A DNA stretch of 63,919 nucleotides, counting the filler, from Craspedostauros australis (lineage: Eukaryota), in NCBI GenBank assembly GCA_030167865.1. It is 7 parts of 7 records of this genome, joined end to end, with 100 filler letters (N's around TTAATTAATTAA, not from the genome) between each part and the next. Parts side by side here need not be neighbours in the genome. Positions count along the whole stretch, not along the records: positions 3,033 to 10,003 come from JALAGF010001739.1; 6 more parts are not named here. One strand, 5' to 3'. Shown here in pieces: positions 1 through 63,919 of this stretch (position 1 is its first letter; each line of letters starts with the position of its first letter). The notes under the pieces are model-generated. The model was not told where the DNA came from. It saw only the letters and a program-made list of their open reading frames with translations, and made no database searches. The position numbers were made by a program, and so were the translations under genes.

Positions 1-322
1 TCGACGAAAGTACTCAGGATTAGGTGAAAGTACTGTTTCGATGAATAACCGAAATAACGGTTATTACCTATTATTTAACGTCCTAAATGGTGTCAACATG
101 GTTTGACTAATCAGAATAAGACATTGGTGCACAAATGCCACGTCAGCATTGACATTCTCGGACGTTTCTTCGATCGTTTCGTCGAAATTCCCGTGTCTTG
201 CTGCGCATCAAGTGTACACGCTTGACACATGCTGCTGCGCAGAAAGGATGGTACGTGTGGAGTACGGTACGCATCGTTGAAGGAAGAGAGAGAGAGAGAG
301 AGAGCGATGAACGAAAGCACAT

Positions 323-2184
323 GTGGCAACAGCGGCAGTAGCGGCGGCAGCAGCAAGGACAATGGCAAAGACAAGAGGAAAGCCAAAAGGGAGCAAGCAA
401 AGTGCAAAGGTCAATCGGAATGTGGCGATTCCGAGAGCTGACATCGAACGCAACAGAGGCGCAGACGATGATCCTTCTTTGCAGCCGTTGCAAGACATGC
501 CATTCGCAAGAGCCCTGAGAGAATATTCTGCATCCCACAGCGATGGTGATGGTGTTGGCGATACTCGGAACGATGAATGCACACGAGTATTGGAAGCGAG
601 ATTTGAAGTCATCATCGATGCCGTGGAGGCAAGAGCAAGGAGTGGCACCGTGGACCCGTCACCGAACTGCACCAAGAAATTCAAGCTCACAACCTTGCGG
701 CAAACATTGGGCGAAGTGTACACCGGTGGTCGTTCCACGCCCGTGTACGCGCTCAGCTTTCAGCATGTCACAGCCTCGGATGGGGACGAGTCGCTGGTGG
801 ATGAGCAAGGAATGGTGGGCGGATGCGAAACGGGTGAGCATCGTATCATTGCGAAATTGATCTTGCAGAACATCGGCAAGGGGACCAATGCTGTGGATGC
901 CACAAGCCATGTCTGCGATATCCGAAATCCCCGATTCATCGACTACGCCATGAGGGTGAGATCGTACGATGTGGAGGCTAATTTCTACGGCCGTGGATTT
1001 GCGTCAGGCAAGCCTTGTCCCGCCAGAGCAGCATCACGTGCGGGATTGGCCATTCCAACACTGCTGGCGATCGTGCTCACGCCGACGGACTAGCAGCAAT
1101 ACCGAAGACATCCACGGCGACCGGCACCAACAATGGTAGCCAAGGAAGCAAGAGCCCATCGGATATAACCTTTGCAGGAGTATGCTTCATCATGTGTGAT
1201 CTGCAAACCACGCACCCAGTCCATCCAGATGTTCTATCCATCCCGCAAGCCAAATCCGCCCTAGCTTGGCTGGCCAAGTTCCACGCCAGGTTCTGGGAAG
1301 CCCCAAAGCTGACGAACGAATGGCCCGGCCAACTGGTGTGGGAGGAGGGGACGTTCTGAGCCGTACAGTACCGTCTCAAGCAGCAGTACTTCCCGAACAC
1401 ATACGCCAATGATTTCGAGTCCGCATGGAATCGAACGTTGCGATGGATGGCGGCACAGCGCAAGCTTCCGGAAGCAGTTCATCTGTGCTCGAGAGAATCA
1501 ATCCGTCTGTTCGGACGTCGCTTGAAGCGCGTCATACCTGTCATCTTTGAGGAGCTGCACCCTGCCCAATCAGCATCATCGATCTATACCAACCTCTCTC
1601 CAGTGGTATACAACGCAGCAGCAGCAGCCGCCGCAAAAGGCGAGCGCAAGGACAAGTGCGACAGTAACCACGGCTTCCGGAGACCGCGCAGTTATGTAAC
1701 ATTGGTGCATGGCGACTTCAAGGCCGCCAACATGTTCTTCGTGCCAGGCGTGGATGGAGACGATGCGTGCAACGATTCCGATTCCTGTGCAGTCTGCGAT
1801 TTGCAATTCACAGGTCCCAGACTCGGCGTGTGCGATGTTGCCTACTTGCTATTCCCGGACCCGAGGGTCTCGTATCTCGATGTCGAGCACGAATTGCTCT
1901 GTTGGTACTACGACAAACTGCAGAGCCAATGGATCGCCATGGACAAGGGATGCGATTTAGGCGAGACCTATCCGCGAGCACTGATGGAATGGCATTATCG
2001 TTTGGCGCAGATGGAATTCCTGGGGTACATGTTCACGAAGGGATGGGTTGCATCGTCCGCAAACGATGTCGAACTATTGCAAAGGTTGGATGAGTTGTTG
2101 TGCAAGCTGGATGGAGGAGAGTTGCTGGGAAGCAGCAACGAATATGCCCAGGCGCTGGCGACTGCATTAGTATCCTTCCGATGA
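323..2184 (+). pseudogene. Ecdysteroid-kinase-like / APH-choline kinase superfamily phosphotransferase, disrupted by one frameshift and one in-frame TGA
   Basis: Three consecutive ORF pieces (323-1093, 1015-1359, 1438-2184) build one kinase: 'SYDVEANFY', 'LAWLAKFHARFW', Brenner motif 'LVHGDFKAANMFF', 'VCDLQFTG..GVCDVAYLL'. Frame change near 1050-1090; TGA at 1357-1359 in WEEGTF*. Confidence 0.7.
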
Positions 2185-2932
2185 TGTCCCGAGGAGTGGA
2201 GCAAGTTGGTATTGGATTGAGCAGGATCGCAGTGGAGCAAATTGGAGCGCAACGGAGAGACTGTGGCTGTGGTTGTAATCGTGTTCCATTATTTACCCCC
2301 GCTTGATGCAGAGGGTACTGCCTTCGCTTGTGCCGATGTTCGTGCACAGGGTGTGCCCGAGTTGGCAAAACAGCACGAGCATGTGTGCTCTCCATGCAGT
2401 ATGCGTACTATTGCAATACGAGGCCATGTGAATTGTGTCAAGTGTCTGGTTGGATCATGCTTTGCCGACAACAGCGTCCGAGGCTACGGTGGCAGATTCC
2501 ACCTTCATGAGGATTGTTCAGAATGCGGGTTGGATCGCGCCGCACCATTTAGTACTCTATCATGCTTCGATCTCACACTTCACTTTGATCGGCTGTATCG
2601 GAGAGTTCCAATGGAGCACCGGCGCAGTGTCTGCCTGGTTTCATTGTTGTCGTTGCGTCCTCAGCCTGCCAGTATCCAATGGTCTCCAGGGAGAGAGCCC
2701 TCAACAATAGATGGTACTATGACTACTTCATTGATCGATAGGTGTTGTTGCAATGAGAGAGGATCCTGCTTCGTGGACGGAACCGCAGGTGTCTTCCACT
2801 TTGGGAATAAGAACGTTGCGGAACACGAGCAGAACGTCGGGAACATGAACGGAACGCAAGTTTTCGGCGTTCTGTCCTCCTTGGCCAACAGGAGAAGGCC
2901 CAAGCCGAACCCAGAATGCTCGTCGATCCTGG

Positions 2933-3032
2933 NNNNNNNNNNNNNNNNNNNNNNNNNNNNNNNNNNNNNNNNNNNNTTAATTAATTAANNNNNNNNNNNN
3001 NNNNNNNNNNNNNNNNNNNNNNNNNNNNNNNN
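2933..3032. other. Artificial contig spacer (N-run with TTAATTAATTAA)
   Basis: 100 nt, N44-TTAATTAATTAA-N44; the core gives stop codons in all six frames. The same spacer recurs six times. Confidence 0.95.
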
Positions 3033-5141
3033 GAATGCAACTTCGATGCGGTGTATCTCATCTCGGATGCGGGTGGAGCGTGTCCAAAGAGAAGCGACGG
3101 CAGTCCAACGGGCGAGAGGGTGGATGAGTTCTGCGTGGGCAAAGCCACGCTTCCAACAGACTGTCCCACGTTCTCTCCAACTCCGTTCCCCACACCTCTT
3201 GCATCATCCAATCCAAGCCAGGTTCCGTCAGAGGTCCCGTCTCAGGGTCCCAGCTCAATTCCTTCCGAGGATCCCTCTCAGGCTCCGTCAAGCCTCCCGT
3301 CTGCAATGCCTTCCAGTCTGCCATCGGATCTACCATCGGAATCACCTTCAGATATTCCATCTGAGATTCCGTCCGATCTTCCGTCTGAGGTTCCGTCCGA
3401 AATGCCGTCAGATCTACCATCAGGCTTGCCGTCTAGTGGACCATCAAGCCTCCCGTCTGAGATACCGTCCGATCTGCCATCTGAGATGCCGTCGGACCTA
3501 CCATCAAGTGTTCCGTCCGATCTACCATCAAGTCTTCCTTCCGAGCTGCCGTCCGATCTCCCATCAGATCTTCCATCGAGTCAGCCTTCGGATATGCCTT
3601 CCGAGCTGCCATCAGACATTCCGTCAAGATTGCCGTCCGAGTTGCCGTCGGACTTGCCGTCAGATCTACCATCAAGTGTTCCGTCCGATCTACCATCAAG
3701 TCTTCCTTCCGAGATGCCGTCCGATCTCCCTTCAGATCTCCCATCGAGCCAGCCTTCGGGTATGCCATCTGAGCTCCCATCATATGTACCGTCAGATCTA
3801 CCATCAGACCTTCCGTCAGGATTGCCGTCCGAGCTGCCGTCGGACCTGCCTTCGGACTTACCGTCTGATGTACCATCTGATCTACCGTCCGAGCTTCCGT
3901 CCGATTTACCATCAGATCTTCCATCGAGTCAGCCTTCGGGTATGCCATCTGAGCTCCCATCAGATCTACCGTCCGAGCTTCCATCAGACTTTCCGTCAGG
4001 ATTGCCGTCGGATCTGCCGTCAGATCTACCATCAAGCTTGCCTTCGGGCTTGCCGTCAGATCTACCATCGGACCTTCCGTCAGATCTGCCGTCCGATCTG
4101 CCATCTGAGCTTCCATCCGAGCTGCCGTCCGATCTACCATCAAACTCCCCGTCTGAGATACCGTCAGACCAACCGTCCGAGCTGCCATCCGAGATCCCGT
4201 CGGACCTACCATCAAGTCTTCCTTCCGAGCTGCCGTCCGATCTACCATCAGATTTTCCGTCGAGTCAGCCTTCGGGTATGCCATCAGATCTTCCGTCAGG
4301 ATTGCCGTCTGAGACACCGTCCGATCTGCCTTCGGGCTTACCGTCAGATCTACCATCAAGCTTGCCGTCGGGTCTGCCCTCGGACCTGCCCTCGGACCTG
4401 CCATCTGATCTACCATCAGGTCTCCCATCTCGGATGCCGTCGGAAGTTCCATCAGATTTACCGTCAGACCAACCATCTGGTCTGCCGTCCCATCTGCCGT
4501 CCAGTTTACCATCATTCCTACCATCCATGACGCCGTCAGATCTTCCATCCGATTTTCCATCCATATCACCGTCCGGTATTCCTTCTCAACTTCCATCCGA
4601 TGCCCCATCTGGTCTACCGTCTGTTTCTAGCCTTCCGTCCGATATGCCATCATCAATGCCAACGCGAATAGTTATGTTGAAGGTTGGATGTCTTTCAACG
4701 CCCGGAGATGTCAATTCAACATTCAATGAAGTTCCAGGAATGGTCACTTGTGGTGCTTCTGAAGGTTTGTGTGCAGATTTTGTCACTGCAGTTGAGGCCT
4801 TGGATCCCAAACAGAGTCTATTGGTCAGGAGCATCATTGGGTGCAATGGTGCTTCACCTCCTGGAGCCAATACACCCGCTGTTGCTCAGGCTTTCTTCAC
4901 ATCCACTTCCAACTATCGAGCCTTGCACCGGGCTGTATTCAAAGCTCTCGCCAGCAACCGCTTGGTGTTCGCAGGCAGCGCAAGCGAGGTAAGGGCGGCT
5001 TGCAATGGGAGATGCTGCGTCGGAACCTATTCTTGTGTCACCAATCCACCGAATGAAATTCTTTACGCGGAGGAAGGGGCATGCATTGGGAACTTTGCTT
5101 GCCCAATCGTGTTCCCAAGGGGATATCTCCATAAGCGGTAA
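3033..5141 (+). CDS. 5'-truncated extracellular/cell-surface protein with long P-S-x-x tetrapeptide stalk and Cys-rich flanking domains
   Basis: Open from the contig edge (ECNFDAVYL...). Cys-containing segment, about 120 PS(D/E/S/G)(L/M/V) units, then a Cys-rich C-terminal region (CNGRCCVGTYSC...GACIGNFAC). PSxx stalks are common in diatom secreted proteins. Confidence 0.75.
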   Translation, partial: ECNFDAVYLISDAGGACPKRSDGSPTGERVDEFCVGKATLPTDCPTFSPTPFPTPLASSNPSQVPSEVPSQGPSSIPSEDPSQAPSSLPSAMPSSLPSDLPSESPSDIPSEIPSDLPSEVPSEMPSDLPSGLPSSGPSSLPSEIPSDLPSEMPSDLPSSVPSDLPSSLPSELPSDLPSDLPSSQPSDMPSELPSDIPSRLPSELPSDLPSDLPSSVPSDLPSSLPSEMPSDLPSDLPSSQPSGMPSELPSYVPSDLPSDLPSGLPSELPSDLPSDLPSDVPSDLPSELPSDLPSDLPSSQPSGMPSELPSDLPSELPSDFPSGLPSDLPSDLPSSLPSGLPSDLPSDLPSDLPSDLPSELPSELPSDLPSNSPSEIPSDQPSELPSEIPSDLPSSLPSELPSDLPSDFPSSQPSGMPSDLPSGLPSETPSDLPSGLPSDLPSSLPSGLPSDLPSDLPSDLPSGLPSRMPSEVPSDLPSDQPSGLPSHLPSSLPSFLPSMTPSDLPSDFPSISPSGIPSQLPSDAPSGLPSVSSLPSDMPSSMPTRIVMLKVGCLSTPGDVNSTFNEVPGMVTCGASEGLCADFVTAVEALDPKQSLLVRSIIGCNGASPPGANTPAVAQAFFTSTSNYRALHRAVFKALASNRLVFAGSASEVRAACNGRCCVGTYSCVTNPPNEILYAEEGACIGNFACPIVFPRGYLHKR
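3213..4661 (+). repeat. Coding 12-bp minisatellite (CCxTCxGAxCTx-like) with higher-order blocks
   Basis: 12-nt periodicity visible throughout; block CCATCAAGTGTTCCGTCCGATCTACCATCAAGTCTTCCTTCCGAG recurs at 3501 and 3669 (168 bp apart). Confidence 0.95.
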
Positions 5142-5403
5142 ATGGGTTTAGCCGTTTCAATATTTTCAATAGTAATGCTTGGAGTACTTACGGCAATAGC
5201 TGCGTTCTTGTCAGCACCGTCCGGTACTTGGATTAGTCATGGATAAATACGACGGACAGACCGTCCATGGCACTCAATGACGTTTCCAATCGAGTCCCGC
5301 GTAACCAAGCTTCGTGCTGAAGCAATAATTGAATTTGTGTAGACGTTATATTAGCGTTACACGTGTCAGTCTGTTTCCATGTCAGAGAGCACGGCTGGCG
5401 TGC

Positions 5404-5525
5404 TTCAGCTTGATTCAGAATCTGGCTCGGATTCAGACTTTCAGAACGGGTTCAGACTATCAGAACGGATTCAGAATCGAGCCAGAACTTCAGATCTTCA
5501 GAATTTTTCCATTCTGATTCTGAAT
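5404..5525. repeat. Cluster of short (T)TCAGA motifs, direct then inverted
   Basis: About 8 TCAGA copies at irregular spacing in 5413-5502, followed by inverted TCTGA copies at about 5513-5523. Confidence 0.6.
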
Positions 5526-5797
5526 CGAGAGTGTCCCTCCGAGTGATCCCTGTGGGGGCTTTGTCGCAGAGACACACACGTTTCCTTCTGTCTGTTGGCT
5601 TGTCCGGGCGTATGATGCCCAATCGCATTGTTCACCCATGCAGATACACGAGTGCTCTACTGTACACAAACACAAACACAGAGAGAGTAACAGCCAAAAT
5701 ACTGGGTGCGACATCAACAACATGACCACAAGTAGAAACATCTTGGCGCCAGAAAAGATATTGTTGACAATGTGACAATGACGGCTAGTATGGTAAT

Positions 5798-6367
5798 CTA
5801 CTCAGTATTCTGTTCTTGGTTGACTGCGCGTGCTGCGCTGAGGAGTTGTTCGTGCATCGCCTTCCTATTCTCCTCCTCGATTTTGCGTCGCTGTAACCAG
5901 TACGTCGTTGCCATCTTGCTTCGCTTGAGTTGATAAATGTGATCGCGAAGTTGCTTCAGCGTGAACTGGTGGTACACAACATTGGACTCATAGAGATCGT
6001 TGGGCTTCTTGGCAAGGTGCAGACCCTCATCAAAGTCAGTCGCCAGCTGTGCCTCTGCATTTGATCCTTTCCATTGAGGGCGAGTGTGCGCAATTGGTGG
6101 AAGGGCCTTGAATCGTTCGAAAGCCTGGGCATCAGCTTGTGCACGTTGCTTTTGTTCATCGCATGCCTTGCGAAGAGTTCGAAGATTGGCACGGAAGTTG
6201 ACATAGTTGATTTGCTTGTATTCGACTCGCAGTTCATAGACAGCACGAGGTTTCATTAATAGAGCCCAAACATAATGGCTGTTGTCTTGTTGGCTGTTGA
6301 TAGCTTTGGGCAGAGGCTTGATTGACAAGCAGTCCAAACGAGAGTCTTCTGTTCCACAAGTAGTCAA
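5798..6367 (-). CDS. Hypothetical protein with an internally duplicated P-x2-(V/L)Y-x4-Y-x6-(F/L)R motif; start uncertain
   Basis: 189-aa ORF; 'PRAVYELRVEYKQINYVNFRANLRTL' aligns with 'PNDLYESNVVYHQFTLKQLRDHIYQL'; W-x2-S-x-A-x3-L-x2-D precedes the second copy. Starts at TTG in the ORF track. Confidence 0.55.
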   Translation of the reverse strand: MTTCGTEDSRLDCLSIKPLPKAINSQQDNSHYVWALLMKPRAVYELRVEYKQINYVNFRANLRTLRKACDEQKQRAQADAQAFERFKALPPIAHTRPQWKGSNAEAQLATDFDEGLHLAKKPNDLYESNVVYHQFTLKQLRDHIYQLKRSKMATTYWLQRRKIEEENRKAMHEQLLSAARAVNQEQNTE

Positions 6368-6412
6368 TTGAGAATACTGGTAGATGGTGAAGAAATGTGC
6401 GGATTATGAGAT

Positions 6413-6783
6413 TAGTGCTATAGTTCTTCCCTGCAGGGAGGGTCTCCTGTGATGTCCTGAGTGACAGTGTGTATGGGCTGTGTAGCCTGAGTACCGTGGG
6501 TCAAGATCCCTTGGCTGTGTTCCATGAGAGACAAGGGGCGATGATGTGCGTTGCTGGGGCACTGTTTCCCTGTGTCGGCGTTTTGGCGATGGTGGGTGTC
6601 AGTGGCTCGGTTATTGGAACCCTTCTGGTTCCTTGACACAGGTTCCAAAGATCTGCTTCAATGTTCTGGATCTGTCCCCAAATGTGGGGGCCAGTGAAGT
6701 ATTCTTCCGATCTACTCGAATGCTGACGAGTCGGGCGATTCGTAGTCTCTCTCTCTAAGGTGGGTACTAGTTTAGCTCTATTA
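6413..6783 (-). repeat. Putative 3' LTR (about 371 bp; TAATAG...TAGCACTA)
   Basis: Begins immediately after the PPT. The far boundary is inferred from TAGCACTA, which also marks the inferred LTR end of the family B element at 62724-62731. Confidence 0.55.
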
Positions 6784-6797
6784 CTCCCCTTCATCTC
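6784..6797 (-). other. Polypurine tract (GAGATGAAGGGGAG)
   Basis: Minus-strand purine-rich run ending in AAGGGGAG, about 85-100 nt after the last ORF of the element. Confidence 0.7.
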
Positions 6798-7247
6798 ACG
6801 TTGAAACGTGAGTTGACTGAAAGCAAGAAAGCTAACCATAGTGTGGTTCGTTCCGCCGCCCAAGATGGCAGCGAGCGGGCTTCATTCGGACTGTTCGTTG
6901 TCGTCGTCATAGCCGCAGCCTTGGTGGCGGTTGGTGGACATGTGTTCCAATGCCTTGTTCAGCAAGGAGGTGATGCTGACCTGTTGGATGTGGTTGATGT
7001 GATCAAGTCCTCCGCGAAAAAGGACTTCGGCGAGAGCTTGGATGGCCGGGATTGTCCTGTTGTCGGTTTGAAGGACAGCCCTGATCTGAGCTGTGGGGTC
7101 GGGAGGCATCTGGAAGATGGATGGTTGCCCCATCGTTGGTCCTTGGTTGCTGGACATGATGTAGCCGGACCAAAGACGTCGGGGAGACAGATATGCGATC
7201 ATTGGTCAGGGCTCCATCCATGCCTTCTTTCTCACGTTGCTGATCTC

Positions 7248-10001
7248 CTATGTATCAGGAGTCGATGGTAGAGGAGGATCCAAAATGTGGGATTCGCGAG
7301 TGCTGATGCTCGCGCACTCGTCGTTGTTCGCAGGTGCCGGGTATGCGGTTGCTACCAGTACGTCATCGTTCATTGGTGCCTCCGGCAATGTTGGGACCTG
7401 TGGTCGTCCATCTTGGACAATGGGTGGCACCGGTACTGTAGCCATGATGGGTCCCTCCGCGGTCATGGTGGGTCCCTTTCCGGTGTTGATTGTCCCACTA
7501 GTGGTCTTCTTGGTGGACCTGGCTTTGACGATCTCCTTGACTCCCAAGTATCCCGAGGAAATGGTGGATTCCTCGGATTCATCGAAGATCCCCTTTCTCT
7601 TGGGGCGGTTGCTTCGCTTGCTGTTGGCTCCAGAGCTGGATCGTCGCGACGCTTGGGTTCGCTTGGTCGACTTGTCTTCTGGTCGGTAGATGGACCCGGA
7701 ATCATCACTATTGCCTGGTTCTGGGACCGACGCGCTGTCCACGGAATGGTCGGTTGGGATTACGGGCTTTGGTCGAATTTTGTCTGTGTATCCTTGTCCA
7801 TCTCGTGTGGCTGTCAGGATTTTGGACGCTGATGAGGGTCGTGAGGATCGCCTAACGGGGGGTCTGGGATGGCTGGTTACTGCTCCGCTTGCGATCTCCG
7901 CCTCCACGTCAATCACTTCTTCGGAGTCTTTCGATTCCTGATCTTCATCGTGGTATGCCTCTGGTTCAGATTCCTGATGGCTGGCTTCTTCTGTGGTCAT
8001 CTTCTTATCGAAGTATCCATCAGGGATCTCATCCAAGAACCTGCTCTCTGGTGTCTCTCCCACTTCGAGACTGGGTCTGGTGTCTTCGAGGGATGGTATT
8101 CCGTCGACCATATCATCCTCGTCGGTGGGGGGAATGGGCTCGTCCGCGAGTGCTCTCTTCTCTCGTGAGCGGTTGGCGGCGAGGGTGTCGCTTTGCTTTC
8201 GGACTTCTCGTGCCTTCTTTGCCCGTGCGAGGATGATTGGGATCCGGTTCTTCCTTACTTTGAAGAAGTGGCATATGGACGGTTTCCGAATGGTCGCGCG
8301 GAACTCGTCGGGTGGTTCAGCCCATACGCCGTCTTCATTGGAGTAGAAGCACTGTCCATCGGCTATGGCGATGCTGAGGACCTCGTTGGCTTGGAGGTCG
8401 TTGTCCATATATTTGGAGAGGGTGAGAGGGTAGATGGATTGTTTCTCTGCGTAGGTAACGAGGCCGGTTGGTGCCTTATTGTTCCCTTTTGTGCAGTAGA
8501 TTCGGACTCTGCGGCCACTGTACCCAACGACGATTCCTTGGAAGGTTCCCTTCTTTCCTGCAGGATATAGCACCCTGGATTCGGGGACGGGGCAGTGGTT
8601 GCCATCGTAGAATGGGGTGCGCTTTGGGAACGTCATGTTGGGTGCCCTTGTCCGGAATGGGGTGAGGTTGTGTCCAGGATCTCGATTATGGCGGCTCCGT
8701 TTTTTAGGGGAAGGCATGTTCATGTTGCGGAATGCAAAAGCGGGTGCGGTCGCGTTCCGTGCCAGGTCTTCCTGGAGTTCAGCAATCAGCATGTCACACC
8801 TGTATGTTTTGTGCTCAGGTGTGACGAAAGCCCGAGATGTCAGGCCCGTGTGGAAGGAAGTTTCGCAGGTACCTTCTTTAATAGCTGGCATGATGGCTCC
8901 AGGTGGCGGTTTCCGGAACTTGGTCGATGTGGCGACGTGTGATTGGTTGGTTGGCATGATGGGCCCTGTCTCCAGCATGTCTCTTGGGTAGTAGAGGACT
9001 TCGCTTCCACATGATGCCGCGGAGGGATTGATGCTTGAGAGTGTGCTGAATTCGTCGGTGAGGGCTGATGGTGGTGTGTCACCACGTCGGATCAGGAAAT
9101 TGTCGGTAGGCACGTGGTTTTGGTTCGTGGCATGGGTGTCAGTCATGTCGCATGTGACACTGGAATTTCGCGTCTGTTGGCAGTTGGGCGGGGCCGGTGT
9201 GCTCTTGGTGCGTTTGATGGGTCTGGGTGGTTTCCTTTGTGCCGTTTTGAGGGGGTTCGGTTCTTGTTGGGTTCTGGTTAGCCGAAGGGTTTTCGATGTC
9301 GGGCTGTATTTCATGGAGGTCTGTTGATACCTCGCCATGTTCATGCTCATAGTGTGTTCTTCCTTTGGCGGTGGTGGTCCTCGCGTTTCCGTGGCCATTA
9401 GATCAGGATCGTTGTCTGCTCTGGTTGTCCTGCTCTGTGTTATAGCCTGTGATATGGCTTCGCTGTGGTATCCGGACTCATGGATTGAGTTCCGGAATAT
9501 CGTTCTCGACGTGATGTGGTGGAATGGTGTTTTGGAAAGAGGTTTGGTTAGTATGTCTGCGATGTTGTCAACTGATGCAATGTGGGCAAACACGATGATT
9601 CCAGCGGCAATGCATTCCCGGATTTGATGGAAAGCCAATGAGCAGTGTTTCTTCTTCAGTGTCGAGGATGGGACCGTAGTGTTGAGTACCACCGCTTTGT
9701 TGTCTCCGAGCATGATTGCGGGTCCGTCGATGGGGACTCCGAGGTCTCTCAGCATGTAGCGCAGACCTGTGACCGCCTCGGTAGCTATNCTGGCNGCTAC
9801 CAATTCGGATCNGTAGGTGGATGTCTCCACTGTGTTCTGTCGCTTGCAGATGGTCTTGACGATGGTGTTGTTGATCAATAGTACCACGCCCGTCATGGAC
9901 TTCCGTGTGACCTGGTCATGGCCATGGTCGGCGTCCACGTAACACGTGATTTGGATCGGTTTCCCTTTTGGTGTTGGTACTGATACGGGGGTGACTTCTG
10001 C
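7248..10001 (-). CDS. Copia Pol C-terminus (RNase H) continuing in frame into an approximately 750-aa extension of unknown function
   Basis: No stop between RNase H (ends about 9490) and the TAG at 7248-7250; only isolated N bases. Confidence 0.75.
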   Translation of the reverse strand, partial: AEVTPVSVPTPKGKPIQITCYVDADHGHDQVTRKSMTGVVLLINNTIVKTICKRQNTVETSTYXSELVXAXIATEAVTGLRYMLRDLGVPIDGPAIMLGDNKAVVLNTTVPSSTLKKKHCSLAFHQIRECIAAGIIVFAHIASVDNIADILTKPLSKTPFHHITSRTIFRNSIHESGYHSEAISQAITQSRTTRADNDPDLMATETRGPPPPKEEHTMSMNMARYQQTSMKYSPTSKTLRLTRTQQEPNPLKTAQRKPPRPIKRTKSTPAPPNCQQTRNSSVTCDMTDTHATNQNHVPTDNFLIRRGDTPPSALTDEFSTLSSINPSAASCGSEVLYYPRDMLETGPIMPTNQSHVATSTKFRKPPPGAIMPAIKEGTCETSFHTGLTSRAFVTPEHKTYRCDMLIAELQEDLARNATAPAFAFRNMNMPSPKKRSRHNRDPGHNLTPFRTRAPNMTFPKRTPFYDGNHCPVPESRVLYPAGKKGTFQGIVVGYSGRRVRIYCTKGNNKAPTGLVTYAEKQSIYPLTLSKYMDNDLQANEVLSIAIADGQCFYSNEDGVWAEPPDEFRATIRKPSICHFFKVRKNRIPIILARAKKAREVRKQSDTLAANRSREKRALADEPIPPTDEDDMVDGIPSLEDTRPSLEVGETPESRFLDEIPDGYFDKKMTTEEASHQESEPEAYHDEDQESKDSEEVIDVEAEIASGAVTSHPRPPVRRSSRPSSASKILTATRDGQGYTDKIRPKPVIPTDHSVDSASVPEPGNSDDSGSIYRPEDKSTKRTQASRRSSSGANSKRSNRPKRKGIFDESEESTISSGYLGVKEIVKARSTKKTTSGTINTGKGPTMTAEGPIMATVPVPPIVQDGRPQVPTLPEAPMNDDVLVATAYPAPANNDECASISTRESHILDPPLPSTPDT

Positions 10002-10003
10002 TG

Positions 10004-10103
10004 NNNNNNNNNNNNNNNNNNNNNNNNNNNNNNNNNNNNNNNNNNNNTTAATTAATTAANNNNNNNNNNNNNNNNNNNNNNNNNNNNNNNNNNNNNNNNN
10101 NNN
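10004..10103. other. Artificial contig spacer
   Basis: N-run with TTAATTAATTAA. Confidence 0.95.
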
Positions 10104-10615
10104 GGTTCTTTGGGTTTCATCGAAACGAATTTCTGCATGATCTCGGCCTTGTCCTCGGCCTTCGTTGTGGCCGCTCCGGACTTGACCGCGCCGAATGCGG
10201 ATGTTGGCTCCGTTTTGTCGTCGGGGGCTTGGAATCCGTCAAGCAGTTCGTAGAGGAGCTCCGCCTGCTCGACGTCCATCTCGGAAGTCTCCGTGAGGAC
10301 CTCAACGTCTTCGAAACTCGCGAATTCTCCCTCGACGGACTCATCTGTTTCGTCAGCGATGGTTGATCTGTCGCCGAGAGGGGTATTTGCTTGGTCAAGG
10401 AGGGAACTGTAGAAATCCATATCCTCGTCGGCAGGCACACCATTGGGTTCCGTGGTGGGCTCTTCGAGCAGCCCCTTGCTATCCATCAACGGAGCGATGT
10501 TGACCTTGCGCATAGCTGCGGCACGCGGGATGACAGGCCTTGCCATCTGAAATGCGGAGCTCGGGCATGCCCAGAGCAATCCGGCCACGGCGGCAGAAAT
10601 GATGTGGATTCTCAT
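10104..10615 (-). CDS. 5' part of a plastid-targeted paralogue of the neighbouring lipoxygenase (truncated by gap)
   Basis: MRIHIISAAVAGLLWACPSSAFQMARPVIPRAAAMRKVNIAPLM versus LOX MRFQIVSAAAASLLWACPSAAFQMVKPAISRAAAPRNVNVAPLM; second block EDVEVLTETSEMDVEQAELL versus KDLEISSDASSMDAGDAALM. No catalytic domain visible before the gap. Confidence 0.65.
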
Positions 10616-13051
10616 GCTGACGGAGGCTTGTTGATTATGTTGTTGATCGTAATTGTGATTGTGATTGTGTGTGGTTGACGGATTGGTTTGATTCGATCTG
10701 GCCGAGACGTGATGTGATGTGATGTGACGGCGATCGAGTTTCAAAGTTTATGAGCTGGACGATTGTAACGATGGCATGTCGACTTTTGCCGTTTGGATTT
10801 TCGAAAAGCGCTGTGAGAAACAAATGAAGTGGCCGCAGCTGCTGCGGTCATTGCAGTATTGCCTCTGGCTGCTGTCGCCGCCATCGTTGCAGCTGTTTCT
10901 TCCTCCCCTTGCCGGTACTGATGACGGCGGTCATGGTTGCTGTGGCGTTGTTGTTTCTCGTTCTTCGTTGTGCGACTGTCCCTTTGGGTGTGCAGTGATG
11001 TCGTGGGCCACCTCGATCTTCTTCTCCTTTTCCTTGTGAAGTTATCAGTGTTGTTCGTCATGTGTTGTTGATGTTGAATCTTTGTGGGTATGGTGAGGTG
11101 GGCGAAGTGAGGTGAGAACGGAATAGTGCATGGAGGATTTGCACATCAAGATACCGTGTTCTCCCATCATTCCCACCAGGTTTCTTTCTGTGCAAGTCGA
11201 AGCCAGATTGTTCCCCTTTGCCACGCCACGATTGGTTGGATCAATAAATCTGAAGGTCGTATCCACAATTGGACGCCAAGAGCACGGATTAAAACACTCG
11301 TCCCCTTCGCTATACTTGTTCTCACACTTTGCTTCGGATTTATTGGATCACCACCGTGTGAAGCTCGGTCACAGGAACAGGAATCAAAGATCCCACTTGC
11401 GGAGGCGAAGAAGAACAATGTCATTCGTTGTCGGAAGAGCACGATCCCTGCACCCGAACATGCACACTCGTGCCTCCGGAAGACGATGGGGCAGTTGGGA
11501 TCGCTGTCGATGACATTGAATGATTTCACCTCACCCCAACGATGTTGGGAAGCTCCACAACGTTCTTCCTGCCTGGCTGATGGGATGCATGTGATGATGA
11601 TGAGATCTGTGGGAACGAGATCAAATGAAGTTTGGCTAATAGTGTTGTATCCCAGAGGTTTCGAAAGAGATTTATTGCAGAGGGTGAAACTGAGAAGAGT
11701 CATGTGGATGAGATGGTGGCAATGCAACAACCTGTCCGCTGGGATCGAAGATGATTGGATGTGCTTGATCCAGTGATAGCATCGAATGAGTTGGTGATCC
11801 TGCAGCGATCTCGCCGATTGCTCTTCTCGCGATCTCTCCCCGCCTGTGGATGATCTGGCCTGGCGAGGCTCAGAGAGACCAGTCATTGCTATTGCTGTTG
11901 CTGTTGCTACGAGCACTATCTGGTGCAGCTTTAAGATTCTCGGTCCTCCCCACGAGAAGACTTCTGTATCAAGCGGGGCGGGGGCAGTTCAGATCACTGA
12001 AGCGCCGACTTTGAAGTACGCGAGTCGGTACCGATATCATTGCAGAACAACATCACATCGACTTCGACGAACAAATCGATTCGAATCGGCTAGAGCAAAA
12101 GCGATGCTTGAAGGGGTGGCGGAAGCGAGACGCAGTACCATCCGCAAATCCTCGCATCCAGTATGTTCCTCTGTTTTGCTTGGCGTCATGTTCATGCTGC
12201 CCTTTCTCGATCGACACTTGGTCTGGAGGTGTCACAAGAAGGGGCACCCTCGCGAAAAGGTGAGAAGCATCAACGTTCACTTGTTTACCCGGAGCTTGTC
12301 CCATCCATCCTGTGAGCAGTATCGCAGAGTCCCACTGAATGATGCTGTCCTTGTCGCCAAGCTCCACAAGACCATGTTTCATAAAGTCGAAACAAAGATC
12401 CGGAGAGTCCTGCTGTGTGTGTGTGAGAGAGAGACCAGCGAGTGGATGAGCTTGATGTGACATGATCGCTTGTGATCCTCGACATTGATGGAGAACCCTT
12501 CTGGGTGCGTCGAATGACAAAAAGGATTCCATCGTTCAGATTTATTGATCCCGCCAACTCAGTCGACAAGTTGGCGAATCTTTCGTTATTGTCCGCCACA
12601 GAACACTCAGTATGGGACTGATTCCAGAAATCGGCTGGCATTTGGGTAATCCTCCATGCATTTTCCACCTTTGCCGATTCACGGAAGGATCCACCATCAA
12701 CAGCACTTCACCAATGACATCGACAACTGCACAACCAAAAAGGAGAAGACGGAGAAGGAGATCATGAAGGAGCCAGAAACGCTTGCACTGGTTCAATGAC
12801 CGAAACAACAACACCATCCCCACCACAGCTCCTTGCGATCCTGCCGCGGCTTCACTTGTCGTGGCCATGAAACCAAACCACGACAGTTGACCATCTCAGC
12901 AGCACCCTCATCTCATCTCATAAAATCGAACGAGACCAAACATCACTCCGCTCGCTTCACAAGCCACACAAGCCACACAATAGACCAACACACAAACACA
13001 CAAGCACATCACAAGACAACAACAACAACAACAACAACAAGCTCTGACAGA

Positions 13052-16000
13052 ATGAGATTCCAAATCGTTTCTGCAGCTGCGGCCAGTCTGCTGTGGGCAT
13101 GCCCAAGCGCCGCCTTTCAGATGGTCAAGCCAGCCATCTCACGTGCGGCAGCCCCACGCAACGTCAACGTCGCTCCGTTGATGGAAACCAAGCCGTTCTT
13201 CGAAGACACCATCCCAGACACTGTGGATGCCAACCTCAATGGCAACCTCACCTTGGATGCCGCTCCGATCGAAAATGGCGGCGTTCCTCCGACCACCGAT
13301 ACCGCCGTCATCAATGAGACGGAGGAGGGAACCACGGAGGTGACCATCACGACCGTCCAAAACAACGATCCCAAAGACTTGGAGATCTCCAGCGACGCCA
13401 GCTCCATGGACGCTGGGGACGCGGCTCTCATGAGCGAGTTCTTCCAAACCGGCGGAACGACTACTGTCAAGGTGGCGCGCGAGCCATCCAGGCTGCAGAA
13501 GGCCGTGGCCGAGGGCGGCCCACTGTCGCTCGTCCTCCTCCCAATCGCTGTCGCCGAGGTTTCGGCACAAGCAATGGCCGATTACATCATCCAATCATGG
13601 AAGGCCACAGTGCCTTCCGGCGTCCGCGTCGTCCTCCGCCTTGCCGCGAAGGACTTCCGTCGCGGTGCCGTCGATGCGGAATGGTTCAAGCTGATCTTCG
13701 ACTTCGGCCTCTACGGAACGGTGCTCAATCTCAAGGGCGCAGGTCTTGGCACCCAGCTCAACACTTCCTCCGTCATCAACGTCGTTGCCGAGAGTCTCCC
13801 AAAGGCCCTCGTGCCCAACGCCACCTACGAGTATGACACCTATCCCGTCCACGCAGAGGTACGTTCTTCCGTCTGGGATTGCGCGTTCACGCCCATCATT
13901 TCGTTTTATTACCCAAGAGAGGAGCGGCCGTCGGCATGGCGCTTTCTTTCGCTCATTTCCGAGCTCACATGCGCTCGCATTCACATTCACATTCATTGTA
14001 TTCCCTCTCCAATCCGACATCTCTCTCACCCATTGCAATGAACAATCCACAATGCTCTACATTCCTCTGTTCCGTATGTGGTACACCACAGTACCCCCAC
14101 AAGAGCCTCAAGGGCATGATGAAAATGGTCAAAGGTGTGCCACACCTCGAATACTGGTTTTCTTTCAAGAAGATCTTCAGAGCGCTGACGTTTACCTTGA
14201 AGGGTTCTGCGGGGCTGGCCGTCAATCCGCTCACGATCAACGATCTCCCCTCGCAGGAGAATTACGAGAAGATCTTCAAGGCCGAGGGACCGTTCGGACT
14301 GGAATTCAAGAATCCGTTCCTCCCGTTCCCACAGCAAAGCTACGATAATTGGAAGGAAGATCAGGAGTTCTCCCGCCAATTCTTGAACGGCGTCAACCCA
14401 GTCATGATCGAAGTCGTCAAGGACAGCAGCAAGCTCACACCCGAGCTGCTCGAATTCTACGACAAGGAGGATATCACCAACATCACTGCTCTTGCTGAGG
14501 CCAACAGGCTCTTTTACGTCGACTACATCGGCCTGGACGACCTCGAGAAGAACCCTCACCAGGCATACCCTGAAGCGTACAACAACCTCAGCACCACCGG
14601 CGATATGGGCATCTTGGAGCGCGTTGGAAAGGAACCGCGCTACTTCAAGGCCCCGATGATCCTCTTCCGCCAAACCCAGGACCTCAAGAATCTCGAAGTC
14701 ATGGCCATTCAGCTCGATCGTGGCGCTGGTTCCAAGGTCTACACAGTCGGCAACACCAATGAAAGGGAGTGGCTCTTCGCCAAGGCCACCGTCGCAAGCG
14801 CGGATTCTCAGTATCACGAGGTGAGCATGGAGCAATGTGTTTTTGCGCACGAGCATGATGTTCGGCGCATCCACGCGACCAACCACGACCACGGTATAGC
14901 GTGTGTGTTTGTGTGTGTGGATGCCGACGCTGTGTATCTGTGTACTGGGATTCGTGCATCTATACGCGCTTAGTTCACGCCCGCATGAATTGATCCTTGG
15001 AGTGATTATTCGCTGCCTCCTGTACTCATTCTCGTTCATCTTTTCCGCGTGTCCTTTCTGCTACTGCTGATTCTGCAATGTCCATCTTGCTTCATTCGAT
15101 ACACTCCTCCTGCTGTTGCTGCAATTGTCCAAATTCGCGTGTTCAACAGTGGGTGAGCCATTTGGGAAGGACCCACCTGACCATGGAGCCACACATCGTC
15201 GCCATCCACAACACGCTCCGCAAGCACAACCACAAGGTCTACCCGTTCGTGAGACCGATGTGCCGCGACACCCTCCTCCTCAACTTCGCCGCTCGATACA
15301 CCCTGGGCTCTTTCGGACCAAGCAGCTTTGGTGATTACATGACATCTGTCGGAACCGGCCAGTACATGCAGCTCATCTTGAAGTACTGGGAGACCTACGA
15401 TTTCTTCAAGTCCTCCGCCTTCGACGAAGAGATGGAAGGACGTGGATTCACAGACGATGTGAAGCTTGACAACTACCGCTACCGCAACGACGGCAAGGAG
15501 CTTTGGGAGGCATACGGCATCTTCGCGACGCAGTTCGTTGATGAGTGCTACGAGAGCGATCAGGAAATCGCGGACGACGACGTGCTGCAGCTGTGGGCCT
15601 ATGAGACGAGCCATGAAAGCCGTGCGGCAATCAAGGGCTTCCCCAAAAGGTTCACGTCCAAGGCACAGCTTACCAAGACCCTGCAGACCTTGTTCTGGAT
15701 CTGCAGTGGATTCCACGCCGCCATCAACTTCCCGCAATACGATGTAAGCGCAGCAGGCTTGAAAACGATGGCGTACGATGACACGATTCCGTACCAACAC
15801 AACAGCGAGAGGAATTCCTCTTTGCATGCACATTTGCTCGGTTGCATCTTTACAGTGATAAACTCGCAACTCACACTCCCCCTCCCTTTTCCAACTCGTG
15901 CTTTCCATCCAACCAATCAACCAATTACGCCTCCACACAAACCACCCCTCCACACAACCCTCAGTTCTACGCATACCCACCCAACAAGCCAATCGGGTTC

Positions 16001-16336
16001 CGCAAATCGGTCGAAGACTGGAGGGAGGCCGATGGAAGCGAGCGCTGGATGTACGAAGAGGCCATGCCGACCTTGGACACTGCCCAGGAGGCCGTGATCA
16101 CCACGCACGCATTAACTTTGGCATCGAAGCACACCATCCTGGACCTCGACTACTGCTTCGAGCCAACCCAAAGTGGCAAGACCGTGCACGGAAAGAAGGC
16201 GTACCGCACATTCAAGAAGAACCTTGCGAGAATCACAAACAAGATCGAATTGCGCAGCAAGGAGGATGCCCGCCTTGGCGAGCCAACATACGAGTACCTC
16301 AAGCCAGAGAACGTCCCCGCCTCCATCGACATCTAA
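13052..16336 (+). CDS. LOX: Lipoxygenase, plastid-targeted; exons 13052-13858, 14092-14820, 15150-15743, 15965-16336
   Basis: Signal peptide plus AAF motif; 'WKEDQEFSRQFLNGVNP', 'WLFAK', iron ligands 'HEWVSHLGRTH' and 'HAAINF', C-terminal 'PASIDI*'. Three GT-AG introns keep frame. Confidence 0.93.
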
Positions 16337-16975
16337 TTCGCTCATTCATTCTTGTCTGCTTTGGCCACCGCAGCGAGTAGGGGAACCCAACCACACAGTG
16401 AGACAACACTGCCATACACTTCATTAATCCATTTTGTAGAATATATAATAGGAGGCCATGATACTCGTTCGCAAACTGCATCTCCTGCGTGCTCTGTTTG
16501 TCTTGTGATTGTGTTTGTGCGCTTGGTTTTCGCAGGTTTGTGAGGAGGAATTGAATGGTCGTTAAGAACGGTTAAACTGAATCCGTTTGGCGCCAAAACA
16601 TTCTGTTGTGGAAAGGTGCATGGATAGGCCCTATTTTCAAACGAACTCGAATGATTCGTGTATTGTCGAATTGGCGTGACTCACCTCTGTCAACAACAAC
16701 AACGGCGATGAAAGAAATCTTCTCTCTTGTTCGTGTGAAAGTGTTGTGCTGTGCTGTGTCGTGTTGTGTCAAGGAGACGCGAACGTTATCAAGAAGAGCA
16801 ATCTCCGTGGCCGCGCAGCGAAGGCGGCAATCCACATCGAGCACCAAGAGGAACACCACAGACCTGCATCCATCTCTGCCACAACACTCTATTCTACTCT
16901 ACTCAACGCGACAACAACAACAACAATAGCGGCACCTACTCTGCACACTCTCCTGTTACACCAGCTTATCCCACG

Positions 16976-17797
16976 ATGCCGATATCCTTCCTCTTGATGG
17001 TGTAAGTCGGGCGGAGCGTGGCATGTTGTCTGGAGGGGCGAAGCCGAGCTTGGTCATTGCGAGTGTCCCCTTGCGATTCATTGGCAGCCCTTCATGGCGT
17101 TACCGAGTATTCATCTCTAACCCACACTCACCCGTTGTCTTCTTTCACGATGCTCCCTCTCTTCCATCTGTGGCCGTCGTGGTTGCCTCAAAATGGCATG
17201 CGCGATGGAATGTGATTGAATCCATGTTAACACGACCCAATGCCATGCTTTGTCATGCAACGTCGTGCAATGCAACACAACGCGGTACACCATCCAACGC
17301 AACGTAACGCAATCCGCAACACACAATGCAACACGACATATTGCAGCAACAAACAAGGCCAAACGCGCCTCTCTTCGTACTACGAATGGATCAGCATGGC
17401 CGAGCGCACCGCATTGGAAAGCGAGATCATCCGCAAGTGCCTGAGCCGATCCGAATTGCAGTGCTCCTTCCTGGAGTACCGAGGCTACAAGGTGGTCTAC
17501 CGCCGGTACGCCAGCCTCTTCTTCATCGTGGGCACGAAGCCCAGCATCCATGAGACGGAGAATCCGGAGAACGAACTGGGCATGCTGGAGTTCATCCACA
17601 ACCTCGTCGAGACGATGGACAAGTGGGCCGGCTCCATCTGCGAATTGGACATCATGTACCAACTGGAGCAGGTGCACTTCTTGGTGGACGAGATGATTCA
17701 GAACGGCCATATCGTGGAGACCAACAAGGGCAACATCCTGCGGCCGTTGGATCTCATGGAACGTGAAGCGCAGAAGGGGGATAGCATCTACCGATGA
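16976..17797 (+). CDS. AP4S1: AP-4 adaptor complex sigma subunit; exons 16976-17001, 17347-17797
   Basis: Spliced MPISFLLMVNKQGQTRLSSYY; 'QCSFLEYRGYKVVYRRYASLFF', 'ENELGMLEFIH', 'CELDIMY', 'GHIVETNK'. GTAAGT donor at 17002. Confidence 0.9.
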
Positions 17798-18491
17798 TCG
17801 TGTGGTGATTGGAACAATTCCACCTCTCTCTAGTTCTTCTTTTTTCATTTGGCTCATGCCATCGACGTTACCCACAAAGCGTAATTGTAGCATGGTGTAT
17901 TGCCATACGTATAGCAGAGTGCTTCGGAGTCGAGATGCTTCGTCGCAGTGAAGGAACTGGACGGCCATTTTGGTCTGCTTGACTGTTCATCTCAGTTTGC
18001 ACTTCTTACGTGAAGGCGCATCGCCACCAATGTTCATGCGAACGAAGCAAATGTTGTGTACAATTGTGTACTGTACAGTGATTCTTTACTTTAGTGGTTG
18101 GATACGATGCGCCATCATTTTCGCAACAGCGGCACACGAGTATGACCACGCTGTGGATCTGCGATTGTATTTTGCTGTCGGCCATAGCGTAGCCTGTTCT
18201 CTCCTTGCCCCGTCGACTCCTCGATGTGTCCATCTTACTGTGGTTGCGTTGGGCGTATCGTCCTTGCTGTGATCGGTCGATGCTCACGATGTGTTCCTCG
18301 TCGGCATACTCGTGGGCGCCGCATCTCGCACTTGCCCGTCGTTGCACACAATGATCTCCAGTGTGCGCAGATACCATAACTGCGACGTGGGACATCATCG
18401 TCTCTCCATGGCAACCGACAAGCGCAAGGTTCACATTCAAAACAACTCGCGAATGCAACCGACAAACCAATTCATTGATTGAATGACCGGC

Positions 18492-19910
18492 TTACGCCTT
18501 GAATGCCAAACCGCACCAGATGACACCAATGGCGATGGCGAGCAGGGATGAGAAGAAGCTGAGTTTCTGCGGAATATCGGGTCTTTGAAAGACCTCGCTG
18601 GCCCGCCGCGTGCCTTCGCCGATGAGCGTGGTCGTGACAGCCATGGCCGCCATGGTGCCGGCCGCGTACGAGCTGAGGAATGCGAGGTTGCCGCCCCAGG
18701 TCGCGAGCGCAAGGGCCGGTGCCAGCGATGGTGCACCGTCCCACGAAAAGCCGTGCAGCAGGCCGTTGAAGATGACGGAACGGTTCGTGGATGGTTTGAT
18801 GTTGGCGTCCGAGTTGGCGGCAGCCGAGAGGGATTTGGCAGACACGACGGGACCGGCCTCTGCTTCGAATTCTCGGGCCTCGCGGATTCCCATGACACCG
18901 ATGATGATCAACGACAAGCCGACGGCAATTTCTGTGACATGCGAAACACTGGAGAGGACCGATCGCAGCATCGGCGCTTTCTGGACCTGTGCCTTCAGCG
19001 AGAATGCCAGGACGCCGAGCAGGATGGCGGAGAATCCATGTCCCATGCCCCACAGCGCGCCGATGCGTCCTGCGTTGTACCATCGTTGGCCGACGCATCG
19101 TGGCAGCAGTGCGGCGAGATGGTCTGGTCCTGTTTTTGTGCAGAGTGGAAAGAGGTTGATGTGAAAGGGTGGGATTGAGAAAAGACAACGATCGTCGTTG
19201 TTCATGTTCGTGTTCATGATGGCATCAACGTTGACACCCGCGAATCACCATCGATGATGTTTGTACATGAAGGTGAGGGTGGAGTAAATCATTCCGCACA
19301 GCGTTGCAGTGCAATCAAACGCATGACGTTTGGGGATGGAACGCAATTTGGGGAGCAGAGACGAAAGATCGATGGGATCGTCAGAAGAGAGAGGCAGAAC
19401 AGATGGTGAGTTCGACGTGCTTTCGCATTTATTGCTCAATCTCGTTTGTGCGGCGAAAAACACGACCACTGATACGCACGCAACAGCTGGCCATTGTCGC
19501 GTCTTGTCACCGTCACTCGCACAACAGTCATCACGGCAAGAACGGCGAGGCCTATCGGGCGATGGTGATGTGCGCAACAAACAATCAATCAAGAATTTGT
19601 TCCAAGCGGAGGGAAACCCTTCATTCGACTCGTTCGAATCGAAAAACGTACCAGCGATGGCGTGCAATCCACCGGAGAAGAGTCCTCCGGAGATGGCGCT
19701 CGTGATGACGACAGGCGACAGCGCAAGGGATGTGCGCGATGGTCTGGACGGGAAGAGGCTTGTCGTGGGCACGGTCTTGTCGTCGCCTTGTCGCGAGAAA
19801 GCGCGCGTTCGTGACGTCGTCTGCGGTTGTTGGAAGGCCGATGCGGTGGTGGCCATCGCCATCAGAAGCATGGCAGATGCCGTCATCGTTGCTGCTCTCC
19901 TTGTCTTCAT
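18492..19910 (-). CDS. Plastid-targeted UreH/NiCoT-like (plant CGF-type) membrane protein; exons 19910-19652, 19129-18492
   Basis: Pre-sequence '...ATTASAFQQ'; spliced 'HAIAGPDHLAALL', 'GALWGMGH', 'GLLHGFSWD'; about 6 hydrophobic helices. Confidence 0.82.
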
Positions 19911-20725
19911 CTTTCTGCTGTCTTTGTGTTCAAGTCGTTGGGTGTATCTGTATCGTTCTATGAGCGCTCTACTGTAATCAAGAATGCAACCTTTGTGTTC
20001 TGTTCTGTTGCGATGGAATGCGGTGGTATCCGTCGAAGTGGAGGGTGTGGATGCCGGCGCAAAAGGTTTGTGTGGAAGGGAGTGGGATGGTGCCGATCCT
20101 TGAAGCGCTCTGGCGTTGTTGTCGTTCTGATGTATTTCTCGTGACAGGTGGCAGTGGAGTTTTTCGTCGCCCGCGAAAACAGAGAAGAAAGAGTTCGCAA
20201 GAACGCTGTCGCCAACACGACAACGAGTGGTGGCCGCAATGAGGTGTTTCCATTCACGAAACACCGTCACACCCGAAGTGACGTTGTTGAAGCACTATCA
20301 TCACCTTGATTTGTTCGACTGGATTCAATGGCCTGGTCTGTCCATCTGTCCGTTCTCGGAAATGAGTTTTAGTACAGAATGAGGCTAGAGAGAATGAGAA
20401 TGTCGTTCATCGACGACTACAATTTTAATCGCACTCCATCACACTTGCGCCATACGAACAAAGAACAGCCTTGACCAGAGTAGTCTCTCCGAAGGTGTTG
20501 AACAGAGCATTATGAATATGATAAGTTAACCACTGGAGTGGTCCAGAATAGAATTGATCACTCTGCGCTTCCTTGTTTGCGACAGTCCACGGCGTTCGTA
20601 TTCCATTTGATGACATCGCAGAGAATAGTATTGGAGAGGATGGAAGGTCGGCTGCCGCTATCGCTATTTTCAAAAATTGCGAAGACTGTGCGCTCGTTCC
20701 ATCCTGCCACACCATCCGCGCAGAT

Positions 20726-22552
20726 TCAACAATGGACTTCTTCGGAATCATCGTCAAACTGGATCTCGATGGACTGCTGCAATGCGTCATCCTCGTCGTA
20801 CAACTGCGAGGATTCGACGTTGTGCGGTTCGCAGAACCGAACGTTGCTGCGCGTGCGGTTCGTGCGGCGCGATGGCTTGCGATCGGACGATGTCATGGAG
20901 CTGATGGTGGGCGTGATGATGGTGTTCGTGATCGTTTCGAAGGTGGACGACGATCGGCCGACGCCGCCTTCATGGTATAATGACAGCGACCGGTTGCTCG
21001 TGCCGAAATCGAAGATGAAGACGCTGGACGACGTCTTGTCGCTGTTGCTGTCGTGGTTGCTGTCGTGGTTGCTGGTGCGGCTCGAGACGCGGCGCAGGCG
21101 GTGCAAGGAGGTTTCGAAGAAGCGGATGAGGATGATGTTGGTCTCGGCCTTGCCTGAGGCATTCTGCCAGTTCCACAGGAAGGCGTCGATCTTGAAGCCC
21201 TGCTTCGACAGCGTCTTGTTGACCATGCGGCACCAACCGTCGTTGAGCATCGTGACCCACGCCTTCTTTGTGGCGTCGTCATCGCGCAGCATGCCGCAGC
21301 AGCACATCTGCGGTGGCAACGTCTCGCAGGCCTCGAGGAAGGAGGTTCTGCAATCGAAGCCGTTCCACATCTCCATCGCATCGAGGAAGGTGTCGTCCGA
21401 TCCCTTGACGCAGTGCGTGACGAAGTCCTCCTCAAGGTTGAGGTAAGGCTCCGAGATGATCTCTAGGGCGCCCACGACGCCGCGCGTGCGTTGCCACTTG
21501 TAGTTGCAATTCTGACGGTTGGCGAATCCCACGTAGCGTTTGATGAAGGACAGCTTGCGTCCCATTGCGAAGGTCTCTCGCAATGACTTTGTCTGTTGCC
21601 GTTGTTGAGGTTGTCGTTGCGGTGATGATTGCCTCGGGCCTTCCGGAGGTTGCTGTCGTGGTTGCGTCTGCCTCCGCCTTTGTTGCCTGCGCGCGCTGCG
21701 AGTCGAGGCGCCAGCAGTGTCGCTCGTCCCAGCTGCTAGCGAGGGCGCATTGCTGCTGCGGCCGCTACGTGCGCTATGGTTGCTACGGGTGCTGTTCACG
21801 GTGGTGCTGTGGGTGCTGTGCACCGAACGGTTGCTCACGATGCCATCACCCGCATTCATGACGGCACCGACAGCAGCGATTGCGGCAGCATTGTCCATCG
21901 GGGTTGTCGTGGGAGTCTCCGCAGTAGCGTCAGTGGTGACGGCTGTGCCACCTGTGGTGTTGGTGGAAGTACACATGTCCTTTGCTGGTTGCTTGCGTGA
22001 CTTTGTCTGCGTCTGCGTTTGCGTCTGCGATTGCTGTTGATCTTGGACTTGGACAGCTGACCTCCGTCCTTCTTCACCATCATCCTCTGTTGCCCTCACC
22101 CCGCCGGTGCTTGTCGAGGTCAGACGAACACCATCGTGTGGGAGTTGCGTAGAATCAGGCCCTTCGGAATTCATTGACAAATGTGTTTGAAGTTCATGGT
22201 GGACTTCGCGTTGGTGGTTTTTTCTTGGTGACGGTTGGTGTGCGTCATGCCTTTGTCGCTGATCTTCTTGCTGTTGTTGTTGCTGTTGTTGTTGTTGCCG
22301 CAGTCGTTGGTGCTGTTGCGGTCGTTGCTGAGAGTCCAGAGACTCATGCCCGTGTCCATGATGATGATGGCCGTCGGTCGAGATCACCTCGATGCCTGCA
22401 TCTTCGTCGCTGCTGGGCATGATCTCCTCCGAGTCAATGCTCCACGTAGACGAGGAAGAACCGATTGCCTGCCTCTGTTGACTGTGACCACTGCTGTTGT
22501 TGCTGCTTTCGGGAACGGGTTCGATCACCCACGCTCTATCGTTGTCAATCAT
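20726..22552 (-). CDS. Hypothetical protein: Q/S/T-rich disordered N-terminus plus compact domain (…LPPQMCCCG…GFKIDAFLWNW…)
   Basis: Long ORF with coding-like composition; ATG at 22552 (MIDNDRAW) chosen by context. Confidence 0.65.
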   Translation of the reverse strand: MIDNDRAWVIEPVPESSNNSSGHSQQRQAIGSSSSTWSIDSEEIMPSSDEDAGIEVISTDGHHHHGHGHESLDSQQRPQQHQRLRQQQQQQQQQQEDQRQRHDAHQPSPRKNHQREVHHELQTHLSMNSEGPDSTQLPHDGVRLTSTSTGGVRATEDDGEEGRRSAVQVQDQQQSQTQTQTQTKSRKQPAKDMCTSTNTTGGTAVTTDATAETPTTTPMDNAAAIAAVGAVMNAGDGIVSNRSVHSTHSTTVNSTRSNHSARSGRSSNAPSLAAGTSDTAGASTRSARRQQRRRQTQPRQQPPEGPRQSSPQRQPQQRQQTKSLRETFAMGRKLSFIKRYVGFANRQNCNYKWQRTRGVVGALEIISEPYLNLEEDFVTHCVKGSDDTFLDAMEMWNGFDCRTSFLEACETLPPQMCCCGMLRDDDATKKAWVTMLNDGWCRMVNKTLSKQGFKIDAFLWNWQNASGKAETNIILIRFFETSLHRLRRVSSRTSNHDSNHDSNSDKTSSSVFIFDFGTSNRSLSLYHEGGVGRSSSTFETITNTIITPTISSMTSSDRKPSRRTNRTRSNVRFCEPHNVESSQLYDEDDALQQSIEIQFDDDSEEVHC

Positions 22553-24437
22553 GATGTGCCAGCCAACACCCTCCGCCAGCGTTCCGCTTCTTAGTTGTTG
22601 CGGTTGTTGTTGCGTGTGCGTGTATGTGAGTGAGTGAGTTATGGCCGTTCCTTGTGTGCAGCACCCGCAGTGTGGAAATGGTGCTCTGGCCGATGCTGCC
22701 CTCCGCTCTGGCTGACTCAATGTGTGGTTCTTCGCCTTCTTGTCGACTGTCTCTCTGTTGCTGTGTGTTGCTTTGTGTTGCTGTGTGTTGTTGCAACTGT
22801 CCTGCTGCTTTGTGCCAGTATGGAGCAGAGTGTGGAACAGAGTATGCAGCAGAGTATGGAATGCCCTGTGGTACGATGAATTCGGAGAGCTACGCTTGGT
22901 GCTCACAGAGAGGAGGTGTTTGCAGACAATGCAACACTTCTTCTGCAGCACTCAATGAGTATTCTTCACTTTGGTAGTAATAGAATGCTGCAATCGAAAG
23001 ACCACCTGCGAGTCGAGATCCAAAGAAACACTAAACACAAACCAAAGACGCTCTGGAGACGACCCCGTCTGTTTATGGTGTGTTGAGTAGCTCACACGAG
23101 TACCAACAGGCACAAGGAGCACGTAGATCGTGCTCGTGTTAACAGGTATTAGTGGATGTGCCAGACAGCAGATAGCCGGAGAGATGGCGATCACCCGCAA
23201 CAGGAACAAGAACTGCGCAGACCGCGAACGCCTAAATCGAGTCAGAACCAAACACACACCACGCCACGACAAGAAACGCCAAACGCACTGTGACACGGAA
23301 ACGCCGCAGCCAAGGTATCTACGACTGTTTGGACCGTGTTGCGTTATCCACATTCCGCCCTCCACGCAATCGCGTGTCTGCAGACTGCAACAGCTGGCGC
23401 CCTGGTCGTTGTTTGGTTGTGTTTGGAGCCTGTTGTCTCTGTTTTTCCTCCTCTTTCTGGCACAACGATTTTCTCTTCTCCCAATGACTCCGCGTCATTG
23501 TCAATGCGATGTCACTCTGGGAAGTTGTTTATCTTTCCCCTAAGCCGATTTGATTATGGTTTGGATTTTTTCTCTTCTCACGTGTTTCTTCAAATAAAGT
23601 GACAATCTTTATCGTTCCTTGTCCAAGATCACTCACGAACATAATGGGTTTTCGCAGGACGAGGCGCCACGCTGCGAGCTGCCATCAGTCGCACAAAACC
23701 ATGGCTTTGCACCACATCGAACAGGTTCACGTGGCAGACAGCTGCTTTCGATTGTGGAATCGCCGCGCTGCGAGCTGATCGTGTTCGTGGAGCAGAAGAC
23801 AGTGTAGCGCATCTTGTGCGGGATCTCCCCATCTCTCCTCTCCTTGTTGAGCTGTTGTCTGATCGCGTGGTAGCACTCCATGTCCATCTCCATCGCGGCA
23901 CGCACATTCACAAATCCACAACGAAGCAGATGATAGCTGGTTGAAAAAGCGCCCGCCTCTTCTCTTGAATGGTCAGCATGAATCAAACCGCCGATGCTTA
24001 TGCGCCACCATGAGCGACAACACTCTCCCCTTGCTGTGTAAAGAGAGTAAGTAGTATGAGTATTGCGCTCTGCCGATGCTGTCCTATTCTGCTGCGAGTG
24101 CTCTATTGGAACCTTCGTGTTCCTCCACAAAGCGATTCTCCAGGGGAACCGCGGTAAAGACCATATATTGGTCGGATTTTGCTTTGCTCACGCTTGAGGC
24201 GTGTTGTACGGTTTTGGGATCTGTCGAGTCAACCACTAATGGTATTACTAGAGCACGCCTTTCCCGTGTTGACTTGACGTTGCGCTTATTTACGTACGTG
24301 CTCGACATGTCGTGCACGGTGTGCCAATGCCAATGATGTCCGCTTTGCGCTCGTTCCACCCCTGTCGTGTCTGCTCCAAGACATGCCAATTTCCAGACCC
24401 ACGACATCACATCGCTGTCTTCTTGTCAATATGGCCC

Positions 24438-24537
24438 NNNNNNNNNNNNNNNNNNNNNNNNNNNNNNNNNNNNNNNNNNNNTTAATTAATTAANNNNNNN
24501 NNNNNNNNNNNNNNNNNNNNNNNNNNNNNNNNNNNNN
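24438..24537. other. Artificial contig spacer
   Basis: N-run with TTAATTAATTAA. Confidence 0.95.
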
Positions 24538-26422
24538 TGTCGCTCTAGTCTTGTCATGGTTCAGTTCGATGTTGCAGCTGAGGTAGTCTCCGAGTCCGCG
24601 CTCGATTGTCACCTTGAATTTACTGCCTTGGATATCCTTCAGGAATGTCTCCAGTGCTTTGGAGTCTCTGCAACAGAAGCAATCGTCCACATAGATGGCC
24701 ACGATCATGCTTCCTTCGTTCGTCTTCCTGTAGAACAGGCACGGGTCTGCTGCGCTCTGTTCGAANNNNNNNNNNNNNNNNNNNNNNNNNNNNNNNNNNN
24801 NNNNNNNNNNNNNNNNNNNNNNNNNNNNNNNNNNNNNNNNNNNNNNNNNNNNNNNNNNNNNNNNNNNNNNNNNNNNNNNNNNNNNNCAGTTCATGTAGAT
24901 CTCCTCGTCGAGGTCTCCATGTAGGAATGCCGTTACGACATCGACGAGTGCGCAGTCCATCTTCTTGATCAGCATGATCGCCATCATGACTTGGTAGGTC
25001 ACGTCATGGATGGCAGGTGAGTAATACTCTTGGAAGTCTACTCCTGCAACTTGTGAATAGCCACATGCAACGAGCCTCGCTCGATGTGTGCCGTCACGCT
25101 TCAGCTTGAAGACCCATTTGCACTTGCAGCATCTGCAGCCGCGTGGAATGGTATCTCGCTTGATCTTGTTGTACACCTTGCGTGTATCCATGGAGTCGAA
25201 CTCCTTCTTGATGGCTGCTCGATATCCCTTCTGATGGATGGGATCTGGGTGGTTGAAGGCTCCATCGAATGTCGTTGGTTCGATGTGCTTCTCTGGTTCC
25301 TTGTTCTCGTCCTGCATCGACAGTCCAATGTCGATCGCTGGTGTCTCGGTGATGATTGCGTTCATCCCGTATACTCCTGTTGTGCTATGGTGAGTGATCT
25401 CGATTTCTCCTTCATCCATGATTTCTTCATCATCTGTAGTTTCGTTGTTGGAATCATCGATCATCTCGTCGCTGAGTTCGTCACTCGCCTCGGCGGATGA
25501 TGGATCGCTCTCATAGCCTTCTTCCTTTCGACCTCGTTCGTTGAAGTCTGCAAGCTCACGCAGAGCTCTAGGAATATTCTTTCCTGTAGTTGACTTGGGA
25601 TTAGTTTCTCCCTTCCTGCCTCGTGCTTCGTGACGTCGGATCCTCTCCTTTCTAGCTATGTCACGCTTGTTTGGCTTGCTCGGTGGAGATCTGGATGGTG
25701 TACCATGTGTAGACCTCGCTGGTGTGTTCGGGGGAGTGACGCCTGTGTCATCGTCGGCTTCGTCGCTGGATGGTGTGATCTCGTCATCCTCATGATTGGA
25801 TTCGCTCCGATCTTCCTCGTCGTTATGGACCAGTTGTGTTACTGCTCCGTCGTCCTCATTATCCTCATCGTCGCTGTCCGATAGGATGTAGTACCTGTTG
25901 CTGTCAGTGAAAGATACTCTCTTTGCTTCCGATGTTTGACGCGTTGCCGTCCTTGGCGTTGCTCCCTTCTGTCCGATGGTTGTGAAGCCGTCTGCGTCCG
26001 TTGTTCCTGCTTCATTGGACATGTTTGGTGCTGGTGCCCAGCCACGGAACTGTCCGTATGATTGGTTGAGCCACTTGATGTCGCGTGAACAGATGAGTGA
26101 CTTGGTCGATGGTCTGTACATGTTGTAGACCCCTGATGCNTGTTGGTGTGCATATCCGATGAACACCATCTCTTCTCCTCTGTTCTTGAGTTTGGCGGTG
26201 ATCCCGCCGTAGGTAGTCTTCACAACATCCACCTCTCCAAACGTGCGGAGTGCATCCGCATATGGTGGATCGCTTCCGAAGAATTGTCGATGTGGTGACT
26301 CCTTCTGGTTCTTCGCTACGGTGATATTGGCGATGGCAGTGGCAGTGCTAGCAGCTGCTGCCCACAGGCCATGCCTATACTCTTCGTCGAGTTGTGCTCC
26401 GTTGAGCATGGAGCGGATCTTG
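24538..26422 (-). mobile_element. Ty1/copia (family B) internal fragment: integrase C-terminus, linker, reverse transcriptase
   Basis: 'GLWAAA', 'MVFIGYA', 'CKWVFKLK..RARLVACGYSQ', 'DVVTAFLHG', 'YVDD'; collinear with 57611-59410. Confidence 0.93.
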
Positions 26423-26522
26423 NNNNNNNNNNNNNNNNNNNNNNNNNNNNNNNNNNNNNNNNNNNNTTAATTAATTAANNNNNNNNNNNNNNNNNNNNNN
26501 NNNNNNNNNNNNNNNNNNNNNN
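26423..26522. other. Artificial contig spacer
   Basis: N-run with TTAATTAATTAA. Confidence 0.95.
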
Positions 26523-26523
26523 G

Positions 26524-26919
26524 GTGTCCGATCTCACCTTCTTGGCTGGATCTGGTGACGCCCAAGAAGCAATCAAGGCGAAGAGCACCGTCCTCATGAT
26601 TGTTCAACCATCCATCAAGGCAATGATCGACTCTGGTACCGTCCATACTCGTACAACTGCAGAGGACGGCACCACCCAACACACGACCATCAAACTTCCT
26701 CATCATCTTCCAAAGCACGTCCGTTGTGTCCTCCAATGCATCTACTCGGGTGACATGGCATTCACCAAGGATGGTGAGATGGCCAATGAGAGCGATCTCC
26801 AAGGCTTGCTGTTGGTGGCAGAGCAGTTTGGATGCTCAGAGCTGCAGGTGGCGATTGAAGAAGAGCTGGCGAAGAGGCGAGGCAGTACTGGAATCCAGCG
26901 TAGAGGGTCATCAGAGTGA
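26524..26919 (+). CDS. BTB/POZ domain protein, 5'-truncated
   Basis: 'SDLTF..G', 'IKLP', 'VLQCIYSG', 'LLLVAEQFGCSEL' follow the BTB pattern. Confidence 0.7.
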   Translation: MSDLTFLAGSGDAQEAIKAKSTVLMIVQPSIKAMIDSGTVHTRTTAEDGTTQHTTIKLPHHLPKHVRCVLQCIYSGDMAFTKDGEMANESDLQGLLLVAEQFGCSELQVAIEEELAKRRGSTGIQRRGSSE

Positions 26920-27594
26920 TACCACATGGAAGGAGAATGAAATCGCGCGATCTGCTGTGGCCAATTATGTATTAATTATACGTTGTTCCCTTCAAGTCTC
27001 GGCTATGAGTACAGACTACCTTACTTTTATTGTGTACTCTTCGATGGTGTCTATCTCTCTGAAGATGACCGTTCGGGTAGACGAAGATAGCCTCTCCCTC
27101 TGGAGAGAGAGAGAGAGATCACATGACAGGACATGGTGAAAATCAAACAACGTTTGGAATGTCGATACAACCAGCAACTGAAGCATCGAATCTGACTTTC
27201 TATTTGTATGTATTGTTCGTGGAGTATCTGCCTTCGTGTTCCACGGCTGCAGAAGATTAGCTCTATGAAGAGCATACCAAACGATACTCGTGGATTCCTC
27301 CATGTTTGTGGAGAATCTCTTGTCCTGCTGGTGCTTCAAGATGCGGTACACATGAATCAAGTCCTTGTTTGTGGCACTGATCTAGCTGTTGCCCCTGGCA
27401 CGTGTACGATCGCTAGTGTGAGCCATGAGTAGGGGGATGCTCGTATATGGCCTTCGAGCGTACGAGGACGCACACCTGCGAACAGAAGGAGACGCCCGCC
27501 ATTGTCCAAACCACAGGCACGAACATTTGTCCGTGTGGCAACAGTTCCGTCGCGCTGAAATGAAAAATCGACGAATGGTGCCATACTCGTTTTC

Positions 27595-30500
27595 TCATGG
27601 TGTCATGGCTCCCTCGTTGGCTCCTGAAAATGCGGTGTCCAGATCGGTGTGGCTCCGTGACTTGCGGCGCTGGTACTTCTGTCGGCTCCCCGTTGCGGTG
27701 GCTCCGTGACTTTGGCTTCTAGGAATGTTGCCGTAGCTTGGCGTCTTTCGGTAATAAAATTGAGCCATGCTTGTGGTTTTGATGTACTCTCTGTTGTTCA
27801 GGGACTCTATGAAATGTGCATGAGTTCCGCCATTAGACAGAGGTGGCTGCTTTGGGTTGGAGACAGGCGTCGCCGTTTGCTCGCCAGCGTGCTGCTCGCC
27901 TTGCTGGGCCATGCATGATGACAGGGGAGGCGCATCATCACCCTCAATGAAGAGTCCGGAGCTCATGGATGACGACCGCTGGAAAGACCCGCAAGATCGG
28001 TTGCCTCGTAGTCCTTGGCCTTGCCAGCCGAGATTTATGTCCGCATGGTGAAAGCTATTGACGTTTGATCTCGGCGTTATTTCCGAATCTACGTTCTGAA
28101 TGCTGGTCAAGTCGCCCACTCCTAGCCCTCCGAGATTGACGAGGCTGGGGCTGGTGAAGAAACTTGGAACGCGTTCTCCCATCTTTTGACCCGTGGAGAG
28201 CTGTCGCGTTCGCTTCTCCCAGGATTCCACCACCAGACGCTTTCGCAACCGCTGAACGCAACGGTCCAGCGTCACCTCCTCGGCGATGTGCGACTTGATG
28301 GCTGGGATGTGCTTCCAGGTCTCTCGCTCGGCTGCCTCCACCCACTCGACGAACTCATCGTCTCTTGGGTTGTAGAGACAGTGCATGAGGGCGCTGAGCA
28401 GACTGCGGTGGTTTTGCCACGGGATGAGGGAGATGTCACAGGCTCTGCCATCGTAATCTTGCGTGAAGAGCTGCGTCATGAGACCACGAGATGTGGAATG
28501 CAAAGGAGCGATGCGCCGTGTGCCGACCAATTCGACGATGCAGGCCAACCAACTTCGCACTCGGTCCTTCAGGAATGCGAGAACTGAATTGATCAGCCCG
28601 GCCACAGGATTTGCCCATACGCCCTGGTCCTGATTGTACGACGCGAACATGACGGCGTGGACATTTGCCTGGCTGATGATGAAGTGATTGACGTTGAACA
28701 TTTCGCTTAGCTGCTGCATCGGCAGATCTTGCTCCATCGAGCCATCTGTGAAAACGGCACCTTCTGCGCTTTCGTATCGTTCAGTTCCATCCGCGTCCCG
28801 TACCTTGAGCCTGGTTGCTTCGAACACGCCTGGTAATGCCGATGATGCGACGACTGCTGACCACACAAGGACATGCGGTGCTGTCAAGTAGTTGAGGAGA
28901 CGAGGCGGGTCGCTGCTATTGTTTGGTGTCACTACACGAGTCGGAAGGAGAGAGAATGAGAGCACAATCAGGCACGTCAGGACTGTGGTGAGTACGAGTA
29001 CATTCATGGCCGCTGGAGAGACCTCTGTGGATAGTCTGGCATGCCCTCTCGCGCTCTGATGCATGAACAGTGTACTCTCGGGGTTATTGAATGCATCACA
29101 ACGGTGAATTTCCTTGATACGAGTGGAGTACACCCACTCCTCTGTTTCCGTAGTCGTAGTCGCAGCCATGCTCTTCCTCGTTTGGTACAGATGGCGCGGC
29201 AACCAAGCGAAGTCTCGACTCACCTGTGATGTTCAAAATGCGCCCAGTTCGATCAAATGCCTCTTGGAAGGTGAAGTCGCCGATGTCCATCTTGATTCGA
29301 TCTCGGAAGTGCTCGGTGTCACTGATCAGCATGTGCTGTGGTCTCTTATTGCCGGTGATCGCATCATAAACCAAAGATGTTGCGTACCGCAGTTCGATGG
29401 GGACGAGTAGCTGCATTGTCTTCTTCATATCATGAAAGGCTCCCGCGGAGTTTCGAAATGCTGCAACGAACGGATTCGCAGATTTCTGTGCAGCTGAAGA
29501 CGATGAGTCATTGCGTTCACTGGCTCTATCCTCGCTCTCATGGCCATAGAGAGGGCGGAAGAAGTCGAGTTGAAGCTTTCCAGAATGCCCCGGTGCGTTG
29601 GTGCCCCGCGTCTGGAACAAGTCTCGGGTGCACTCCTCGTCCGTGCGGGTTCCGATGAGGGCGCACACAATTGACCCCGCCGAGGAACCACCCAGTACCC
29701 GTGGCATCAATCGATTTTCCATCAACGTCTTGATTACGCCGACATGATAAATGCCAAGTGCGGCGCCACCGGAAAGCAGCACAGCCGTCCTTCCGTAGGA
29801 GTGTCGTGTTTCATTGAAGAATGCCAGTTTGGTCTCGGTGGGGATGTGGATATCTGGCGACGATTGTTCCATTTGGTTCACGCTGTTCCTTCCATTGGGA
29901 TTTGTGGGCAGATGCCTCGGCGCTGTTGGATTTGGGATCATGTTGGGTGCATCACAGACGAAATCCAGCGCCGCGCACACCACGTTGTGATACGTTTCGA
30001 CCAAGACCTTGGAGCCAGCCATCGCCTTGCTGAAGAGACCTTCATGGAGCAATCCGAACTTGTTCCTTCCGATGCCGCCGCGCAGTTCGAACATGAGCTC
30101 GAAGATGTCATGCCGACGCATGAGGTGCACGAATTCATCGATGCGTGCCTGGATACGCTCTCGTTCGTACAATTGGCAGGTGGGGTCACTCCTCCAAACG
30201 TCGTTGCCTTGGACGTTGTCTATGCGCTCCGCCAGATCGAACCATTCATCTTGCGTGGCGGCCTGCTGCTGCAGCTGCTTGAGATCCTGGATGTAGCGTT
30301 GCCTCTTGGAGAACATGCGCGACAGTAGCTGGTTGGTGATGCTCGTAACTTGTGATATCGTCATGAATCCTGTTTGCAGAATAGTCGCGATGACGAGCTG
30401 TTTCAAAACTGTCGATGGAGCAAAGACGGCATCGATGACTTCGTAGCTCATTTTTTGGACGTGGGGCAGATTGCCGACGACGAATATCGCCGTCCTGTAT

Positions 30501-30884
30501 TTATGCAAACAGAGGGTGGTTTGTGATTGGAGTTGGTGAGGGGGATTACAGCGAGTGCGTAGATCATGGCAGGACACATGGGTGGAAACAAAACACGTCA
30601 GTGTGAGGGGATGTGTTGAGCACACACCATGGTGGATGATCGTCGCGTCGCATCGCGGCATGTACGTGCACACGTCCAGATACGGGCACACGTATTTGGG
30701 GAATATGTACGCGCATGAGTACTCGTAAGCTGGCATATTGCGTGTCCTCCTCACAATCAAATGGATCCAGGAAGGCCCCTGTTGGCGCTGAACGATGAAC
30801 ATCTATGCTTGGAACTCACTGATCCAGGAGACGGTGCAATATCTCCACCCACTCATCGAGTGAGATCGATTCACCCTTGGTCAT
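27595..30884 (-). CDS. Patatin-like triacylglycerol lipase (SDP1/TGL3-4 type); exons 30884-30820, 30494-29224, 28931-27595
   Basis: 'RHSYGRTAVLLSGGAALG', nucleophile 'GSSAG', 'TFQEAFDRTGRILNITV', 'PRLLNYLTAPHV', catalytic 'DGS', 'FNVNHFIISQ'. GT-AG junctions keep frame. Confidence 0.92.
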
Positions 30885-32054
30885 GATGGGAATGTTGTGG
30901 CGATCTTCGATCCAAAGTGATTTCCGTCAACCGACGCTGGTATTCCTTCTGTAGTTGACGAGTGCGGATTCTGTTGCAGGAGCTTTGGGGTCCAGCTTGT
31001 TCCGCGAGGGTGTTGGAGTGTTGCTGCGTTGCTGGTTGTGACTTGATGGGCGTGTCAATGGATGGACAGGCGAATGGATGGATGAATGGATGAAGGATCA
31101 GCGGCAAAGCAAGACTTTGACAAGGCGATGCTGTTATGTGATCTTGAGGCTGGCCTGAGTTTGGTTGTGACTTGGACGTGGTTGTGTCTGTGTTTGTCAT
31201 TCAGGAAAGGACAGTGTGATGATCATCGTCACTTTCTCGTTGAATGTCGCCTTCACACTCTGGTATCGCTGTCAAGAAGAGGAGCAATGATGACGATGTC
31301 GACGGAGATGCAAAGCTCTGAAATGAGTTCCTCTTCTGCAGGCCGGGACACCAGATGACGCACACCAAGCATGACGCCAAGGGTGCGAGTGCGCGAGGAG
31401 AGAAGGGAAGGAGCGAGAGGGAGAAACATCGCATTGGCGTCAGCGTCGGCATCAGAATCAGCATCAGCATCAAGGGGATGAGAGAGGGGAGAAGCTTCGA
31501 TGTCTGTGATGGATGACACCAGCCAAGAGAGCGTCGGCATTCGTGCCTCACGTTCGTGTTCGTACGTACATTGTGCAATGCGCAGAGAGGGAGAGGGGAA
31601 TGAGAACAAAGCCATCAACGCAACCAGTTGCGCGTCACTTGACACCTCCTCATCAAAGGACCTTGTTCGCTTTCTCTTTTTCTCTTGATGCCTTGGCATC
31701 ACAGAAATAACGGCCCAAACGGTTGTTGAGATGACGCGCCAAAACAACATCAGGACTAAACAAGTCCTGTCGACAATATCGTTCAGTCCCGTATCAGTCT
31801 TGGATGTGGTTGTGTCACGCGAAATCGAATCTCCGCAAAAAGTGGGCGTCTTGGTGGTGTTGCCTTGCACCATCACGCGGCCGCGCTGGAGAGCGCAACG
31901 ACGGCCATGAAGATCTTTCTCCTTTCCTTCCTTCTTTCCGCATGTTTGAGCGATGCTGCCGCACATGGACGGCCTCCGCAACAACATTGAGATCGTGCAT
32001 TAGATTTACACACGGAGCAGTATTGCACAAAATAATATTCTACATTCGCACACG

Positions 32055-32998
32055 ATGTTCTCCCTTCGATCAGCAACGACGGGTGTCGCCGCCGGCTGGA
32101 TGATGATGTGGGTGGTACTCGTAGTTGCGTCCACCATCGCGACGACGAGCGCCCAGGTCGTCGAGCTGACAAGCGCCACATTTGAACATCAGACTCAGGC
32201 GAGCACTGGCCAAACGACGGGAAAATGGTTCGTCAAGGTGCGTCACAAAAGAACATGTGCCGTGTTCTTCTGAAATGGGATCAGTTCACTCGTTACGTGC
32301 GGAGTTGATGGTCATGTCATGTGGCATTCAATGTTGATGGCATGCAGTAACGGCGCCAACTTCAACTCAGCATAGGCACTCACCCAAAGACTTACATCAC
32401 CTTCATTCATACGGCATGAACCAAATCGTGCACTCCACTCTGCTCTCCTCTGCTCCACTATTTTCTGCTGCAGTTCTTCGCGCCATGGTGCGGCCACTGC
32501 AAGCGGTTGGACCCAATCTGGAAAGAGACATCTAGCCAGCTCAAGGAGGACGAGATGTTTGCCGATGCTGGGATCGTGATGGCCAAAGTCGATTGCACAG
32601 AAAGCATGGATGTTTGCAGCCGGTTCGGCGTCACCGGGTACCCAACCCTCAAGTACATTGCGGATGGTCAAGTCTTCACCTACAAAGGACCCAGAGCATC
32701 GGATGACTTGTTGGAATTCGCGATGGAAGGGTACAAGGCAGCGAAGGGTGAACCCGTCCCAGCGCCACCGTCGTGGTTTGAAGAACTCCTCGACTCCAAC
32801 CAATTCGTCAAATCGTTGATCAATGATTTGGACCATATCGTGGAAGTCAGGAAGAATGCTGCGGCGTTGGTGTTCGTGCTTGGCTTGATCTGGGGTGCGT
32901 TGATCACCCTTGGCTTGGGCATTGTCACGAGCGGCAGCAACAGTGCGGGCGCAGGAGGCGACGTCAGCAGCAGCAGCAACAAAAAGAAGGGTGACTAA
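32055..32998 (+). CDS. TMX-like membrane-anchored thioredoxin/PDI; exons 32055-32237, 32474-32998
   Basis: Signal peptide, spliced 'WFVKFFAPWCGHCK', 'GYPTL', C-terminal TM helix and KKxx-like tail 'KKKGD'. Confidence 0.9.
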
Positions 32999-33336
32999 GT
33001 GTCGCGGCACAAACCGTACCATCGAAACTTCCTCGAAGCATTTGTCCTTTGCCATCCTCATTTTTCTCTGAGAGAGAGCGTGAGAGAGTATTGTATTCTT
33101 ATGTAATCGTACAGTGCACTCTACGAGTGCGAATGCACGTACGAGTACCATACGTACGGATGCGTAGGCATGTCTGTTGTTCGGTTTCCTGCTCATCAGT
33201 GTACGAGTACGTCTACCATGCTATTATACTCTCTACAGATAAGCCGACTCACTCAATCAGTCACTGATGTGTCCTGTTGCGGATGTTTCCTTTTATGACG
33301 TTCGCAGCATGCATAATAGGAATGTATGGAATCACC

Positions 33337-34638
33337 TCAAAATTGCGCAGGATCGGAGATAATCATTTCATATAACGATGTGAGAGCCAGCGGGTCGTCA
33401 CCGTACGATTCTTCTGCACAACGCTGGCATGCCAACACCAGTGGTGTGGTCCCACATCGATCAGCCTGATGGACACCGCCGAGGCCCTGTGAGTGCACCA
33501 GGTTTACAAGCGTCCAGTACAACGCCGATGATTCCTCCTTCACCTTGCACGCGAGATGCAGGGGAAGCTGACCCTTCGAATCTTGAATGTACACCACCTT
33601 TGGACATGCCGATATGAGAGCCTTGACGCATGGTACATTGGCTGCATGCCTCTGCAACAAACAATGCAACGGGGTTTGCCCATCATCGTTGCGTTCTGCG
33701 ATGGTGCTCGGTGCAAGCTTTGTGATGAACTCCAACGACTGCTGATTGCATGTTCCTTGGCCATTGCAAATCAGATGCAGCGGTAGATTTCCACCACCAA
33801 AGTCAGTCTGCGCAAGGTCCTTCCATTCCTCGCAGAATCGTTCCAGGACCTTGGGGAGGGAGCAGTACGTTTGAAATAGATCACTGAACTTGTCCGGTCG
33901 ATGCTCCTTGAGGTGCGTCGCGTACTTGACGATGCGGTCGATGAGTTTCGCGACGATCTTCGTGTGCTTGTACGTCAACGCATTCTCCAATGCCAACATG
34001 TTGTAATTGTCCTTCACTGTCAGTGTCGCTTCGTTGCCCAGAAGGAAGGCGTCCAGCGCACGATCCGGAACGGTGCGATGCATGTTACCGCGCGACATGG
34101 CGAGCCAATGCAGCGGCAGGCTGCCGTACTTGTCCTTGTGCAGCAACGCGGCTGGGTTGGCATCGATCAATCGAACGAAGAAACCTGCCGGTGCCATGTA
34201 CGCGATGGCGGCGTAGTGCAACGGAGTTCGTTCGGTCTCGTCGCCAATGTTGGCAACGGACGCATCGCACTGCAGCAGAAAGCGGACGACATCGTCAGCG
34301 ATGGGCGTCGCCATGCATGCGTAATGCAGAGGGTACCGTCGTTCGCAGCCTTGCGTTCGGCATGCCTGATCATTGGCCTTGTGGAGAATCCGAATAACCG
34401 ACAGGGAACAACCCCAACGGCAGGCCGAGTGCAGCGGTAGGTTGCCCAGCGTGTTGCGCTGATGGATGGCATCCGGCCATGCCTGCACGATCCTGCCGAT
34501 TTCGCGTGTCAGGTGCGCATCGTCGCTCCTCAGCTTCCACAGCAAACTTTCCAACGTCGCGTGGGCCGACAGCGTCGCGCTTTCGGCAGTTGGAGAACTC
34601 GTCCTTGGGTTGCCCCGCTTGCGCCAGACTTCTGTCAT
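33337..34638 (-). CDS. Ankyrin-repeat protein
   Basis: Repeated G-x-(L/T)PLH motifs (GNLPLHSAC, RYPLHYAC, RTPLHYAA, GSLPLHWL, GQTPLHCL, GQLPLHLAC). Confidence 0.9.
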   Translation of the reverse strand: MTEVWRKRGNPRTSSPTAESATLSAHATLESLLWKLRSDDAHLTREIGRIVQAWPDAIHQRNTLGNLPLHSACRWGCSLSVIRILHKANDQACRTQGCERRYPLHYACMATPIADDVVRFLLQCDASVANIGDETERTPLHYAAIAYMAPAGFFVRLIDANPAALLHKDKYGSLPLHWLAMSRGNMHRTVPDRALDAFLLGNEATLTVKDNYNMLALENALTYKHTKIVAKLIDRIVKYATHLKEHRPDKFSDLFQTYCSLPKVLERFCEEWKDLAQTDFGGGNLPLHLICNGQGTCNQQSLEFITKLAPSTIAERNDDGQTPLHCLLQRHAANVPCVKALISACPKVVYIQDSKGQLPLHLACKVKEESSALYWTLVNLVHSQGLGGVHQADRCGTTPLVLACQRCAEESYGDDPLALTSLYEMIISDPAQF

Positions 34639-35414
34639 CGTCTCAGAGATTGTCGCACGTGGTGCATACGTAGCTCACTGCACGAGTACTGGTGGAGAGT
34701 GGGAAAGCACTAATGTTCTGTACTTCATAAAGTAGTGTTGTCGATGAAATGGCCGTGCGGACTGATGAACAGAGAGGTGAGATGTGGCCGGGGACAGGAC
34801 CAGGAACGGGCTTTCTGTGCTTGCTGCAAGACGACGAGTAACGCACCTCCTCGTTGCAGTACTTTGCACATACACTCATCGTGGATGATGGACGTTTTGT
34901 GCGCGGAGAACTGGAAAGTCCGTCTTGTTCTTTCATTTTGACATGTTCCGACTTTTCGGTTCTGTGGGAGAACAGGAAGAAACGAGGGTGGCGAGCATTG
35001 TTTTTGACACCAACACGCGTGGGTGTCACGATCCAACGAAGACAATGATTGGCTGTTTGCCGAACAAATACGCAAGGCGCCTCGTGACCAACATTAGCGT
35101 GATGTTAGTCTCTCTCTCTCTCTCTCGAGATAGAGAATTCTTGACTCTAACAGCTGCGAGCTACGCTACTTCGCACCATGTTGAATCGCCATGCTTCATG
35201 AGTAATGGGCACTACTTGATGTGTGTGTATGGTAACCTACATGAGTAGAGTATCGTATTGTTGAGCATGTTAAGGCACACCAGAGTGAGGATGAGTGTGG
35301 CATGGTAAGCGTCCACCGTGTCGCAGAGATCGTTTCGAAAGTTCTTGCAAGCACTCGTTCCATGCGTGTTTGGTATGTGTGCATGTGCCGCCATCGTACG
35401 AGCATGCTCCCGCT

Positions 35415-37196
35415 CTAGTTCCACACGCAGTCGCAGTCATATCCTTCGGGGAAGATATTGCTGAAGTACTTGCACGAATCTTCCATGTCCTCGTCCGTTT
35501 CGGTGTAGTTCAGGAGCAGGTAGGTGATGGCGTAGCCGTATCCCAGCAGCAGGAAGAGACCCAGCATGATCCCCCACATGAAGCGCACGCACAGGTTCTC
35601 GATGGGCCTGCAGAAGAGGAACATGCCGACGAGGAAGCCAACACACATGGACCCCATGTTGCCCGAAAAGTCGACGAAGGTGAGGAAGCTCATCACGAGG
35701 AGCATCGCGATGGAGCATGTCAGGTTGCCCAGCTGTTCCAGACCGACGTCTTCCAAATTCGTCGCCCTTTCATCCATGTCGAAGCAGGTCCAGCTCAGCA
35801 CTTGAGCGAACTTGGCACCGAACACCCCGAGCAACGGCCCCGAGCTGCAGACGGCGATTGTGTCAGGATCGAACACGCACGACGTGGCAACACCTGCGAT
35901 GCCGGACACAAAGAAGACGATGAGGAAGCTCGGCGTTCCCCACTCCCTCTCGTACCGGTACGCCGTCTCCAATGTGCAGTACGCATTGATGATGAGGTGG
36001 ATGACGCCGACGTTGAGGAACAGGGATGTGACGAGGCGGTAGTGCTGGCTGTCCACCAGCAGGAGATACGGGTTCTTGCCGCCCCATTCGCTAAAGACAT
36101 CGGGGAATGGCCCGACGAGCATGTTCTTGTCGAGCGTGGCCACGCCGCACATGAGGAGCTGAGTGAGGAGGATCATGAATTGTATCGCCGTGAACGCGAT
36201 GCACCACCACGCGACACGCTGCTTCTTAGGGTCGTAGTACATGGAATCGGCGGCACTCCATATCGATACGCTCGGAGCGTAGGAACGGCTTTGCTCCGAG
36301 TCGTACGTTGTGGCGCCGACAGACATGACGTCACGCTCGTGCTCCCGATCGCGTCGTCCGCGTCGCGTCCGTGTGGGTGGCACCAACCTGCCCTCGCCCT
36401 CGCCGGTGTAGCGCGAGTACGACGTCTCGGCGACGCTCATTGCGGATTGCTCAAAGCTGGCGTAGGTTTCGTCGTCGCCCCCACCGCCCTGCGTGGACTC
36501 GTCGCAGACTGAGTGCGCGTCGATGGTGCGTTTGTTGCGCATCGATGGCGGCTGGATGGTCTTGCGACCTGATCTGGATTGTTCCGCATACGATGTTCGT
36601 GACGCCGCCGTTTGGGCGTCGTTGTTCTTTCCGCTGAGCACCGAGTCGCTCATCGTTTCCAGGTATGTCGGCATGCGGTACTTGTCCTCGGACTCCGTCT
36701 GTTGCGGCGGCTTCTCCGTCATGATCTCATCTATCGTGTCCGTGCTTTGCACTGGCTGTGGTGGCATGTACGCACCGCCCGCCTTGTACTGATCGCTGCT
36801 GCCGACTTGCGCGCTCGAAGTCTTTCGTCTCGACGTCGATTCTCCACCCGCGTATCCCGACGTCAGAGGGTCGGCGGAAGCGTTGGTGTTGCCGCTGTTG
36901 GTGGCCTTTACTTTGGCCCTGCCCGTCGATGCGCGCGGCGGGTCGGGCCTTTTGTTTGCATCGGCTGTTCGGTTGCCTTGTTCTGGATCAGACATGATCG
37001 TCGCCTGCTGCTGCTGCTGCTGTGGTTGTTGGCTTGGATTCGATGTCTGTTCCGTCGCGGCGAAGTACGGCGTCGATGGAACGTTTGCTGTGTTGGTCGG
37101 TGATGCGCCCAACTGGCTCTTCGTTGGTGAACCCTGCCTGGAGTCTTTGCTTCTGGCTTTCTTCAAGAACGATGAAAACCCTTTCCTCGATGGCAT
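35415..37196 (-). CDS. Rhomboid-family membrane protein, predicted inactive
   Basis: Long disordered N-terminus; 'NMLVGP', 'YRLVTSLFLNVGVIHLIIN', 'EREWG', 'AVCSSGP', 'DFSGNMGS'; about 7 TM helices. Confidence 0.82.
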   Translation of the reverse strand: MPSRKGFSSFLKKARSKDSRQGSPTKSQLGASPTNTANVPSTPYFAATEQTSNPSQQPQQQQQQATIMSDPEQGNRTADANKRPDPPRASTGRAKVKATNSGNTNASADPLTSGYAGGESTSRRKTSSAQVGSSDQYKAGGAYMPPQPVQSTDTIDEIMTEKPPQQTESEDKYRMPTYLETMSDSVLSGKNNDAQTAASRTSYAEQSRSGRKTIQPPSMRNKRTIDAHSVCDESTQGGGGDDETYASFEQSAMSVAETSYSRYTGEGEGRLVPPTRTRRGRRDREHERDVMSVGATTYDSEQSRSYAPSVSIWSAADSMYYDPKKQRVAWWCIAFTAIQFMILLTQLLMCGVATLDKNMLVGPFPDVFSEWGGKNPYLLLVDSQHYRLVTSLFLNVGVIHLIINAYCTLETAYRYEREWGTPSFLIVFFVSGIAGVATSCVFDPDTIAVCSSGPLLGVFGAKFAQVLSWTCFDMDERATNLEDVGLEQLGNLTCSIAMLLVMSFLTFVDFSGNMGSMCVGFLVGMFLFCRPIENLCVRFMWGIMLGLFLLLGYGYAITYLLLNYTETDEDMEDSCKYFSNIFPEGYDCDCVWN

Positions 37197-38665
37197 GCTT
37201 TTCTACAAACACCAATTATTATAGAATACTTGAGCAACAGCACTGCACTGCACTGAACTGCACCGCACTCCAGCTTCCACGTTCCACAGAAATGGAGCGA
37301 GGCAATGCCAACCGAATTCGAATTCGAATTCAAATGAAGACGAGCGGAGGGCGAGATAGAGAGAGGAGTGGACTGGTTCCCAGTGCTATCGTTTGTTGTC
37401 CGGTGCCTTGATGATTGCTGGCGATTGATCGCTGATCGTTGATCTCTGAGCGTTGGTTTAGCCTGGACTCCTCACCACGTCGCTTCTCCAAAGAATCGAT
37501 CGGCAGGTGTTGCAAGTTGTTGTTGTTGTTGTTGCTGCTACTCGTGTTCCCGTTCGATTGGCGCGGTTGCTTGTCGCAGGGTCGATTTGCGTTTGGTTGG
37601 AGATAAGCAACGCGTATTGGCAGAGTCTGGCCCAGTTGAGCTGAGCTGAGTTGAGCAGCCAGGGCTTGGTGTTGATGGTCTGTTGGTGACGATGACGGAG
37701 AGAGTGATAGGACTGCTGGTGAAGCAGAGGCTGTTTGACTGCTCTATCCGATTTGATTCTTTCAACCCACAGTCGATGTCTGTCGGAGTGGAACAAGCTC
37801 GACGAACGAAACGAAGGGCATAGAGAGACAGAGGAGGATGAGGATGAGAGTGAGGATGGGGACGAACGTGAACGTGAACGCAACGTTTTCCGTTCGCTTC
37901 CGTTCAAGTCGGAGTAGGACTACTGATGATCCGGAGGTGCTCGTTGGGTGGGTACATCTGCGTGCGTTCTCCTCAAAATTTTGCGTTGGTGACTCGTGGA
38001 CTTTGGTGGTGGACTGCGACGAACTGGCGAAAATCGCCACAAACACGGAACTACAACAACAACGTGAGACCATCACGACACACATGGAATAGAGCCGTTG
38101 GAGTTGTTACGAACGGTCGCCATACGTTAACGAACCTAATTAAACATCCATCTTTGAATACAACTCAATGATATCACTCCATGAAATTTATCGCACATAG
38201 TGCGCTGCACTTGAGCATTGGTCGCTCCACGAAAGTTCTATGGTCTGGCGGCACAATCGAACAATACGAACACAGAGTGAAATTCCAAATTCCCTTCTCA
38301 TGAACGATCCAGAGTCCCATGAAACCGGCAGTGCGACATGACCGATGTCACCGACAAGAATGTTCCATTCAGTTCGCTCGGCGTGAATGCGAAGAACAAG
38401 GATGCGGTCTGGAACACAAAAGAAGATGATCTGGAACAAACTTGTCCAACGTGCGCAGCCAGCTCGGAGAGTCAACAAGCCGCTCTGGCATTCCAACCCA
38501 GAGGTTGCACCCGCACGCACAAGCATGCCTGCGAGCACTCGCGCCAAACGAGCTACGAATAGGCAACATTACAACGACGACTGAAGAAAGAGTGTAACCA
38601 TATCACGCCGTGTCGTACTTCTGCATAGCGTAGTCTCGGCAGAGCACTCGTATTGACAAAGGCCC

Positions 38666-39706
38666 ATGCTGGGTTGGAACGCAACATGGCTCATAATCAG
38701 CATCAGCATCGCATCAACATCAGCAACATCAGCATCATCCGCACCACAGTCCACGCTCGCAGAATCCCAGCAGACGAACAGCTGTGACAGTCGTGACAGC
38801 TGTGATAGTTGCAACACCACGACATCAGCAGATCGAACCGAAAGCTGCATCAACGCAGAAGCAATGAAGTACCCCACGGTCTTTGTCAATCACGGCGGCG
38901 GCCCGATGCCGCTGCTGGGACGGCAGCCCAACCTCGTGTCTCACATGAAGGAGCTGGTCCACAGCCGGCTCCCCTCCAAGCCGAAAGCGATCATCTTGCT
39001 GAGCGCGCACTGGGAGGCAGATCCTGTTGAGATCACATCCTCGCCCAAACCGCCCATGCTGTTTGATTACTACGGCTTCCCACCCGAAACATACGAGTAC
39101 AACTACGCCGCACCTGGCTCACCCGATCTGGCCCAGCGCATCAAAACGGCATTGCAGGACACTGCGGGAATTCCCAGCAAGCTGAATCCATCCCGCGGGT
39201 ACGATCACGGTGTCTTCGTGCCTCTCATGACCATGTTCCCCGATGCCGACATCCCCGTCGTGTGCGTCTCCATGCATTCCTCGTTAGATGCGGGCATCAA
39301 CATGTCCATCGGACGGGCCTTGCAGCAATTCAGAGAGGAAGGCACGCTGATTGTGGGATCGGGACAAACCTTCCACAACATGCGCGCCATGTTCAATCCA
39401 TCACAAGAATCCGCCCAAGCATCGAATGACTTCAACGGATGGCTCAAGGAGACCTTGCTGGGTGAGAGCAAGGTGTCGCAGAGCGCCTTGGACAAGCTTG
39501 CCGAGTGGGATAAGTTGGGACCCGGAGCACGCTTGTGTCATCCGCGGGAGGAGCATCTCATACCACTGTTCATGGCGGCGGCAGCGGCGGGTGCAGATTC
39601 CGTTGCAGAATTGGTGATGGACACCACGACAACGGCGAAGGAAGGTGGCCATAATCTTGCTGGCGGTCCCGACAGTCACGCGTTGACTGGATACGTATTT
39701 AACTGA
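38666..39706 (+). CDS. 4,5-DOPA dioxygenase / LigB-like extradiol ring-cleavage dioxygenase (core starts at ATG 38864)
   Basis: 'FVNHGGGP', 'SAHWE', 'DYYGFP', 'RGYDHG', 'GSGQTFHN', 'HPREEHLIPL'. Confidence 0.9.
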   Translation: MLGWNATWLIISISIASTSATSASSAPQSTLAESQQTNSCDSRDSCDSCNTTTSADRTESCINAEAMKYPTVFVNHGGGPMPLLGRQPNLVSHMKELVHSRLPSKPKAIILLSAHWEADPVEITSSPKPPMLFDYYGFPPETYEYNYAAPGSPDLAQRIKTALQDTAGIPSKLNPSRGYDHGVFVPLMTMFPDADIPVVCVSMHSSLDAGINMSIGRALQQFREEGTLIVGSGQTFHNMRAMFNPSQESAQASNDFNGWLKETLLGESKVSQSALDKLAEWDKLGPGARLCHPREEHLIPLFMAAAAAGADSVAELVMDTTTTAKEGGHNLAGGPDSHALTGYVFN

Positions 39707-40519
39707 TCATTCTCTCGAGCAGAGAAGATTATTAGTTGTATCGGACAGCTGTACACACAGTCACACCCCACTCTCTCGCAAAATGGCACTGCCTGCAGTT
39801 TCATCAAGACCACGGATGGCAACGCATGTCGCTCTCGCTTCTGGTACTCCGGTGTTTGCGGCGACACGCACCTCGTATGCCAGGAAATGTTGACAACGGT
39901 ATGACGGCCTTTGTGGGCAATGGAGGAGACGCATTTGCGTCACATACGCGTACTCGTAGAGTGGTCCCTCCGACTGCTCCAGATTGCAATGGCAGTGCAA
40001 ATATGTATGCGGCTGCTGTGAAGAGACCTGTTGTGCGCGGCAAGCAGGGAAGGCGTGCGAATACATGCAGTCCTCTGCACCTTTAGCCGTCGATTGAGTT
40101 GACTGCTGACAGTGAATGTGTCGATGCGAGTGCTCTCTCAAGCGACGACGTGTGCCACACAGGTAGCTGCCACTTCATTCATGCAGCGTAATGGGAGGAT
40201 CGGTATCATTGCTCTCGCATATTCCAACTTCACTCCTATTATACCATACATACAACGTGATGAAGGGGCAACAAGTGCGCGTGTGACTGCGAATGCTATT
40301 GCTTTTTAATTCGACGAAGCTATTACGGTTGATGAAGTGACTCAACTCTCAGACATAAGTATACCACACCACACCACACCACACCATGCCAGACCTTGTG
40401 GCAGGGTACGGCATTTTGTTTGTGTGCTAGCAGCTCGTATGTGCGTGCTACATTGATTGATCAATTGATTGATTGGCTGGACTGCTCATGCGTTCGTTGA
40501 ACAGTATACGTAGGACTGT

Positions 40520-41317
40520 TTACATGACGATGCAGCACCCGTCGCCTGAGTCGCTGGCGCCTCCGGCTCGTCGCTTCTTGTAGGAGCGCTTGTATTCGTT
40601 GAGGTATTGGAGCTGCTTGCCGTTGATCGCGCCCTTGCGCTGCTTGCGGATCATAGTGACAGCGTCCACCGCGTCGATGTTGGCGAATTCGATCATGGCG
40701 AGCGTGACGAGCTGTGGCGCGCGGCCCAACCCGGCGACGCAGTGGATGGCAATGCACGGGAGGGAGGAGCTGTTGGCGCCGTTGGCACTGGCAGCGTTGC
40801 CCATGAAGAATGTGTCATCCACCAGCTCGAGCCATCGCTGGATGATCTCTGCTGGCGGGGAATGGCCGTCCGCGTACTCCATGTCGAAGACCTGGATTCC
40901 TGCCTTTTCCAACGGGGCGGTTTCGTACGATTTCTCGCATGCTCGCACGACCGCCGTGACGGAGTGGTTGCGCATCTCCTTGATGTAGAGGTGCAGGTTG
41001 TTCTGGCGCGGTCTGTCCATGATGAGGAACTTCATGTCACCGCGGTTGGTGGGCACGAGGAGGAGAGTTGGCTTTGTGGCCATGTAGCCGGTGTCGCCGC
41101 CGACGTTGACACCGTTGGCGACGCCGTTGTGCGGACCCGTCATCCTGAACTGTCCCGTCGATCGCTTTCGACTCGCAGTGCTGCCGGCGCCCAGGCTGGC
41201 GTTGCTGTTGCTTCGTGAGAAGGATGAAGCCTTTGTCCCTGGATCCTTCAACGGCACGAGGCGCAGCTGTTTTGGTTGCTCAACTCCGTCTGAGTTCATG
41301 TGGTATGCCTTCGTCAT
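40520..41317 (-). CDS. PRL/PTP4A-type prenylated protein tyrosine phosphatase
   Basis: 'KFLIMDRP', 'VVRACE', P-loop 'HCVAGLGR', 'RKGAIN.KQ', C-terminal CaaX 'CCIVM'. Confidence 0.92.
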   Translation of the reverse strand: MTKAYHMNSDGVEQPKQLRLVPLKDPGTKASSFSRSNSNASLGAGSTASRKRSTGQFRMTGPHNGVANGVNVGGDTGYMATKPTLLLVPTNRGDMKFLIMDRPRQNNLHLYIKEMRNHSVTAVVRACEKSYETAPLEKAGIQVFDMEYADGHSPPAEIIQRWLELVDDTFFMGNAASANGANSSSLPCIAIHCVAGLGRAPQLVTLAMIEFANIDAVDAVTMIRKQRKGAINGKQLQYLNEYKRSYKKRRAGGASDSGDGCCIVM

Positions 41318-43890
41318 TCAGATGAAAATCAGACTTGTTGTATGCACAGCGTAGGTGCACGTTCGACAATGTGTGATCGTCGCCGTTCTGTTCTGTTGCT
41401 TCTGCTCGCTGCTGATTGTTTGCGAGTTTGTGGAGTGTTCCAGGAAATGAATGAATATCTGTTCGGGGAGTATGATAGAGTCCGAGTATGTGTGATGGGG
41501 GTTGGTACGACTGGAAGGTTTGCGGGTCGAAGCGAAATGAGATGCGATGGCGAAGTATTGGTATTGACGACTTCCCAAACGTGCCAATGCAGTGATTCAC
41601 CTCTGTTGCTGTTTCCTGACAGGAGTTGCAGTCGCAGTGGCGGTTGTGGCTGCAGCGGCAGTTGCAGATGCGTCTGTGGTGGCGACGTTGGCTTCGATTT
41701 GTGGTCGAAGTCAAGGCTACGTTCTTCTCTTTTCTCCCTGCACGTCCTTCTTTGTGTTTGAGTCAAACGCTGATGACGCAGGTGTGATGGGTTGTTGCTG
41801 AGAGGACGATGGAGCCGTTCCGAGGCAAAGGCAATTGAATTGGTTGGCTGGCCGATTGGGCGGCTGGCGGGTGAGGGGCGATCAGGTCCAGGAACGAGTG
41901 CAAGATTGTTCTGATTTGTTCGTCTTGTCCGTGGCAGAACCTCAGCGCATGCGGTTGTGTGAGACGAGGAGGATGTTTGCAGAAGCTGCTGTGGGGGCTT
42001 GTGAAATCATTCAGATCGTGATGCGGAATGAGCAGATGGTGTTCCAAATGGATGGTTGCGTGGTACAGGTAGGATTACGAGTCCGCGATGAGGTGCTGTG
42101 CTCTCTGTGCTGTACTCGGACGGTGCTGTGCTGCAGTTCGACTTCGGGGAACGAGATGCAAGGGCGACAAATCGCAGTCGTGTTCTTTGTTCCGCGTGGT
42201 TGGATTGCGTCGAATCAGATGGAGGTCTGCGCGCAGTCGTCTTGTGCTGCGCTACGTTGTGCTGTGTTGTTCCACGTTTGCCCGTTCGCCTGTTTTTCAG
42301 TTGGGTGGGTTCTCGTTTCCAAAGGTTCTGCTGCTGTATTGTGTCCAAGTGTGCATCAGAACTGTTGTGATTGGATTGCCAATGATGTGCTGTGTTGTGC
42401 CGGTCTCTCACTCTGTCGAAAGTGACTTGAACTTGAGCTCGAACTTGTCCTGACCTGACCTCCGGCGTTGGCTTGTAATCTTGTGGAGTACTTCTGTTAG
42501 CACTTGTAGTTGTAGTTGCAGCTGCGATTGCGGTTGCGATTGCTCTGGTGTGGGTTGATTCCCCTGAAGCTGGACTTGCTGATGCAGGCCGATGTGCTGA
42601 ACGGAGCTGGAATTGTTGTTGAACTTGTTGGAATTGAATGCGGTGCTGACGGGCGTGTTCTATTAGTCAGGCTTCGAACTGGCAGCACAAAGACAACAGA
42701 GCTGGAAGCGTTGCTGTTGCCGTTGTCGGAGATCCCCGCTGCTCAAGGGCTTGTGCGATTGCTGCGCTGGGTTGGCTATGTTGACTGTCTTCGCTGTGTA
42801 CGCAATGTTAGCCGCCTCAGCTGTTCTGCACGTGCGATGCGATACTCGTAATGGAAATCGCGACAGTGCGTTTGTTGTGGCAATGGCAATATCGATAGCA
42901 ATATCAATACGACTGTGCGATGCGATGTAATGCAATGCGATGCAATTGCTTTCCTCTGTAGTTATGCTTGTGTGATCGGTTGGTCAATCGCCTGATGGAT
43001 CGATGGATTAATGGATCAATCAGTCGAGGTTGGTGCAAATGGAGAAGGTTGTTGCAAATTGGCAATGGTGTGTGGATGAGGTATGACCAAGGCACCATGG
43101 GAACTGCGACCTTCGAGACCCTATCGCGTCGTGTCGTGTCGTGGTGATGTTGTCGTCTCTCTCTGCCTTCGTTTTGTGCAGAAATCACGCACACCAACAC
43201 GAACACGCGCTCTCATCCCAGAAACAGGTGACAACTTCCGCGACGTGTTGTGCAGCTGTCGTCTTCCTGCGACACACACAAACACACAGACGCGGCACTC
43301 CCTCTGTCTGGTTTTTCGTCTTTTCGGGTGCCCTTGGCTGGCGTGGCGCCTGATTGGCTCTCTTGGTTGACCGCATTCCTCCACGCAACTTCTGCACATG
43401 TTCTGATTGGCCGAACTTGATCAGACGAATCGGAAAGCAAGTTCTCTTCCTTCGCGGACAAATATCCATGACTCGTTTCACCTTCATTCCGGCAAATGGA
43501 TGCTCGGCTCACTTTTTGCAATTTCATTCCTCCAACCAAACAGCATCCACCGATTTGTACGACCTGTGGAGAGTTCGGCACTTGCTCTGCTCTTTGTATT
43601 CTCTCTCTTTCTCCCTCTCTATTCATCCATCGATCTATCCATCTCCAGGGAGATGCATGTTGGAGATGCCAGCGCAGTATAGTATGTTTATGGCGTGAAG
43701 CATTGAAGCGCATGGAGCACGAGTGCGAGTAAGGGATGTGTTGATTGTTTTTCTCGTGCTCTATGAGTCATTCCATCCAGCGTACTCCATTGAGGATCAC
43801 GATGCTGGAAACGTTTGGATACTATTGTGGGACTATCACAAGTATGTAGCTATTGCATGTTTGTTCCGCCATGTTGGCTTGTTCACAACA

Positions 43891-46800
43891 TCATGCACCG
43901 ACCGTTCGATTCATTCTGGATCTCATCGGCGACAAGCCTCCTGGTTCCATACGACGGAAGCTCATCATCGATGGGAACATTCCAGTGCTCTCATTGTCGT
44001 CATCGTCACTGTCATCACCATTAGCATCGCGGTGGTTATGCTGGCCCGCATTCGCTCGGTCTTCATCGGTATCTTCTTCATCATCACGTTGATCCACAAA
44101 GGTGTGGCGATTTTGTTCACGATCCCAACCTTCCTTGCTGCTATGGTCACTATCTTCCACAATCGCAGCAGGTTGGGAGTCAACGTCCCCGTTTCCAATC
44201 CGTGATGCCGTCGCTGTCCCCGTTTCCACCGCGATGGATGTCGGAGAAAGGGAGGGTGGGTCTCGTTGGCAATCATTATCATCATCGGCGTGGCTGAAGG
44301 AATCCTCGTCAACGTGGACATTCAGCGTCTCACGAAATGAGGAGAAGAAGAACGCAGAAGTGATGCCTTTGCGTCCTTCGCCGTCGGTTTCCAATGGCGG
44401 ACAGCGAACTTCGTCGACATTGTCACCATCACCTCCCTTGCCGTGGCTGTCGTGATCGTCGTCGGCGCCAGATCTTCCCTCCATGGAACCAGTCGGTACC
44501 GCGAAGATCGAATCCCATTGCGGCGTACGCAGGTGCTGGGGAGATAGAAGACGATGGTGAATTGTGCCCGTCGAGTTCGCGTCTTGCGAAGTGGGCGTCG
44601 GATCTCTTTCTTCCAAGTTGGTTTCAATTCGCAGGGATTGGCGAGATTGACGTGTTGTACGGTCGTTGCTCAAATCAACGCCAAGAATGCCATCATTCGG
44701 AGGTTCTCGGCTTTCAGCCAAACTCTCCGGCTTGGAAAGGCCGTCAGTTGAAGGTAGGGTTCCAGCATGCTGTCCTCGCTGCTGCTGCTGCAGTTGCTGG
44801 TTCGAAGCTCCAATCACGTTATCTTCGTTGCCGGCGGTCCACAGTTGACTCAGGGGCGCTTCGTCACGTGTGCTTGAGAATGCCAAACCCGATCTGCCAC
44901 CGAACATGCTCATGTGTCGTCCCAGACGATTGATCGGAGATTGACGCGGAGAGGACACAGGCGAGATGAACATGAAAGAATTTTCGTCGCTGTTCGATGG
45001 GGACGTCATCGCATTCGTACCGCGAACAGTATTCAGACCATGGTCATCGCGTTGTTCGATCGTTGGATCGTTGCGAGGCGATGCCGTCTCCAAATTCTTG
45101 GCGAGACCAGACAACAACGTCTCTTGCGCGAGCGGCAGGACAAGGCCGGTGGAATCTTGATCGTTGGCGCTGAAAGATGAGAATCGCAGAGATTCGTCGT
45201 TGCTGTCGTCGCATTCCAGATCCGTCGTCACCGTTGCTGCCGTCGACGGCGCTGATGTTTCTGTCACTGTCGACGTCCCTGCTCCGGATTCAGATGGGAT
45301 TTCAGAATCGTCGTACGTGGAAGATTCGAACACATCCCCACGCATGCGAGGGAATGGAGTCATCGTCGTCGCGATGGAACCAAAGTTTGATGTTGCCGCA
45401 TCGGAAGCGGTTACGTCGGATGCTGTGTTGATCGTGCTGCCGATGCCGCTTGCGCTGGTCGCGGTCGTCATGGAGTACGACGAATCGGTATGCCCAGTCA
45501 GGTCTTCCAGCCGCTGCTGCCTGGCAGAAATAAATGCTGCAATGGCTGAAACGTACCCAGTGACGGGCGACACATCGCTCTCACTTTGTTGCGATGACAT
45601 GCTGGATTCGCTTCGGGAAAGGGACATGACCGGTTCATGGGTTCTCATGAGAGGTGCATCGAAATCGCTTCCCTGGTCGCGCTCGTAGACGTCATCACGT
45701 TGCTCCTCGTCATCATGGTGCTGGTGGTGATCGCGTTGGCTTGCTTGCTGCTGCCGTTGCTCTCTGCCAGTGTGCTTGCTTGATCGAGGCTGTATGCCCA
45801 TCGGTTTTATTTTTGGTTTCGTCTTCGTTTTACGCTGCTTGACATGACGTTGATTGGTGCCAATGCGCAAGTCTGGGTGCAGCCCATCCATGAAGGTTTC
45901 CAATGTCAGCTCAACACCGACCTGCGAGCCAAGTTCGCTTTCGTCTGCCCTCTTCACCTCGGAACGCTTGATTAGTGCCAATGCTGGTGACCGGAAGGTT
46001 CGATGTTTGGTGACTTCATCTCTCCCCATGGAGCGAGGAGAAGACGGAAGTGGAGGTGAGGAAATCGCAGATGCTGACGAAGCGGAAGAATATGCCTCGT
46101 GTTCCGCTTCTCTGTAGGCTGGCATGGGTATCTCCTCCAAGATGATTCGGGTCTTGGATCTGCGGGACGCCTCACTGCGTTCGCTTCTGTCGATCACATT
46201 GTGGCATGACATATCACCAGCATTGAAATCCCAACCGTACTCGTGGGACAAGAAGGTGTTCGTTGGTTCGGAGTATAGGCTGTCGGTGGACGTGTCGTGC
46301 GACAGCGGCATAAACTCCATGCCATCGTCGCGGACATGGAACGTCATGCAGGTTGGCGATGGTTCTATGACGAAAGTTGGCATAAAGTCAGGTGCGCTAT
46401 GCGGGGACTTGCAAAGAAAGGAAGCAACGCCCAACAGCGATCGCTTGCTGAACGATTCGCGATCGGTGTCTGTGTCAGTATCAACTTCCGTGTCGGTATA
46501 GCCCTGGGTGTAGCTGTCATCGTGCGTGTCGTAGGCACTTTCTCGCCAACGACGACGGCGGTACTTTTGACAACGGCTGTCATCCACCGTTGTGTCGATG
46601 GATCGGCTGCACATGTTGGCATCGTAGGATCGTTCCGTCGACTGCGATGATATAGCCATGGTGATGTCGTGGAAGAAGTTTTCGTCACCGCAGAAGGCGC
46701 CGTTGGTGGGTGATACCGATGGGTGACGTGATCTGGTTTTGCGCAGGCCGCACTTTATGGCCAAGTCTTGCATGCCCTGTTTGGTGCGGAGGCTGTCATC

Positions 46801-47991
46801 AATTTCATCCGGTCGGCAATCCATACTGCAAAAGCTGAACATGGGTTTGCGAGATCGTGGCATCATCATGGCGTGCGCCCCATCAAGCTGCACCGAGCCT
46901 TGCTGCAGATGCTGTCTCATGGATGGTCGGCGTGGGGACCGTTGCTGTGGCTGTTGCGTCGTTTTGTCAGCGGAGGTTCCGGATATGGTGACCGTCTTGG
47001 GGGATCGCAGCGAAAAGAGCTTCTGCTGCTGTTGCTGCCTGCATTGCAGGGATCCCTTGGGAACTTGTTGTGGGTCCATCTTGCGTCCGCTCGCACTGGA
47101 TGAACGTGGAGTCGAGAGCCTTGAAAACGATTTGGTCATATTCGTCGTTGTGGGTGTGGTTACCGTGGTGGGTTCTGTCGCTTGCGTTTCGATAATGGAC
47201 TGGTGGTCGTTGGCACCTGATGCCGCATTCGTTGGTGTCATCTCCATCGAAGCCTTGGGTCTCAGGACGACGAGGTCTGGTGTCTCTCGTCCCGGAATGA
47301 ACTTGCGCGGGGCTTGCTTCCGCCGTTGCTTGTGTTGGTGCTGATGCTTGGGCAGGTGTTTGGAATCGACGCGGATCTTTCGCACGGCGATGTTTCCCTT
47401 GTGATTTCCGTTGCCTTGGCTGTCGCTGTGTATGGCCGTCAGGTCGATCATCTCTCTCTCGCTCTGACTGTCCATGTCATGGGAAGGATGGGTTTGCGAA
47501 TCCGTCTTCCAACCAATCGCAACCGCGGCCGGTGGAGAGCTGTGCGACACCAAGCCCTTCATTTTGCCGTTGGTGGAATCGATGATGTGCTCCACCCGTT
47601 TGACGATGTTGTCCTTGCGATCGCCCAACCGATCCTTTAGGTCCAGGACGAAGCTCCCAGTCTTCTTGACTGATCGGTTGAAGGCCTTCACGATCTTGGT
47701 GGCGTTCTGGTTGGCCTTGGCATCCACCTGGGATTGCAACGAACGGATCTTTTCAGGAAGCGTCTCCTCCTTTCCCATCAGCTCGAACGTGCGCTGTGTT
47801 TTGAAGGCGAAAGCGCCGGAAGTGGCGGCAGACGCATCGTCGTCGACATCAGAAAGTAGCGTCGTCGAGGCGCCGTCGCCAATGTCGTCATTTTCCAACA
47901 CAGTCACATCGCGGCGCGTCACCTCAGATTGCTCGGTTGCGCGAGCGCCGCGATCGAGGTTTCGATCGTTGCCACCATCCGGGGTCTTCAT
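43891..47991 (-). CDS. Large hypothetical, mostly low-complexity/disordered protein (1366 aa)
   Basis: 4.1-kb uninterrupted ORF, S/T/D/Q-rich, no domain recognised. Confidence 0.65.
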   Translation of the reverse strand: MKTPDGGNDRNLDRGARATEQSEVTRRDVTVLENDDIGDGASTTLLSDVDDDASAATSGAFAFKTQRTFELMGKEETLPEKIRSLQSQVDAKANQNATKIVKAFNRSVKKTGSFVLDLKDRLGDRKDNIVKRVEHIIDSTNGKMKGLVSHSSPPAAVAIGWKTDSQTHPSHDMDSQSEREMIDLTAIHSDSQGNGNHKGNIAVRKIRVDSKHLPKHQHQHKQRRKQAPRKFIPGRETPDLVVLRPKASMEMTPTNAASGANDHQSIIETQATEPTTVTTPTTTNMTKSFSRLSTPRSSSASGRKMDPQQVPKGSLQCRQQQQQKLFSLRSPKTVTISGTSADKTTQQPQQRSPRRPSMRQHLQQGSVQLDGAHAMMMPRSRKPMFSFCSMDCRPDEIDDSLRTKQGMQDLAIKCGLRKTRSRHPSVSPTNGAFCGDENFFHDITMAISSQSTERSYDANMCSRSIDTTVDDSRCQKYRRRRWRESAYDTHDDSYTQGYTDTEVDTDTDTDRESFSKRSLLGVASFLCKSPHSAPDFMPTFVIEPSPTCMTFHVRDDGMEFMPLSHDTSTDSLYSEPTNTFLSHEYGWDFNAGDMSCHNVIDRSERSEASRRSKTRIILEEIPMPAYREAEHEAYSSASSASAISSPPLPSSPRSMGRDEVTKHRTFRSPALALIKRSEVKRADESELGSQVGVELTLETFMDGLHPDLRIGTNQRHVKQRKTKTKPKIKPMGIQPRSSKHTGREQRQQQASQRDHHQHHDDEEQRDDVYERDQGSDFDAPLMRTHEPVMSLSRSESSMSSQQSESDVSPVTGYVSAIAAFISARQQRLEDLTGHTDSSYSMTTATSASGIGSTINTASDVTASDAATSNFGSIATTMTPFPRMRGDVFESSTYDDSEIPSESGAGTSTVTETSAPSTAATVTTDLECDDSNDESLRFSSFSANDQDSTGLVLPLAQETLLSGLAKNLETASPRNDPTIEQRDDHGLNTVRGTNAMTSPSNSDENSFMFISPVSSPRQSPINRLGRHMSMFGGRSGLAFSSTRDEAPLSQLWTAGNEDNVIGASNQQLQQQQRGQHAGTLPSTDGLSKPESLAESREPPNDGILGVDLSNDRTTRQSRQSLRIETNLEERDPTPTSQDANSTGTIHHRLLSPQHLRTPQWDSIFAVPTGSMEGRSGADDDHDSHGKGGDGDNVDEVRCPPLETDGEGRKGITSAFFFSSFRETLNVHVDEDSFSHADDDNDCQRDPPSLSPTSIAVETGTATASRIGNGDVDSQPAAIVEDSDHSSKEGWDREQNRHTFVDQRDDEEDTDEDRANAGQHNHRDANGDDSDDDDNESTGMFPSMMSFRRMEPGGLSPMRSRMNRTVGA

Positions 47992-49267
47992 GTTGTGTGG
48001 GTTTCGGTGGCGTCCTTTCGATCTTCTCCACGTTCACTCTCGTCGATGTAGAAACGGACCGCATGCACGCCTGGTCTTGAAGTGCGTGCGGTTGATGATG
48101 GTTCGGTGCCTTTGTGTCCTTGCGAATCTCAGTGTCAATGTCAGAGGCAGAGAGAGAGAGTGTCGATGTCAAAGATCAGGTTGGTTGAGTTGTGGCGGAG
48201 TTGTCGGATGCAGTTGGAAGGGTTGTGATGAAACGAGATGTCGTGTGGTTGTGTTGCAGCGAACGGGATGGATCGAATTTGAGAGTGATGTGGTCTCGGA
48301 TGCAATTGTGTGAACACCTTTCATGTGTGTCACTGATGCGAAATCCATCCACTTCGCGCCTGCCCGTCGTTTCGCGATCGCCATTTTCCGTCGGAGGGAC
48401 AAGAGAATGACATCACTTGCAGTGTTTGTGCTGTCTCATTTTCGACATGTGTCCGCCAAGTGCCAGATGGCGCGCGCCGGAATGGCCAGTGGCGATGTCA
48501 CACTTCGAAGGGTCGGCTTGATGGAAACTTGTACTTTTACAGGCCTGATTGTTCCGTTTGCATCAAACCTATCAATAATAATATACATTGCCGTACCTCC
48601 AGCCTGTTGGTATTGGGTCACGATTGGTTTGACACGAGGTCCAAATCTATGGCATTGAGAGGTCTGTTGATCTGAGTCCCGAATAATACGTCAGGAGGGG
48701 ATGGAATCGATCATGTTCTTGTTCGGTGTTCCGTGTTCTGCAAACGAAATGGGAAACAAGGCAAAGGAACAACAAGAAATGAAGAATCTTGTTGGCGTGA
48801 TTGCTGTCGTGCGCGATCTTTCGTTGATGTTGACGTCAATGACATCACAATGCTGGGTATGTGTCCCTCGTGCGAACCTTGCACGACGTCTGAGCAAGTG
48901 TCCGGAGGGGAAGACAGAGAAAGATCGAGATCATCATCACCATCGTCGTCGACTTCCACAACTTCTCTACCACAATTGACAACAAGACGACCGTAAGGGA
49001 AGAGACGCACAACATATTGTAATAGTTGGCAGAGAGACAGACAGGCGCAAAGAAGAAGACGCGGAGGACCACGAAAAGCCGAGGAAAGGCAACACAATAC
49101 CAATAGTAGTACAACGCACAGCAGAGCAGAGCAGCCTCGGGCGCGAGGACTGGAGAGTTGCTTCTGGGTCACTGTTGCATCCACTTGATAGCCCCGTAAC
49201 ACAGCAACACAGCAACACTGCAACACTGCAACACTGCAATTTGGCTACGCAGCAAGCCGTCACAAGG

Positions 49268-52200
49268 ATGGCACCCAATCAGGTGACTCTGGCGTACGAG
49301 AGCGAGGACTTGGATCATGTCACTTCGTTCCAAAAGAGAGGTGAGGTATCGTATCTGCACAATGGGTGGGAAAAGGATTCATACCCTACTACTACTCCTA
49401 CTGCCATCGCTACCATACTGCTAGCATGCTTCGATGCCAAATGAGGAGCTGACGTACGCTGTTGCACAATCACAAGCAGGACAATGGTACTCTCTCTGTC
49501 TTTCATCTTTCGTCCATTGCAAATTCTCCATTTGTGCATCCCTACACATGTCACAACTCATCCGTTTCCACCTCTTCACCCCTCTCCCCCTTGAAAGGAT
49601 ACCGCACTACACCAATATTTTTTTGCAATGGAAAGCGCGTGCCAAACAAATTGGCACAACAGGCAAGATCTAACCAAACTCTCCTCTCCTTCATCCGTGA
49701 GGTCTTGCACCTGAAGGGTTCAAAGTTGGGATGCGCAGAAGGTGGATGCGGAGCCTGCACGGTTATGTGAGTTACTCTACTCCTGACACGATACCACTCG
49801 TCGTACCATGAACACCCCTTGCATTCCAAGATGATTGGATTCCATCATTTTGAAGTTAAAAAGCGCCACGCTGGTATTGTAGTGTGCATTACACACCGCC
49901 ATTCGCAATGTCGAGCAAACCTGATATCCCCGAGCAATGCTGCATTCGCTCACACCTCAAATCCGTGCTGCGAACATGTTCCGCCGTCATATGCAATTCG
50001 TTCCGTGCAGGATCTCCAAGACGGACCCAAACGAACCATCGAAGATTCGCCACGTATCCGTCAACGCTTGCTTGATGCCAATTCTCGCCGCTGATGGGTG
50101 CCACATCACCACCGTTGAAGGCGTGGGCAGCATAAGAAAGACAGAAGATGGCAATGGCACGCAGCTTCATCCCGTCCAAAAGGCAATGACGGAGCTCCAT
50201 GGATCGCAATGCGGCTTCTGCACTCCAGGAATCATCGTGTCCATCTACACCTTACTCACGAACGCTCGTGCAAATGCTCATGACCATGTGCAAGGAGCCG
50301 AGAGTGTTGGAGACCCTGACAGTGCCCACAGTGCCGTCAACTATATGGAAGAGCATTTGGATGGAAATCTCTGCCGATGCACAGGTAGGTCGTTGCAGGC
50401 CCATTGTTGTCAATTGTACGAATAAATCACAGTATGACGCATCGTGGAGTGTCATGTCGTACCACGCCGCATGATGCCGCACGCTTCCTGCGCTCGACAC
50501 CACATGTGCCAGCATGCGCTGAAGCTTGATGCTCCTCTGTCAGTACCCCCGGTGCAGAGCATTACCGCATCGTAGGGTGGAGTGCAGTGGAGGAAAGTTG
50601 AATCCATGCACTACTCGTATCATACCATACAATTCTCACAACGGCAGATCTTGTCGTCAACTGTGCAATCATTCGACATTGTTGCTCCTGTTTACACTTT
50701 CAACGCCAGGATACCGACCCATCTGGGACGCGGCAAGATCACTCTGCGACGATGCTCTGGAGGATGGCGTTATTCATGGACCTTGTGGCACGGCCTGCCA
50801 TGAATGCCCCGAGCATGACACATGCACGCAAGACTGCAACGAACAATCCAAGCAGGGGGGACACGGCCGACAGCAAAACACAGCATCGACGAATACCAAA
50901 TCCCAATGCTGCTCCTCGTCGTCCCTCGACAAGGCGAAGCTAAAACATAGCTTCATCCAGGAGCATCAAACCAATACTTGGAAGACTCAAGCTGACGACA
51001 TGTTCCCGCAGGAGTTGCTCACCACTTCACCCCTGGCGCAAGAGCAGCTTTCCAAACCGTTGATGGTGGTGGACCGTTCCGAATATCACGCCGCAGGAAC
51101 CTGGTTTAAACCTACGACGTTCGCAGAAGTATTGAAACTGCTTCAGCAGTTCGGGATCGGAGGATGCAAGCTGGTGGTTGGCAACACGGAGGTTGGGATC
51201 GGTGCGTTGGGAAAATGTGCTCTGTCGTTCCACTTACACACGTGCCACTCACGTACACGTACACGTACACGCATGTGTGGGATTGCGGTGTACAACATGA
51301 TGCTCTATGATAGCTCTGGTTTGATCGTTGACGACTATGGATCGGCTTGCTTCACCTTGGCTCAGTTCAGCTCAGGTCTCAATGCCAATGAATTTCACAC
51401 GAGCACTTCTTTGTCGTCTATGATGATCAAACTCCAAGGCTCACACTGTCCCACGCCACTTCTTCATCCTCTTCCATTGCATTGCATTGCATTGCATTCC
51501 TCTCACTGCAACACATTGTTCACGGGTGCATGTCAGAGACGAGATTCAAGCATGCGGTGTACCCAAGATTGGTCGCACCGTCTGATAGAATCCAAGAACT
51601 ATTCTCCGTCACGTACGCAGCCGACCGAATTGACATTGGAGCATGTACACCGCTCTCGACCATTCAGCATGAATTCGAGAGGCCATCTGACACAGACGAA
51701 GAATCAGCACTGTTCCGCACCGTCCGCCCAATTCACGACATGCTGAGATGGTTCGCATCAACACAGATTCGCAACGTGGCATGTCTCGGAGGCAACCTCG
51801 TCACCGCAAGCCCCATCTCGGATATGAATCCAATGCTCGCATGCTACGGCAGCGTCTTAGTACTTTCCAAACTTGATGTCGATGACGGCAGCTCGATCCA
51901 ACGGCGGAGGGTTCTTGTGTCGGAATTCTTTTTGAAGTACCGCACTGTCAATCTTGACACAGCCGAGGCCGTGGAGAAGATTGAAGTTCCGCTCGTGCAG
52001 CCAATCTTTGAATACGTCTGCCCCTTCAAACAGGCTCGCAGACGCGAGGATGACATCAGCATCGTCACTTCTGGCATGCGAATCAAGCTCGCAGTCGAGA
52101 ATGGGCAGTTCATGATCCAGGATGCGTGCATTGCTTTTGGCGGCATGGCGCCGACCACGGTGATTGCCAAGACGACTTGCCAGCAGCTCATCGGTTCTCC

Positions 52201-55200
52201 ATTCACACCTGCGACATTCACAGATGCCTCCGAAGTACTCCTGCAAGAGTTGAAACTGCCAATGGATGTTCCAGGTGGCCAGGCTGCGTATCGCATGTCA
52301 CTCGCAGCATCCTACCTTCATAAGATGTACCTCTTCGTGTGCGAGAGACTACAGAAGGATGTGTCGAAGGTGCAAGCCGACCCGGCCCGCTATCCTGATG
52401 TTGCGTCACCATTGCCGGAAACGCCGATCTTGGAGAGCGGAGACAAGAGCGGCACTGACAACTTCCTCACCGCCGCTAAGCCATCGTACAGAGGTGTCCA
52501 GACGTATCCCAAACCCAAGAAGATGCTAGGTTTAGAAGATACAGAGTCGCCCATTGCACCAGGATCCATGGCACCAAGGCCGACGTCGGAATCATTGGCC
52601 AGCAAAGTTGGAAAACCCGTAACGCATCAATCCGGTGCCTTGCATTGCACAGGAGAAGCTGTGTACGTCGACGACATGCCATTGCCGCAAGGCACTCTCC
52701 AGGCAAGCTTGGTTCTGACCAAGGAATGTGGATCGACGATGAAGAGCATCGACAAAGCACCCGCGATGGAAGTACCTGGCGTCGTCGACGTGTACACGGC
52801 CGAGGATATTGCCATGTTGGGTGGCAAGAATGTCATGGGTCCCATCGCCAAGGACGAGTTTGTGTTCCTCCCTGTGGGCGACATGGTCAGAACGGTTGGG
52901 CAAGTCGTGGGCGTTGTCGTTGCAGAGACGCTGGAGGCTGCCGAACTTGGAGCTCGATGCGTCGTTGTGGATTACGACGAACAGAAGGCCGAACTCCCCG
53001 TGTCGATCGAAGATGCCATTGCGGCTTCAAGCTTCTACGAGATGACCCGCCATGCGATCCAGCGTGGTGACGTGCAGTTGTTGGATCAGCTCAGCACAAG
53101 AACTGGCAGCGGCAACGACACCAATGGCAGAAAAGACAGCGAAACCACCACTCACAACATCGGCGACACCGTCGAAGTGTCGGGCTCATTCCGATCAGGC
53201 GCGCAAGAGCATTTCTACTTGGAAACGAATGGCACACTGGCTGTCCCGACCGACAGCAACACCAACTTGACCATCTATGCTTCCACGCAGGCACCCACCA
53301 AAACGCAAATGTTTTGCGCATCCACAACTGGCACCCGCGCATCGAAGGTGGTGTGCCGTGTCAAGCGCATGGGCGGCGGATTCGGCGGGAAGGAGACCAG
53401 AAGCGTGTTTGCCTCCTGCGCAGCCGCCGTTGCTGCGAAGCGGAGCTGCCGTCCGGTGCGCTTGATCCTGCCACGAGATGTGGACATGGCCACATCGGGG
53501 ACCCGGCATACATTCCTTTCCACCTACAATGCCAGCGCCGTGATGACCAAAGATGGGCCGAAGATCCTTGCAATGGACATCCAGCTGTACAACAACGCTG
53601 GCTGGGCCATGGACCTGTCCGGTCCGGTTGCTGACCGTGCATTGTTCCATGTGGACAACGTCTATAACATTCCAAATCTCCGTGCCACCGCAGTCTGTTG
53701 CAAGACCGCCGTAGCTGCCAACACTGCCTTCCGGGGATTTGGTGGTCCGCAGGTAAGTCGGCAAGTGTGAGCGTGGGCGTGGGCGTGAGCGTGGGTGTGA
53801 ACGATGGCGTGGACATGAGTCTTCATTTTCTGCCTGCGCTGTTGTCCTGGCGTACTCTGTTGACGAAATGACGTGCAATGTTCTTGGTTGACTGTTGGCG
53901 ATTGCATACTTGTGCCGCAGACCAAGGCAGTACGTGCGTGCGGCAGGACTTTTCAAGGATGCTTGGAACACGATATTGTAGATGCAAGTGCTGGTGCATA
54001 TGGAATACTCCGTTGGTTCCGAAACGGCTCTGATATTCAACCATGAGCAACACCATAAAATGCTGAACGACGTATTGCTGTTCATTCTCAATTGCTCTGT
54101 CCATTCTCAATGTTTCGAATGAACGAACGAACAGGGCATGGCAGCTGTCGAGCACGTGATGGATCATCTGGCATCCTCATTCCGCATTCCGATTGATGTA
54201 TTTCGTCGATCAAACATGTACAGGGTTGGCGACAGCACTCATTTTGGGACTGTCATCGGCGATGATAACATCAGCGGGAAATGGAATGTGCCCAGCATGT
54301 GGGATTGCCTTCACGAAGAACTGCAGTACGAAAAGCTGAACGCACAGGTGAAAGAGTTCAACTCCAAAAACAAATGGCTCAAACGAGGCTTGTGTTTGCT
54401 CCCCACGAAGTTCGGAATCGGTAAGTTCAGACCATTGCCCCCTTGCACAGATGGGCGACAGTTGTGCTCTCTGCCTTGCCTGCACGAGGAGAGGCATTGC
54501 TTTGCATATGTTGCAAATGGGTGACATGCTTGATTTGCTCATGTGTTCATGCGTTCTCTTGGCAACACATTGCGAACTATTCATGATCATTCAAAATTGC
54601 TCCTACCTGCCGTTCCACCCTCACACCTCACTCGCACGATCTCACACAACTCAAACTCGCGTGTGGTACCACATGGTATGGCATCGCACGGAACGACACG
54701 TCATGATACGCAACACGTCCATAGCCTTCACGGCCAAGTTCATGAACCAAGGTAAGTGTTTTTTGTGCGTGCCAGTGTCTTGCGACCGCTTGAGCCAGTC
54801 TCTCTCATTCGATCGAAACAAAAAGATGCTTGCGTCAATCGGAAATACACGCTGACAACACATCTTCATGCCGCCCGATACATTGCGTTGCGTTGCATTC
54901 TACTTCACAATCGTTTTGATTGTTTTGATGTCTTCCAACGACCATCCGATCTGTACCATACACACACACCCAAAATGCACACGGCGTTGTTTCCTGGTTG
55001 GATCAGGCGGAGCGCTGGTACACGTCTACACGGACGGGACCGTGCTGGTGTCCCACGGCGGAACTGAAATGGGGCAAGGCCTCCACACCAAGGTTTGCCA
55101 AGTAGCTGCTCAGGCATTTGGCATTCCCATAGATGATGTTTACGTCAACGACAGCAGCACGGACAAGGTGGCCAATACAATTCCAACCGCCGCGTCCATG

Positions 55201-56517
55201 TCCACCGATATGTATGGCATGGCGACGCTGGGTGAGTGAATGGACGAATGCGTGAATGGCCATGGTCTTTGCCATCAAACATCTTGCTGTCCTGCACGTT
55301 GATACGCTGCGGGTGTAACCTACAGTTTTCCTCTGCTTTGCCGCGTGCTCATGTCGAGGTGCACATAACCTGTTCCTGTGAGCAGCTCCTACGTCTCGGC
55401 CATCTCTCTCTTGCACTGGCATTCCTGCTCCAGCGTATGACTTGCTTCCCACCACCGGATCACTCTGTGATGGAAAACTGCACAACCTCAACACGAACAC
55501 TAATCTCTTTCACCTTCCCTCTGTTTTGTTTTTTGCGCGGCACATTACAAACTTCGCATCTGTCCTCGTATGATAACACACTGTTGACACATCGCACTCG
55601 TACCTGTACATAAATGTCCTTGCGGATGGTGCCATACGTACACTTGAGTAGATGCGTGTCGGCAGATCTTGGCTCGACTCGGACCAATTCAACACAAGCT
55701 GGGAGTCGATGCATCTTTCGCGGAGATTGCCAACGCGGCATTTATGGAGCGCATCGATCTGTCGGCGCATGGATTCTTCACCCTCGATGATGCACGGTGC
55801 GGATACGATTTCACCAAACCCAAACCAGATGGAGTCAAGGTTGCTCCTGCCGCCACCGCTGTTACGGAGGCAGATGGCGTGCCGGAGAATTCATGGAAAG
55901 GGCAACCGTTCAACTACTTCACTCAAGGCGTTGCATTTTCCCAAGTCGAGATCGACGTGCTCACAGGTAATCACAAAACAATACGTTCCGATTGCCTGGT
56001 GGACGTCGGGTCCAGCATCAATCCCTCCATCGACATCGGGCAGATCGAAGGCGCGTTCATCCAGGGCATGGGATGGAGCACGATGGAGGAAGTTGTCTAC
56101 GCTGACGACGATCACACCTGGGTGCGACCCCGAGCAAGGATGTTCACGACAGGACCGGGCACGTACAAGATCCCAGCATTCAATGACGTGCCCGAAACCT
56201 TCAACGTCTCCTTGCAGCAAGACGTTGACAATCCCTTCGCCGTGCACAGCAGCAAAGCAGTGGGCGAACCGCCATTCTTCCTCGGCTCCAGCGTCTTCTA
56301 CGCCATCAAGGATGCCGTGCAGAGCGCAAGGAGATCGTTCGGCAACGCTGGGTACTTCGAGATGCGGATGCCAGCCACAAGCGAGCGCATTCGCTTGCAC
56401 TGCTGCGATGCCATCGCAAGGGCAGCAATCGATAAGGCATGCAGCGGGGCTGGTGGGTCAAGCGAGTCTGCCGAGTCTGGCGGCGCAGAGACATACCAGC
56501 CACAAGGAAGTTACTGA
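49268..56517 (+). CDS. XDH: Xanthine dehydrogenase; exons 49268-49340, 49598-49766, 50011-50384, 50710-51201, 51537-53752, 54135-54420, 54725-54751, 55007-55231, 55652-56517
   Basis: 2Fe-2S motifs '[12 protein letters not shown]', '[10 protein letters not shown]', 'GNLCRCTGY'; FAD 'WFASTQIRN'; Moco 'GGGFGGKE', '[10 protein letters not shown]', 'SKAVGEPP'. Eight GT-AG introns keep frame. Confidence 0.95.
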
Positions 56518-57510
56518 GGTGCCATGGGGGTACTCCTCGTAGTATGGCAGAAGTGGCGCAGTTGGATGATCTCACGTCAACTGCTGTGATGTGATGTGAT
56601 GTGATATGCTGTCGAGGTACAAGTGCACGCACAGAAAGCAGCGACTATCAACATATCATGCGATGGTGGAACAAAAGTCTCTCTCTCTGTGGAGAGAGAG
56701 AGAGAGAGTACTCTACTCCATCTATAACCTATTTTATCACACGTCCCAGCGCCATGGCTCGTGCCGCACAGCTCCCCTTGTCTTAGTTGCCTCCAGGTAC
56801 CCTGGTTGCATGTTACGGTTATTGGGCGGTTTCGAATGGAATTTCAAATGTGCGAATCACCTCGTGGAATTGACTGACGGAAAACCACCTGGAAAAGAGG
56901 CGGCACGTGTGCCAAAACGAACAACTTTGCCCATTGCAGGGCACACATTCAGCAAGATCCTTGCACTGGAGCTGACACTGGTGCTGCATGTATTCACCAC
57001 GCTGTGCTGGAGCTGGAGAGCAGCCGAAGAGGGTTACTGGCGGCACAACAACACGAGAGGCTTGACAGTAAATGATGACCGTGATGAAGCTCGTCTGCAG
57101 ATTAATTGCTACGGGCAAGTGTGCGTCTGAGTGTGTGTGTGCTAAAGTTGTGTTGTGCCCATTGAGAGGGCCCATGGAAGGTCCCATGGGATTGTGAGCT
57201 TATTCTACTGTGGTCTTGACTGTGCGTCAAGTTCGCTAAATGTTGCGTGCGTCGCGAGCGCTCCTAATCGTGGCGTTGCTGACGCAGCGGCGTGCTGGTT
57301 CGGGTTTGGTGTCGTATCGATCAGCTGGACTAATTCATGATAACACTCGCCCTCAGGTGTTGAATGCGTTACCAACCCATGATCAGCTTTCGGGCTGCCA
57401 CGAATTTGGCTCGCGCCAATGGCTTCGTCATGATGTCGGCTTTCTGAAGAGTTGAATCGATGTACTTGATTTCGAAGGATCCTTTCTTGAGGTGAGATCG
57501 AAACCAATGG

Positions 57511-57610
57511 NNNNNNNNNNNNNNNNNNNNNNNNNNNNNNNNNNNNNNNNNNNNTTAATTAATTAANNNNNNNNNNNNNNNNNNNNNNNNNNNNNNNNNN
57601 NNNNNNNNNN
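57511..57610. other. Artificial contig spacer
   Basis: N-run with TTAATTAATTAA. Confidence 0.95.
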
Positions 57611-60600
57611 GCCTTGGATGTCCTTCAGGAATGTCTCCAGTGCCTTGGAGTCTCCGCAGCAGAAGCAATCGTCCACGTAGATGGCCACGATCATACTTCC
57701 TTCGTTCGTCTTCCTGTAGAACAGGCACGGGTCTGCCGCGCTCTGTTCGAAGTTGATATTCTTGAGGGTCGATACCAACATCTTGAACCATTGCCTGGCG
57801 CTNNNNNNNNNNNNNNNNNNNNNNNNNNNNNNNNNNNNNNNNNNNNNNNNNNNNNNNNNNNNNNNNNNNNNNNNNNNNNNNNNNNNNNNNNNNNNNNNNN
57901 NNNNNTGTAGGAATGCCGTTACGACATCGACAAGTGCGCAGTCCATCTTCTTGATCAGCATGATCACCATCATGACTCGATAGGTCACGTCATGGATGAC
58001 GGGTGAGTAGTGCTCTTGGAAGTCTACTCCTGCGACTTGTGAGTAGCCACATGCAACGAGTCGCGCTCGATGTGTGCTGTCGCGTTTCAACTTGAAGACC
58101 CATTTGCATTTGCAGCATCTGCGGCCGCGAGGTATGGCATCTCGTTTGATCTTGCTGTACACCTTGCGTGTATCCATGGAGTCAAACTCCTTCTTGATGG
58201 CTGCTCGATATCCCTTGCGATGGATGGGATCTGGGTGATTGAAGGCTCCATCGAATGTTGTTGGTTCGATGTGCTTCTCTGGTTCTTTGTTCTCGTTCTG
58301 CATCGACAATCCGATGTCGATCGCTGGTGACTCGGTAATGATTGCATTCATTCCGTACAGTCCTGTTGTGCTATAGTGAGTGATCTCAATCTCTCCTTCA
58401 TCTGCAATTTCTTCGTCATCTGTAGTTTCGTTGTTGGAGTCGTCGATCTCCTCGTCGCTGAGTTCATCACTATCTTCGTTGGATGATGATTCGCTCTCAT
58501 AGCCTTCCTCCTTTCGACCTCGTTCGTTGAAGTCTGCGAGCTCACGTAGAGCTTTGGGAATACGCTTCCCTGTAGTCGGCTTGGGATTAGCTTCTCCCTT
58601 CCTGCCTCGTGATTCGTGACGTCGGATTCTCTCCTTTCTAGCTATGTCACGCTTGCTTGGTTTGCTAGGTGGAGGTCTTGATGGTGTGTCATGTGTAGAC
58701 CTCGCTGGTGTGTTCGGAGGAGTGACATCTTCGTCATCATCAGCTTCATCGCCGGATGGTGGGATCTCGTCATCCTCATGATTGGATTCTCTCCGATCCT
58801 CGTTGTCGTTATGGATTAGTTGAGTTACTACTCCATCGTCCTCATCATCCTCATCGTCGCTGTCTGATAGGATGTGGTACTTGTTAGTGTCAGCGAAAGA
58901 TACTCTCTTTGCTTCTGATGTTCGATGCGTTGCCGTCCTTGGCACAGCTCCCTTCCGTCCGATGGTTGTGAAGCCTTCTGCATCCGTCGTTCCTGTTTCG
59001 TTGGATATGTTCGGTGCTGGTGCCCAGCCACGGAACTGTCCGTATGATTGGTTGAGCCACTTGATGTCGCGAGAACAGATCAGTGACTTGGTCGATGGTC
59101 TGTACATGTTGTATACTCCTGATGCATGTTGGTGTGCATATCCGATGAACACCATCTCTTCTCCTCTGTTCTTGAGTTTGGCGGTGATCCCGCTGTAGGC
59201 AGTCTTCACAACACCCACCTCTCCGAATGTGCGGAGTGCATCCGCGTATGGTGGATCGTTGTCGAAGAATTGGCGATGTGGTGACTCCTTCTGATTCTTC
59301 GCTACGGTGATGTTGGCGATGGCGGTGGCAGTGCTCGTAGCTGCTGCCCACAGGCCATGCCTATACTCTTCGTTGAGTTCTGCTCCATTGAGCATGGAGC
59401 GGATCTTGGTGTAGAGGTACGCGAACTTGCGTTCTACTCTACCGTTCTGTTGCGGCGTGTTCGATGCCGTGAATTCGAATTTCACGTTGAGTCCTGCATC
59501 CATGAGAATGTCCTGCGTGGATTTGTTCTCTCCACTGTTTTCACCTCGAAAGATGATTTGTTGATCACCTGTCTGTGATTTGATCGTCTGGACGAATCGC
59601 TTGATGTACCCTGGTTGGTCACTTTTGTTCTTCAGGAAGAAACTCCAGCAGTAGTCCATGCAGTCGTCCACGATCAGGGCCCAGTAGCGTTTATCTCCGA
59701 AGCTTATGTGTTTAGTGTAACTAATGTCAATGAAGAAACATTCGCTGCGGCGAGTTGCTCTTGGGACTCTGGTCTTCAAGATGTTCTTCACTCTCGCATT
59801 CGCGACCACGCAGTAGCGACACACCGGCATCTCGCCGATGATCTTCCATCCATATTGAGCGGCTGTCCGCTTCATGGTCTCGAGTGGCGTGTGGCCAAGC
59901 ATTCGGTGCAAGTTCACCGCGCTCACCCCTTTGGATGGGTTCTTGATGATGGCTGTGCAAGCCTTGTCATCTTCAGTTGGCGTGATGGGATGCATCTGCG
60001 CTCCCATGATGAATCCGTTGGATGTGGGGAAGACTCGATCGAACACGATCTTTGTTCCGGATCTGTTGATGATGTCCATCAGAATGCCGTTGCTACCAAT
60101 CTGGTAACCGTTGTACAGAGCCTTGTTCGTAGATAAAAGGTTCACCGCCATTTTTGGTGTGTACTTCACATCATCAAGCTGGATGATGTGGCCAGTGTTG
60201 TCTCGTTGCTTGACCTTCAAGCGAATGGATCCCATTTTGGGAGAGTCCAGCTTTGTGCTGTCTCCCACTTGGACAAAGGACTTGATGTGCTGCGCGTTGA
60301 AGAGGGCGGCGTCCGAGTTGACGATGTGACATGAAGCTCCGCTGTCGGCAAGCCAGGTGTCCTTGTTGACCTTGTCCTTGTATCTGGTGCTCAGCTCGTG
60401 GAGCTGCTCCACGGCGGCTGCAGCTATCTCGTCGTCGAAGCCTCCGTCGTCATTGTCTTCATGGACTCCGTCTTCGTTGTACGGATTGTGATGATCCTCA
60501 TCATCCATGTCGTTGGGTAGTTGCGCGTAGTCCGATGGAATCGTGTTGCTTCGATGTGATCCTGTAACTGGATCATAAGGGTTGACGCGTGGTCGTTCGC

Positions 60601-62451
60601 GTAAGAGCACGCGCATGCATCCTCCAAGGATGTAGTGCAGATCCGTCTCTGGGATCGTTTCTGTGTCAGCCGCTTCCAATATGCGGTTGATGACGACCGA
60701 ATTGGCGAGAATCTCTTCGATTGATCTGAAGTTCTCGGATAGGATGGATCCCATCATGTTCACCCATATTGGTCTGAGCACTCCTTGTACAGTTCCTGGG
60801 AACATCTTCACTCCTGCCTCCATTATGGCATCGAAGATCAGTTGCTTCTGAATCGTCAATGCTGTTGCCGTGCCATATGGGATCGTATCATGACGATGGA
60901 TGTGATCCGATCTGTTGGGATTCCCGACCAGTGGGAATTGGATACCTGTTGGGTAAACGACATGCTCATTTGGATTGAAGCTGTCGTCTGGGTGATCTTC
61001 TTTTTCGTCACTGTCGTCTTCGTCGAAGATGCCCGATCTGTTGTTCCCTGCCGCTGGAGGAGGCGGCGCCGCGCCGCCGTTCGTCCCGTCTCGGACTCTG
61101 TCATTCTCGTTGGGTTCGTCGTCATCTTCTTCACTCATGGCCTCCTTGATGTCGCTATCGATGGCCTCGTTGCCCATCTCAGCTCCGTCGCCGTATGGAC
61201 CGATCAGGTCGTTCGCGTTGAAGCAGCATTCGTAGCTCACTTCGCGTCTTGGATCCACCTCGTGGATGATGGGCTCCTTGCTGAGCCACTCCAGGACGAT
61301 CTCATCGTCCTCCACTTCGTCGTCACTTCTGACGTACTCGAAGTTATCGAAGAAGGAGTCTTCGATGTAGTCATCAGACACCAACATGCAGAGCGGCATG
61401 TTCTTCGCAGAGAGTACCATCTCGTGCCCGCTCTTGTCGTGTCCTTCCGTTGCTGCGTTGGCCTGTTCGTTGGCCTTCTTGTTCTCGTTGAACTTCTTCT
61501 TTTGGCACTCCGCCTCGCGGTGTCCGAAGATGCCACAGTAGTTGCACTTCCCTTTGAAGCTGCTTCCCTTGTTACGGTTGTTGTTGCACTTTCTGTTCAT
61601 TTTGTTGTTGTCGTTTTTCTTGTTGTTCGATTTCTTACGTTCTGGGCAATCGGCGGATCTGTGGCCATACACGCCACAGTTGTGACAAATGCCCTTGAAG
61701 TTACCGGTGCTTGTGAAGCCAGTGTCGTTGCTCTTCGTGTTGCTGTCTTGGAAGTTGTCGACGTACGCCTTTCCTCCTTGATGCGTAGCGTGTGCTGTGC
61801 GGAGTACTCCTCTGATCGCACTGATGGTAACCACTTCCGGATTGAACGTGAGTTGATGTTGGAAGTTCATGATGTGAGTTTTGTATTCGCTGCTCACCGT
61901 GCTGAGGATTTGCATGATCATCTCCTCGTCTGTGATCGTGTACTTGACATCGTGGAGACGCGAGCGTAGGAGCTCGAGTCGCGTGATGTAGACGTCGGGG
62001 TCCGTGTCTCTCTTCATCTTTTCGTTGTTGAATTGACGCTTGAGTTTGATCTTCGTCGCCGCATCGGATGGACGGAACTTCTCCGCGAGAACGTTCCACG
62101 CTGCGTGTGGATCTCCTTCAGGATAGTCGTCAGAGACGCATTGGTTGATGTATTGGATGGCCTGTTTGCCTTTCCCTTTCTCTGCATCCATCATGAGGAT
62201 CAGATCACTGAAGCAGTTGCCTGCCAGCTCGTAGGTTTCCTCCATTGCCTCCTTGATTTCGTCGGTGGCTGCCACGATCTCACTCACTGTTGGGACCTTG
62301 GGACCTTGGTCTTGCCCAACATCACGTCTCTCGTCTTCTGTGCACGAGCGTATGCCTTCGCTTGGGACTCCCATGCGCTATAGTCTTCTTGTTCACCACT
62401 GAACATCGGCGCCTTGATGCATCGCTTGTTCGTGTTGGCTGATGTCGCCAT
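57611..62451 (-). pseudogene. Gag-Pol polyprotein, frameshifted in early gag
   Basis: ATG at 62451 (MATSANTNKRCIKAPMFSGEQEDYSAW). An 8-bp duplication at 62291-62306 separates it from the long downstream ORF. Confidence 0.75.
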
Positions 62452-62709
62452 CTTGTCTTGTTGTTTCGTCGTTGGTGCGCTCGCGCCCTTGATTTCCGTT
62501 TGTTTCTGTGTTGTCACTTTTTCGATTTTCGCTTGTTGTTGCGCGGAGATTGTTTTCGTCACAAATTCTCCTCCTGGCGGTGTCTCACTTTTCCCACTCT
62601 GTTTGGCTGTGCGAATGCTCTCCGTCACACCAGTCTCCTCTTGCTTGACCGCCTTGAGAATGCTCTTCTCCTCGTGGTGTAGTCTTGCAGACTGTTCTTC
62701 TTCGGTATC

Positions 62710-62723
62710 AGCACAAAACTGAA
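62710..62723 (-). other. Candidate primer-binding site TTCAGTTTTGTGCT
   Basis: Directly follows the inferred LTR end TAGCACTA; its complement AGCACAAAACTGAA resembles tRNA-Phe from the D-arm to the anticodon. Confidence 0.4.
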
Positions 62724-62788
62724 TAGTGCTAAGTACGTTACTCCCGTAGCCCCCACTATCTATAAATTTCACTTGTGTTCGGATCAGC
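62724..62788 (-). repeat. 3' end of putative 5' LTR (partial)
   Basis: Ends in ...CTTAGCACTA, about 270 nt upstream of the gag ATG; cut by the spacer. Confidence 0.5.
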
Positions 62789-62888
62789 NNNNNNNNNNNN
62801 NNNNNNNNNNNNNNNNNNNNNNNNNNNNNNNNTTAATTAATTAANNNNNNNNNNNNNNNNNNNNNNNNNNNNNNNNNNNNNNNNNNNN
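62789..62888. other. Artificial contig spacer
   Basis: N-run with TTAATTAATTAA. Confidence 0.95.
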
Positions 62889-63919
62889 TAGCCACATGCA
62901 ACGAGCCGCGCTCGATGTGTGCCGTCACGCTTCAGCTTGAAGACCCATTTGCACTTGCAGCATCTGCGGCCGTGTGGGATGGCGTCTCGTTTGATCTTGC
63001 TGTACACCTTTCGTGTATCCATGGAGTCGAACTCCTTCTTGATGGCTGCTCGATATCCCTTTNGATGGATGGGATCTGGGTGATTGAAGGCTCCATCGAA
63101 TGTCGTTGGTTCGATGTGCTTTTCTGGTTCCTTGTTCTCGTCCTGCATCGACAGTCCGATGTCGATCGCTGGTGCTTGGGTGATGATTGCGTTCATCCCG
63201 TATAGTCCTGTTGTGATATGGTGAGTGATCTCGATCTCTTCTTCTTTGTCTACGATTTCTTCGTCATCTGTAGTTTCGTTGTTGGAATCGTCAATCATTT
63301 CATCGCTGAGTTCGTCACTCGCCTCATCGGATGATGGATCGCTCTCATAACCCTCTTCCTTTCGACCTCGTTCATTGAAGTCTGCGAGCTCACACAGAGC
63401 TCTGGGAATGCTCTTCCCTGTAGTTGGCTTGAGGTTAGCTTCTCCCTTCCTGCCTCGTGCTTTGTGACGTCGGATTCTCTCCTTTCTAGCTATGTCACGC
63501 TTGCTTGGTTTGCTTGGTGGAGATCTCAATGGTGTGTCATGTGTAGATCTCGCTGGTGTGTTTGGAGGAGTGACGCCTGTGTCATCGTCGGCTTCGTTGC
63601 CGGATAGTGCGGTCTCGTCATCCTCATGATTGGATTCGCTCCGATCTTCCTCGTCGTTATGGATTAGTTGAGTTACTGCTCCATCGTCCTCATCATCCTC
63701 GTCATCACTGTCCGATAGGATGTAGTATCTGTTGGTGTCAGCGAAAGATACTCTCTTCGCTTCTGATGTTCGACGCATTGCCGTTCTTGGCATTGCTCCC
63801 TTCCGTCCGATGGTTGTGAAGCCGTCTGCGTCCGTTGTTCCTGCTTTGCTGGATATGTTCGGTGCTGGTGCCCAGCCACGGAACTGTCCGTATGATTGGT
63901 TGAGCCACTTGATGTCGCG
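62889..63919 (-). mobile_element. Ty1/copia (family B) third copy: IN-RT linker and RT start
   Basis: Collinear with 25057-26085 and 58044-59070; 'CKWVFKLKRDGTHRARLVACG'. Confidence 0.93.

What the first reader, a model, noticed from the sequence alone, without database searches (positions are those of the whole stretch)
7248..9490. Copia Pol runs about 750 codons past RNase H into a cargo region
Seen: the frame carrying the RNase H motifs stays open for about 2.2 kb beyond 'ADILTKPL...FRN' and lies inside the element, upstream of the PPT and LTR. Known: Ty1/copia Pol normally stops within tens of residues of RNase H, and extra 3' ORFs (e.g. Sirevirus env-like) are usually separated by a stop or spacer. 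Inference: this lineage encodes either a Pol-fused accessory protein or a large in-frame extra ORF with its own ATG (several Mets near 9400-9310). No signal peptide or TM segment is evident, so it is not a classical env.
Basis: partly seen in the sequence, partly recalled or inferred. Interest (0 to 1): 0.75.

Follow-up and report, generated by a model that had tools for sequence, protein, structure and literature searches.

The report
Copia element with large in-frame cargo
The tail end of a diatom-type copia retrotransposon carries an extra 2.2 kb protein-coding stretch of unknown origin, read straight on from its RNase H and lying inside the element, which its relatives lack or replace with other small extra genes.

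Summary
On the minus strand the frame of a copia RNase H (10001-9489) stays open for 746 more codons (9488-7251, TAG at 7250-7248). The other two frames hold 22 and 28 stops, and 1000 shuffles give at most 298 open codons.

Only the 3' end of the element is present. The window is a chain of contigs, and this contig ends inside RNase H.

The tail lies inside the element. A junction motif typical of this clade (polypurine tract, PPT, plus LTR start; AAGGGGAGTA..AGA) is found 20-950 nt after RNase H in 53 of 80 related loci. In the window it occurs once, at 6794-6778, which is 2.7 kb after RNase H.

Relatives stop much sooner: median 15-16 residues after RNase H, in 77 loci with an in-frame stop and in 41 proteins.

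The tail has no Pfam match, no sequence relative and no transmembrane segment, and gave no confident fold.

Relatives do use the same interval for other cargo. Eleven of 80 carry a KOW-motif ORF, and one family holds a decayed in-frame region of about 630 codons.

No sister copy was reachable, so fusion versus a separate ORF, and conservation, stay open. I rate it a new variant of a known kind, LTR elements with additional ORFs.

The parts
10004..10103 (.). Contig-join linker (N44-TTAATTAATTAA-N44). The element is cut here by the end of the contig.
   Evidence: the same linker occurs at five other places in the window
9489..10001 (-). C-terminal RNase H domain of a Ty1/copia (CoDi-like) Pol, 171 codons. 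The residues at the invariant D, E, D, D columns are present.
   Evidence: 50-64% identity to the C-termini of 37 of the 41 polyproteins found (1606-4585 aa searched), all 41 carrying Pfam RVT_2; alignment A1 has invariant D23/D25, E66, D100 and D149
7251..9488 (-). 746-codon extension in the Pol frame (cargo ORF). It is P/S/T-rich (29%) with alternating basic and acidic blocks. Its most order-prone part is about residues 300-430 (about 8590-8200).
7248..7250 (-). TAG stop that ends the long ORF. A second stop in the same frame lies at 7208-7206.
6885..7205 (-). 107-codon stop-to-stop segment in the same frame, with a positive coding score. It is either a small separate ORF or the former end of the cargo ORF, cut off by two stops.
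   Evidence: log-odds 0.138 in frame 0 against -0.139 and -0.269
6784..6794 (-). Polypurine tract ATGAAGGGGAG
   Evidence: The 17-mer ATGAAGGGGAGTAWTAG occurs once in the window, with 0 matches in 100 shuffles. The octamer AGGGGAGT occurs once on both strands of the window, and lies downstream of RNase H in 53 of 80 related loci. Junction consensus.
6413..6783 (-). 3' LTR. The start (TAATAGAGCTAAA) is firm. The end is tentative, placed at ...GCACTA by analogy with the CCACTA end of the L016 LTR.
   Evidence: no coding signal in any frame; an LTR pair cannot be tested because the 5' LTR is not in the contig

Best explanation
This is the 3' end of a CoDi-like Ty1/copia LTR retrotransposon. Its interval between Pol and the polypurine tract (PPT) holds an accessory coding region of about 2.7 kb, where relatives have 20-950 nt. 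In this copy the cargo is continuous with the RNase H frame. Translation of the genomic RNA would therefore give RT-RNase H with a 746-residue tail that is mostly disordered and charged.

Shown: the ORF is real coding sequence. It lies inside the element, before the PPT and 3' LTR. It is unlike anything in the collections searched. Related elements use the same interval for other, unrelated ORFs.

Inferred: the tail is made as part of Pol and then either cut off by the element's protease or kept as a tether. My guess at its role is binding of nucleic acid, chromatin or a host factor during replication or integration, because it has basic clusters (KRTK, KRSR, KKAR), acidic blocks and no membrane features.
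For: Open frame and coding statistics.

RNase H homology, with the catalytic columns intact.

PPT and LTR-start motif:
- It occurs once in the window, at 6794-6778, with 0 matches in 100 shuffles.
- The octamer AGGGGAGT lies 20-950 nt (median 263) after RNase H in 53 of 80 loci, and in 29 of the 37 loci with at least 1000 nt downstream.
- The background is 9 hits in 189,742 nt upstream.
- The window matches L035 over 21 nt at 95% and fits the consensus of 58 contexts.

The interval acts as a cargo slot in relatives:
- Eleven of 80 loci hold a KOW-motif ORF there.
- In L037/L038 that ORF follows the pol stop directly, in the pol frame.
- In L046/L048 the junction motif lies 1903 nt after RNase H. 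The pol frame has 8-9 stops in 634 codons there, against 26-29 in the other frames.

An accidental fusion is unlikely. A separate ORF would need the right frame (1 in 3) and about 30-115 stop-free spacer codons at about 3% stops per codon.
Against: - Only one partial copy is available, on a contig that ends 515 nt into RNase H, and three Ns fall in that part. The RNase H may therefore be the collapsed repeat and the tail unique to this copy.
- No homologue of the tail exists among 1.84 billion representative proteins apart from two matches to a 38-residue acidic stretch in repeat proteins. None exists in the 80 related loci either.
- Tail residues about 10-90 show no frame-0 codon advantage, as a former non-coding spacer would.
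- Among the relatives with a KOW-motif ORF, each ORF is separated from Pol by a stop or lies in another frame.
- The frame is closed by two stops 14 codons apart, followed by more coding-like sequence in the same frame. That suggests the copy has begun to decay.
- Structure prediction gave no confident fold.
Confidence: 0.55

Rival explanations
1. The cargo is a separate third ORF with its own start, at one of the Mets at tail positions 31, 47, 49, 51, 59 or 115. It would be expressed from a subgenomic or spliced RNA or by re-initiation, as the extra ORFs of relatives must be. In this copy it merely happens to be in the Pol frame, with the pol stop lost.
For: The relatives' extra ORFs lie in all three frames relative to pol: frame 0 in L037/38, frame 1 in L018, L051, L057 and L062, frame 2 in L042/43, L044/54 and L065. 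Each is closed off from pol. The frame-0 codon advantage vanishes in tail residues about 10-90 and returns from about 90. The frame starting at 9490 has a stop 17 codons after FRN, about where relatives end.
Against: It needs a coincidence of frame and of 30-115 stop-free codons, roughly 0.01-0.13. A proline-, threonine-, lysine- and arginine-rich linker would also score poorly on host codon usage without being non-coding. The L046 family shows that a long region in the pol frame occurs elsewhere in the clade.
Confidence: 0.27
2. This is a one-off chimera. Either a truncated RNase H fragment was joined to unrelated sequence by recombination, template switching or misassembly, or a host gene was captured by this copy alone. 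In that case the tail is not a feature of any transposing lineage.
For: The contig ends one read-length (515 nt) into RNase H and carries ambiguous bases only there. The tail is an orphan. In L003 a related RNase H runs in frame into a protease-like region, so chimeras at this point do occur (1 of 80).
Against: The clade-specific PPT and LTR start follow the tail at a position expected by chance about 0.13 times (0.071 per 1500 nt), and the junction fits the longer consensus. So the tail is bracketed by two parts of the same kind of element. A break between the last conserved RNase H residue and the usual stop (about 45 nt of a roughly 7 kb element) would be a further coincidence.
Confidence: 0.13
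3. The frame is open by chance, because the strand is poor in T (14.6%).
For: T-poor sequence has few stop codons. Some relatives have P/T-rich tails of 100-130 residues.
Against: There are 0 stops in frame 0 against 22 and 28 in the other frames. None of 1000 shuffles exceeds 298 open codons. Codon-position composition matches the RNase H part (C at position 3: 0.39 against 0.41; T at position 3: 0.12 against 0.09). Frame-0 log-odds are best along the tail.
Confidence: 0.02

Closest known systems
CoDi-like Ty1/copia elements of diatoms (Maumus et al. 2009, PMC2806351; Llorens et al. 2009, PMC2774666; passages read with 'find')
   Same: RNase H is 50-64% identical to the C-termini of long polyproteins (1600-2800 aa) that carry RVT_2. 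Two of the 41 also have a precomputed chromodomain hit, as Llorens et al. describe for CoDi-A integrases. The PPT and LTR junction is shared with 53 of 80 metagenome relatives.
   Different: The passages I read describe elements with gag and pol only, and no ORF after pol. Here 2.7 kb lies between RNase H and the PPT. The label 'CoDi-like' is my inference: no named CoDi sequence was aligned here.
LTR retrotransposons with additional ORFs (plant aORFs, PMC7264820; bdelloid rotifer elements, PMC5408684, search listing only; Sirevirus env-like ORFs, recalled)
   Same: An extra ORF sits between pol and the PPT and 3' LTR, and is copied along with the element.
   Different: Here it is in frame with Pol and has no stop before it. 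It has no transmembrane segment or other env-like feature and no recognisable domain.
KOW-motif ORF downstream of pol in 11 of 80 related metagenome loci
   Same: Same position (between pol and the PPT) in the same clade. In L037/L038 it is in the same frame as pol.
   Different: The window's tail does not match the profile built from these ORFs (no hit at E up to 10). hhalign gives P = 0.31 for the one alignment that looks similar by eye, SRVLYPAGKKGTFQGIVVGY. There is no Pfam KOW hit. The tail is also 3-6 times longer.
L046/L048/L052 family of related loci
   Same: A long interval after RNase H (1.9 kb) whose pol frame is strongly depleted of stops: 8-9 in 634 codons against 26-29. This points to a former long in-frame region.
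   Different: It is closed off from pol after 20 residues and interrupted by further stops. It has no sequence similarity to the window's tail (Smith-Waterman z = 1.09 against 200 shuffles) and no Pfam family.

Membership tests
Ty1/copia (CoDi-like) LTR retrotransposon | Copia-type RNase H at the C-terminus of a polyprotein that carries RVT_2 | tested here: met
   37 of the 41 relatives at 41-64% identity; invariant D, E, D, D columns kept
Ty1/copia (CoDi-like) LTR retrotransposon | Domain order PR-IN-RT-RH, with gag upstream | not testable with these tools
   The contig ends at 10003 inside RNase H, and no genome is held
Ty1/copia (CoDi-like) LTR retrotransposon | Polypurine tract directly before the 3' LTR | tested here: met
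   the clade junction AAGGGGAG|TA..AGA lies at 6794-6778
Ty1/copia (CoDi-like) LTR retrotransposon | Two matching LTRs and a target-site duplication | not testable with these tools
   The 5' half of the element is not in the window. No second copy of 5100-10003 exists in the window.
LTR retrotransposon with an additional ORF | Coding sequence between pol and the PPT and 3' LTR | tested here: met
Env-like third ORF (Sirevirus or errantivirus type) | Signal peptide and/or transmembrane anchor | tested here: not met
   maximum 19-residue hydropathy 0.79; no hydrophobic segment. No dedicated signal-peptide predictor was run.
KOW-motif post-pol ORF of related loci | Match to the profile of the 11 ORFs, or to Pfam KOW PF00467 | tested here: not met
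Chromodomain targeting module (chromovirus or CoDi-A type) | Pfam chromo domain in the extension | tested here: not met
   no family at E up to 1 except a QTMAN_N hit (E 0.067, 13.4 bits, cut-off 25)

The most novel reading that the evidence does not exclude
In CoDi-like copia elements the interval between pol and the polypurine tract is a general cargo slot that has repeatedly taken up unrelated protein genes. Examples are a KOW (Spt5/NusG-like) ORF in 11 of 80 loci, a region of about 630 codons in the L046 family, and the 746-codon tail here. In some lineages the cargo is read in the Pol frame. The window's tail would then be a functional accessory protein delivered with Pol, for example a tether to chromatin or the transcription machinery, or a counter-silencing factor, kept by a transposing lineage of this alga.
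Probability: 0.3. Interest if true: 0.65.

Novelty: new variant of a known kind. Interest (0 to 1): 0.42.

Why it matters
Copia Pol normally ends at RNase H, and accessory genes in copia elements are few. A cargo of 746 codons fused to Pol, together with a clade that places different ORFs in the same slot (one with a KOW motif, as in transcription-elongation factors), would show that diatom retrotransposons acquire and carry host-like proteins. It would also give concrete candidates for how these elements deal with host transcription or silencing. If the tail proves to be a one-off chimera, it is only an example of how retroelement ORFs run on into neighbouring sequence.

Tried and rejected
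Searches for a second copy or a relative of the tail:
- tblastn and blastn within the window found only the region itself.
- No whole genome is held for this window.
- The search for homologous proteins on the tail, longer proteins: 0 of 4348 candidates.
- The exhaustive phmmer search gave 2 hits. Both match the acidic stretch 464-502 in repeat proteins, with bias 97 and 78 bits.
- Metagenome scan with the tail: 43 pattern matches, none confirmed.
- Viral contigs with the RNase H alignment: 219 pattern matches, none confirmed.
- ESM Atlas: no usable hit.
- PDB sequences: none at E up to 1.
- Sequencing runs: none was listed and no RNA holder was listed.
- Earlier findings of this scan: nothing in three look-ups.

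Structure and domains:
- AlphaFold2 without an alignment gave mean pLDDT 36.4 for the whole tail and 42.3 for residues 288-456.
- Foldseek on the second model gave nothing at E up to 0.001, and the model is too poor for its weak rows to mean anything.
- KOW likeness of SRVLYPAGKKGTFQGIVVGY was seen by eye but is not supported.
- The tail shows no similarity to any part of the 41 relatives' polyproteins, so it is not a displaced gag or protease.
- The 107-aa ORF has no relatives in the 80 loci.

Other attempts:
- LTR pairs of relatives: the 5' LTRs lie outside the fetched loci, and the records are not held for the genome search. The 336-nt LTR of L016 was bounded at its 3' end by the L015 match; its 5' end is taken from the PPT junction.
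- Base composition does not separate host from element. A 741-codon ORF at 20729-22951 of unknown nature (no Pfam family) has a similar skew.

Full report
**What is there**

The window is not one stretch of chromosome. It is a chain of contigs joined by N44-TTAATTAATTAA-N44 linkers, at 2933-3032, 10004-10103, 24438-24537, 26423-26522, 57511-57610 and 62789-62888. The finding lies in the contig 3033-10003.

On the minus strand a frame opens at the contig edge (10001) and runs to a TAG at 7250-7248, giving 917 codons (P0001). The rest of the element (RT, integrase, protease, gag, 5' LTR) is not in the window. No second copy of 5100-10003 is present in it. Three single Ns (9789, 9795, 9812) fall in the RNase H part.

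**Is the open frame more than chance?**

The coding strand is poor in T (14.6%), which lowers the number of stops.

- The extension has 0 stops, against 22 and 28 in the other two frames of the strand.
- In 1000 shuffles the longest open stretch in any of the three frames had mean 140 and maximum 298 codons.
- Codon-position composition matches the RNase H part (C at position 3: 0.39 against 0.41; T at position 3: 0.12 against 0.09).
- With a codon table trained on ten long ORFs of the window, frame 0 scores best in all 17 windows of 100 codons.
- With 60-codon windows the advantage disappears only in tail residues about 10-90 and is clear from about 90 to the end.

The extension is coding sequence, apart from a possible linker or former spacer at its start.

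**What the RNase H belongs to**

The RNase H part finds 41 proteins among those of 1606-4585 residues, all with Pfam RVT_2. Thirty-seven are 41-64% identical. Two also carry a chromodomain hit. Such a module at the end of integrase is what Llorens et al. (PMC2774666, passages) describe for CoDi-A elements of diatoms.

I therefore call the element CoDi-like. No named CoDi sequence was compared, so this is an inferred label. That the host is a diatom I did not test.

In an alignment with eight relatives, the columns D23/D25, E66, D100 and D149 are invariant and present in the window.

**How unusual the tail is**

- In the 41 proteins the number of residues after the position matching N171 has median 16. 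The maximum is 127 among the 37 close relatives. One distant protein (31% identity) has 594.
- A scan of metagenome contigs with the RNase H alignment gave 339 confirmed relatives, of which the best 80 were kept (50-63% identity).
- In 77 of the 80 the frame stops, at a median of 15 and a maximum of 66 residues. Three run to the contig end.
- One of those three, L003, is open for 122 residues but runs into a protease-like region, so it is a chimera.
- The two sets may share elements.

None of the relatives has anything like 746 residues, and none matches the tail.

**Is the tail inside the element?**

This was the decisive test. In the related locus L016 the sequence ATGAAGGGGAG|TATTAG lies 306 nt after RNase H. 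The 3' end of its LTR could be fixed by a match to the 5' LTR of a sister copy, L015.

- The octamer AGGGGAGT lies 20-950 nt (median 263) after RNase H in 53 of 80 loci, and in 29 of the 37 loci with at least 1000 nt downstream.
- Its background is 9 hits in 189,742 nt of upstream sequence, or 0.071 per 1500 nt.
- Across 58 distinct contexts the junction reads nnGAnnnAAGGGGAGTAnnAGAnnnnAA.
- In the window the octamer occurs once on both strands, at 6790 on the minus strand, within TGAGATGAAGGGGAGTAATAGAGCTAAAC.
- The 17-mer had no match in 100 shuffles, and 21 nt are 95% identical to L035.

So the polypurine tract (PPT) and LTR start follow the tail, 2699 nt after RNase H. That is 2.8 times the longest of the 53 spacers measured within 1500 nt; the L046 family, below, has 1903 nt. 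The tail is bracketed by two parts of the same kind of element.

The LTR shows no coding signal. Its end, near 6413, is only a guess by analogy.

**Downstream of the stop**

After the TAG the same frame has stops only at 7208, 6884 and 6503, which makes 4 in 316 codons against 9 and 12 in the other frames. The 107-codon segment 7205-6885 scores as coding in that frame (0.138 against -0.139 and -0.269). The cargo ORF may therefore once have run to 6885, about 90 nt before the polypurine tract, and this copy may carry two new stops. Alternatively, a small separate ORF follows.

**What the tail is like**

- No Pfam family.
- No relative among longer proteins.
- In an exhaustive search of 1.84 billion representatives, only two matches to a 38-residue acidic stretch in repeat proteins.
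- Nothing in metagenome DNA, the ESM Atlas or PDB sequences.
- 29% proline, serine and threonine, with alternating basic and acidic blocks, three short basic clusters and no hydrophobic segment (maximum 0.79).
- AlphaFold2 without an alignment gave pLDDT 36 for the whole tail and 42 for residues 288-456, with some strands and one helix. That is too weak for a fold search to mean anything.

**The same slot in relatives**

Relatives with long spacers carry ORFs there.

- A profile built from seven of these ORFs converged on 11 of 80 loci (about eight distinct families). The best reverse-strand control hit was at E 0.03.
- Pfam KOW (PF00467) is hit in 6 of 10 of these ORFs at E 3e-5 to 0.054, once above the curated cut-off, together with weaker SPT5 KOW families.
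- These ORFs lie in all three frames relative to pol. In L037/L038 the ORF follows the pol stop directly, in the pol frame.
- In L046/L048 the junction motif lies 1903 nt after RNase H. The pol frame there has 8-9 stops in 634 codons, against 26-29 in the other frames, which suggests a decayed long in-frame region.
- That region has no likeness to the window's tail (z = 1.09) and no Pfam family.
- The window's tail does not match the KOW profile.

**Reading**

The evidence fits a retrotransposon clade in which the interval between pol and the polypurine tract takes up varied cargo. The window holds the largest and only uninterrupted example, read in the Pol frame.

Whether it is translated as part of Pol or from its own start is open. 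An accidental in-frame, stop-free junction has a chance of roughly 0.01-0.13, which favours a real fusion. Against that, the codon profile of the first 90 residues and the separate ORFs of relatives favour a former spacer.

A one-off chimera or misjoin is made unlikely by the flanking junction motif, but it cannot be excluded from one partial copy on a contig that ends 515 nt into RNase H.

**What is in print**

I found no description of an ORF after pol in diatom copia elements in three full-text searches. The passages read in PMC2806351, PMC2774666, PMC7264820 and bioRxiv 10.1101/2025.10.24.684338 do not describe one either. I did not see Additional file 1 of PMC2806351; it is listed as a TIFF image and holds the table of element structures. 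It may bear on this.

Noticed in passing
L018, L037, L038, L042, L043, L044, L051, L054, L057, L062, L065 (e.g. L037:3715-4536, L051:1426-1800): Eleven of 80 related copia loci carry an ORF of 108-274 codons (stop to stop) between pol and the polypurine tract, with a KOW motif (G-D-x-V-x-V-x-x-G-x-y-K-G-k-x-G-x-V). Pfam KOW is hit in 6 of 10 tested, once above the cut-off. I found no description of this in the papers searched.
   Followed up: partly
L046:4033-5935 and L048 (same region): A 1.9 kb interval between RNase H and the junction motif, in which the pol frame has 8-9 stops in 634 codons against 26-29 in the other frames. This looks like a decayed long in-frame cargo, unrelated in sequence to the window's tail.
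   Followed up: partly
L037:3715-4536 and L038:1742-2488: The extra ORF starts directly after the pol TAA stop, in the pol frame. That arrangement would allow stop-codon read-through.
   Followed up: no
L003:1926-2801: A related RNase H runs in frame, after about 35 residues, into a protease-like segment (DNGANVSIVGKGW...). This is a tandem or recombinant element.
   Followed up: no
window 2933-3032, 10004-10103, 24438-24537, 26423-26522, 57511-57610, 62789-62888: N44-TTAATTAATTAA-N44 linkers with stops in all six frames. The window is a concatenation of at least seven contigs, so neighbours across a linker are not neighbours in the genome.
   Followed up: yes
window 24562-25281 (-), 57626-58459 (-), 59078-59704 (-): Fragments of a different, more classical copia family (25-28% identity to P0043) begin within about 25 nt of contig edges. 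The assembly appears to break in repeats.
   Followed up: no
window 10104-10747 (-) and 12800-14038 (+): Two paralogous ORFs have near-identical N-termini (MRIHIISAAVAGLLWACPSSAFQM... and MRFQIVSAAAASLLWACPSAAFQM...). The motif resembles the ASAF-type plastid-targeting signal of diatoms; this is recalled, not tested. The ORFs lie on different contigs.
   Followed up: no
window 3033-5138 (+): An ORF made largely of about a hundred LPSDLPSE-like repeats (a proline- and serine-rich, mucin-like protein).
   Followed up: no
window 5801-6403 (-): A 201-codon ORF with coding signal (0.084 in frame 0) begins just past the tentative LTR end. It has no Pfam family above the cut-off. Probably the neighbouring host gene.
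   Followed up: partly
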